Origin: Macrostomum lignano
Lineage: Eukaryota
DNA length: 64,000 nt
NCBI GenBank assembly: GCA_002269645.1
Contig: NIVC01003963.1
Location: 3,426-67,425 of the forward strand
Direction of reading: 5' to 3'
Below the pieces are notes generated by a model that worked only from the letters and a program-made list of their open reading frames with translations, was not told where the DNA came from and ran no database searches. Numbering within the stretch: the first letter of the stretch is position 1; every line of letters begins with the position of its first letter. A program made the position numbers and the translations under genes. Below are positions 1-64,000 of the stretch, in pieces.

Positions 1-3000
1 AAGCTTCTGGATCCCCAGCAGCTCCAGTATCGACAGAGACTCCTGAATCCACTGCAGCTCCTGGCTCAACCGCCGCTCCTGAATCCACTGCAGCTCCTGG
101 CTCAACTGCCGCTCCTGGATCCACTGCAGCTCCTGGCTCAACCGCCGCTCCTGAATCCACTGCAGCTCCTGGATCCACTGCAGCTCCTGGCTCAACCACC
201 GCTCCTGAATCCACTGCTGCTCCTGGCTCAACCGCAGCTCCTGGATCCACTGCAGCTCCTGACTCAACCGCAGCTCCTGGATCCACTGCAGCTCCTGGAT
301 CCACTGCAGCTCCTGGCTCAACCGCCGCTCCTGGATCCACTGCAGCTCCTGACTCAACCGCAGCTCCTGGATCCACTGCAGCTCCTGGCTCAACCGCCGC
401 TCCTGGATCCACTGCCGCTCCTGGATCCACTGCAGCTCCTGGCTCAACCGCAGCTCCTGGATCCACTGCCGCTCCTGGATCCACTGCAGCTCCTGGCTCA
501 ACCGCAGCTCCTGGATCCACTGCAGCTCCTGGCTCAACCGCCGCTCCTGGATCCACTGCAGCTCCTGGCTCAACCGCAGCTCCTGGATCCACTGCAGCTC
601 CTGGATCCACCACTGCTCCTGGATCCACTGCTGCTCCTGGCTCAACGGCAGCTCCTGGCTCAACGGCAGCTCCTGGATCCACTGCAGCTCCTGGCTCAAC
701 GGCAGCTCCTGGATCCACTGCCGCTTCTGGATCCACCGCTGCTCCTGGATCCACTGCCGCTCCTGGATCCACTGCAGCTCCTGGCTCAACCGCAGCTCCT
801 GGATCCACTGCAGCTCCTGGCTCAACCGCCGCTCCTGGATCCACTGCAGCTCCTGGCTCAACCGCAGCTCCTGGATCCACTGCAGCTCCTGGATCCACCA
901 CTGCTCCTGGATCCACTGCAGCTCCTGGCTCAACGGCAGCTCCTGGATCCACTGCCGCTCCTGGATCCACCGCTGCTCCTGGATCCACCGCTGCTCCTGG
1001 ATCCACTGTCGCTCCTGGATCCACTGCCGCTCCTGGATCCACTACAGCTCCTGACTCAACAGCACATCTTGGATCCACTGCAGCTCCTGACTCAACAGCA
1101 GATCTTGGATCCACGACTTCTCCTGTATGTAACCCTTCTAACTGCAGGTTTGGCGGAACTTGCGTCGGCGTCTCCAGAGCTTGCAGTTGCAGACCAAATC
1201 GTGGAGGACAGTTCTGTGAGAAAAGTAAGCTTACTGACGTGTTCGAACAAAGAATTGAATATTTTTCGGGAAGTTTAGGAGTTTAAAAGCTTCTGTAAGC
1301 TTTTCAGTAAACATTAAAATACTTGTTCTAAACTGAGTTCGCAACACTTTTTGCATTCTAGAAAAAACGCGCGTTCGTTGCCGAAACCGGATGCCAAAAC
1401 TTGTCTTCAAGACTGATTACCTGGACTTTTCACTACCGATAACAGTAGCTCTTTGGCAAGATGTGAAGGCATTCGTAAGTGCAATTTCTTTCCACAGTTT
1501 TTTATTTAGCTTGCTGGTTGAACTTTCGACAAGATAAACTTTGTTGTTTCAGATCATTGGCAGCTTCAGACGGTCGACTAATGCCAACTTCAAAAATGCT
1601 GAGTTCAATTTGGTATTTATTGCGTTCAAATCGGGCTCAGTTTTAGTAGATTACGATTTGGAATTCAGCGTTCCTGACAGTGCGCCGATCATGTCAGTGG
1701 ACGAGATAAAGGCAGCCATGGACTCCGGCCTCAGTGCCACCAGCAGCTCCACTTCGAACTACACAATGGATGCAAACACAACTGCTACAGGTAAAAGAGC
1801 TCCACGTTGCAGCTTTTCGTGACATTTGGGCCCGCACAGATTTGTATTCACGAAAGGCAGTGACATGGAGCATGGAGTTAGACAGATTTTCACGCCTTTA
1901 CGCCCGTTTGAGTACGTATCTGTTTGCGTAACGTGCATCTATGCGTGTGTACGCGCGTATATGTGCTCAGGTTTTAGTAGAAAGTGCAAGTCTAATTCAA
2001 GGACTACTTAAGAAGACTGCTTAATAAACGATAACTTAAATCGTTCTTGATCGAATTTCCCACCTTTCTGCTCGTGTTTCGACTGTCACAAACAGTTACG
2101 TCAGCGCCGAAATCACAGCAAAAAGCACATAAACACACTTCCTTGAAATTTCAGCGTACGATTACTGTGCGACATCACCGTGCTCGAAGTACGCCACCTG
2201 TACTAACTTCGCAAGCAACAGCACCTTCGACTGTAGCTGCTGGAATGGTTTCCTAGACGAGGACACCAGTGTTAAGGGCACTAAATGTACCGAGCAGTGC
2301 AACAGCTCGCAAATTTACTGCTCAGGCAATGGAGTCTGTCGAACGAACGCTTACAATAGAGTCGGCTGCCAGTGCTTCAGCGGCTACACCGGGGACACGT
2401 GCTCAACTGTGTCCCTCACTGATCCAGTGCTGGCCATCGTGATTGCTGTGCCAATTTTATTCGTCATAATTGTGGTTGTGATTGCCGTGGTTGTGTACAT
2501 CTACAGGAAGCAGGGCCGGTTCAAGCAGGCCATGATCGATTCGCGCAGTTTCGCGGATGGCGCAGGCTACGGAGAGGACGGCGGGGCGGATCGGTTCCAA
2601 CCGATGCCTCCCAGCTCCGCCGGGTCGTTGAAGAATTCGGTAAAGTTTTTTTTACTAGCTGCACTTGCTCAATCCGCGTACACGTACCCCAAGCACTTCA
2701 CAAATCCATCAAGGTAGACACACCCAAGCACATCTTTAGCTTACCCAGGTACACACTTGATCACCCCATACATCCCTTCTAGTATACAATACGTGAACAG
2801 CTCATAAATGAAACAAAGTAGGTCACACACTCATTAACAATAAATTAATCCTGGTAGGTCACACATTCATGCCATAAATTAACCCAGGTAGGTCACACAT
2901 TCATATAAACCATAAATTAATCCAGGTAGGTCAGACACTCATTAACCATAAACTAATCCAGGTAGGTCACACACTCATTAACTATTTTGAATCCAGGTAC

Positions 3001-3374
3001 ACACCAAGCAAATCATTAACTCATCCAGGTACATATTCCTCGAGCGAGGCTGGCTGGTCCAGAATTCGGAAACATGTACCAACAGGAGCGGCAAGAAAGC
3101 GGCGCCAGCATTGACGGATCCATGAACTTCGACCAGCAGCCAACTCCCAGCTTCAGCTATCCGTACAAGCGTTACTCAGATTCAACATTCCGCAGTGGGG
3201 GAGCGGTGAGTCACCACTATCGACCTAATTTTCTTGCTATTATTTCGATTGCACTTTTATTTACAAGGCATGGTAATATGCATCTACTTGCTATTCCAAG
3301 AACTTACTATTCCTTTGAAAATTGAATTCCAGGGACCTTCCAGGGCTGAGGAGGATGGCAGGCAATATTTCTAA
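1..3374 (+). CDS. Membrane-bound mucin, 5'-truncated by the window edge (PTS repeats-EGF-SEA-EGF-EGF-TM-cytoplasmic tail; MUC13/HEG1-like architecture)
   Basis: Exons read manually: <1-1224 (TAAPGS repeats, then EGF CNPSNCRFGGTCVGVSRACSCRPNRGGQFCEK), 1362-1474 and 1553-1790 (SEA domain with FKSGSVLV), 2155-2639 (two EGFs, TM VLAIVIAVPILFVIIVVVIAVVVYIY), ~3063-3205, and 3333-3374 (GPSRAEEDGRQYF*). GT-AG phases are consistent except for the junction into the ~3063 exon, which I could not resolve. Confidence 0.85.
40..1110 (+). repeat. Coding 18-bp minisatellite (TAAPGS mucin repeat)
   Basis: Units actgcagctcctggatcc / accgcagctcctggctca are in frame with the downstream EGF. Confidence 0.9.
2740..3030. 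repeat. Degenerate intronic tandem repeat, ~37 bp
   Basis: Recurring ccaggtaggtcacacactcattaaccataaattaat. Confidence 0.6.
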
Positions 3375-5735
3375 TAATGATTAATTGTTAAAGACGCTTA
3401 TAATTTCGACGCTTTGCTACCGATGCTATTTAAGCTGAGCTGTATTGATTTTATTGTATGTACGAGCGTAAGCTTTATACTGACGTATGTGTTATGGCAT
3501 CTTCTCCGGTATAGAATAGTGTTCGATAATGTTACGCCGTAAATAGCTTGCTAAATGCTTTTTAAGAATATAAGAACATCTAGAAGGTTTTTTTTATCCA
3601 GTCGGACTTTTTTGCCGTCACATTTGAAAAAAAAGAAAAAAAGCAGATTTTGTTATTATTTAATTTAAGATTGTCGGTTTAGTTCAAACCAAGCTTAAAC
3701 TTTTCTACCGGCAAGCAGCTAAAAATTTGTTTTATTTTAAAAGCAGAATCGACGATATTGTTTTAAAAGCACCGTTAACTACTCGTAATAATTCGCGTGT
3801 GACCTGTTGAATAAGTATTTTTCGTTTATGCGAACGTAAGAGCGTATAAATTTCAATCTAGATATTGGACGTTCCCTCGTTCGTTTTAACTATTGCTTCT
3901 GCTGACTATTTTTATAATATTTTTTGCTCAGAATGTCTGTGATTTAAAATTACGTTTTTTGTAACTTCCTGCCTCAAATTTTGTCGAGTATTTTGAAAAC
4001 CGGAACATTTTTGATACTTTTTTGGCCAAAAAATATAACGAGGCGTTTCTGAGTGATATCGACCAGACTGAATGCCTAGTGCTCGCTTCTGTTCCTCACA
4101 AATTCTCAAGTTCAAGACCGACGTCGGGATAAAATTCTCGATGCACTTCATTTTCGCCCTCTTTCCCACCCTCCCCCACTTTCCTGTCCATTAATCCTGA
4201 TTATTTTTCGTGTGTCACGGGGTTAGATGGCTTAGATGGGTTAGATGGTCTTTTCTCGGCCCGTCGAAACCCACCCCACTTTCCTATCCCCACACTAACC
4301 CCAATTAATCGCGTGTGTGGCGGGGCTAGAGGGCCGTCTTTATCGGCCCGTCGACACCCACCTACCTCACTTTGTTATACCGCTATTTATTGATCGTTAT
4401 TCCAATGGCATGACGTTGGACCAAATACATACATTACAGTCTAAATTTATACAGTTTATATTGATTGTAATATTTTCGGTAACAAACAAGGTGGGGTAGC
4501 AAAAACTTTACTATATCGCACCGTCATAACTGATAAATTTCTCGGAACAAAATATACAATGCATGCTACTTTTTGGAATCGTGTTATGTGTACAAAGTAG
4601 TATTCTTAGGACATTGCACTAAAATGAATACGATAATTGGGCAACTGTTGGGTTATAAGTTATAAAAAGCTATTCATACATTATCACAGCGCGTAGTTTT
4701 TGAAAAGACAGCGCAGCGCTCGCATCACCCACCCATCTAGCAAGTGACCCACCCACTTTGAAGAAACAATAGTGGAATTTTTTAACTCAGCCCTGTCAGA
4801 ATTTTTTAAATAGAGCTACTCCATATTTTTCTGAAACGGCGCAGATAAACAAAAGTTAATCATCTTATCTGCACGCATAAGCTTCATGATTGCGTAAGGA
4901 ATATCTGCATAGGCTGTTTTGTACTCAACTCCAAAGAATTCATTTAGATAGACGTAAATAGCCTTCTATAGTGAATAATGATCGTTTATAAAGCTCAACT
5001 AAAAGCAACAGAAAGGACAGAAAAGATTAATGAGACGACGTCTTAGCAGGTGAATGCGGGGCTAAATCTCTCGCGCATTCCTGAGACTTCAAAATAAAAT
5101 TGCATGACGAGGCCGCGGGCTTGTGGTGCCAACAAGTTGCATGCGCCAAGATAACATAGTTAGCGGGCGCACCCAGAAAGATGAAAAAATATGCTCGCGA
5201 CATTTAGCCGAACTTATGGGAAGCTAAAATCACCCGTATTTCGGTCGAGAAGCAGGAATGATGGAGTCAAGCAGTCTTGCCCACTTTGCTGAATTTCGAC
5301 TCCCTGAGCACGCGCCGCACGAGTACATTTACACCTTATGTGAGCTTCTGTCACTTGCTCACTTATCCAGAATCAATAGAATCGTGTCGAATGACATAAA
5401 CATATTATAAGTGTTCTGTGAGCCCGAGACCGACCATTCACATTCAACGCTTAGTGTATCTTTTGAACTCTGTTATTTTGCAACAGAGTCATACTAGCTG
5501 TTTAGATTATAGTCGTACGCTAGCACACAACCCAGTCTCACCCGGGCCTCACAGTTGTTTGCTAATTGTTGTTATTCGGTCAGCAAGTCTCGTAGGCGAA
5601 TGCGCGATAGCGGTAGACGCACTGTCGGACTGCTCAACTATAAATAGGGTGAATATTGCTCAGAAGATAAATGGTTTTTTGTAAGCTTTTGAGACAACGC
5701 TTCAAGAAAGTTAGCTGCTGTTGGTGTCAAGAAAA

Positions 5736-8700
5736 ATGTTGGTGCCCAAGTTTGCGCTGCTACTAGCGCTGCTGCTTTCGTTGCGTCCGTTTGGTGGTAA
5801 GGTTTTCATGACTTGGCTACAGACTTCCAATCTCTGAATAAAATATCTCATTTTAAATCATTATTTGCAGCCTCAGCGTCAACAACAGCAAGATCTGATG
5901 AACCAGCAGCTAACACAGCGTCACCAGGTAAAAATGGCCGAATTTTCATAATTCATAACTCGTGCAAGCCGACTAATTGAATGGATAAACTGAATAAATA
6001 TACATGCCAAATTTCCAGAAACCTCCCAGCTAGTTTCTACACTTCCACCCATCGAGCCAGCAACCGAGGCTATTGTAAACGGATCTGGCACTCCCGCACT
6101 CGAGACTAGCACTCCAGCATCCGAGACTGGCACTCCAGCACCCGAGACTGGCACTCCAGCACCCGAGACTGGCACTCCAGCACCCGAGACTGGCACTCCA
6201 GCACCCGAGACTGGCACTCCATCACCCGAGACTGCCACCGATCTTACAGCAGAGACACAAGAACCGACTATGCCAGCTACAGCAATGACAAATGACGCAG
6301 GATCAACTCACGAAGGCAGTACACCGATGCCTGAGGCTACTGGTTCAACACCTGAAGCACCCACACCGATGCCTGAGGCTACTGGATCAACACCTGAAGC
6401 GCCCACACCGATGCCTGAGGCTACTGGTTCAACACCTGAAGCACCCACACCGATGCCTCAGGCCACTGGATCAAAACCTGAAGCGCCCACACCGATGCCT
6501 CAGGCCACTGGATCAACACCTGAAGCGCCCACACCGATGCATGAGGCTACTGGTTCAACACCTGAAGCGCCCACACCGATGCATGAAGCTACTGGTTCAA
6601 CACCTGAAGCGCCCACACCGATGCCTGAAGCTACTGGTTCAACACCTGAAGCGCCCACACCGATGTCTGAAGCTACTGGTTCAACACCTGAAGCACCCAC
6701 ACCGATGTCTGAAGCTACTGGTTCAACACCTGAAGCACCCACACCGATGCCTGAGGCTACTGGTTCAACACCTGAAGCACCCACACCGGTGACTGAGGCT
6801 ACTAGTTCAACACCTGAAGCACCCACACCGATGCATGAGGCTACTGGATCAACACCTGAAGCACCCACACCGATGCCTCAGGCTACTGGATCAACACCTG
6901 AAGCGCCCACACCGATGCCTGAGGCTACTGGATCAACACCTGAAGCGCCCACACCGATGCATGAGGCTACTGGTTCAACACCTGAAGCGCCCACACCGAT
7001 GCATGAAGCTACTGGTTCAACACCTGAAGCGCCCACACCGATGCCTGAGGCTACTGGTTCAACACCTGAAGCACCCACACCGGTGACTGAGGCTACTGGT
7101 TCAACACCTGAAGCACCCACACCGATGCCTCAGGCTACTGGATCAACACCTGAAGCGCCCACACCGATGCCTGAGGCTACTGGATCAACACCTGAAGCAC
7201 CCACACCGATGCCTGAGGCTACTGGTTCAACACCTGAAGCGCCCACACCGATGCCTGAAGCTACTGGTTCAACACCTGAAGCGCCCACACCGATGTCTGA
7301 AGCTACTGGTTCAACACCTGAAGCACCCACACCGATGTCTGAAGCTACTGGTTCAACACCTGAAGCACCCACACCGATGCCTGAGGCTACTGGTTCAACA
7401 CCTGAAGCACCCACACCGGTGACTGAGGCTACTAGTTCAACACCTGAAGCACCCACACCGATGCATGAGGCTACTGGATCAACACCTGAAGCACCCACAC
7501 CGATGCCTGAGGCTACTGGATCAACACCTGAAGCACCCACACCGATGCCTGAGGCTACTGGATCAACACCTGAAGCGCCCACACCGATGCCTGAGGCTAC
7601 TGGTTCAACACCTGAAGCGCCCACACCGGTGCCTGAAACCACAGGATCAACTCAAGTCAGCCCACCGGTGACTGAGGCAACCGGTTCAACACCTGAAGCA
7701 CCCACACCGATGCCTGAGGCTACTGGTTCAACACCTGAAGCGCCCTCACCGGTGCCTGAAGCCACAGGATCAACTGAAGAAGTCAGCACACCGGTGCCTG
7801 AAGCTACTGCCTCGACGCCTGTCGTGTCTTACTGGGAAGTGCTTTGCCGAAATTTGATGCCAGGCGAGCCGTACAAGCCGGAATATGGCGACTTGGCATC
7901 GGGAGACGCTCAAGCTTTGAGCGATGATGTGAAAGCGTTTGTAAGTTAATGACACCTGTGCTTAAACACCTTACTGTGTGCGGTTATTACAGACACATTT
8001 TCACAACCTACACAGCTTCTGTCTATAAGTTTACAAGCTTCAAATTAGGGAAAAGAGTTATGGAATCACTTCACAATTCCTAATTTCACAACTCCTAAAT
8101 TTTACAATCCCTAAACTTTAATTCCTCAAGAGGCTCAATCTACAAAATTCACAATTCCAGAACTTCACAATCCACAAACTTCTCAATCCCAAAGTTCACA
8201 ATCCCTAAACTTCACAATCCCCAAGCTTCACAATCCCCAAGCTTCACAATCCCCAAGCGTCACAATCCCCAAGCTTCACAATCCCCATGCCTAACAATCC
8301 CAAGCCTCACAATCCCAAGCTTCACAATCCCCAAACTTCACAATCCCAAGCTTCACAATCCCCATGCCTAACAATCACAAGCCTCACAATCCCCCGAGCG
8401 TCACAATCCCCAAGCTTCACAATCCCCAAGCTTCACAATCCCCAAGCTTCACAATCCCCAAGCTTCACAATCCCCAAGCTTCACAATCCCCAAACTTCAC
8501 AATCCCGATGCCTAACAATCCCAAGCTTCACAATCCCCAAGCTTCACAATACCCAAGCCTCACAATCCCCAAGCTTCACAATCCCCAAGCTTCACTATAC
8601 CCAAGCTTCACAATACCCAAGCTTCACAATCCCCAAGCTTCACAATCCCCAAACTTCACAATCCCGATGCCTAACAATCCCAAGCTTCACAATCCCCAAG

Positions 8701-11700
8701 CTTCACAATCCCCAAGCTTCACAATACCCAAGCTTCACAATACCCAAGCTTCACAATCCCCAAGCTTCACAATCCCCAAACTTCACAATCCCGATGCCTA
8801 ACAATCCCAAGCTTCACAATCCCCAAGCTTCACAATACCCAAGCCTCACAATCCCCAAGCTTCACAATCCCCAAGCTTCACAATACCCAAGCTTCACAAT
8901 ACCCAAGCTTCACAATACCCAAGCCTCACAATCCCCAAGCTTCACAATCCCCAAGCCTCACAATCCCCAAGCTTCACAATACCCAAGCTTCACAATACCC
9001 AAGCCTCACAATCCCCAAGCTTCACAATCCCCAAGCTTCACTATACCCAAGCTTCACAATACCCAAGCTTCACAATCCCCAAGCTTCACAATCCCCAAAC
9101 TTCACAATCCCGATGCCTAACAATCCCAAGCTTCACAATCCCCAAGCTTCACAATCCCCAAGCTTCACAATACCCAAGCTTCACAATCCCCAAGCTTCAC
9201 AATCCCCAAGCTTCACAATCCCCAAACTTCACAATCCCGATGCCTAACAATCCCAAGCTTCACAATCCCCAAGCTTCACAATACCCAAGCCTCACAATCC
9301 CCAAGCTTCACAATCCCCAAGCTTCACAATCCCCAAGCTTCACAATACCCAAGCTTCACAATACCCAAGCCTCACAATCCCCAAGCTTCACAATCCCCAA
9401 GCCTCACAATCCCCAAGCTTCACAATCCCCAAGCTTCACAATACCCAAGCCTCACAATCCCCAAACTTCACGTTTAACAGACTCCACAATCCCCGTTACA
9501 TTACTTTAATGATGAGTTTATCATCAATATTAAACCCGCACCTGAAGTACATACATGTATCACCGGTTTGAAGAAATGGCATGGACATCAAAAATGAAAA
9601 TTTGCATTTCAGCTCCAAGAAGCGTTCATCATTTCTGGCAACAACGATTTGAAAAACTCAGAAATTGACATCGTTGGCTTCGGCAACTCCGGCGGCTCTG
9701 TGCAAGTTAACTACGTGCTGAAGATGCCCAGGAGCCCTACTCAAACTTCTCTTGAGTTCCTCAAGTTCTACATTGACTTTGGAATTCGCATCTATCAATC
9801 ATCTGGCAGTAGAAAGATAACAGTACAGGCCGATACAAAAGTGCAAGGTAATTTTCACAGGCCAATGCATTGCAGAATAGACAATGGACAGTGTATAAAT
9901 TAATATGCAAACATTTTCAGACTACTCCGGGCTCTTTACACTGCCGCCCATCCAGTCAGCAACCGAGACTGGCACTCCAGTACCCGAGACTGGTACTACG
10001 TCAACTGAGACTGGCACTCCTGCACCGGAGACTGGCACTCCAGTATCCGAGACTGGCACTCCAGTATCCGAGACTGGCACTCCAGTACCCGAGACTGGCA
10101 CTCCAGTACCCGAGACTGGCACTCCAGTACCCGAGACTGGTACTACGTCAACTGAGACTGGCACTCCTGCACCGGAGACTGGCACTCCAGTATCCGAGAC
10201 TGGCACTCCAGTACCCGAGACTGGCACTCCAGTACCCGAGACTGGCACTCCAGTACCCGAGACTGGCACTCCAGTACCCGAGACTGGCACTTCAGAACCT
10301 GAAACTGGCTCTCCGACTTCTGAGACTGGCACTCCGGCATCCCAGACTGCCACCGATCTTACAGCAGAGACACAAGAACCGACTATGCCAGCTACAGCAA
10401 TGACAAAGGTCGCAGGATCAACTCATGAAAGCAGTACACAGATGCCTGAGGCTACTGGATCAACACCTGAAGCGCCCACACCGATGCATGAGGCTACTGG
10501 TTCAACACCTGAAGCGCCCACACCGATGCATGAAGCTACTGGTTCAACACCTGAAGCGCCCACACCGATGCCTCAGGCCACTGGTTCAACACCTGAAGCG
10601 CCCACACCGATGTCTGAAGCTACTGGTTCAACACCTGAAGCACCCACACCGATGCATGAGGCTACTGGTTCAACACCTGAAGCGCCCACACCGATGCATG
10701 AAGCTACTGGTTCAACACCTGAAGCGCCCACACCGATGCCTCAGGCCACTGGTTCAACACCTGAAGCGCCCACACCGATGTCTGAAGCTACTGGTTCAAC
10801 ACCTGAAGCACCCACACCGATGCCTGAGGCTACTGGTTCAACACCTGAAGCACCCACACCGGTGACTGAGGCTACTAGTTCAACACCTGAAGCGACCTCA
10901 CCGATGCCTCAGGCTACTGGTTCAACACCTGAAGCGACCTCACCGATGCCTCAGGCTACTGAATCAATGCCTGAAGCGAGCACAATAAAGCCTGAAGTTA
11001 CTTTATCGACGCGTGAAGCGACTGGATTGTCGCCGGACCCAACTGCAACGCCGTCAGTGCCTGAGGCTTCACCAACGTCTCAAAAATCAAGAACATTAAG
11101 TGCTTCGATGACATCAGAGGCAGCGACATCAACTTCAATGATTAGTCAAAGAATGACGGAGTCAACAACAACAGCACTCCAACCTGCCACGTCTACTACC
11201 AAGTCTGCTTCGGTGCCGACCACAACCGTAACGACTTCTGCTACAACTGCGCCGGCGTTTTGCCTGCCTTCCAGTTGCAGATTTGGCGGTCGCTGCGTCA
11301 ACGGCTTTTGCAGATGCAGACCGTTCCGAGGGGGATGGCGCTGCGAAAAGAGTAAGCTCTAAGAATATATATACTGTGTATAGATATTTCTATTCGAAAA
11401 CCTAACGAAGCTGATATGATACGAACTAACTTTAAATAGTAAACGCCCTAACCAAAAATAACACTTTGCCGTCGATGGGCGAGACAAGTTAATGTTCAGA
11501 GTAGTCCTTGACAATGTACAGCCAAGCCTTCGTATACACAAACGGCTCCCTATACTGGGATGGTAAAGCTTTGCATACCTTTGAGATTTAAACTGGCAGC
11601 GATAGTCTATGGTCAGCCATGTAGCAGCGATAGTCTAAGGCCAGCCCTGTGGCAGCAATAGTCTAAGGCCAGCCCTGTGGCAGCAATAGTCTAAGGTCAG

Positions 11701-14242
11701 CCCTGTGGCAGCAATAGTCTAAGGCCAGCCATGTGGCAGCGATAGTCTATGGCCAGCCCTGTAGCAGCGATAGTCTAAGGCCAGCCCTGTGGCAGCAATA
11801 GTCTAAGGCCAGCCCTGTGGCAGCAATAGTCTAAGGTCAGCCCTGTGGCAGCAATAGTCTAAGGCCAGCCATGTGGCAGCGATAGTCTATGGCCAGCCCT
11901 GTAGCAGCGATAGTCTAAGGCCAGCCCTGTGGCAGCAATAGTCTAAGGCCAGCCCTGTGGCAGCAATAGTCTAAGGCCAGCCCTGTGGCAGCAATAGTCT
12001 AAGGTCAGCCCTGTGGCAGCAATAGTCTAAGGCCAGCCATGTGGCAGCGATAGTCTATGGCCAGCCCTGTAGCAGCGATAGTCTAAGGCCAGCCCTGTGG
12101 CAGCAATAGTCTAAGGCCAGCCCTGTGGCAGCAATAGTCTAAGGTCAGCCCTGTGGCAGCAATAGTCTAAGGCCAGCCATGTGGCAGCGATAGTCTATGG
12201 CCAGCCCTGTAGCAGCGATAGTCTAAGGCCAGCCCTGTGGCAGCAATAGTCTAAGGCCAGCCCTGTGGCAGCGATAGTCTATGGTCAGCCCTGCTGACCA
12301 CGTCGGCGAGAACAGATTTCAATCTGTTTCCAGGCTTCATCAAAAGACGTAATCATGCATGTTTAGCTGATAATGGGCAGATGCTGTCTATGGTTTTTAT
12401 CTGTGTGTATAGCTTTTAGCCGGTGCTTGAATCGAATGTAAAAAGAATTAACTGACGGTTTCTGTTGGTTACGGAATGAGGGCTTAAGAGTGGCGAACAG
12501 GATTTCACCGAACCTTTTAATCATGACCAAAAAACCACCGCCGCATTCGCAGGGCGAACCAAGGTGAACTGTCGGAACCGAATGCCCAGAGAGATTTTTC
12601 GCGACATCTATCGCGACCTGCTGGCTGAAATCACCCTCCTTTTTTGGAGGATTGTTATGGAGTTTGTAAGTATTTTGTTCACGATTCGTGGGCTGGAACT
12701 TGGCTGGAGAATATTTCCAATAAGATACGTACTCGTACAATGATTGCCTGCCCTCCGCGCCTTTCATCAGCTGCTAAGCAGTTTCCGCATGTCGGCCAGC
12801 GCGTCATTCAGAGAGGCGGACTTCAATCTGCAGTTAAGAGGCTTCGACGAAGGCTCGGTTGTGGTTCGGTACACCCTGCAGTTTGACATGCCGGATTCTG
12901 GCCAGCCTCCGATGACGCTGGACGCGATTAAGTCAGCCATCGATTCGGGCATTGCAGCCTACAGCAGTACGAATAGCAGCAACCTCACTATGGAGGCCAA
13001 TACCACAGTTACGGGTAAGCGTTCTATGATTCAGGCCTTAAATTGATAAGGCCACATCATACTCGTAATTTGGAGTTCGAGCACGGAGACCATGTTGATG
13101 AAGACACTTGCTGCTGTTGAAGACAATGAGAAAATCAGGGCTGCTGTAACACCATCTTAGGCTGCGTGTGATTTCTCTCACGAGTCCGCGATATGGACAC
13201 ACCATCTGCTTTCCTTATCACCTTGACAGGGTCATCAGCTGCAACTTTCTGCATTACTCTCACAAATCTATCAGACTCCGTCACTTTGAAAACCCGCAGC
13301 TTACAACTACTGCGCCGACAGCACCACTCCAGCAGCCTGTTCTCAGTTTGCCAACTGCACCCTGGAGCCGAGCATCAGCAGCTACAGCTGCTCCTGCTTC
13401 ACCGGCTTCCGTGATGACGATAGCAGCGCGCCGGGCACAACCTGCACCGAGATGTGCACCAGCTCCACAGCCTACTGTTCGGGCAATGGAATCTGTCGAA
13501 CAAACAGGGACGCTCGCGTCAGCTGCGAGTGCTTCAGCGGCTACAGCGGAGACTCGTGCCAGACGACCGGGCTAAGTCCAACGTTACTAGCGATCGCTAT
13601 TGTTGTGCCAATTCTGTTTGTTATTATCGTTGTGCTGATCGCGCTGATCGTGTGGATGCATCGTAGGCAGACTCGATTCAAGAAAGCGATGCACCAACTG
13701 CAGACTGGGGGCGCAGGTGGCGGAGAGGACAGAGAAGACGGAGGAGGTCAAGGTCAAGAAGAGGATAACTGGTTGAGAAGTCCATTCGTTCAGCTGCCAT
13801 GGGTGAGTGCGCGTGAAGTCTGCCAACTGACCTGGGCGATCGATATGGAGATGGCACTCTTTTCTTGAGACGTCCCATTTAAAGCTGCTACAAGCGTAAT
13901 CTTTTTGAATCAAGCCTGCGAAACTCTGTAGCTTAGACTTGTAGGAAACGATCTGAACCATAGGTCTTGTTTAAAATTCTTCAAAGTTTCGAAGTTGTTG
14001 TACAGAGACGCCGGGGTCCTTAGTGATGAACATTATTCTGCAGGTCACGTAAAGTAAGGACTTAAAGTAAGTCCATCCAATCTCTTAACCAATAAATAAA
14101 CTCATCTTTCTCCAAGGACAAAATGCCGAGAGCCAACCTATCAACGGAGCATCCGAAAGCGCGTCGTTTAGCCGAAGAAGACTCAGCCGCCGAGTCCGGC
14201 GGTGTAGAAGGCCAAGCCTACAGTCCTAGCCAGCTGTTCTGA
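5736..14242 (+). CDS. Complete membrane mucin of ~1563 aa: signal peptide-PTS1-SEA1-PTS2-EGF-SEA2-EGF-EGF-TM-tail
   Basis: Exons 5736-5796 (MLVPKFALLLALLLSLRPFG), 5871-5927, 6019-7940, 9613-9847, 9921-11351, 12553-12665, 12771-13014 (FDEGSVVV), 13300-13802, 14117-14242 (ends SQLF*). All introns are GT-AG and phases are consistent (4692 nt). The exons are clearly paralogous to the upstream gene (CRNRMP motif, same exon borders). Confidence 0.9.
6321..7800 (+). repeat. Coding 42-bp repeat (MPEATGSTPEAPTP), PTS domain 1
   Basis: 14-aa unit is evident in the 6270-7949 ORF; a second array lies at ~10440-10960. A 21-bp ETGTPAP/ETGTPVP repeat precedes each array. Confidence 0.9.
8070..9475. repeat. 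Intronic ~16-17 bp minisatellite with higher-order variants
   Basis: cacaatccccaagctt units with periodic ccgatgcctaacaatcc variants, inside intron 7941-9612. Confidence 0.9.
11595..12295. repeat. Intronic 28-bp minisatellite with a 5-6 unit higher-order pattern
   Basis: gcaatagtctaaggccagccctgtggca units; a variant unit recurs every 140-168 bp. Confidence 0.9.
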
Positions 14243-15044
14243 CCTGCAGCTATAGACAAGCACCCCGACTGAGTCATGGACAAAGCAAACAGTGAATATT
14301 ATATTGATCATGTGTGCTCAACTAAAACTCCACCTAGCGCTATGCTACACACTTTCTGAAATATTTTTTCTCTGTTAAGTAATACCTTATCCCGCAAGTC
14401 TACCATAAATAAGTGAAATTGTCAAAACAGATGTCAATCAATCAATCAATTATAATTAAATTTGAGTTGAATCAATCTATTCAACTTTTTCGAACAAAGA
14501 AACACCTTTAGACAGGATTATAAGTATCAGCACACAGCGAGGCTAATGTAGCACAGTATATTAACTGCATATATAGATATTTATATACGCTAGGGTGCCT
14601 ATAGAGAAGAAATGAAACAGCACACAATAGGAAAGCCTTGCTATAAATTACATTAATAATTATCATTATAGCTACGAGTATTTATTAAAAAGATGGCGGT
14701 TAACAATTTGGAGTTATTGAACTATCTCTCTCTCTCTCTTTTTCTATCTTCATCTGTGAGCGACAGAAACAGGGGACAAAGTGTGAAACATCTGTACAAA
14801 TTTAAATTAATTAATTATGGTTTTTTACAGCAGAGTTAGATAATAAGCAGCTAATGTAGCACTCGATTAGTCCATATGCTTACTAGGCATATATTAATTA
14901 TAATAATAACTGATTATTGCATTTACAAAAGCAACTAGGCTGAATTCGCCAACTCGATTCGGGGTTCTGCTGCTGATATTTACGTTGGGATAGCTAATTT
15001 ATTGAGCGATTCATCATTCGTTCCATTGTTTTGCGAATGATTTT

Positions 15045-15520
15045 TGGGTGGCTGTCAGGGTTTGTCCGAGTTTTATATGGGGTGGCTATCCGGGTTTGCC
15101 CGGGTTTTATGAAGTGGTTGTCCGGGTTTTATATGGGGTGGCTGTCCGGGTTTTATATGGGGTGGCTGTTTGGGTTTGTCCAAGTTTTATGAGGTGGCTG
15201 TCCGGGTTTTTAATGGGGTGGCCGTCCGGATTTTATATGGGGTAGCTGTCTAGGTTTGTCCAAGTTTTATGAGGTGGCCGTCGGGGTTTTATATGGGTTG
15301 GCTGTCCGGGTTTGTCCGGGTTTTATGAGGTGGCTGTTCGGGTTGGTCCGGTTTTATGAGGTGGCTGTCCGGGTTTTAACGGGTTTTATATGAGTTGACT
15401 GTCCAGGTTTGTCCAGGTTTATATGGGGTAGGTGTCCGGTTTTATCCGAGTTTAATACGGAGTGGGTGTCCGGATTTGTCCGAGTTTAGTACGAGGCGAC
15501 TGTCCGGGTTTGTCCGGATT
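15045..15520. repeat. Degenerate ~24-bp tandem repeat
   Basis: gtggctgtccgggttttatatggg-like units. Confidence 0.7.
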
Positions 15521-16186
15521 TTAAAATTGTTTTATAATGTTTTACAATACAATGTCATTAAAACTAAAGGCAAGCAAAATGGTACAGGAAACAAAGACCA
15601 GAGCACACTTTAATCAATAGCAGAAGAAATCAATACAGCCGATAAATTACAAAAAGAGGGGATCGTGTTGATTCTGTACAAGGCGAGACAAACAATCTAA
15701 GGCCAAAATATTGGGGGGATGCAATTAGCTAATTATATAGATAGAGAGAAATCTCTTGTTCGTTCAGGATTAAACGGGTTCGCCATGTATCATTTAATCA
15801 AGCATTGCTTAATGAAACTGATGAGTAACTGCCAGAGGACACAAGCAAATAATTAACAAGATAGAACAGCCGAGCTAAACTCGTGGAAGAAGGCAGATTA
15901 AGTTTGTTTTAAAAAAACTGAAACTACTAAATGAGGCAAATATGCAATTTAATAGAAAACATGCTCAACCGATATGTATCGAAAAAGTACTTTGATTCCT
16001 AGCAGCCTCCATGCACTATTTACTCGGCTATTGTTTCTTCATCATCGCTCAATACAACAAATAAAAACCTTGTGCCGCGCTATACTACTTACAATGAAGC
16101 ATATGAATAGGATATTGTACTAACTACTGCTATGAGTAGTGCAACTGAGTACTGCTATCAGTAGTGCAATAGACAGCCAACTATTG

Positions 16187-19100
16187 CTATTTGGGATAGC
16201 CAAGCTGGTGCTGATGAGGAAACATGAACTGCGAGCCTGTAGGAGGTGGCGGTGGCCTCTGGTGAGCCGCTGTGAGAGAGCGTTGAAGCTCAGCTAAAGC
16301 CTGCTGATGCTGTTGCTGCTGCTGGTGCTGATGCTGGGCGTACATGAACTGTTGCTGATGCTGGTGGCCGGGGATGAAGCTGGCGCCGCTGGTTGACGGA
16401 AACAGACCGGCCGCGGCGGCGGCCGCCAGCACAGCCGGCGACACGGCGGAAGGTGGCGGCGGCGGGCGAGGTGGGTGCGGCGGCGGCTGCTGCTGAGGTG
16501 TACCGAGTCGTTGACGCTTAGTTGCCGAAGCTGATCGACTACTTGGATGCTGCTGATGATGATTGGGGAAGCTGGACGAATTTGCTGAGCAGCTGGAGGC
16601 TGGTGAGTACAGGCCCGATGCCGGCTGCAGCGGCGGCGGCGGCGGCATTGACATGGCCGCAGCAGCCAGCGGATGAGGCGGCCAAACAGGCAGAGCAGCC
16701 GCTGAAGCCAAGGAATTCGTGGAATTCGTAGCCGAAGCTGACGACAGAGGCGGTGCCGGCAGGCCCCAGGAGACGAATGGATTTCTGCCAGCTGCTTGAG
16801 CAGCGGCTAACTGTTGCTGCTGTTGCTGCTGCTGCTGTTGACGCTGATGCAGAGCAGAAGAAGCCGCTGCAAGTTGAGCATCGGCAGAGAAGACAGACAG
16901 ATGAGGCATTACTACCGAATCTACACGATTGCTGGCACTATTGTTGCTGCTAGCTGACTGCCTGCGGTGTTGCTGCTGCTGCTTCTGGTTCTGCTTTCGC
17001 TGTGTTGGCGGCTGCTGCTGCAGCGGAGGCGGCGGCTGCTGTTGCTGTGGCCTCTGCTTCCAGTTCTTAATGAAATGCGCAATACGAACGTGCAAAGCGT
17101 TCCAACGACCGCGCTGGGGCGGCTGCTGTTGCTTGGGATGCTGCTGCTTAGACAGAGGCGGAGGCGGCGCCGAATCGCCTCCGGCGGGCAGCCGACGCAT
17201 GGACGATACGACGGCAGGGTGCATCAGCGAAGATGACGACGGCGGCGGCATCGGCGGAGGTTGCTGTAGCAGCATCGCCGCCTGCGGCTGAGGAGGAGCT
17301 GAAGGAAATGCATAGGCGGTAGCAGCGGACATCGGTCTGGACGGCGGCTGTTTCGGCTTTAAAAACGACGCAATGAACGGATTGCTGTCGGGATCGCTGA
17401 ACATTCTGTCCCGATTTGCTGGTGTAGCTGACGAAAGCGGCGGCAGAATCGGCGGCAACTGAGGCCTGGAGGATGAGGCGGCTGAATTAGATAAAATCCT
17501 TTGAGAAGCTGACGGCTGCTGATGAGGATGAGGAGGCTGCGGATGATGAGGCGGAGGCTGATGAGGTAAAGACGGCGGCTGCAGGTGCGAGTTCTGTGCC
17601 ATGCCATTAGCAACGCCAGCTGACAGAAGCGGAGGTGGCGGCATAAATAGCGGGGGCGGCGGGGGCGGCTGCTGCGGCTGCCTGCGCTCCGTGGGACTGA
17701 AGCCGGGACTCAGCAACCGATGCTGATGCTGACTGGCTGATCCAGTCACAGCAGCAGCAGCAGTAGCAACAGAATCTGCTTCAGCAATGCCAACGGACAC
17801 TCTTAGCGGACCGTGCGGCGAAATCTGCGGCGGCGGCAACTGCGGCTGACAGGCAGCGGTGGCCGCCTGGTGCATCAGCTGCAGGTGGGTCTTGGGCTTG
17901 TAGGCTGACTTGTTAGGCGACACAGGCAGACCCTGCTGCTGCTGCAGGGCTGGCGCTGGCAGACTGGGAGACTGGCCGCCAGGTGCCGAGGTGACAGGCG
18001 AGTCGCCAGGAGCTGCAGTCCCCGCCGGTGGCTCCTCAACAGCTCGCACCGTGTCACCGCTGGCGTTGGCTACGGAGCTGCGAGACGCGGGCTCGCCGTT
18101 GGCACCGACGCTGTCGTCATTGTTGTTGGTTGATGCAGCGGCCGTTGCTGCTTCTGCCGATGTTCCAGCGGAATTTGCGGACCGTTTCCTTGACAACCCG
18201 GACTGGCTCTGCTGCTGTTTGCGTTTCTTCTGCTTTTGCTCAAACTCACTCTCGGTGTCGGCTGCTGCTGCTGCTGCTGTTGCTGCAGCTTCTTTTCGTT
18301 TGGCCTCCTCCTCGTAGGCCTGTGAGTAATTGGGGCGGGGGGCAACGTTGCGCAAGTGCTTGGTATTTAATAGGCTTAGCAATTTGTTGCCTTAACAGGT
18401 AGGACTGGCTTTTAGGTAGTATGGCAGAATTTCGTTAAGCTTGGGATTTTATAGGCGAAAACTTGATTAACCCTTGAATTCTATAAGCGCAAACTTCATT
18501 AAGCTTAGAATTCTATAAGCGCAAACTTCATTAAGCTTAGAATTCTATAAGCGCAAACTTCATTAAGCTTAGAATTCTATAAGCGCAAACTTCATTAAGC
18601 TTAGAATTCTATAAGCGCAAACTTCATTAAGCTTAGAATTCTATAAGCGCAAACTTCATTAAGCTTAGAATTCTATAAGCGCAAACTTCATTAAGCTTAG
18701 AATTCTATAAGCGCAAACTTCATTAAGCTTAGAATTCTATAAGCAAAAACTTCATCATTAAGCTTAAAAATCTTTAAGCGCAAACTTTATTAAGCTCGTA
18801 AAACATTAATAAGCTTAATTTTTTTAAGTTTAATCTTTATTAAGCTCGAGAATTTGTAAGCTAAAACTTTAGTCATCTTACAAGCTAATTTCATAAATAG
18901 AAGCCTGATAAACAGTTTTTTAGGTGAATAGTTTGTTTACACGGTTGGACTCGGGTAATTTATATGAAATGGAAAATAGATCCTGTCGCGAGTAAATCTG
19001 TAACCAACCGCCTCACTGCAGCAAAATATAGAACATCTATAGATGGTCGAGAAAAAGTCTAGTTTATAGAATTCTAGGGATAATCGGTGACGAAAAATGT

Positions 19101-22100
19101 GCGTGAGACTCTCCTGACGGTTATTTTGCCATGGGAACAGGTGGGCAGAAATTATTAAGCCTCTGTTTTGAAAAAAGAAAATAACTAGAAACGCTTTAAG
19201 ATCACCTGGGACAGTCTTTCCTTTTTTTCTGCTTCTTTTTCCAAAGAAAGCAGTCCAATTTCCGTGCCGAAAATGCACCTGAGATGCGCTTACTAACACA
19301 TAATAGCGGCTGCGCATGACAGCAGAGGTTTAAAACGAGGTTTTACCGCCTTGCGAAAACAAATATTATTAGGCCTTATTCTGTTATCTTCATATCCTAT
19401 GTACATGTCTAGGGGGGGGGTTGCTGAGATGTCAATCAAGTCTTGGGGGAATTGCTGAGATGGCAAGGCTTGGGGGAATTGCTGAGATGGCAAGACTTGG
19501 GGGGAATTGCTGAGATGGCAAGGCTTGGGGAATTGCTGAGATGGCAAGTCTTGGGGGAATTGCTGAGATGACAAGGCTTGGGGGAATTGCTGAGATGACA
19601 AGTCTTGGGGGAATTGCTGAGATGACAAGGCTTGGGGGAATTGCTGAGATGACAAGGCTTGGGGGAATTGCTGAGATTGCAAGGCTACAAATGCTTTTGT
19701 GTTTGCCATAGAGAATTGCAGATTTTGTTAGGACAATTATTTTCCACTATGCTAGCAAATTTAGAAGTTGGCCCATGGACATTCTTTAGCTAAACTAACT
19801 TCTAGAATAGACTAGAAATATTAGCAATAGATCTCAAGAATTAAAAGTTTTTTAAAGGAAATGCTATATGCAACCTGGTATACTTTAAGTGACATTGTCA
19901 TACATCTAACAAGAGGCAAGATTCTATAACTTAGGAGGTACTCTACCAACTTTCCTAAACAGGCACATAAGCATACAGATAGCAATGTAGTCATATATAT
20001 AGGCACACACTTATATATGATTATACAATAGCCCTACTTAAATTGTTAGGCATGTTATGTACACTTGGCATACAGCTATAGCTTTGCATATAGAGAACAC
20101 CAAGATAGCAGGTAGAACCAAAGTTCCAAGTCCCAATCAATGTATATAGATATAGCATACAAAAATGATTAAGTTTAATTTTGGTAGTGTTCTGCCATAA
20201 GGAGGGTCCATGTACCGTAGCCATTGCCATAAGCAAAACTACGGCTTATTCCAATTCTCCATATTCCGTAGCTGTAGGGACCCCCGAAATTACCATATTC
20301 CTGTAGTTCCCATAGCCGTAGCAATAGTTTTAACAAAAAGTCAAAAAAAATATTTTGAATCAAGATAATAACCTAGTGCTTTTAAACAACTGCAAATTAA
20401 ATTAGAAAATAAAAGAAACACTTAATTGCCCTTGTAAGATTATATTTCATCTTTTTTCAGAGCAACAATACTTAATATTACTGAAAGTACTAACGCTAAA
20501 CGTTTTTATATTAATAAAAATTAGAGTTTGCTAGTGTTTTATTGTACTTTTTTAGGTATATTTTATAAGTTTCTAGGTTGATAATATAGTTTACTAAAAG
20601 TATTTTTGTTCTACTCTACTTTTTTCTAATATTTTTTTCCAATTCTTAACATTAATAACTATGGCTATGGGAATCTACGGAATATGACAGCAACTACAAT
20701 ATTTCCATAGTTGTAGCCATAAGAGCAGCTAGCCCATAGTCCGGATCATGGCCTGTACACCAAATTAATTTGGTATACAGTCACCCCTTGCTAACCCTAT
20801 TGGCATACATTGGCGTACAACCAAAAAATTGGGCCCTACCTATTGGCATGAGTGGCGTACACACTGTTGCTATTGCAACTTGCAATGTAATGTACATAAA
20901 CATAGGTATTTTTTAGGAATTTGCACAATAATTTAAAAAAATGGAATTTATGTTAGAAATACATTCACTTTAACAAAATATATTCCCATCTATTGTTCTA
21001 TTGAATAATTTTAATATTCTAATAATTGAATCATCAAATAGTTTTGAAGTAGGAAATTTGTACTTATAAAAGTGGCATACAGTTAGGGAAGGCAAAAAAA
21101 TTTTTGCGTACATTGGTATACAAACTGTGGATCCATCAAGTTTTTGTTTGGCATACACCCTACCATGATCCAGACTATGGCAGCTAGCTACTGTAAGTGT
21201 ATCGTAGCTGCCATAGGCACCTATTTTATTGTATTTGCCATAGGATCCCATAGCCATAGCTACAGCTATAGCGGAACACTAAATTTTGGCATAGTCTTCA
21301 TATACATAGCTAAAATAGCTAAATTAAAATTTTGACTGAAAAGAATTAACTTCATCTTGGCCTTTCCAAAAAAATTTAAAACTAAATTTAAAAAATTGTG
21401 TCTAACATTTCAAAGAAGTTGAAAGTAAAATGAAATTAATAATAGTTGCAATAAACAATTTTTTTATGGTTTAAAAAAATTGATAAGTTTGTACTAATAA
21501 TGTTTTGACATTAAATTTTACAAGAATCTAATATCAGTTGTAATTTATTATTTTTGTTTCAATGTATTTTTGTGTGCAAAAAGTCTATTGTTATACATTG
21601 GCATACATGAGCTAGGCCTAGGCCAGGATGGAATTCTTGCACAAAAGTTGTTACGCATTTATGCGCGCTTGTGCGCTGAAAAGAAGCCTACTTGCGTGCT
21701 CTTAAAGAAGGTGTATGCGCACTCCATTATTGTATGCACTTGCATAAGAAGCTGTTTGCTGAAGAATCACAGACAGGATTTGACTTTTACATGCATTAAA
21801 CATGGTTATGTGCCATGTGGTGTATGCGGGCTCAAGTTCTCTTACTTTTCATAGTCTGGAAGATTGTTTTTACGCCGGAAAATTTCAAAACAAAAGTAAA
21901 ACAAAGAATAATAGTTTTTAGCAAAAACAGTTTTTTTGAAGTTTAGTAAAACTTTTATAATTTTTAAGAATATTTTCTCTAAAAAATATAGTGTTCAAGC
22001 TACTTTACACTTAAGTACAACTTTTTAATTTACATTGGCATAGAATTGAAAAACTAGAAATTTCATTTTTTCGTTGCATGGGGCCATGATCTGCATTATG

Positions 22101-22921
22101 ACTTATTTTTACAGTTGGCGTGCGCGCTTGCGCGCTGCTCCAAAAACGTGCGTGCCTGTTTTCCTACCCCCGAGCAAGAATTCTATCCTGGGGCCTAGGG
22201 AAACAAATTTTATTTGGTATATGCCAATACACAATCTTGACCCTGATTTATATTTAACTAGCTATAGTATAACATTAGACTTGTATGCTATTCATTGGTA
22301 AAAATGTACTTTATAAAAAAGGATTAAGGAGTTACATAATTAATATATAGCCTTAAACTGAATATCTTAAGTCTTATTAAGTTATTTAAAATTTTAATGT
22401 GACAAAAATCAAATGACAAATATTAATTCAAAAGTAAAAAAGCTTTTAACTTAAGTTACCTTTAGGTGTTCTACAGACTTAAAGCTGATAATTGCAAAGC
22501 CATCAATGATGTCTTCCTTGAAATCAATAAGGAAAGTTGGGAGCATTGACTTTGGAGTGGAATGATCTTTTGTATCTGTAGCTTCAGCTTCACCAACCAC
22601 AGGGCTATACTTTGATGGACTTTGCTTGGTACTTGAGGTCTTTTTTGTTGTGTCAACGCCATCACCAGCTGAAGTTAGGGGCTCACAAGTTGATGGTGAT
22701 TGATCTGAAGCATAGTTTATTGGATTGTTGGGAAGCTTCTGTAAATATTCAAAACATTTCTGAGAAGAATTGTATGGTGGAATTTGCTTATTTAAAATAT
22801 CTTCCGTTGACAAAGGCTTTACATCGCGTAAATCTTTATAGCATTTAGAGCTACCTGACTTGTGACTATCATCAACACCATTGCTCGTCTGACCAGAATT
22901 TAAAGCATGCTTGCTATCCAT
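16187..22921 (-). CDS. AUTS2: AUTS2/FBRSL1/tay-family nuclear regulator, ~864 aa, two coding exons
   Basis: Exon 22921-22460 (MDSKH...KEDIIDGFAIISFKSVEHLK, donor AAG|GTAACT) joins in phase 0 to exon 18319-16187 (acceptor CTCACAG|GCC). The motifs EDIIDGFA and GRWNALHVRIAHFI resemble the conserved AUTS2 motifs EEDIIDGFAMTSF and GKWCAMHVHIAWQI, recalled from memory and not searched. The rest is Q/P/A/H-rich. Confidence 0.75.
18478..18750. repeat. Near-perfect 32-bp tandem repeat, ~8 copies, intronic
   Basis: ttctataagcgcaaacttcattaagcttagaa repeated head to tail with no spacers. Confidence 0.95.
19435..19680. repeat. ~27-bp tandem repeat, intronic
   Basis: ggggaattgctgagatgacaaggctt units. Confidence 0.85.
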
Positions 22922-23446
22922 ACTGCAATTTTTGCAGGAAGGATACAAAGCCTCCACTAACACAAACTAATGTAATACTATGCAAAAATATGCATAGTTA
23001 AGTACCTACTAACTACCAGGAAGGCGTCAAGCTTTACTATGAAATATTTACTATTAACTACAGAAGTCAAACTATTTAAGTGAACAAAGAAATTACAGCA
23101 AAACGTTTTCTACGAAAAAAATCTATTTTGCTAAAAGGTAATTTAAAAAAAATGACAAATACTTTAACAAAGTACTAAGTAAAATGTCTTGTTTTGGGTA
23201 CTATACAAAAATTAAGGAATGTCTGTATTAAAAAATTAATTTTTAAAGTATTTCTATCATAGTGCAATTGAATACTAGAACTTATAAACTTTAGGTTTCT
23301 AACGTCCAAGTCTGGCTCAGAACCTGAATTTTTTGGTATTCATATGCAAGTCTGCCTGGTCGTATACAGACAACTAACTTACTTGTATACAATATGCACG
23401 TACATCTATAGCTCCCTGCAATATTTTTGGTGCCAGAGGGTCTTGT

Positions 23447-24790
23447 TTTTTGTTGTTAAACGGGGAGCCAGACTATATGCCTAGCGCGGATATCAGCCCA
23501 AAAAAGCTCTCTCGGACCGCTTAAGCAATTCCCAATATTTTTTAGAGCTGGGTAGTGAAAAAGCCTTGAGGCTCACAGCGCTATTGGAGGGTTAATCCCA
23601 GCAGAGCTCCTGATTAGGAGACTATAGTCCTTGGTAGATAGGCTGCCCAGACTCGCTCCAATCTAAAGCCTTTTCCGTAGAATTTGGGGTTTCCCCACTC
23701 AGCTCGGACCGCTTTCTAAACTACAATATTTTTGCGCGCACTCCCGGGTTTTGTCTGCTGGGGGTGGTGGGTGGACTCGGTCCTAGCACCGTCCCTGATT
23801 CCACTTTGGGTTGGCGGTGTCATCTGAGTAGTCCATAGGTTAGAGCTAGTAGTCCTGGTCCCAATCGTGGCCTCTCGGGCTATGCTCCTGCTGGCAATAT
23901 GGCCCACAGATAAATCCAGCGGCAAAGCCCTACTTGGGCTGATCCGCGGGGGCCCCTGGCTTCCCACCCTCGTTTAACAACAAAAAGCTATAGGGCTCTG
24001 CCGTGGGTTACTTTACTTTACTTGATAGGTAGGGGCTCATAAAATTATTTGCCCTGCGCCTCAGCCCTTTGAAGGGCTCTTGCGCAACTTTTTTATTTTT
24101 GTGGTCCGAGTTTGAGATAACAACAAAAAGCTATAGGGCTCTGCCGTGGGTTGGGTCCACCAGGGGATATAGCCCGGGCCACTAACCTAAAAAAAATTGG
24201 AGTCCTCCTTTTTGTAGCACAAAGCTAATTTTGGGCTGCGCACAAAGATTCGCAGACTATTGGGGATTTGGCCGGGGTGGCCTAAAAGCCAAAAGAGTCA
24301 AGGTTGGAGCGCCATCAGGGGTGCAAATTTTTGTACATGTAAGTCTCTTACTGCAAAGTCTAAACTGTCATGAATGGCCAGAACACCGTTATCTTTTAGT
24401 TGGATCAGGTCCGGCTTCCTAAGGTAACCATCGATCATCATGATCAGTCCCGACCGAAAACCGCCCTGCTTCAGGCTGGGCTGCTGTAGGCAACCGCGAG
24501 ATCTATGATTGCATCTCTGTTGCAAGCCGTCGGAATCCCGCACCCCAGGTGAGAGCTGCAGTCGCCAGATACTGCCGAACACTAATTCCAAGATATCATG
24601 CAGGGTCCCCAATTCCGGCGGGTTCCATCATCTTGGGCACTTCCGGGACCACACGCATACGAGCTACGCTCGTATGTGTGGCCTTCCAGGCAGCCCGGAC
24701 AGGAGGCCCCAGGCCGCAGCACAACCCTCCGGGCTGAGTACGCCAGAGGCGACAATCTCATCAGAGATCCTCTTTACGGCAAAACCACAA
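23447..24790. mobile_element. Rearranged, diverged copy of the unclassified element at 39293-40392
   Basis: 23700-23990 shares long runs with 40085-40392 (ctcggaccgctt...gcgcactcccggg...gcaccgtccctgattccactt...gtttaacaacaa). An inverted copy of the terminus lies at ~23447-23505, and ctctttacggc near 24770 matches the other end in opposite orientation. Confidence 0.5.
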
Positions 24791-25296
24791 ATGCATATGT
24801 CATTTATATATATATATATATAATATATAAATATCAACGACACTCCTAGTGGCACGTGTTTATAAATATATGCATGCATATGTACACCATATATGTGTAT
24901 ACGCTCGTAATTTTACTATGTAAATGAGCACTTATACATACATGTAATGCATGAACTTTATAGTTCACGTAGGCTACGCTTTTGGTGCATATATATACAG
25001 GTAGTAGATTAAAAATACACGCCTGTACTACTGTAAGATTGCAAAGCTGAAGATTCATATGTAATGTTATTGTATCGGTACACAATTGTAGCTGTATTAG
25101 CGTAACCACGTGTTCATTTACATATCTTTTTTTGTGGCACAAACTGATGAATTACCACAGACAGTGTATCGCCAGTATCGGTATTATAATTTGAAATGAA
25201 CGTAAATAAAAATTAAAGCATTTCCACTATTGTTGGAATCATTAACGCAACCTCTCTCTGGCTAACAGATTTTGGTGTACAAGGGCGAGCTAGAAA

Positions 25297-26046
25297 ATGA
25301 GCCCAGAATCTCATTCTCAGACTGCCGCGATTCCACACCAGATCATAACTGCAGTAGCCAATAGGCCAAGTGGCAGAGTACTGCTACGCTCCTTCTGCAA
25401 GAGCATCGGCTGGTGCGCATGCGACATCACAGCCTCAAATTCTCCACGAGCAATTATTCCACCATACAGAGTCGACGCCGAGTCAGTAGATGGTATACTA
25501 CGCAATCGAAAACGGCGAGAAATTTTTACGCCACAACCACCGGTACAATCTCACGGTACCGGTTTACATAGCCATAATCTGAGTACTACTTCATACAGCA
25601 CACATCAAGACAGTGGACTATCTTCTAGTGTAAGTCTAATCTCCAATATTGAGACTAGCAGCCAATATGATGAAGCATCGCCAGCAAGCGACATCGCGAT
25701 CGTCGGTACTTTGACGGGTCGGAATCAAAACGGCGAATTTATAAATGTCACAGGAGTATCAGTTAATTCCATAAGAGCTGACGATCAGGAAAATGATGGA
25801 CAATCATACAGCAACAGCCACACCATCATTGCTACTGCTAATTTACAAATGCAGTCGTCTCGAGATCCATTGGAGCGACAAGTGACTCCAAATACAGCTG
25901 AACTGGTGCATCATCAAGTAGGTCCCAATGCACAGAGCAATGGAACTTGGCTGCACATTATACTACTATTTACTATCGTCATCGTCATTATTTTTGTCTT
26001 CTCTCTTTTATGTGAGGGAGACGAGGAGAGGCGAGAGATGAGATGA
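25297..26046 (+). CDS. Hypothetical 249-aa protein with a C-terminal hydrophobic segment
   Basis: Non-repetitive 750-nt ATG ORF preceded by an acceptor-like ctaacag (25268); S/T/Q-rich with TM-like HIILLFTIVIVIIFVFSLL. The last codons lie in GA-rich MITE sequence. No family recognised. Confidence 0.4.
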   Translation: MSPESHSQTAAIPHQIITAVANRPSGRVLLRSFCKSIGWCACDITASNSPRAIIPPYRVDAESVDGILRNRKRREIFTPQPPVQSHGTGLHSHNLSTTSYSTHQDSGLSSSVSLISNIETSSQYDEASPASDIAIVGTLTGRNQNGEFINVTGVSVNSIRADDQENDGQSYSNSHTIIATANLQMQSSRDPLERQVTPNTAELVHHQVGPNAQSNGTWLHIILLFTIVIVIIFVFSLLCEGDEERREMR

Positions 26047-26234
26047 GAGAAGAGATAAAAGATAAGATAGAAGAGAGGAGAGAGTGGGGAGGGAGGAGAA
26101 AGAGAAAGGAGAGAGATGAGAGACAAGAGAAGAGAAAGGAGATGAAAGAGAAGAGAGCTGAGAAGAGTCACAAGCCTTGAGCAGGCCGGATTGATATTGT
26201 GAAGTTACAAAGACTCGACTGCTGCATAGAGAGG

Positions 26235-27955
26235 CAAGGACCACTAGAAGTTACCGTTGTATCAGGACGCAACACTCGTAAATATTGCAAAATTATTTGA
26301 AGGCCCGCTTGTTTACGTGTATTTATCGGTACTTGCCTTCAAAAAAGTATTCTACTTGACTGTTTTAAAGAAGCATGCACTATATTTGAGCCTCAGAAGC
26401 TCCATAAATAGGTGTATTTATACTTTATTTAGGCTTTAATCTGTTAAATCTAGATATTTTAAGTAATTATGTCATTATATGCAACTTTGCAACTCGATCG
26501 TTTTAAAATTTCTGAAGTTTTTATGCCCACAGCAGACATACTATATAAATTGGCGAAAGCGTGAGAAAAGGATCAGATGGGCTTCTAACTAGTTTACTAT
26601 CAACAAAAAGTAATATTTTTAGCTTATAAGCTTAGCCTTTAGCTGTATGACTAAGTTATAGCCCTATCATACTAAAACTTTAACTGCTACTAGCCTAGGC
26701 CTAACATGATAAAATTCTATTCTGTTACTGTTTTGAAATAGGCCTAGTTCACAATTAAATCTATATAGTTGATTACTTACAGTGGTTACAGGACAACATT
26801 CTAATACTTATATAGTTTAGATTGGTATAGCATAATGTAATATAGTGGATAGAATCCTTGTTAGTTTTTTGCAAGAAAGTTTTATATAGAAGTTTATAAA
26901 TTCCATATTATACAATTTCAATTAGTAATTAATTAATAAAAGTAATTAATTAATTAAATAATTAATTGAGTAATTAATTAGTAATTAATCAATCAGTAGT
27001 CCTTAAATGGCCATTAATTTTTGTTATATTATTAATTATACTGGATTAATTATATTATTTTACTAAGCTGAAGTTTTATGTTTAAAACTGAAGTCTAGGG
27101 TAAAAGAATAATGTTTTCACTATATATTAACATGACAAATAGAAAAAAAACATTTTAGCCTAGGCTAAACTTGAAGACAAATATAGCTATACATAGTAAG
27201 TATTATAGACAATATGTTTTTTGTTTATTTAGCAATATGGCTTGTAGTTTTTATAGCTTTTGTTGTTAATACAATAATATTTTGAAGCCTAAGATATTTA
27301 TTTCCTTACTTATTAAGACAGTTTTGTATAGTAGGATATATACTATTGTTAGACTTATCTTAAAGGTATTGCCCTAACTATAGGCCTAGCTTTGGCGGGA
27401 GGGAGGGAGGAGGAGAGAGGAGGGAAAGAGAAAAATAGGGGAAAGAGAAGCAAGGGGAGAGGGAAGAGATGAGAAGGAGAAAGAAGAGAGATGAGATAAG
27501 AGAGAAAGGAAAAAGTAGAGAAGAGAGTACAGATTAGAGAGCAGAGTAGAGAGAAAAGAGAAGAGAAAAAAGGAGAAAGGAGAGATGGAGAAATTAAAGG
27601 GAAGAGAAAAGAGGAGAAAGGAGAGATGGAGAAAGTAAAGGGAAGAGAAAAGAGATAAGATTGTAGAAATGAGAGAGATGAAAGAAGAGATGAGATAAAG
27701 GAGAGTGGAGAGAAAAGAGAGGGAGAGTAGAGAAGAAGGTAGAGAAGAGAAGAGAAAGGAAAGAGAGGAGTCAAAAGAGGGGAAAGAAAAGAGTACAGAG
27801 GAGAGATAGATATGAGAGAAGAAATGAGACAGGAAAGAGTAGATAGGAGAGAGAATCGAGAAGAGAGGAGAGAGGATCGAGAAGAGGGAGGAGTAGAAAG
27901 ATGATAGGAGAGATGAGAAATGAGAACAGAGACAGGAGAGGGGAGAAGAGGAAAT

Positions 27956-28038
<83 letters not shown>

Positions 28039-28980
28039 CTACCTAACCTAATCTAGTTTTTTATCAGTGCAATAGAGAGAGAATTAACTAGAAACAAATA
28101 TTTTGTCGTTCATTGCAAAGCAGATATTTATTGATCTCACATTGGTTTCATTCCAGGTGTGCCAATTCATCCAATCTAGATGTTCATCCATCAATGTCTG
28201 ATGAGCTACCATGGTGAAGTACGGTACTTATGATTCATTATGCTTTGTGATTTCAAGAGATTTTTTGGACAGAATGACTCGATTGATATGGAAGTTCAAG
28301 TTTAAAATACATACATAGGCTTACTGTTAGTTTTTTGCTTAGTTTTCTTATTTCGCATGCATTTTTATGAAATTAGAAGTTTTTATATCGAAAGTGAACT
28401 TTAATACAAATAAAGTTGGTGATACTGTACAAGTTTTATTTGACTCCTACTGTTCATTTGAACAGCAAAAGAAAGATTATGAATGTTGGAGTCCTTGTTG
28501 GGCTGGTGTGCCAAGAATTCAAAAATACTACGCCTTTCTTGATTTTGATAATACTGGTTTTTGATAGTGAAGTGTATAACGCCTTTGCAGCCTGCTCAAC
28601 TCTGTACAGATTATCTGCTTTATAAAGCTTCAAAACTGCAGGATATAAAGCATGGTCTGCTACTTTATCGAGACTAGGAGGCTATGGTTGAAAAAACAAA
28701 CTTTATATTCATTTTGACTGCAATGAAATATTGCGTATTGCCGTTACTTTACTGTACGCCCGCCGCTCCTACATGTAGATATAGCGCCAAACTTTGCATC
28801 ATGTGAAAGAGAACAAAATTTTGAGCAACCTGGCGAAAAAATTATCATTCTAGGTGCAACCAGTCCGGAGTTATGAGCATTTAAAGTTTAGCTGCAATGC
28901 AAACAAGCGGGCCTTCAAATAATTTTGCAATATTTACAAGTGTTGCGTCCTGATACAACGGTAACTTCTAGTGGTCCTTG
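26235..28980. mobile_element. Non-autonomous hAT-type DNA transposon, 2746 bp
   Basis: 80-bp TIRs (26235-26314 and 28901-28980, one mismatch, beginning CAAGG) and a perfect 8-bp TSD TAGAGAGG (26227-26234 and 28981-28988). No transposase ORF. Confidence 0.9.
27960..28036. repeat. (AG)n microsatellite ending a GA-rich tract (27395-28036)
   Basis: Direct reading. Confidence 0.95.
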
Positions 28981-29689
28981 TAGAGAGGCTTTGCAGGCCG
29001 TATGTTGCCGACCTCTATAAATTTAAGCTGATTTTTATATTGTGTTTTACGCAAGCTACGACTATAATGCTATAGGGACTGGGATTGCACAAGCAAGGTC
29101 ACAAGCAGGCTGTTAATTATTATAAAGGACTGAACGCCGAGTCAGCTCACAGCCAGACAGTTTGAAATCCGTCACTGACGACGACTCGAGCGAACGACGA
29201 CGTCCTCAGTGAGACAGGCCTCAACGGTTGAAGCGGATCAGCTGCCTGACTGCGCTGAAGAGCGGTGGTGCAGCCGTGCTACTGGCTCACAATGGCAACT
29301 GCGGCTTGACAAGCTGGTGGCAGCGGCTGAAAGCCGGGAGACTGCTGTTCATTCGCCGGATTTCCTGGCCGGGCAGTGGTGCTGCTCGAGGTTGGCAGCA
29401 ACCATATCAGCCGTTGCCATGTGATTTTTTACTTTGTTTTTTTGTTTTTTCACCCTAGCTGCAGTTAGTAACATCTTTCGGTATTTAAAACTCTTCATAT
29501 TTTAGCTTTAGGTTGGACTTTTAAGGTAAAATTTGTCAAATTAGCTAGCACTGAGCTAGCACTCTTAAGCTAGCACTTATTTGTCAAACAAGACGCGACG
29601 ACTATACCTTTGCTATTTGCTTGCTTGCATATTTTTCATTAAATCCGTGCTTCAAGGATATGATTTATTTAACTCTTCTCCATGCTTGA

Positions 29690-30050
29690 AGAAAAGCTGC
29701 ATGGAAGCATACCTTGGCGAGTGGACAGGAATTAAACAGGGGCCTGCTAGCCTGGGTCATACCCAAAATCAGCAAGTGCTCAAGACTTTCAAGGCCTTGA
29801 AAGTGAGTAGGAAATTAAGAGAACAAATAGTTACACGGGAGCAGGGGAGACAAAGTTATCTTTCATAGGCTACACGGGCGCTCACTTGAGCTAGCGGTCT
29901 ACAGAAAGCAAATAGGGAGGCAGGACGAGGAGGCAGAGTGCCGGCGCAAGACGAGGAAACGTCGGGCCACCTGTAGTGACCTCCCACGGTCGTGTGCCGG
30001 TGCAGAGTCTCACGCAGCTGGGCGACCTCTGCAGCTACCAATACCGCCAC
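29690..30050 (+). mobile_element. Possible decayed C-terminal fragment of a LINE ORF2 (zinc-knuckle region)
   Basis: Frameshifted translation LHRLHGRSLELAVYRKQIGRQDEEAECRR/DEETSGHL resembles LINE CCHC regions. Confidence 0.3.
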
Positions 30051-30311
30051 TACGTACCCGGCTATGTAGGGTGCGTGAGCAACAGAAACGTAAATTGAGC
30101 TGCAGAAATGGATTAAAAGAATTGATCTGTGATTATTTCATGAGAAGGTTACACAGAGAAGTAGTGAGTAAGTTGCAGAACGGACTTTTAGACAGAAATT
30201 CGGGTGCTTAAAATGTGAGAAGCATTGTAAATTTATATTTAGACTAGGCCTAAAAAGTGAACATTTAACCATTTTAAAGTGTAGCGTCTTATAGTTCTCA
30301 TGCGGATCGAC

Positions 30312-32406
30312 TCAAACTGCCGTTAGCAGCGTGCGCTGCTTTCGATTGACTGACATCACATTAACGGCAGCTGGAAACTTGCCAACAATCGTTGGATTGT
30401 TAGAAATATTCTCAGCCCTGGCATCTCCATCTGCAGTCGCTCTTTGACACCTCCTGAGACATTTCGTCCACCTCAGACGGCCGGGATTCAACAGTCGAGC
30501 CGCGTCGTGACGATAATTGGGCACGCAAAGCAGTAGCAGCAGACAGTTGGTCAGCGGCTGCACGGCCGAGCACAACCGACCAATGAACAGGCGCCACTCG
30601 TCGTTCGTTGGGCGGTAGAACTAAAAGCATTATTGCAAGGCGAATTCAAAAAGATGCGAAAATCTATGCGAGACAAATATAATTGTCGAATTTGATAAAG
30701 AAAAAAGTACTAGCCATTGGAGTGTAAAACTTGAGCGAAATTTCAGCTATCCGGATCTCTCTAATTCATTTCCTGCGAGTTCTGTGACTTCTGTGGATGT
30801 TAGAACCTTTCAGAAACGTGTCACTTATCACAATACTTAAAGTTGAAGTTACATGTACATCCTGCTACTGCCATCGCTCCTTGCTTTTGTTAGTCTTCTA
30901 ATAGATCCATGTATTAAAAAACTCGCGTCAGTGACAAGTAACTTGAACTCTTTGTCAAGCGTCTTTCTCACCTGCCCCAGATCCCTGGCACCAGATGCCT
31001 GCGCAGCCAGGCTGGCAGACAGAAACCTAACGTACATGATGCAGCTGTGCACAGCGCTCGGCGACTGCAGAGCCGCGTAGGTCAGCGAGCAAGCCAACAG
31101 GGACTGGCTGACGCTGCGAAACAGGCGCCTGTCAATGATGTGATAGTCCAGGCTTTTGCTGCAGGTGTACTGTAAACAACCATCCGAATTCGTATCGACA
31201 TTACGTCGGCGTCGACCGAAACGGGAACAACGCCACAAGTGTCGATAACCGGAGCTCGCTGCCCACAAAACGACAAACAGCGGCGCAAGGTCACCAATAA
31301 GTAGGTCGGTGAGTGGCCACAGCCAGGTGGTGAAGAGCTCCGTCACTGGCCAGGTGGCACCCCAGCCACAGTGATAAACTCTATCGAATTCACCACTAGA
31401 GCTTTCTTTAACTAGCGCCAGCGTCCACAGGTGATGACCATTGATTAACACGAGAATTACGCACATAAGTATGAGACTGTTCTTCACCCACTCAGCGCTG
31501 TATCGCTCAACACAACGCAGTGGTCGCACAACTAACCGTCTAGCATCAACGGCCATGGCGATTTGTAGCATCGCCTTGAAATGGTACAGAATTGAGTAAA
31601 GCATGTTCATCAATTGGCAAGCCGACTCGTCCATCATCATCAGAGACAAGGTCAGCCTCATGTCGAAGACCGACTGCAGCCATAAGTCTAACTGGCGGTA
31701 GTATAAAATGATCGTGTCAACAGCGCTAAGAACAACCAGGTAGAAGCAAACCGGCAGCTGTCTATCGCAGTAGCCAATGGCCACCCGGGCATTCAGCAGG
31801 TTCAACAATGTGCCAACCAGCACAAGTATGAGGGGTAAAGCGCAATTCGCCTGCAAGATGCTTTCGTCGATGAAGTCACCAGCGCAGATGTCAGCAGCCT
31901 GCAGTTGCTGTTCGGCAACTACTGCCCAAGTCGGCGGTTGTGTAGTGGTGGCATTGCCTACCCCTCGGAGTTGACCGCCAGCTGAAATGGGATTAAATAT
32001 GAAGATTGTTCGTTTGCAGAAATGATCGGGCACTGTAGCAAATCTATAGGCGACAGTCAATCTACACAGACAGTGATGATCGGCAAGCAGTCACGCAAGA
32101 GACACACGTGTGCGACCTGAGAATCATTGGTTAATGGACCTAACCAAAGTTATAGCTTGTATACAAAAGATTGTGCAGAAATGGAATTGTTATAAAAGGA
32201 AGTCAAATAAGTACAGTAATTTGATACCTGTGTGTACTCGTAGATAAGAAAAATTCGGGGCATTTTCGAAAGAAACCTACGGTAGCCTTGTGTAACAATG
32301 CCCTTATTTGTACAAACAAAACTATGAGGGCATTACCTGGGTAGTGACGTCTTCTGCTTGCCCTCCTTTCTAATCTTTCATCTGTCATCCTCGCGCTCTC
32401 CATCAT
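30312..32406 (-). CDS. Divergent class A (rhodopsin-family) peptide-receptor-like GPCR, ~462 aa
   Basis: Exons 32406-32337, 31981-30972 and 30620-30312 have consistent phases. TM1 LILVLVGTLLNLL, TM2 FYLVVLSAVD, TM3 ending MAVDARRLVVRPL, TM5 DLLIGDLAPL, TM6 LTYAALQSP; the last exon supplies TM7 (QPLTNCLLLLLCVPNYR). The 5' end is uncertain. Confidence 0.8.
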
Positions 32407-33869
32407 ATTTTTGGCTAAACCAACTGCACTGCAGGCCTTTGCCGACTGTTTACTGACAGACCCGCGGCTGGATTCATATACTATGAATATTAGTAACCTT
32501 TTGCCATTTCAGTCGATGACTGCATGCGCTGTGGCACACATTATGTGAGTGTACGGTAATATTCTCGTGGACAACTGCAGTAGAAGGATCCTATAATCTC
32601 ACAATTTGTGCAAATTTCCTGGATTACGAGCTCATTCATCTATGGTGTAAACTCTGGGGCTGATCTTGCTCCTCTGCAGCAGTTGCAAATGAGGCTATGC
32701 GCCGGCCTTGCTACCATAGACAAAAGCTCCGTCACACTGGCAAATGTATCTTGGATTAAATTCAATGCGCGTAGGCCCAAATGGCTGCAAAATGCTATGG
32801 CTACTAGAGTATCTAGATAAGTAGTCTTAGAAAAATATATGAAAATATGAAAGTATAAATATATTATTGAAAACCCTGTTTAATTTGATTAACTGGCCTA
32901 AACTTCCCGTCGGTTTAAAAACCAGATTTCATTGTTATGCTATCAACATCGGGCAATGAGTTTGTGGCCGATGAATACTTTGCCGCGTTCATCAAGTTTT
33001 TAGAGAATGGTCCGATGGAATAAGAAGACTTAGAGAAGATGAAGAATTGCCATTCTCCACCGAAGAGCCAGCGATGTTAGCATAATCTCTTCCTATCTCT
33101 TCTCTTCCTAGCAAGACTCGTGTCGGCCCATGGCTCGAGTTTTGTGAACGCTTACATTTCCGGCGCTAATCGACCTTTTCGTACTTCAAAGTTTCGTAAA
33201 ACTGCCGATGCGACTCAGGGACTGGGAGAAGGGGCCGAGAGCATTCGGCTAGCTTGGAGTCAAATAATTAGCTGGAAAAAGTGATAGCTGGCTCCAATCA
33301 TTTTTACCCATACTTCACACCTAAACAGACATGATTGCTTATTTTGGAATGCGCGAAATTCTAGGTGGTCTCCAGTGAGATTAACACGATTTGCAACTGT
33401 ATCAGATAGAGTCCTTCTATCCTCGGTTGTCCATGAGTATAGTTCAGAATATGCAGCTTAATAGTCTCTTGTCGAAATTCAGAACCAGAACAGAACTTTA
33501 GAAAATTTTCCTTTCTCTTTTATAAAAGATAAAAAAACGACTTATGAATTATGAGACTCAGCCCAAACAAACAAAACAAAATACTCGTACAAGTATGCAG
33601 TTTTAAAATTGTATTAGCAAAGTAGAAAATAAAATAATTGTCTTTAAATAGAAACATACATTACCTCAAGACAACTTTACGGGTACATGTAATAACGACA
33701 TTTTACGACTTCGGTGAAAATCTATCCAGTGGGTTTTCATACAGCTAATTTGAATTTGCCAACGAAATGCATGTTTATAGCTGCAGCTTGAAGGCGAGCA
33801 GTCCCAAGCAATTTGGTTTTAAAGTTTATTGTCTCTCTTGCACTTTTTTGGCTAATTAATTCACGAAAT

Positions 33870-35075
33870 TATTTCTCTGCTGCGGCAGCCAAGAGCTTGT
33901 TGCGGGTCGACCTGCACCTACAAGTACATGCTCGCTGCATCCGGCTGTTCTGCACGTACTCATTCACAGCTGCTCATCCAGAGGAGGCACGAGTGTTCTT
34001 GACCTCCTAGCTGGGCAGCTGGAGGAAGTGCCAAACCGGGACACACTGGTGGTGCTTGGAGACCTAGTTCTTTTGTCACCGGACGCGAGAACGCCAACAC
34101 GGTCACGCTGAAGTTACCTGCTAAACTGGCTAGATCTAGTGTCCACTAACACCCAGTTCCACAAGCCTTCCTCCTGCCTGGTCACTTAATTTGCGCTCTG
34201 CAAGAGGAGGCGGCAGGATGCACGTGGGCGGAACGCGGAGGGAACGCCACTCGATCGCTTACTGCGTTACTAACTGCGACACAGGGGGGGGGGCGTAGCC
34301 CAGCGGTCTAGCGCAGGCTCTGGTGTGCCAGCGACCCAGGCTCGATTCCAAGTGCAGTCACATTAATTTGGGGCTGAATTGGAATCTCGGCTTGGCTCTG
34401 CTCGTGCAATTAACGGCCTTGAGAGCCAACCCCCCAAGGTGCAGTGAAGTGTACATGCCTAACGATAAAATAAAGTTAGGGCCGCTGTACACTCCTGTGT
34501 GAGTGTGTGCCTGCGTACGTATCCGCGCGCTTGTATGCCTGCTCAGGGGAGTCGGCGGAATGGGCAGAAATGCCTCTCGCCGGTTGTGTGCCTATGTGGC
34601 TTAAAGTGCGCCAGGGTGCACACAACCCCCCTGTCTCTAATAAAAAAACTGCGACACCATGGCATCGCGCTTGGCGATCAGCGCGAGGCGTTGGGATACA
34701 CAGACATCAGCGCTGCCGTGAGAGCGGTTTATGAACAGACGGTCCCACTGATGCGATCTGCACAACGACCCTGCCTATCTGGTAGAGCGACCCCACCCTC
34801 GGGCGGACGCGTCTACCTTTGTGAATTGTGCGACTTCCTCTCGTCAGCATCGTGAACGCGCTAGAGCCGCCTATGCTCATCAACTTCTCGCTCCCGCCAG
34901 ACACGCCGCTACAAGCCAAGGAGGACTTCTGCAGCAACTTAGTTACCAAGAAGTTCCCAAGACTTCCCAAGTAGTAGCAAGCGTGTTGAACTGCGTGCTT
35001 ACTGGCACTCCCGCATCCACTGAGTGGAACACAGGGCACATTGTGACTATCCCGAAGAAGTCCGGGACAAAGCGG
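33870..35075 (+). mobile_element. Decayed RTE-like LINE remnant (endonuclease to RT-proximal region), interrupted by a SINE
   Basis: Fragments RLFCTYSFTAAHPEE...GQLEEVPNRDTLVVLGD (APE-like) and EWNTGHIVTIPKK (pre-RT motif), with stops and frameshifts. Confidence 0.6.
34283..34646 (+). mobile_element. tRNA-derived SINE, copy 1
   Basis: A box tagcccagcgg (34296-34306), B box ggctcgattcc (34339-34349), 3' aataaaaaaa, and 11-bp TSD aactgcgacac (34272-34282 and 34647-34657). Confidence 0.9.
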
Positions 35076-35272
35076 AAAGACAAGGAAATCTCACCCATGA
35101 GGGCCAACCCCAAGGCACAAGAAGTGTACATGACAGGATCAGGATCAGGATCAGGATCAGTTGTGATCGAAAAACAATGTGGTTGAAGGCGTTGCGCCAG
35201 GTTGCTTATACAGCCCTCCTGTGCATATTTATTATTTGGACGATTTTTACAGACATTTCCGTCCCAGTAGTG

Positions 35273-35484
35273 CAGGGGTCGACAAACTGCGGCCCTCGGG
35301 TCATTAGAAACTTCACAATATTAATCCGGCCAGCTCAAGGATTGTGTCTCTTCTCAGCTTCCTTCTCTATAATCTCCTCTCCCTTCTCTTTCTCTTTCTC
35401 TCTTCTTTCTCCCTTTCTCCGGCCCGCAGTCATGCGCTGGGTTCTCTATCTGGCCATTGAGGTAAAAAAAGTTAGCCGACCCTT
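35273..35484. mobile_element. CAGGGGT-ended MITE with CT-rich interior (family of 53457-54305)
   Basis: Starts caggggtcgacaaac and contains aaacttcacaatattaatccggcc, the reverse complement of the motif at ~54225-54250 and ~26185-26200. Confidence 0.6.
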
Positions 35485-35617
35485 TCCAGACTACGGTTGA
35501 AAGTTAAAAGCTCCGATCTACAACCCCAGTGTCACATTCCTTGTATTTAGCGCGGTCAGTGCGATGTACTCTTACTATTCCCTTACTAATTCCCTTACTA
35601 ATGCCAAATTGACTCAC

Positions 35618-35858
35618 CGACTGCCAGCTCTTCGTCCTCCAACTGCAGTCCCCGAGTCCACATTACGCAATAGTAGTCAGTAAGCCTCTCCGGGCAGAAC
35701 ATGCCGTCACTCTTGTAAAAACATCCGGAATTGATAGCGGCAAACTTGCTAGTGCTGTTGCGCAATCGCCTGTCCAGCTCGTCTGGTGACTCCGGCGCGT
35801 GTCCGGACTTGCTGGCCCGGAACCGGATGCGACCTCCGCCGCCGCCTCCGCGACCCAT
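35618..35858 (-). CDS. Candidate coding exon, possibly the 5' exon of the GPCR
   Basis: GC-rich ORF MGRGGGGG...CFYKSDGMFCPERLTDYYCVMW...LAV ends at a strong phase-1 donor GTCG|GTGAGT. Phase 1 is compatible with acceptors at 32423 or 31981. Confidence 0.4.
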
Positions 35859-36308
35859 CCTGATACTTGACTCTGGATGGACAATTCACTCTAAAACTAA
35901 AAACAATCCTTGAACAAAGTCTCTATCCAATGCAATAAACCAGCTGGGTTAAGCTACAGCATATATGTGTATATATAGACTTGCACGCACCGTGTGCGGG
36001 CTTTAGCTATATCCAGTTTATCGTCCCAACTCTTCCCTCCACCCCGTTTCCCATTCGATCAGCATCCCCTCTCCTTCCTCCTCTGTCTCTCAGCCCCTGT
36101 AGAGGCAGCGAATACCGAGGCTCTTCCCTGTTGGAAACGAAGGGTTTGCTATAGCAATATTTTATTCACCCAGAACCCCCGGAAAATGTGTGCGCTGCAG
36201 CTGGACAAAAAACACTATGATTTAAAAAATCCAACTGCATGAAGTTACAGAAAGCTGGGAAAAAATGTTGTTTTCATTGCAAAAGTTTTCGCTCCACATC
36301 TGCTTGTC

Positions 36309-36670
36309 TTTTATTAGAGGCAGGGGGGGGGCTGTGTGCACCCTGGCGCACTTTAAGCGACATAGGCACACAACCGGCGAGAGGCATTACTTCCCATTCC
36401 GCCGACTCCCCTGAGCAGGCATACAAGCGCGCGGATACGTACGCAGGCACACACTCACACAGGAGTGTACAGCGGCCCTAACTTTATATTATCGTTAGGC
36501 ATGTACACTTCACTGCGCCTTGGGGGTTGGCTCTCAAGGCCGTTAATTGCACGAGCAGAGCCAAGCCGAGATTCCAATTCAGCCCCAAATTAATGTGACT
36601 GCACTTGGAATCGAGCCTGGGTCGCTGGCACACCAGAGCCTGCGCTAGACCGCTGGGCTACGGCCCCCCT
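36309..36670 (-). mobile_element. tRNA-derived SINE, copy 2 (inverted relative to copy 1)
   Basis: Near-identical reverse complement of 34283-34646, with 12-bp TSD catctgcttgtc (36297-36308 and 36671-36682). Confidence 0.9.
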
Positions 36671-37244
36671 CATCTGCTTGTCTGTAAATTTAGAAAAGTA
36701 CACATGAATCGCTTCTTACTGAATTGCGGAACACAATCAATGTCTCTTTCCTGATGTTGCTTTGAATGCGCTCATTTCTGCCGTCTTAACGAAAGAACTG
36801 TACGTCCTTTACTGACATTTACAAGTGGTTTCTACTCGAAACAGAAATCGTCTGGATTACAATTTTTTCTTTATTTGCTCAGTGCATTTCTGTCAATCAG
36901 ATGTTGACCGAATCATTATCGATATAGCTAATATACGCTCGCAGATATCTCTCTTTTAATGGTTAAGTTAGCTGATTACAAGAAGTACGTTCATTATGTC
37001 GATTTTTAAAAGGCCACTAGAGTTTATCTATGTTTGAAGGAATATCGCTTGAATATACAGTAGGGTTCCTGTGACCCATTTTAACTAATTTATAATAGCG
37101 ATTTTCGGTGTTGGTTGCACCAAAAAAGGTCACATTATATATGACGTATTTACATGATATTTACATGCACGTTATGACACACATGCCACCCAATCAAAAC
37201 TTTTAAAAGCCCAAACAACTGCTGAAGTAGAAGGATGTAGGCTA

Positions 37245-37890
37245 TGCTGGATTTTCTTAGACTTGACTTATGCTTGGATTTTCTTAGAAATGGGCTGGTA
37301 AGGAACTTATGCTTGGATTTTCTTAGAAATGGGCTGGTAAGGAACTTATGCTTGGATTTTTTTAGAAATGGGCTGGTAAGGAACTTATGCTTGGATTTTC
37401 TTAGAAATGGGCTGGTCAGGAATTTATGTTTGTATTTTCTTAGAAATGGGCAGGTAAGGAACTTATGTTTGGATTTTCTTAGAAATGGGCTGGTAAGGAA
37501 CTTATGTTTGGATTTTCTTAGAAATGGGCTGGTAAGGAATTTATGTTTGGATTTTCTTAGAAATGGGCAGGTAAGGAACTTAAGCTTGGATTTTCTTAGA
37601 AATGGGCTGGTAAGGAATTTATGTCTGGATTTTCTTAGAAATGGGCAGGTAAGGAACTTATGCTTGGATTTTCTTAGAAATGGGCTGGTAAGGAACTTAT
37701 GTTTGTATTTTCTTAGAAATGGGCAGGTAAGGAACTTATGTTTGGATTTTCTTAGAAATGGGCTGGTAAGGAACTTATGTTTGGATTTTCTTAGAAATGG
37801 GCAGGTAAGGAACTTATGTTTGGATTTTCTTAGAAATGGGCAGGTAAGGAACTTATGTTTGATTTTTTTAGAAATGGGTAGGTAAGGAAC
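37245..37890. repeat. 39-bp minisatellite, ~16 copies
   Basis: ttttcttagaaatgggctggtaaggaacttatgcttgga units. Confidence 0.95.
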
Positions 37891-38859
37891 TTGTGTTTGT
37901 CGTATTACCGGCATTCAACTTATTTCTAAGAAAATTCAGTGTTTCGTCGTTCTAATGAATTTGGACATCTAGATCCTCTGCTCTGCTTTTACTGTAAGAT
38001 GTTTATATCGATGCAGTTTATTTTGGCAACACTATACAATTCTGCGGAAAAAATTCCTCGCTTGAATAACCAGAGATTATTTATGGGTCAGACTCTATCA
38101 TAGTGCCGCGATAAATTTTGCAACCATGCGGATAAACCATAATAAACAAAACGCCCATTAGTTGTATGTCCCAATTCAGCGTCAACAGCAGCATCTCATG
38201 CTCGGGTTGTCTTCTTCTCCTTCAATCTGTGGTTGGATGACAGCTATTATTTATAGTGTATGCGAATTTTAATAGCTTCAAGGTCAATCAATTGACGACC
38301 TTATTGATTGAAATCGTTCTCCAGCGCTCACAAAAGCTTCATGTAAACTTGAAACAGTCGAATTCAACAGCCCGAAAAAAAACAAAAATCGAAGTTCCGT
38401 CATGTGTGCCGTGAAGCAGCTGGCATCTGATATACTTCCGTTGTTGCTGCTACATGCATGAAGTTGCTGCTGAATGGTGAGAAACCCTAACAGTTCTGGA
38501 CACTGCAAGTCAGCCTCTACCCAGCCAGTCAGATACATCCACGGTAGCTATGCAGCACAGCACTCCGATTCTGGTATTGATCTCAGCGCGGGATCTTTCT
38601 CGATCCCAATTCTCTCAATCCCAATTGCCCTTCCCTATTCCTTGGCAAATTGATTTCCTATTTGCCTGTAGCCAAGAAGCATCAAGTGGATAGGGTTTCT
38701 TAGTTTTTTAATCGAATTATAATTACTTTGCTATATACTGTGTTCCATCGCCTGCTCACCGAGCTAACCCATGCAAGATGAAAAGCCTTGAGTATACTCC
38801 TACATATAGTTCGTATGTACACACACTGTGCACACACCACCAAGGCTGGAATGCTCAAA

Positions 38860-41500
38860 TTGACGAAAAAATAAGCCACAAAAACACAAAGAAGTTTTAT
38901 TGCTCACTTCTTTCCGCAAAGAAACGAACTGTAAAAAGCAGAACACACTTTGACCTGGAGAAGCTGAAAGACGAGAACATCAGGGACAAATTCCAGAGTG
39001 AACTTGCATCGAGATTTGCACCTCTGCTACAACTCGCAAAAGACCAACATTCACGAATAATAGGATATGACAGCGGAAGCAGCAAGGAAAGTTCTGGGGA
39101 AGCACTGAAGAATCCAGAAAGCCGTGGATCATCAAAGAGGTCCTAGCGACGTAAGCTACGAAGCAAAAGACATGAGGGAGAGAAACAGCTGTAAACGAGT
39201 ACAGAAAAGAAAACAAAGAAGTGCGAAGGCAATTGAGAAAAGGGAAAGAAGAATGGGTAGAGGAACATTAAGCTAGGCTGGTGGAAAGCAACAACCGCCG
39301 TAAAGACGGTCTCTGACTGTTTTTACCCTGGCTGCCTCTCTGGCGGCATTTCTCGGGTTGTGCGCAATCCAATAAGAGTCCTCACCGGAGGTGATGTACT
39401 CATCTAAAAATAACCCTATTTTTTCTTTCCAATTAATTTTTCGGCCCTCGGCCTTGGTTTAGGGGGTGTACCTGGAGTGAGTGCATACTCTGGACTGCAG
39501 TGTGGCTAGAACGCGACTTGAGCCCCCCGGTTGCACCCGCCCTGCAGGAAAGAAAATGACCATTCACAAAGGTGTACGGTAGAGCCCAGTTAGCATGCCA
39601 GCCCTGAGGCTGAGCCCCGAGTTTAGGGTTCAGGTGCTCCTCCCTTTGTTTTTTATCCCCTTTGTGTTTTATCATATCTTTGTGCTTTTATTAATGTAAG
39701 GCCTTTGAATGCCGTTCCAAAATTCTGGAGTTATGAGCTCTGCCCGATCCCTGCCCGGTCCATCTTGCTCTGTCCTTGGTCCATCTGCTGGCTCCTCTGG
39801 TTGTCTCCCTGCCCTTGTGTCTTGGCTCTCATCCTGACAGTGGATTGAAGGGAGTTCTGGGGCTGATGTTCGTCCCGAATCGGGGATACCGGCTGAGTCC
39901 GGGTCCTCTTGCTCCTTTTGCCCCTTCCCGACCTCTTGGCCTGGCCTCCAATAGGTAGGTGATACCCTTGGGCTTGCAGCCCTGTAGGTAGTCGTAGGTC
40001 CTGCCTGACAGGAGACTCGCCCTCGGAAACAAGCCTTCCAGACTCGCTCCAAAATTAAGCCATTTCCGAGACTTCGGGTTTCCCCGCTCTCGGACCGCTT
40101 TCAGTAGTATCCCAAGTTTTTTTCCAATTCTTTTTTTGCGCACTCCCGGGACTTGTCTGCTGGGTGATGGCTTGGGTGGACTCGGTCTTAGCACCGTCCC
40201 TGATTCCACTTTTGGGTTGGCGGTGTCTTAGTCCATAGGTTTGGGTTGGCAGATTCCCCTGGCCTCGACGTCAGGGTCCAATCTCGGGGTATCTCGGGCT
40301 ATATGCCCCTGGTAGTGCCCCTCAGCGGCAGAGCCCCTCCCAGGGCTGATCCGCGGGTAGCTCCCGGCTTCCCACCCCCGTTTAGCAACAACAAAGCAAC
40401 TCGAGAGAAGCTTATAAAACAATCAAGAACTTGACGGAAAGACGCAAAAAAAACATATGAATGCACGTCGAGATGAAGGCAGCTAGGTTTCAGAAAAGGA
40501 CCGGAGCACTATATAGAGCAAATTACCAACTAGCGACTATATGCCAGAAATCACCAAAAGATCATCTGTCACGATTTCATAGACTTCAAAAAGGCCTTTG
40601 AAAGCGCTGTCAAATAAAAAATCGGAGAAGACATCACAAGAGTAATTAAGCGACTGTCTGAAGAAGTATTTAGCGCGTAGAACTACATGTATGTCTGAAA
40701 AACGGTTAATGAATGACAGACACCATAGAGGAACTGCATTGAGGTCAGAATCAGCTGCGGAGGCATGAAATCAACAACTCGAGGTTTGCAGATGACATTG
40801 ATTTGATTGGCAAAGATCGAGGAAGAATGGCAGAACTGACAGCAAATCTGGACAGAATTTCAAGACAGTTTGGCATGGAAGTCAGCAAAGAAAAGAGCAA
40901 GCTGACAATGGGACAGGGAATGATGAGGAAAATTAAGTCAGGCTATAGGGATTGTGATTGATGAAGAAGTTTAAATATCTAGGGGCAACCATCATTGAGA
41001 ATGGGACACCTCGGAGGAAAAGATCAGAATCGGAATTGAGCTCGATTTTGGTGGCTCAAAGGAGGTCGGTTTGAAAATCGCCTCAAGATCACAAAGGCGG
41101 TCACCTGGACGACACTGCGAGAGCTGGACTATGGAGAAGACAAGTATGGAGACACAAGATCAAGCGTTTGCTATGAAACGTTACAGAATGCTAAATGGTT
41201 TCATGGAAAGAGAGAAAGACAAAGGCCTAGCTGGATTTGGAGAAAAGACGGATATTGGGAAGGAACCAGAATCTGTGATCAAGCGGAGAATAAAGCTCAA
41301 ATAGCTCGTATTACGGGTAGCTCGTATCAGACAAGGAATCCGAAGAGGAAGACCGAAAAGGCAGTTGGGAAGATGACCTGAAGGAATGGACCAGTTGGAC
41401 AAGAGGAGTCTAAGAAAAAGCAGCGAACAGGCAGTGTTGGTGGCGGAATATTACGAGTAGGCTGGTGCATGAATGTGGTGCATCCACGGTCATAACGGCT
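38860..41500 (+). mobile_element. Decayed RTE-clade LINE split by a 1.1-kb insertion
   Basis: FDLEKLKDENIRDKFQSEL, then VESN|SREAYKTIKNLT across the insertion, and RT motif INNSRFADDIDLIG near 40770-40810; many stops. Confidence 0.75.
39293..40392. mobile_element. Unclassified 1.1-kb insertion with 8-bp TSD
   Basis: TSD aaagcaac at 39285-39292 and 40393-40400; removing it restores the LINE reading. No TIRs; a homologue lies at 23.5-24.8 kb. Confidence 0.75.
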
Positions 41501-42099
41501 AACTGCTAAGAACTTTTAGCCTCGATCTGGCCCTACATGTTCATGTACATGTATGCATGCGAGCCGTTATAGGTGTCGTCACAAAATACACGTGTACACA
41601 GTATAATGCACATGATTTAGGGGGTAAATGGGGGCGGTAACTTACGCAGAGAATTAATATGCGATAACAAGCTGTACATGTACATGTATAGACTGTATAG
41701 TAGCTAAGGTTATTGTGTCTCAGACTTTAAGTTGTAAACGACTAAGAGTGTACATTTTTCTGAAGTTACTGGGAAAAACGTTTCTTACATAAAATTTTAG
41801 GTGGATATATATACAATGTTGCAATTGTACTCCGCGTGCGTTGATCGAGACACGAATCAAACAACGAATCACTTTACTTTTAATTAGCTTTTACATTATA
41901 CCCACGTATTACGTAAGTGAAAATGCAAATGCAAATACAAATGAAAAATTTGCGATTTGCCAATGACCATCCATCGACGTCGGAAAATCATTTCTTCATG
42001 CAAGAAATGCTGCTGAAAGAGTCCGGCAAAATTTTCATTGTTACGAACTGGACAGATTTTTAACAGTAATACGTTGCTCGTGCTCATACATGTACGTAA

Positions 42100-42889
42100 A
42101 CAGCAACAACAACAACAGAATACGCAGTTAGCGTCACAGGGCGCGCTTCAAAGCCAGGTCGCGAATGAACGCCACGCCGCCAGCCGAATCCGGGGCGCCG
42201 GCGTCAGCCAGTAGGCAGTCGACGAAACGCCGAGTGCGGGCCTGCCCCCGTCGGTAGGGTTCCTGCAGCGTTAGCAGCAGCACCTCCTGCACCGGCTCTG
42301 GGCAGTACGACTCGGCGCGGATGATGTGGCCTGCCAGCTGGAGTCGCCGACGGCGCAACAGGTCGCTTTGGACGGACCAGGCCGGCGCGGTGATACAATA
42401 AAGCCGCGTTGGTGACTCGCTCGTAGCCGATCTTAAAGGCAGCGCGCAGCAGGCCAGCGTGCGCCGCGTCAACTTGCTGCTCGAGCGACTCCGTCAGCGT
42501 CCATGTATCGGCGTTGTACAGCAGGACGGTCTCGATCACCGCCTGGAACAAATGCCGCCCTCTGGCGGTCAGAAGGCCTCGGACTGCAGGACTGCCCTCA
42601 CAGAACGAAAGGCAGCCCAGGCAAGCCCGCGGCGACGCCGCAGATCCTCACGGACGCCGGGAACCAGACCGCCGAGGTTAGACGAACTGCACTGACAACG
42701 CGGCCGGAAGCTCTGTCGCCTGTCTTATCAGCGCCTCGGCATAAAATTGCAGCCTCGATGTCGTCCGTCACGCAGAGCATGACGGTTTTCTGTGTGTTGA
42801 CAACCAGGCCGCCACTCGCCGCAACAGCAACTAGCTTGTCCAGTTGTCGCTGGGCGCCCTCGACAGTTAGGACAGCAGATGTGTAGATG
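42100..42889 (-). mobile_element. 5'-truncated RTE-like LINE (RT C-terminal part)
   Basis: QRQLDKLVAVAASGGLVVNTQKT and LFQAVIETVLLYNADTWTLT; short GTT-repeat tail; 13-bp TSD tacatgtacgtaa (42087-42099 and 42890-42902). Confidence 0.85.
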
Positions 42890-43841
42890 TACATGTACGT
42901 AAGCTTAAGCTCGACCGATCTGTGGCTAGACCTATGGGCCACTGGAAAATACTGTAAAAATAAGTTAAATTTTAGGCTAATTTGAAGGAGTGTATAGCAG
43001 GAGTGCTAAATATAGCTGCCAGCAGGTTCTCGATCTTTTAAAAGTGCATGGCGTTTGACTATATTGCAGCATATAACGCATTAAAAATCAGTGAAATCCC
43101 TTAAACTGTAGACAATATGCTAGAATACAGCATTGTAAACATACAACACTCGGGGTAATACTTCTATGAATAATTTTTCGGGGATCAAGCTGTTGTTCAA
43201 CCAAAGGACTAACGTAAAAGCCTCCTTGATAAATAAACCCAAAAAAAGAAAACTCTTATAAATATTTTTTAACTCTAAGCTTTTTAAAAATACTTAAGCG
43301 ACACATACCAGCGAAAACCTAGTTGAAAAAGGCAGGAAGTAGCTAGTTTTGTTTTAGTTTCTAAAGTTCTTTGCAACATTTTAAACCAATAAGTTAAATA
43401 TCGCGGAATATTATATAATTACGAGAAATGAAAATTCCCCGTCATTAATATATATTAATTGTAAAATTTTTGACTAAGATTGAAAGAAATTCTGGACTGA
43501 TAACTGTGTCTTGTCTGCACTGTGAATAAAATGAGGCTCGCTAATTGAAACTGCTCTTTTGCTATATTCTGGCGAGTTAATTTTGGTGTTACCAAAAGGC
43601 AAAAAGTCTAAAGTCAAAATCCCAAGCCATTAAACGTACAGTCCCGAATATTCCTTGTTGCAGTTATTACTTTTCTAGCTTTAATAAACTTGCTTTCGAT
43701 AGCTCTGAAGCTTTATTCTATTTTTAGTACCCGCTGGCCGCTGGTGTATTTTTATAAGCCTATCATCCCTTAGACTTAGAAATATCCTCTCAAAAGCAAA
43801 ATCTTAAAAGTGAGCTTCGTTCAGTATTATCAAGTAAAATT

Positions 43842-46800
43842 ATGGCCACAGCTGGTGACTCACTTAAATGGCAAGATCTTTTGGAGAAAGAGTTTGACAA
43901 AGCATTTGTTGATTTGGATGTATTACTTGGTGATGTAGATCCTGATCAATCAGATATAACTGAAGATGGACGGCAGCATTTAACAGCACTTAGTGGATCA
44001 TTTGCTCAGTTGGCTCAGAAAGCACAGACTATATTTCATTATAATGCTAAGCTGGAGGTAAGTTTGGTAATTTAAGATCTTTTTATAATCTACAAATGCT
44101 ATTATGATACTAGGCCTACTTAGCCTTATTGGAAATCTTTTAGTTTGCTATATTAAATTATTCTTGTTTTTCACACAGAGATGGTCAGAACAAGTGGAAT
44201 ATGACTAGATGAATAGGGCCTAGCAGGCACATTATAAGTGTTAGGTTATTAGATAAGTGCTAGATTAGTTAATATGCCTAATAATAAACCACCTAGTATA
44301 AGAAAAAAGTTTCTAAAAACCTTTCTTGGAAACAAGTGGCACCATAAATATTCACTGAGGTGGCTTTCAAAAATTATACCTGAAGTGCAATGCAGGGCTC
44401 TGAACTTAGCCTTGATGTAGGCCCAAGACCTTTCAATGATATCAATGTAGATTGTTAAATCATTTTAGGGTTATTCAGGTTATTAGGACCTATTGATTTC
44501 TAGTTAAGTCAGCAAATTGGCTGAAAAGTTTGAAAGAAACTAAAAAAAATTCAATGCAATTCAATAATATAATATTGTATTATTAATCAAATGTTGCTTA
44601 GCACATTAAAAGCCATGGCATTGGGAGCTAATAAAAGCCATAAGAAAGAGATTGAAGTTCTGCATAAGGTAAGGAAGCCTAGCAAGTGATGGAGGAAATG
44701 CTAAAGTGGAAGGCACATAAGCTGTCAATGGCTAGCTTGGAGGTTGCTATGACCCCTGTGAGCAAGCTGCCAAAAATCCCAAAAGAATTGACAATTTTCT
44801 AGAGTGTTGTTTAGGGTTAGGACTAAACTAGCTTGTGTTTCTACTTTGTGACTCTGTTTTTTTATGAAAATACAAGACAGCCAAAACAAGAGACAGCCAA
44901 AAACTTTTTTCAATTAAAATTTGATGGAAAGGAAAATTGGCATTTGCTCTTCTTTGTGCTTTTGTCATTTTATAGCACATAGAAAGCAAAATATTCAACT
45001 AGTGGCTTTTTTATCTAGTTGAGCATACAATATACCTGCATATAAACTTCTAGAAACTGAGGTGCAAAAATTTTCAGCAGGCACCAAAAGTTGCGCTATG
45101 TGTTGCTCCAAGCACTGATTATAATAAACAAATAGTTCAAAAATTAATAGCCAAAGACAAAAGGAAAAAGAAAAAAACATTTTGCAAAAAGACTGAACCT
45201 AAGTTGCATAGCTAATATAATTTAAACATTCTATATATAACCACTATAATCAATAGACTTCTATAACTTTTGTAAGCCAAATGAGGTTCACAATAAAGCT
45301 CATTGTTATTTTATTTTTTTTGTAAACAATTTATTATTTAAATGCTTGCTAGGCTAGATCTAAGTCCCTAGGAATTAATAGCTTATATTGGATATTAGTA
45401 TAAACAAATAAAGCTAACTCTTGTGATATATACATAGTATCATTTGAATAAAATATTTCCCAAGTGGCTTTATTCCTTACTGGTACTTGTACTATATAAT
45501 TTGTAAAATAGTAGATTTTATTAAGGTTTTTAAGGTTAGAATCATAGAACTACTTAGTATCTTAGGTCTAAATTCAAGGAAATACCAACAATTCTACCCA
45601 ATTGTTTATACTAGACTTTTAAGCCTCTTTGATACATAAAGGTTGCAGAATTTTGGAGACTCCATGTTTATAAAGACTACCTAAATTAGACATTTATAGA
45701 AAAATCCCAAGAATCCTAATAAACCAATAAATTCATTGATACTCTGAATAAAAATATGAATTTTATAAAATATGAAGCTTAACTTTTATCCAGCTTGGAA
45801 CAACAAAGTGCCAATTTGGTATCTAGGGTCTAAATTTAGGATGCCAAAATTATTTTTTATGTGTCTTGACACATGCGATAGCACAAAAAATGCATAGTGA
45901 TTGTGCATTGCTAGCAGCATTGAGGTCTCAGAGCTGCATACAAATGCCATCCAGTTTCGATATTTTTTATGGGTAAACAGTAGGAGTAAAATTCTTTTTA
46001 ATGCCTCGCCAGCTAATTAGTTCAACCTTATCATTCACTCATTTCCCTAGGCCCAATTAGTAGCCCTAAAAGCAGACCTAAGCGAGGCCACCTCAGCTAA
46101 GCAGGCACTTGAGCAGGAGTGCCAGAGTCTGCTTCTGCAGCTCCACTCTGCCCAGTTAGCTCAAGCGGCCACCACTGCCGGCTCGTCCGCTCTCCACCCG
46201 GATGCCACAGCTGGGGCTCATAAATCTGGCGAAGAGATCCGCAAACAGCTGGCCACCGACTCGGAGAGAAGGCGTCAACAGGCTCAATCTGTGCACCTGG
46301 TGGCAGCCGAGCGGGATCTCCTAACCAAAGAGAATGCCGATCTCCGCCATTACTGTCTGGCACTACAGAGCGAAGTCTATGGAGCCCGACTGGCTGCCAA
46401 GTACTTGGACAAAGAGCTGGCTGGCAGGATTCAACAGATACAATTGCTCGGCCGCAAAATGGAAGGCCCGGAGCACGACAAACTGTGGGCCCAGCTTGAG
46501 GCTGAAATTCATCTGCACAGGCACAAAACCGTGATCAGGGCTTGTCGGGGTCGGAGTCTTGGCAAGCTCACTAGGCCTAGCGGTGAGTGAACACCATGTT
46601 TTAGAATTTTGATGGTATAGATCCCTAATCCTTTGGTTTCAGGTGTGAATCACGGTTCCTCAGGTGTGAATCACGATACCTTAGGTGTGAATCCCGATTT
46701 CTCAAGTGTGAATCCCGATTCCTGAAGTGTGAATCCCGATTCCTCAGGTGTGAATCCCAATTTCACAAAAGTGAATCCCGATTCCTCAAGTGTGAATCTC

Positions 46801-49800
46801 GATTCCTCAGGTGTGAATCACGATACCTTAGGTGTGAATCCCGATTTCTTAAGTGTGAATCTCGATTCCTTAAGTGTGAATCCCTATTTCTTAAGTATGA
46901 ATCCCGATTCCTCAGGTGTGAATCCCGATTCCTCAGGTGTGAATCCCGATTCCTCAGCTGTGAATCTCGATTCCTGAAGTGTGAATCCCGATTCCTGAAG
47001 TGTGAATCCCGATTCCTGAAGTGTGAATCCCGATTCCTGAAGTGTGAATCTCGATTCCTCAAGTGTGAATCCCGATTCCTAAAGTGTGAATCAGGATTCC
47101 TGAGGTGTGAATCCCGATTCCTCATCGGTGATACCCGATTCCTGAAATGTGAATCAGGATTCCTGAGGTGTGAATCTCGATTCCTTAGGTGTGAATCCCG
47201 ATTCCTCATCGGTGATACCCGATTCCTAAAGTGTGAATCAGGATTCCTTAGGTGTGAATCCCGATTCTTCAGGGGTGATACCTGATTCCTCAACTGTAAA
47301 TCCCAGCCATTAAAATCAATTTTCTAACCTTCGTGCATACTGTTAAAAATCCATTTGTTTATCCTTAATAAAACTCATTACTTTCAATCCAGTCTCCGGT
47401 TTATTATATCTCCAGGACATAAAAATGAAAATTGTCCGCCCTGGAGAGTCAGTATTTAAAAAATACCTGCTTGAGTGAACAGGCACGTTTCTGTTTTGCG
47501 CAGGTGTACTTCTGCCATCTTGTTGCTCCGTGTATAATTATTAAATCGAGCAGGTGGCTTCATTCGTCAATAAGAAGGAAAAAGCATTCGTGAAAAAACG
47601 CCATAGTCTTTATTGTCCAGCTTTTTGAGTAATTATATTCCTAATTGCTGTTCAAGGAGGCTCTGGGAGTTTTGAGTTGACAAAATATTTCTGTCGGTTC
47701 ATACTGAACACGCAAACGTGCTAAACACGACAGAATTGCTTCTGGTTAAGTTTAAAATGCAAACTGCTTTACTGGTGCTAATAAGGCTAGTTTTATTTTA
47801 GTTGTTTCATGCTGTAAATGCCGCTCTGAAGAGGCCCTCCACTGCAGGACCATAAGAGGGGGCAGGGGCCCTCCACTGCAGGACCATGAGAGGGGCAGCG
47901 GCCCTCCACTGCAGGACCATAAGCGGGGCAGCGGCCCTCCACTGCAGGACCATAAGAGGGGCAGCGGCCCTCACTGCAGGACCATAAGAGGGGCAGCGGC
48001 CCTCCACTGCAGGACCATAAGAGGGGCAGCGGCCCTCCACTGCAGGACCATAAGAGGGGGCAGCGGCCCTCTACTGCAGGACCATGAGAGGGGCAGCGGC
48101 CCTCCACTGCAGGACCATGAGAGGGGCAGCGGCCCTCTACTGCAGGACCATGAGAGGGGCAGCGGCCCTCCACTGCAGGACCATGAGAGGGGCAGCGGCC
48201 CTCCACTGCAGGACCATAAGAGGGGCAGCGGCCCTCACTGCAGGACCATAAGAGGGGCAGCGGCCCTCCACTGCAGGACCATAAGAGGGGCAGCGGCCCT
48301 CCACTGCAGGACCATAAGAGGGGCAGCGGCCCTCCACTGCAGGACCATGAGAGGGGCAGCGGCCCTCCACTGCAGGACCATGAGAGGGGCAGCGGCCCTC
48401 CACTGCAGGACCATAAGAGGGGCAGCGGCCCTCACTGCAGGACCATAAGAGGGGCAGCGGCCCTCCACTGCAGGACCATGAGAGGGGCAGCGGCCCTCCA
48501 CTGCAGGACCATAAGAGGGGGCAGCGGCCCTCCACTGCAGGACCATAAGAGGGGCAGCGGCCCTCCACTGCAGGACCATAAGAGGGGGCAGCGGCCCTCC
48601 ACTGCAGGACCATAAGAGGGGCAGCGGCCCTCCACTGCAGGACCATAAGAGGGGCAGCGGCCCTCCACTGCAGCGTCTTTTATTCCATCCCCGAGGCCTC
48701 TCACCCTCCGTTGCTCCCACAGGCCACGACTTCAACGCTCTCCGCCGTCAGCAAGGCGTCGGCGAGCTCCGACACGTTGTAATCCGACGCGGCCCCACAG
48801 AAGGCCTGGGCATGTCGGTCACTGGCGGCAAAGAGCACGGAGTCCCTGTGCTTATCTCTGAGATACATCCGGGCCTTCCGGCCGCCCGAACCCAACGACT
48901 GTACGTTGGCGACGCCATCGTTGCCGTCAATGGCGTGTCGCTGCGCGACGTTCGCCACGCCGACGCTGTGAGGCTGCTTAGCCAGCAGGCTGGGCCGGAG
49001 GTCGCTCTGGACGTGGTCTTCGTTACGCCGGACGATGATAGCGACGAGGAGGCTGGGGAAGAGGGCAGCTTCACGGATCCAAGCACTGGCTATAGGTGAG
49101 GCTGCGGTCTATGTGCCTGTCCTTTTCATTCGTTTTTCTCTCACACTATAGTTTTTTAAGGGTTTTTCTACTCCTTTAGTGTGTTCACCTCAGGCAAGAT
49201 ATTGTAACTCTTGATATCTCCGATTGTCACTCCTCAGATCTCCTATTGTCACTCTTGAGATCTCTAATTGTCACTTCTCAGATCTCCGATTGTCACTCCC
49301 CAGATCTCTGATTGTCACTCTTAAGATCTCCGACTGTCACTTCTGAGATCTCCATTTGTCACTCCTGAGATGTCTACTTGTCACTCCTGAGATATCCGTT
49401 TGTCACTCCTGAGATCTCTAATTGTCACTCCTGAGATATCCGTTTGTCACTCTTGAGATCTCTAATTGTCACTCCTGATATATCCGTTTGTCACTCCTGA
49501 GATATTCGTTTGTCACTCTTGAGATATCTAATTGTCACTCCTGAGATATTCGTTTTTCACTCTTGAGATCTCTAATTGTCACTTCTCAGATCTCTGATTG
49601 TCACTCCTGAGATCTCCGATTGTCACCCTCGAGATCTCCGATTTTTACTCCTCAGATCTCTGATTGTCACTCTTAAGATCTCCGGTTGTCACTCCTGAGA
49701 TGTCCGTTTGTCACTCTTGAGATCTCTAATTGTCACTCCTCAGATCTCCAATCGTCACTCCTGAAATCTCTGATTGTCACCCTTGAGATCTCCGATTGAC

Positions 49801-52800
49801 ACTCCTCAGATCTTCGTTTTGTCACTCTTAAGTCACTCCTGAGATCCTTAATTGTCACTCTTGAGACCTCCGATTGTCACCCCCGAGATCCCTGATTGTC
49901 ACTCTTGAGATCTCTAATTGTCACTCCTGAGATCTCTAAGTGGCACTCTTAAGACACGATATTGTCACTCCTCGTATCCCACTCTCCAGGTGTCACTCCT
50001 CAGATCCATTTTTCACTCCCTAGATAGCTTTTGTCACCCTTGAGACCTCCGACGTTGTCACTCCTCAGATCGCTCATTGTCACACCGGCCAGCTACCACT
50101 GGCTGAATTGAAACGGCAAATCTCCAAACCCTTCAGATTTCGTCTTTACGACGAGAGAAAGTCGGCGCCACGGGAGCAACAGCAGCCGGGAGGAGCTGCC
50201 AGCAGTTCAGTAGTCACTCGCTTTACCAACAGTAACGGCAACAACGTCTCTAGCGGCGCCGCCAACTCAGCTGAGTCGCCCGACAGCGGCCGGCCGGCTG
50301 CTCACAAAGCTCGGTAATTTAAAAAAAATCTTTTCCTAGTACCAAATATTACTGTGAGTAGTGAAAAGTCTGAATTTTTATGTAGCTTTAACTCAGTACC
50401 AAATACTACTATGAGTAGTGAAAAGTCTGAATTTTTTATGTAGCTTTAACTCAGTACCGAATACTACTATGAGTAGTGAAAAGTCTGAATTCTTTTATGT
50501 AGCTTTAACTCAGTACCGAATGCTACTATAAGTAGTGATGAGTCTGAATTTTTTATAGCTTTGACTCGGTACCGAATACTACTATAAGTAGTGATGAGTC
50601 TGAATTTTTTATAGCTTTGACTCGGTACCGAATACTACTATAAGTAGTGAAAAGTCATGTTTTACATAGCTTTCACTCAGTACCGAGTATTACTATAAGT
50701 AGTGAAAAGTCTGATTTTTATATAGCTTTGACTCAGTACCGACTGCTACTATAAGTAGTGAAAAGTCTGAATTTTTTATATAGCTTTCACTCAGTACCGA
50801 ATACTACTATAAGTAGTGAAAAGTCTGATTTTTTATGTAGCTTTAACTCAGTACCGAATAGTACTATAAGTAGTAAAAAGTCTGATTTTTTATGTAGCTT
50901 TCACTCAGTACCGAATACTACTATAAGTAGTGAAAAGTCTGAATTTTTATGTAGCTTTCACTCAGTACCGAATCCTACTATAAGTAGTGATGAGTCTGAA
51001 TTTTTTTATAGCTTTAACTCAGTACCGAATACTACTGTAAGTAGTGATGAGTCTGAATTTTTTATAGCTTTAACTCAGTACCGAATCCTACTATAAGTAG
51101 TGATGAGTCTGAATTTTTTATAGCTTTAACTCAGTACCGAATACTACTGTAAGTAGTGATGAGTCTGAATTTTTTATAGCTTTAACTCAGTACCGAATAC
51201 TACTATAAGTAGTGATGAGTCTGAATTTTTTATAGCTTTGACTCAGTACCGAATACTGCTATAAGTAGTAAAAAGTCTGATTTTTTATGTAGCTTTCACT
51301 CAGTACCGAATACTACTATGAGTAGTGAAAAGTCTGATTTTTTATGTAGCTTTAACTCAGTACCGAATACTGCTATAAGTAGTAAAAAGTCTGATTTTTT
51401 ATGTAGCTTTCACTCAGTACCGAATACTACTATGAGTAGTGAAAAGTCTGATTTTTATATACGTTTGACTCAGTACCGACTGCTACTATAATGAGTAGTA
51501 GTAATGAGTCTGCATTTTTCAACAGAAGCATCTATATACCAAAAATTCAATCCTATTCATCTAACACATTCGACTATTGTTTGAAAAGAGGAAAAATGTT
51601 TGTTTATTAGCTTGTAAAGTCTTGCATAAGATACGCATAGGAACTAAGCAATCAGAGTGCTTAGTTTGGATATATGCATCTAATACAACAATCTTATTTT
51701 ATTACTGTAGATGTTAAGAATCTAGCCCAAGTCTTGTCAGTAGTATCGTTGAAATATGAAATGTAAGAAATTAGTAAAGTTTTTTCTATACAAATTTGTC
51801 TACTATGAGTAGCTTGATAGCATCTGATTGGTTTAGGGTTTGACAATTTAAATTTCAATCATGAATATATTTAATTGCCTATGTTTTCAATTAATCCATT
51901 TAGCGGTTGGTTTAGAACTGCTGCGCAATAATCTAACCAATAAAAAAGTTGAGTTCTGACCAAGCAGGCAAGTGGTGCTTTTGGGACGTGTTTTGGCAAG
52001 TTTTATTCCCTTGGTTGGCAGTGCAAATGATTCTGTTTTTATCTTTATTTACGAATTATGAACGGGATTGTGGAAATGTTTTGGTATTAATTGAATTCTT
52101 GGCATGGTTCATCTGTTTTATATGTATTATAATTTCCTATAAGATTAGCTATTTCAGTGACAGCTTTTATTTTTGCACACATTGGACATGTTTTGCTTAT
52201 CAGTTTGGTGGTTAAATCTGTTTTTATTGTTGAAGCGAAAACGAGACCCACAGAATAGAGTGACACACAATGGAGAGAATGACCCACAGAATGGAGAGTG
52301 ACCCACGGAATGGAGAGAGACTCACAGAGTGAATGACCCACAATGAAAAAAGTGACCCAAGGAATTAAGAGAGACCCACAGAATGGAGAGTGACCCACAG
52401 AATGGAGTGTGACCCACAGAGTGGAGAGTGACCCACAGATTGAAGAGAGACCCACAGAGTGGAGAGTGACCCACAGAGTGGAGAGTGACCCACAGAATGG
52501 AGAGTGACCCACAGAATGGAGAGTGACCCACAGAATGAGGAGCATGACCTACATGATGGAGAGTGACCCACAGAATGGAGAGAGACCAACAGAATGAAGA
52601 GCGTGACCTACAGAAAAGAGAGTGACCCACAGAATGGAGTGAGTGACCCACCGAATGATGAGAGTGACCCACAAGAAATTAATGCACTACGTTATTATCA
52701 TTAGCCTCAAAGCTGTCAGTCACTTCTATCCATAAATCGCAGGAGCGTCAACAGCGGCTGCGACAGTGGACAAGATCAACAGAGCGACACAGTGGCACCA

Positions 52801-52848
52801 GAAAGCTCCTCAGTGACCCAGTTAAACAGTGGACAGTCTGTTTCTTAA
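43842..52848 (+). CDS. GOPC: Golgi-associated PDZ and coiled-coil protein (GOPC/PIST/CAL), ~467 aa
   Basis: Exons 43842-44057, 46051-46582, 48723-49095, 50137-50313, 52743-52848 have consistent phases. Hallmark sequences: [61 protein letters not shown], and [18 protein letters not shown]. Confidence 0.95.
46640..47300. repeat. 21-bp minisatellite, GOPC intron 2
   Basis: gtgtgaatcccgattcctcag units. Confidence 0.9.
47830..48672. repeat. 33-bp minisatellite, GOPC intron 2
   Basis: ccactgcaggaccataagaggggcagcggccct units. Confidence 0.95.
49200..50080. repeat. ~22-bp minisatellite, GOPC intron 3
   Basis: tgtcactcctgagatctccgat-like units. Confidence 0.9.
50335..51490. repeat. ~59-bp minisatellite, GOPC intron 4
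   Basis: ctcagtaccgaatactactataagtagtga(aa/tg)agtctgaatttttatagcttt units, each with an actact-ata-agtagt hairpin. Confidence 0.9.
52240..52675. repeat. ~19-bp minisatellite, GOPC intron 4
   Basis: gagagtgacccacagaatg units. Confidence 0.85.
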
Positions 52849-53456
52849 ACTTGTTAGCAACAGTTTTTGTTTTTTAAGTTGTTAAAACTTTATTTTTGCG
52901 TTTTTTCGTTGTCAGTTCAGTCTCTGTCTGTTTGCTCCTGGAAGACTATCGGCACGCATCCAAGGGTTCTTTTGTTGTTGTTGATCCTCTGTTGCAGTCT
53001 CACTAACTCTAAAAGTTCCGTTTTGTAACTTATTAATATATTCTAATTTGTCTACTTAGCAGGGTGATTTTCAGTAGTCAGATGCGGTTTTGAAAGATAA
53101 TTTAAACCGAAAAAAATTGCTCTTAAATTTCTGGAACGCCTGAAAAGTGCCATTTTTTAATAGTAACTAATAGTACTTTAAACTAATGGATATAAACTGC
53201 TTTCATAATAATATAAGGCTCGAGTAGATGATAACTATTTTGAATATGCCTTAATTTGGATATCTTTGAATTCTAAGAGTTATTATATGCTGCATATAAA
53301 TACTAATAAGTATGTCGGTAAATTCTTAGTTCTATATTACCAGATGTTTGTTTGTTTATTAATATTTATTGAAAAATTACTACTTTATACGTGTACGCAC
53401 TTTCTGCAAAGCATTCCGGTTTTATAATGTCTCTTTTTGTATAAATACTGTTTGAT

Positions 53457-54305
53457 CAGGGGTCGGGCCAACTTGCTTACTTCAAGGCCACATCAAATAG
53501 GAAAGGAGAGATGAGAGAGACGAGGGAGGAGAGGAGGTGAGAGGATAGATAAGATGAGATATAAAAGGACAGAAAGAGATGAGAGAGAGACAAAAGAGGT
53601 GACAGGATAGATGAAATGAGAGAAGAGATGCAAGTGAGACGAGAGGGGGGGGTGAGACGATAGATGAGATTAGAGATGAAAGGAGAGTAGAGACGAGAGA
53701 GGAGGTGGGAGGATAGATGGGATTAGAGATGAAAGGAGAGAAGAGATTAGAGAGAGGTGAGAGGATAGATGAGATTAGAGATGAAAGGAGAGAAGAGATT
53801 AGAGAGAGGTGAGAGGATAGATGAGATTAGAGATGAAAGGAGAGAAGAGATTAGAGAGAGGTGAGAGGATAGATGAGATTAGAGATAAAAAGAGAGAAGA
53901 GACGAGAGAGGAGGTGAGAGTATAGATGAGATTAGAGTTGAAAGGAGAGAAGTTGATGAGAGAGACGAGAGAGGTGAGAGGATAGATGGGATTGGAGATG
54001 AAAGGAGAGACAAGATGAGAGAGAGACCAGAGAGGTGAGAGGATAGATGAGATTAGAGATGAAAGGAGAGTAGAGACGAGATAGGAGGTGGGAGTATAGA
54101 TGAGATTAGAGTTGAAAGGAGAGAAGTTGATGAGAGACGAGAGAGGAGGAAGGGAGAGGTTAGATGAGATTAGAGATGAGAAAGAGGATAAGAGAAGAGA
54201 GCAGAGGAGAGACAACCCTTAAGCGGGCCGGATTGCTATTGTGAAGTTTCAAAGGACCCGAGGGCCGGATAAAGAAGCTTTGGGGCCGGAGTTGGCCGAC
54301 CCCTG
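53457..54305. mobile_element. hAT-like MITE with CAGGGGTCGG TIRs and an expanded GA-rich interior
   Basis: caggggtcgggccaact at 53457 and agttggccgacccctg ending at 54305; no intact TSD seen. Confidence 0.7.
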
Positions 54306-54699
54306 ATCTGTATGAGATAAGTTTCGCTTGCTAAGTCTGATGGATTAAAGAAACTAAATCTTTTCCCGTTGGTCATTTTCTTTTCTTATCTGGCCTGCCT
54401 TCTGTCTTTGACAGAGCGCAGTCATCTGTAACTCTATCTGAAGTACAATTATATTAAAGCAACTCTGAAGTTTCCTCATATTTGGTATTTAAGTACAAGT
54501 GTGTAGCTTTATTCATTGGTTGTTTCCGAATCTTACTAACTCCCTTTTATAAGCTGCTTGTATTGTCTCATAAAAATTGGTTTTGAGGTCTGGTTTCAAT
54601 TTTTGTTTAATTTGTTTATTCATGTTGGCAAAGTAAATTTGTTAAGAACACCGAGAAATATTGCCACAATATTTATTTATCCAAGTCCGTGCTTGTCTG

Positions 54700-55535
54700 C
54701 ACTTGTTTTAGTGATTTTGCTGGGCCATTGATTAGCTCTGCCTAAACTACATAGCCTCCAATATCTTCAGTTGCTGGGCCAGCCTCCCAGAGTGTCTGTT
54801 GCTGGGCCAGCCTCCCAGATCCTCAGTTGCTGGGCCATTGACTAGCTCTGCCTAAACAACATAGCCTCCAAGATCTTTAGTTGTTGGGCCATTGATTAGC
54901 TCTGCCTAAACAACATAGCCTCCAAGATCTTTAGTTGTTGGGCCATTGATTAGCTCTGCCTAAACAACATAGCCTCCAAGATCTTCAGTTGCTGGGCCAC
55001 CAGCCTCCCAGATCCTCAGTTGCTGGGCCACCAGCCTCCCAGATTCTCAGTTGCTGGGCCAGCCTCCCAGATCCTCAGTTGCTGGGCCACCAGCCTCCCA
55101 GATTCTCAGTTGCTGGGCCACCAGCCTCCCAGATCCTCAGTTGCTGGGCCACCAGCCTCCCAGATTCTCAGTTGCTGGGCCAGCCTCCCAGATCCTCAGT
55201 TGCTGGGCCACCAGCCTCCCAGATCCTCAGTTGCTGGGCCAGCCTCCCAGATTCTCAGTTGCTGGGCCAGCCTCCCAGATCCTCAGTTGCTGGGCCAGCC
55301 TCCCAGATCCTCAGTTGCTGGGCCAGCCTCCCAGATCCTCAGTTGCTGGGCCACCAGCCTCTCAGATCCCCAGTTGCTGGGTCAACAGCCTCCCAGATTC
55401 TCAGTTGCTGGGCCACCAGCCTCTCCAGCCTCTCCAGCCTCACCACCCAGTTGCTGGGTCAACAGCCTCCCAGATTCTCAGTTGCTGGGCCAGTCTCCCA
55501 GATCCTCAGTTGCTTAGCCAACCTCCCAGATCCCC
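54700..55535. repeat. Compound minisatellite (~54-bp units grading into ~27-31-bp units) upstream of HSF
   Basis: cagttgctgggccaccagcctcccagatcct core. Confidence 0.9.
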
Positions 55536-55605
55536 AGTCGCTGCAGCTCTAGAACACGCACCGAATCCCGATCAAAATTGCAGCCAGTCACTCTCCAGCG
55601 CTAGC

Positions 55606-57866
55606 ATGCCAGCAGTGGTGGGATCCGAGCAGCTGCCTGAGTCCCAGCCAGGCCAACAGCCCGCCGCAGGTGCCTCTCCAAATCTTCGGCGCGGACTGCC
55701 CGGCGGCCTGCCCGGCTTCCTGGTGAAGCTATGGACTCTGGTCAACGATCCCACTATCGATTCGATAATCAGCTGGGACTCAACCGGCGATTGCATCCTC
55801 ATCTCGGATGGCAACGCTCTCGCGGCCGAGGTTCTGCCATTGTACTTTAAGCACAACAACTTGGCCAGCTTCACGCGCCAGTTGAACATGTACGGCTTTC
55901 ACAAGCTGGCATCCGCCGATAGCAGCGGTCAGATGCACTTTCAGCATCCGTACTTTCGGCAGGGACAGCCGGAGCTGTTGCCAAGCGTCAACCGTCAGAT
56001 GCTTGGAGGCGGCGGCCGGTACAGCCTGGCTCTGACTACTAGGCATGGCGGTACTGCGGCAACTACAGGCGACGCTATGGATCCGCAGCAGCAGCCATCG
56101 GTGTCAGGGGGCACCGCACCGTGTGAGGGCACCTCTGACGGAGTCGACCCGGTGTCGCTTAACGGTCGCGACGCTGTGCAGGCCGCGCTGACCGAGATGC
56201 GCACGCGGCAGTCGGCTACTGACCAACAGTTGAGGCGGCTGTGCGATGAGAATCATAAACTGTGGCTGGAATTGGATAACCTGCGGGTGCAGCACCAGCA
56301 GCAGCAGGTGAGGCTGGGTGTCTAACACAGAACAGGCTGTCTAACACACAGAACAGGCTGTCTAACACACATAACAGACTGTCTAACACCCAGAACAGGC
56401 TGTCTTAACACACAGAACAGGCCATGTCTGACACACAGAACAGGCTGTCTAACACACATCCGGCTGTCTAACACACAGAACAGGCTGTCTAACACACAGA
56501 ACAGGCCATGTCTGACACACAGAACAGGCTGTCTAACACACATCCGGCTGTCTAACACACAGAACAGGCCATGTCTGACACACAGAAAAGGCTGTCTAAC
56601 ACACAGAACAGGCTGTCTAACACACAGAACAGGCTGTCTAACACACATCCGGCTGTCTAACACACAGAACAGGCCATGTCTGACACACAGAAAAGGCTGT
56701 CTAACACACAGAACAGGCTGTCTAACACACAGAACAGGCTGTCTAACACACAGAACAGGCCATGTCTGACACACAGAACAGGCTGTCTAACACATATCCA
56801 GCTGTCTAACACACAGAACAGGCTGTCTAACACACAGAACAGGCTGTCTAACACACAGAACAGGCCATGTCTGACACACAGAACAGGCTGTCTAACACAT
56901 ATCCAGCTGTCTAACACACAGAACAGGCTGTCTAACACACAGAACAGGCCATGTCTAACACACAGAACAGGCCATGTCTAACACACAGAACAGGCCATGT
57001 CTAACACACAGAACAGTCCGTCTAACACTTAGAACAGGCTGTCTAGCAACTGAAAATAGATAAAATTTTTGTACAAACTGATGACAGACTATTATATAAA
57101 GTTAACCTGTCCATGAAACCCACCATCACTGCAGGTGGCTGTCACCTGGCTCCTGGACTTCATCAAAGCCGCCATGGTGAATCGAAGCGCCAATCAAGGC
57201 GTCAGCGGCGGCGGCATCCGGGGGCCTCGAATAAGCGAGCCCGACCTGCAGTCTGCTGCTGACAGCTCCGCCGCTGCCGCCGCCGCCGCCTCCTCGATGG
57301 GGCCGCTGGGCGCTGCCACCTCTAGCGGCTCTGTACCGTCCGACACTTCCGGTTTCAACCGGAAGCGGCCATATCCGTTCCCCTACCCGCAGCAGCAGCA
57401 GCAGCTGATGGCTATCGAGATGCCGCCTGCGGCGCCAGCCATCGAGGCTCCCCGTCAGCGTCGGGCCATCACGCAGCTGCCGCCAACGCCGACTACCCCG
57501 CAGCCGCCGCCGCCGCTGACGCCGACAGCCGTGTCGACCTCCGCCGAGTCTCCCAGCATCGCCGACTTCTGCCCGGAGGCATTCAGCGCAGATATCAATT
57601 CCCGACAAGCCGACTTGGACGGCATTGTGAATGCTTTGGAGACGGACGAATCGTTGGACTTCGATGTTGACAGGCTGTTGGCTGAGCTGGTGCAGTCGCC
57701 GCCGACTCCACAGCAGCAGCAGCCGCAGCAACCGCCGGCTTCTGTGCCAGCGGCGGTGACCGGTTTAACCAAACAGCAACCGCCTGGTTCAAATAACTCT
57801 GAAGACGCTGAGCCGCCACTACTGGACAGCTGTTTGATTGAGGATCCGGGACAATTGTTTAAATAA
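55606..57866 (+). CDS. Heat shock transcription factor family protein, ~477 aa
   Basis: Exon to 56307 has the HSF DNA-binding domain (FLVKLWTLV...FKHNNLASFTRQLNMYGFHK...FQHPYF) and HR-A/B heptads; a phase-0 intron leads to exon 57135-57866. An acceptor at 55546 implies an upstream exon, so the start codon is uncertain. Confidence 0.9.
56320..57050. repeat. 21-bp minisatellite filling the HSF intron
   Basis: tctaacacacagaacaggctg units. Confidence 0.95.
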
Positions 57867-58064
57867 ATTTTGTATATGAACTATTGTGTTTATTATTATA
57901 TGTATTATTATATTATCGTCATATTTTAATTAGCCCGTATTTTGCATACATGCAAATATATATGCAGTAAACTATTTTGTGCATCATTTTATATTTAGCT
58001 ACTACTTGTTTGTGTATATAATAGTAGTATATAGTCGATTTAACGACATACAATTTTAAACCGA

Positions 58065-58197
58065 TTAACATCCGAGAGGGTCATCTGACCCCACCGATTA
58101 ACATCAGAGGGGTCATCTGATCCCACCGATTAACATCCGAGGGGGCCATCTGACCCCACCGATTAACATCAGAGGGGGTCATCTGACCCCACCGATC
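58065..58197. repeat. Four ~31-bp repeats with an internal palindrome
   Basis: ccgattaacatccgagagggtcatctgacccca; gggtc...gaccc inverted core. Confidence 0.75.
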
Positions 58198-58589
58198 TAC
58201 ATTTTTAATGGAAAAAAGTAAATTTAGGACTATATACAAAATATGAAGCTACTTTAAGTAGCTAATTAAACGACTACATGGTAGATTAATAAAATTGTCT
58301 ATAGATTTATCCGTTATTTTTTGTCGGTTAATGTAAATCTAAAATCTAAAATTTGTTTTGAGTATTGGGCATCGTTGTATTTTTTTCATCATTTTTTTTA
58401 TCTGAACATTGCTTCGGTTACCAACGCAAGATGATTTCAAACATTTGCAGACAGCAAACTGCCCCTTCATATCCACACTCAGACCACACTCGACATCGCA
58501 TATATTTCAGCATTTCTTGTAGCTCCCGTGTCGGCACTAAGTTTTAAACGCCTTAAATTTCCAACCTTCAGATGTTTTGAGCTGGCATT

Positions 58590-59395
58590 AATGTTTTGCG
58601 AGAATCGCCCTTCGGAGTCTACCCAGATAATCGCCTTTTGAATCTACCCAGAAGATCGTCTTTAGAGTCTACCCAGATAATCTCCTTTGGAGTCTACCCA
58701 GATAATCGCCTTTTGAATCTACCCAGAAGATCGTCTTTAGAGTCTACCCAGATAATCTCCTTTGGAGTCTACCCAGATAATCTCCTTTGGAGTCTACCCA
58801 GATAATCTCCTTTGGAGTCTACCCAGATAATCTCCTTTGGAGTCTACCCAGATAATCTCATGTGGAATCTACCCAGATAATCTCCTGTGGAATCTACCCA
58901 GAAAATCTGTGGAATCTACCCAGATAATCTCCTTTGGAATCTACCCAGATAATCTCCTGTGAAGTCTACCCAGATAATCTCCTGTGGAATCTACCCAGAT
59001 AATCTCCTGTGGAATCTACCCAGAAAATCTGTGGAATCTACCCAGATAATCGCCTTTGGAATCTACCCAGAAAATCTCCTGTGGAATCTACCCAGATAAT
59101 CTCCTTTGGAGTCTACCCAGATAATCTCCTTTGGAGTCTACCCAGATAATCGCCTTTGGAATCTACCCAGAAAATCGCCTTTGGAATCTACCCAGAAAAT
59201 CTCCTGTGGAATCTACGCAGAAAATCTCCTGTGGAATCTACCCAGAAAATCTCCTGTGGAATCTACGCAGAAAATCTCCTGTGGAATCTACCCAGAAAAT
59301 CTCCTGTGGAATCTACCCAGAAAATCTGTGGAATCTACCCAGAAAATCGTCTTTGGAATCTACCCAGATAATCTCCTTTGGAATTTATCCAGAAA
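58590..59395. repeat. ~22-bp minisatellite
   Basis: gaatctacccagataatctcctttg-like units. Confidence 0.9.
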
Positions 59396-59929
59396 ATCTA
59401 AAGTTCAGAACCCAAAATTCCTTACTTCAAGAGAGCCCCGGTTTTGCACTCATAAATAGATTAGATTACTGTATGGTCAGATGGCTTCAGAGCAAAGTAA
59501 CTTCACTCGTAAAGGCCCGCTTTGCGTTGCACTTGACTCACTATTTTCACCTTGTCAGGCAGTGATTGGATGTAACTTCATAATTGTATGCTTATCTAGT
59601 TATTGTCTGCTTTCTCTAGCATGGCAGCAAAGAATGCGCTGTTTCTGCTTGTTGCTGTTTCTGAGAACAGAAGTTGCTTTTGTTGCGTCTGTCAGCACAC
59701 GTGTTTAAATTTGCATCTTTAAACTGTATTTTCCCTGTTTGCGTACAATACTCGTATGCTTGTCTGTTGCTTCTGCTGTGGAAAATATGTATATTTTGTC
59801 TGAACTGTAACTAATACATTTTAATAGAAGACACTTGCTTGTTTTCATAACGTAAAATGTTGTTATATTTTTGTTGATAACTTCAGCCGTAAACATTTTT
59901 TATTTAAAATTGGATTTATCTTCTCTTGG

Positions 59930-60545
59930 GGTCATCGTTTGGAAGGTCTTAAAGGTCGTCGGATCAGTGGATATTCCAAAAATCATCGTTTTAACTGCCC
60001 CGAAGGTCACAGCTTTGAATCTCCTGAAGATCACTGCTTTGAGGGTAGCGAAAGTCACGTGTTGAATGTACCCACAATCATTGCGTTGAAGGTTTTGAAG
60101 ATCATAGTGTTGTAGGTCCCGCAGACAATCTTGTTGAAGGTCGCGAAGACGACCGAGTTAAATGTCCTGAAGATCATTGTGTTAAATGTCCCGAAGATCA
60201 TTGTATTGAATGTCCGAAGATCATTGTGTTAAATGTTGCGAATATCATGTGTTGAATGTCCCGAAGATCATTGTGTTGAATGTCCGAAGATCATCGAGTT
60301 GAATGTCCCGAAGATCATCGAGTTGGATGTCCGAAGATCATCGAGTTGAATGTCCTGAAGATCATCGAGTTGAATGTCCCGAAGATCATTGTGTTAAATG
60401 GTTCGAATATCATGTGTTGAATGTCCCGAAGATCATCGAGTTGAATGTCACGATGATCATCGCATTGAATGTCCCAAAAATAATGATGTTGAATTTTGCA
60501 AAGATCTTCGGGTTGAATGTACCGAAGTTCACGCGTTAAATATCT
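59930..60545 (+). repeat. Degenerate 24-bp repeat (translates as ECPEDHRV-like units, with frameshifts)
   Basis: gttgaatgtcccgaagatcatcga units with several 1-nt deletions. Confidence 0.75.
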
Positions 60546-61003
60546 CGAAGATAATCGATCGTCTTGACTGTCGTGAAGGCCTTAGAGATCGTCGGAGGTG
60601 CTGGACATTATCTGCAACTCAGAAGAGGGTCTTACAAAAGCACCAACTGAAATGTGCTATACAATTAAAATTTACTAAACGCGAAGACCAGGATTCTTCG
60701 AAGACAGAAGAAAAATAACTGTGTTTAAGTCAGAAAATGTCAAGTGTCATAGCTATATATTAATTTACGCTCAAATATTAGTATAGTTCTATGTCTACTA
60801 TTAGTAGAGCAGGATGAGTATCAATTCATTTTTATCGTAGCAAGAGTATCGAAGGTCAAACTAACTTGATCCAAGCAAAATCCAGCAATGTACCTTCATA
60901 CGAGCGTATTGAATATCGGAGTAGAACATTATTGAGAGGCGTCAACGGCCTCCCCTGCTTGATGCATGGCCCCCACACCGGTTCCGACACCTATGCTAGC
61001 AAT

Positions 61004-62888
61004 TCAAGCTAGCCAATCATTGAAATCCGCTCCCAGCTTGAGGTCCGGCACAATCCGTCTCAGGTCTACCAGATTAGTGCGGTACTCCTGTCGCTTGGGC
61101 CCGTTGTAGTCCCAAACTGGTCCGCTCTTGCGCACATCGTGAACGGCAAATACTGGCTGGGACGAGTCCGTGATTGGATTTAAATTCGTCACGTCTGAGC
61201 ACAGGTTAGTGAGATTCTTCACCCGGCGCAGACGGCGCACTTTTGGCTCGGAGCCTGTGGCGATCCTCTTGCAGGCGCTTTCCAAACTGGACGTCCGGAA
61301 TTTCCTGAAATCAGCTGAACTGCTGTTCAGGGTGTTGTTCAAATACGGATAGAAACTGAACGACGGTGGCAGGTAGACGGTTGACATGGAATTGTTAGTC
61401 AGCGGTGTTCGATTTGAGTATTTCTCAATTATTCTTGTGAGTCCGAACGGTCCCGCAAAACCGAGAATGTCGAACTTTGGATCCACCATGGCCAGCTGCT
61501 CAAGTGCAAACCGGAAGAAGCCGTGATTCGGTGCCGACATGAGGAATGCCGGGTTCGCCAGCGGCTTGACTGGCCAGTTCAGGCCGAGAAACGTCAGCGA
61601 GTGCGCCTCCGGCTCTCGAGTCACCACCGCAGGGAAGCGGCGAACTTCGTCCAGACTCTGGACCAGACTGTAGTCCAGGTCGGCGTACGTGCCTCCGAAC
61701 TGTTGAGGTGTTCCAGTGTTGGCTTTTTGTTGCTCAGTTTCTTAAGCAAGAACCAAGTCGCCAGCCCTTGAGACCGTCAGGATATTCAACGATTCTGCCA
61801 GAAGGTCGGATTTCATCAGCACGTCGATCCACGTGTCTGCATCAGCTTTGATTTCGTTGGTTACTGGTCTTCATCTAGACGGAGCTTCTGGACCTTCAAC
61901 AGGTGGCATCAGGTGACTATGGACACCTTGCTGCAAATGTCTCTGATGTCTCTGATCAAGAATCAACAGTGGGCCAGCCTCAACTGCTGCGTATCCTCAA
62001 TCAGTATCTCTGCCTAGTGCCGTAGAAGAAGGCGACGGCGTCGGGATGATGACGGAATGCTTGAGATACAGTTGAGGCTTCCCCACTGTTGATTCTTGAT
62101 CAGAGACACCATGTAGAGACATTCGCTACAGGGTGTTCATAGTCACCTGATGCCACCTGTTGAAGGTCCAGAAGCTCCGTCTAGGTGAAGGCCAGTAACT
62201 AACGAAATCAGAGCTGATGCAGACACATGTGATCGACGTGCTGATTAAATCCAACCTGCTGGCAAAATCGTTGAATAACCTGACGGTCTCAAGGGCTGGC
62301 GAATTGGTTCTTGTTTAACAGCAATTTAGTTGTCGATGATTTTGTGTGGCACAGCAAACAGACACCAACCTTGAGCAGTAGCATGTAGCGAATATAGTCA
62401 ACCCGTTGGATTTGCAGTTTCAAAGATTTGAACTGCTTCAGCACTGCCGGGAAATTCGCGGCCACAAACGGCTCCAGATCCTGGTCGCGCCAGAGCACGT
62501 AGGTCCAGTCAGGGTGAATTCTGTGCCAGGTTCTCAGCTGCTCAGCGAAATACGCCGAAACGGATTCATTGCGCCACAGGATGTGTCGAATCTTCGGTAT
62601 CGGAAATGCGTATCTTCTGTGCAGATGCTCTACGTACTCGCGCCTGCAGATCTGGTTTGTGCAGACAGTTGGCAGCAGAATTCTCGTCGTGAAATTCACA
62701 TTCTGACTCGCCAGCGCAGTCTGGCTGCTATCAACCGTGCTGAACAATGCCGCGATGAGTAGCCTGTCCCTGGCTGGCTTGTCCAGCAGCGCGACCAGCT
62801 GCGCGACAAATGCGTAACCCAGCAGCAGACCGAAGGTGACGGCCGCTACAGAGCGCCACTTGGAGCAGAGTTTTGCACACGGCTGCAT
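61004..62888 (-). CDS. Type II membrane DxD glycosyltransferase, GT32/Gly_transf_sug-like, ~404 aa
   Basis: Exon 62888-62370 (N-terminal TM, IPKIRHILW, WHRIHPDWTYVLW, RVDYIRYMLL) joins in phase 0 to exon 61699-61004 (FGGTYADLDY, GFAGPFGLT). Confidence 0.85.
61742..62318. other. Long intronic inverted repeat (foldback), arms ~258 bp, loop ~60 nt
   Basis: 61742-62000 is the reverse complement of 62061-62318 with scattered substitutions and small indels; TTAA at both outer ends. Confidence 0.95.
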
Positions 62889-63479
62889 GTAGTCTATCTA
62901 GTCTAACTAGTCTCACACAGAAGGACGTTCCCTGTGTCTTTTATATATACACAAATCTATCCAAGCTACAGTAACTGTATGTGACTGGTTTGTCATTATG
63001 GCCGTACGAATCAATTTTCGTTTGGCTTTATAAAAACAGCAACGTGCAAAACTGTTTATTGATTCTTGTTTACATGCATCGAAATTTGTCAACCATAGCT
63101 ATAAACGTCTTTTTCATTGATCCACTCAAGATGTGATTTCTACCATGACAAGATATTGTAGAGAGGAATAAACTATTGCATAAGTTTCCAAAGTAGAAGA
63201 ATAATGGGTACCTAATGTATTATATCCTGACTTTCTAATCCTTTGACTAAGGAATCAGGATTGGACTAATCCTCTAATGACTTTCTAATAGTCGGACGCG
63301 TTGACCGCTGACCCCTGTTATTGAAAATTTATGTAGACAGCTAAAAATAAACTTAATTACAAGCCTTAGTCTGTGTCTTAAATTAACGTGCTCATAATTA
63401 GCTAGATAATTTATTCCAGTTGCGCAACAGAGCTTGCTGCTCAGAGTAAATTAGCTTTAATATTATAGTTTGAGCAAGC

Positions 63480-63770
63480 ATGACAACTGTGACAGCAACA
63501 GGCTGCTCGAATAAGACCAACTGCAGCAGGAGTGCCAGCGCGTTGACTGCCCAACGAGACGGATGTGATGAGCTGTGACGATGGACGACAGCCTGCAGGG
63601 CCTGCTGCTCAGGACGAGGTCGGCTCTGCTGCGACTGCGGGATTGCCAAGGCAATGCTGAAATGATGACGAATGCGGACAGATCGATCTGGAAGCGGCAC
63701 TGGCTGAGGTTAACACCTGGCTGCAAGCTGTCGAACTGCAGCTTGATGCTGATCGCTATGATGATGAGGT
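63480..63770 (+). pseudogene. Possible frameshifted coding exon with helical, spectrin-repeat-like character
   Basis: DDSLQGLLLRTRSALLRL then a 1-nt shift to DECGQIDLEAALAEVNTWLQAVELQLDADRYDDE, ending at the donor GAG|GTGAGC and followed by a GA-rich repeat to the window end. Confidence 0.3.
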
Positions 63771-64000
63771 GAGCTGGAGTTGTCTGGAGGCCGAGCAGAA
63801 GAGAGGGAGGGAGCGGATTAGAGGAAGGAGAGCGGATAAGAGACGGGAGGTAGCGGATAAGGAGAGAGGGAAGCGGATAAGAGAGTGGAGGGAGCGGATT
63901 AAGAGAGGGAGGGAGCGGATAAGAGAGGGGAGGCAGCGATTAGAGAGGGAGCCAGCGGATTAGAGAAGGGAGGCAGCAGATAGAGAGGGAGGGAGCGGAT

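Follow-up and report, generated by a model that had tools for sequence, protein, structure and literature searches.

A long foldback in the intron of a Macrostomum lignano GT32 gene belongs to a dispersed repeat family and is most probably a MITE-like or foldback element

The locus described here raises the question of whether a long hairpin in an intron of the flatworm Macrostomum lignano is a dedicated source of hairpin RNA (hpRNA) or the remnant of a mobile element. A sequence-only reading of the window, that is, of the whole 64-kb stretch of DNA that was analysed, had proposed that the hairpin is either an hpRNA locus or a TTAA-inserting foldback element. The explanation that seems to account best for the data is the transposition of a non-autonomous foldback (MITE-like) element into a short intron, where it now sits as a decayed passenger, and this is considered likely, with good confidence. 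The features needed for the argument are listed below, with positions in the window.

61004-61699, minus strand: exon 2 of the GT32 gene, from the DXD motif region to the stop codon; junction reading CAACAG, then TTC GGA GGC
61700-62369, minus strand: GT..AG intron hosting the foldback, 670 nt, with a donor-hairpin gap of 51 nt and a hairpin-acceptor gap of 42 nt
62370-62888, minus strand: exon 1 of the GT32 gene, ATG at 62888; ends CTG CTC AAG, then GTTGGT
61742-61745, no strand: TTAA on the left outer border, which may be a target-site duplication or the inverted-repeat end (boundary scan)
61742-61986, no strand: left foldback arm of 245 nt, with 90% complementarity to its right counterpart; similar segments in L002 and eight M. 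lignano gene models
61987-62068, no strand: asymmetric spacer (loop) of the foldback, 82 nt; its translation recurs in P0015, P0018 and P0022
62069-62318, no strand: right arm of the foldback, 250 nt; right-arm-type states common to P0012 and P0017, left-arm-type states common to P0011
62315-62318, no strand: TTAA at the right outer end (boundary scan)

The host gene is an intact two-exon model, and its description as a glycosyltransferase gene with a single 670-nt intron proved correct: the interval between the two exons (61700-62369) is exactly 670 nt, and the spliced product of 404 aa matches PF04488 (Gly_transf_sug) with E = 2e-14 and 54.5 bits, the cut-off being 23, and carries the YADLDY (DXD) motif at the start of exon 2. 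Exact-protein look-ups with the spliced GT32 protein, with the exon-1 ORF read into the intron and with eight alternative-start exon ORFs returned no entry of the protein collection, and the closest proteins are all from M. lignano, with 49-56% identity over most of the query; they are paralogs and not the same gene. In the GenBank annotation of M. lignano, transcripts overlapping the repeat annotation were taken out (PMC5730564). Elsewhere in the window, an HSF-type ORF (55051-56325, PF00447) shares 183 of 184 aligned residues with M. lignano A0A1I8F6U.., the other differences being gene-model gaps; matches of this kind place the window in M. lignano or in a genome that cannot be told apart from it.

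Within the intron of this minus-strand gene, the inverted repeat was confirmed by repeat search and alignment at a total length of 577 nt, close to the ~580 nt first estimated, with arms at 61742-61986 and 62069-62318. The repeat search resolves it into three collinear inverted blocks (61742-61829/62231-62318, 61830-61944/62115-62229 and 61944-61986/62069-62111), each 91-93% complementary, and the global alignment of the left arm (245 nt) with the reverse complement of the right arm (250 nt) gives 225 identical columns out of 250, or 90%. The high identity claimed for the arms was thus borne out, while their claimed length of ~258 bp was a slight overestimate. The arms represent 86% of the 577-bp foldback and reach both ends of the element, and they are separated by an asymmetric spacer of 82 nt. 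The stem lies 51 nt from the donor and 42 nt from the acceptor, in agreement with the ~50 and ~40 nt read by eye, and TTAA is present at both outer ends (61742-61745 and 62315-62318), as had been noticed.

The two arms differ by 20 mismatches (13 transitions and 7 transversions) and by two indels of 1 nt and 4 nt, which bears on the suspicion that the symmetry was made by a chimeric or palindromic long read during assembly. Such an artefact is highly improbable, given the 20 substitutions and two indels between the arms and the asymmetry of the spacer, and given that the flanking exons are collinear and in phase around an intron of conserved position, and that the family is present elsewhere in independent assemblies and annotations; nothing specific speaks for it, other than the M. 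lignano genome being hard to assemble (PMC5730564).

The foldback has no coding capacity, since all six frames are interrupted or devoid of a Pfam match. A Pfam search with all arm frames (E <= 10) yielded only noise and no protein-coding parent of the arms, an Rfam search over 61500-62600 (E <= 1) matched no family, and the best-conserved 26-mer of the arm had zero matches in metagenomes. A coding origin of the arms was rejected, because the frames are broken and the copies do not differ preferentially at synonymous sites. Moreover, neither blastn (word size 7) nor nhmmer found a second copy of the foldback within the 64-kb window, in keeping with the earlier remark that the arm matches nothing else there.

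The introns of paralogous GT32 genes, the comparison of which had been suggested as a check, were examined in seven M. lignano genes on four contigs (L001-L004). Intron position and phase are kept in all seven, after residue 173 (LLK|FGG/LGG/YGG), and exon 2 is 62% identical to that of the L004 paralog, but the intron of the window and its flanks have no usable sequence similarity to the introns of the seven genes. Paralog introns measure approximately 385, 395, 1090, 1880, 2100, 2380 and 2900 nt, and an intron of 670 nt is unremarkable for the M. lignano genome. One of them, at the equivalent position in L003 (16775-19155), holds a different foldback of 700 bp at about 17563-18262, with 260-nt arms that are 99% complementary, a 180-nt spacer, termini CAAGGACGAC and a perfect 8-bp target duplication GTGTAATC; this foldback has no sequence in common with that of the window.

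When the intron (61700-62369) is folded as RNA, as had also been suggested, the gene strand reaches -464 kcal/mol vs. -199 +/- 5.6 kcal/mol for dinucleotide shuffles (z = -47), far beyond the shuffled range, and the antisense strand reaches -480 kcal/mol (z = -43), being slightly more stable than the gene strand. The 13 transition mismatches between the arms comprise 6 that become G:U pairs in the minus-strand RNA, which is the transcribed one, and 7 that do so in the antisense RNA. This symmetry, together with the slightly better antisense fold, fits the neutral decay of a DNA palindrome and not the preservation of a stem in the sense strand.

Outside the window, arm- and spacer-like sequence occurs at at least nine other M. 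lignano loci, comprising one DNA copy (L002) and eight unrelated gene models, so that the family counts at least 10 loci including the study foldback, most copies being known via gene-model translations only. Membership in a dispersed, multi-copy family argues for an ordinary mobile-element relic and against a dedicated hairpin-RNA gene. The DNA copy, at 8600-8900 in L002, is a single-arm homolog with 86% identity over 50 nt and 78% over 68 nt, detected by nhmmer with E = 8e-56 when the three-sequence profile includes the L002 copy itself. It lies in AT-rich intergenic DNA and has an extra internal segment, and an inverted partner of its arm, sought across L002 7500-10500, is absent.

Among proteins, translating the complete element in three frames gave matches to two M. 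lignano models, the PKC A0A1I8IUA2 and the Headcase A0A1I8IDV2. An exhaustive phmmer search with an 80-aa open frame, spanning the inner portion of the left arm and some of the spacer, gave seven credible M. lignano models with E = 3e-16 to 7e-4, namely A0A1I8HVP0, the PKC A0A1I8IUA2, UPI0007A19C87, the Mpv17 model A0A1I8IVC1, A0A1I8FJI1, the kinase A0A1I8HP62 and the cation-efflux model A0A1I8I7C2. All eight matched models (PKC, Headcase, 'Ovule protein', Mpv17, protein kinase, cation-efflux, uncharacterised and UPI0007A19C87) fall between E = 3e-16 and 4e-3. The repeat segments in these mutually unrelated host models look like read-through mis-annotations swallowed by gene prediction, to judge from the sequences, and at least eight UniProt gene models of M. 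lignano would then have absorbed pieces of the foldback repeat. Two further matches, P0019 and P0020, are low-identity tandem-repeat proteins and were dropped as spurious.

The spacer is also part of the family, as its reading CRRRR..DDDGMLE and, from the other strand, SQAFRHHPDAV are seen again in P0015, P0018 and P0022 (tblastn). These three copies contain a tandem unit of ~150 nt that corresponds to element nt ~151-300, that is, to inner arm and spacer, and the whole seems to constitute a family of foldback repeats, previously undescribed, whose members vary in the number of their ~150-nt internal units. In P0022, the copy at the A0A1I8I7C2 locus, residues 781-830 correspond to foldback nt 151-300 (arm, then spacer) and residues 907-958 to foldback nt 286-427 in the same direction (spacer, then inverted arm), which is the arm-spacer-inverted-arm order of the study foldback. 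Since a second locus, P0022, has the same order, the hairpin arrangement, spacer included, is a property of the family. As regards the outer ends, the similarity of P0012 to the arm runs to about nt 5 from the terminus, with unrelated sequence after that point, and the similarity of the L002 copy stops approximately 20 nt short of the foldback terminus. Many genomic copies with the same termini, and no small RNAs or editing, had been named beforehand as what would make the hairpin an ordinary MITE; the copy number, at least 10 loci, is on that side and speaks against a unique hpRNA locus, and similarity towards the ends can be followed to about nt 5 in P0012 and about nt 20 in L002.

The second locus also weighs upon the possibility that the foldback arose in situ and never transposed, either through inverted duplication of a solo copy by template switching or foldback repair, or through head-to-head insertion of two solo copies. 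Although the one other copy known as DNA, that in L002, consists of a solo arm, and the arms of the study foldback are 10% diverged around an asymmetric spacer, an in-situ origin is quite improbable, given that P0022 presents the arm-spacer-inverted-arm order with a homologous spacer, that the outer and inner ends of both arms stop at the same family position, and that arm-specific states are common to other copies. Thus, the left-arm state GATC-CACGTG, which reads HVDPRVC, recurs in P0011, whereas the right-arm state GATCACATGTG, which reads HVDHMCLHQ and involves an additional nucleotide and an adjacent C>T change, recurs in P0012 and P0017; a D/N codon (ATGGAC/ATGAAC) is polymorphic among copies. 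The left arm additionally has private changes, two C>T substitutions that convert the consensus PSPRRSFW, kept in the right arm, into SSSRRSFW. Arm differences that are common to other copies imply that part of the 10% divergence predates the insertion under study, and this part was probably inherited, as the distribution of states suggests, from a source element that was already asymmetric.

The same body of evidence bears on the first of the two original proposals. As a functional hpRNA or endo-siRNA locus, either dedicated or a recruited transposon copy, the intron hairpin would be diced to 21-23-nt siRNAs that regulate related transcripts. An imperfect duplex of ~245 bp would be present in the host pre-mRNA, the transcription of which is deduced from the hairpin being part of an intron in an intact gene; M. 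lignano possesses genes of the Dicer, AGO and PIWI pathways (PMC4604429), and the related sequence inside other gene models could in principle provide targets. Nevertheless, the locus is not unique, and its arms match a non-coding dispersed repeat at 75-88%, which is too low for siRNA targeting, while no protein-coding parent of the arms is recognised by Pfam. The transcribed strand has neither a G:U bias nor a better fold, the gene models that contain the repeat resemble read-through mis-annotations, and the paper on M. lignano small RNAs describes no hpRNA loci (PMC4604429). A functional hpRNA locus is therefore unlikely, and this part of the proposal is not supported, the arms being copies of a non-coding, non-unique repeat in place of a target gene and showing no strand-specific preservation of pairing. 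Likewise doubtful is a transposon-derived variant, in which the excised GT32 intron would be diced to endo-siRNAs acting in trans on the family copies, including those in unrelated transcripts; if true, it would add a hairpin-based, AGO-clade layer of transposon or gene control in a flatworm beside the piRNA system. For Macrostomum, the literature searched describes neither MITE nor foldback nor hpRNA loci.

If the foldback is the relic of an element that transposed, its borders may record the target site. A boundary scan over all symmetric offsets, with duplication lengths of 2 to 10, left only TA or TTAA as fitting, and TTAA as the target duplication needs zero mutations; being palindromic, however, TTAA may just as well form the final four bases of the inverted repeat. 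At the two ends the sequence is TTAA|GCAAGAACC ... GGTTCTTGT|TTAA. Members of the piggyBac superfamily typically have 5'-CCC...GGG-3' ends that adjoin TTAA, and the foldback ends lack such CCC/GGG bases. The stretch CAAGAACC, located 5 nt inward of the end, resembles the termini CAAGGACC and CAAGGACG of two elements with 8-bp duplications, but a hAT-type 8-bp duplication was rejected for the study copy, since with a terminal inverted repeat starting from CAAGAACC the flanks TTCTTAAG and TTTAACAG match at 4/8 positions. An FB-type 9-bp duplication was also rejected, with no 5-10-bp direct repeat in the symmetric scan, and no transposase partner of the foldback was found. Thus, as regards the second proposal, a TTAA-inserting foldback element, the element itself is upheld by the dispersed family and by the second locus of the same order, and insertion at TTAA is a compatible candidate, the tetranucleotide being palindromic and the CCC/GGG ends missing.

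TTAA-specific MITEs occur in mosquitoes and vertebrates, and there are MITEs with a near-complete hairpin structure. The study foldback resembles hairpin MITEs in being small (577 bp), non-coding, dispersed and intronic, with terminal inverted repeats and TTAA at both ends; however, its repeats are not short but of ~245 nt, occupying 86% of the element, and its documented loci number ~10. It differs from piggyBac-type elements in its termini, which are GCAAG.../...CTTGT and not CCC/GGG. With the Drosophila Foldback (FB) and Galileo elements it shares very long arms and, in the family copies P0015, P0018 and P0022, tandem units of ~150 nt, whereas it lacks a 7-9-bp target duplication and has a single unit in the study copy; the likeness to FB/Galileo is one of architecture. 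The hpRNA loci of Drosophila (hpRNA1, hp-CG4068 and the Nmy/Tmy type) are likewise long imperfect inverted repeats whose Pol II transcripts could serve as Dicer substrates, but they are unique, and their arms are derived from specific genes which they target, while the study foldback is a dispersed non-coding copy without a sign of strand-specific conservation, so that the resemblance is one of shape only. The study foldback is most probably a hairpin-type MITE or foldback element.

In the proposed course of events, the element, mobilised in trans, would have entered a GT32 paralog at a TTAA or TA of its ancestral intron, then ~97 nt long. If a TTAA duplication is assumed, the pre-insertion intron would have comprised 51 + 4 + 42 = 97 nt and would read AAATTGCTG-TTAA-GAAACTGAG. 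The insertion would have enlarged the intron to 670 nt, and the element may have been a neutral passenger since then. The GT32 pre-mRNA would form an imperfect duplex of ~245 bp, leaving ~93 nt single-stranded between the 5' splice site and the branch/acceptor region, a geometry that appears compatible with normal splicing; with these ~93 single-stranded nt from donor to branch/acceptor, the gene, which has an intact reading frame, could still be spliced. Genes for Dicer, Drosha, AGO and PIWI proteins are present in M. lignano (PMC4604429), which makes the excised intron a plausible Dicer substrate; it may be diced, in which case any siRNAs would be a by-product. As RNAi and transgenesis work in M. 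lignano, the locus also offers a test of the dicing of long intronic dsRNA or of the tolerance of the spliceosome to it.

The genomic surroundings of the element were assessed in ~156 kb of sampled M. lignano DNA, consisting of the 64-kb window and 92 kb of fetched loci. Foldbacks whose arms measure 200 nt or more number four in this sample, namely the study foldback, L001 954-1543, L003 5913-7719 and L003 17563-18262, and this number in ~156 kb indicates that a long hairpin is an ordinary feature of the M. lignano genome. An intronic hairpin in a genome rich in repeats and foldbacks should hence be taken with caution, as an expected MITE-like footprint and not as evidence of a regulatory RNA gene. 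Several of the foldbacks and terminal-inverted-repeat elements in the sampled DNA bear clean target duplications; in the window, the terminal-inverted-repeat element at 26235-28980 has a perfect 8-bp target duplication, TAGAGAGG. Such hAT-like elements of M. lignano (26235-28980 and L003 17564-18261) are akin to the study foldback in belonging to the same genome and to a similar size class, in having similar termini and, for one of them, in residing in the equivalent intron of a paralog, but they possess perfect 8-bp duplications and 99% identical arms, whereas the flanks of the study foldback match at 4/8 and no other similarity is found. A second terminal-inverted-repeat element in the window lies at 34280-36676, both being longer elements than the foldbacks, and the repeat arm at 34492-34648 has 97% identity with contig NIVC01000895 of M. 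lignano.

At the GT32 glycosyltransferase paralogs of M. lignano, foldbacks occur both in introns and next to genes. These paralogs form tandem arrays in two of the contig loci fetched for comparison: L001 carries two copies, L003 carries three. The window's GT32 copy is a divergent paralog without an entry in the protein collection.

L001 1969-3508 and 10001-11547: GT32 tandem array, two copies
L003 10187-24819: GT32 tandem array, three copies
L003 17563-18262: foldback, 700 bp, 260-nt arms, 99%
L001 954-1543: foldback, 221-nt arms, 99%
L003 5913-7719: foldback, 517-nt arms, 100%

The 700-bp foldback lies in the homologous intron of a paralog, after residue 173, shows a perfect 8-bp target duplication, GTGTAATC, and is unrelated to the foldback at window 61742-62318. 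Of the eight introns sampled here, two contain a foldback, a marginal enrichment (hand-computed Poisson p ~0.04) for this intron position. The remaining two, each immediately upstream of a GT32 paralog, are young, and the one at L003 5913-7719 possibly has a TA duplication.

Translated pieces of the foldback repeat, the family of the 577-bp window element, were found inside eight M. lignano gene models, seven from UniProt (A0A1I8IUA2, A0A1I8IDV2, A0A1I8HVP0, A0A1I8IVC1, A0A1I8FJI1, A0A1I8HP62, and A0A1I8I7C2) and one from UniParc (UPI0007A19C87). In several cases the pieces are frame-shifted and occur in either orientation, and the models carrying them are probably in part mis-annotated or chimeric.

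Two further inverted structures are present in the window.

26235-28980: element of 2.7 kb, 80-nt terminal inverted repeats, 99%
34280-34631 and 36326-36676: inverted arm pair, ~350-nt arms, 97%, 1.7 kb between them

The former, whose terminal inverted repeats begin CAAGGACCAC and which has a perfect 8-bp direct repeat, TAGAGAGG, on both sides, appears to be a young non-autonomous transposon of hAT-like type; its interior, perhaps made of tandem repeats, is strongly GC-skewed. For the arm pair, a clear target duplication was not found, and the arm sequence matches three further sites in locus L002 (16406-16593, 19000-19074, and 21312-21468) at 83-97% identity.

The window also holds a heat-shock-factor gene and sequences built of short tandem repeats.

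55051-57866, plus strand: heat-shock-factor gene (PF00447, E = 1e-29)
6270-7949, 8287-9120, 9905-11362, 37150-37914, 46763-47293, 48137-48646: long ORFs of short tandem repeats
63770-64000: GGAGCGGATAAGAGAG-like units of ~30 nt, arrayed in tandem

The heat-shock-factor gene is identical to M. lignano A0A1I8F6U.. at 183 of 184 aligned residues, and the part of its ORF before the first ATG consists of repeated ...PPRSSVAGPPASQILSCWA... units. The six repeat-built ORFs, exemplified by mucin-like (E/Q)ATGSTPEAPTPMP units, have no Pfam family, except that the one at 37150-37914 weakly matches zf-nanos and CCCH zinc fingers, and are either genes or coding-looking satellites. The tandem array continues past the window end.
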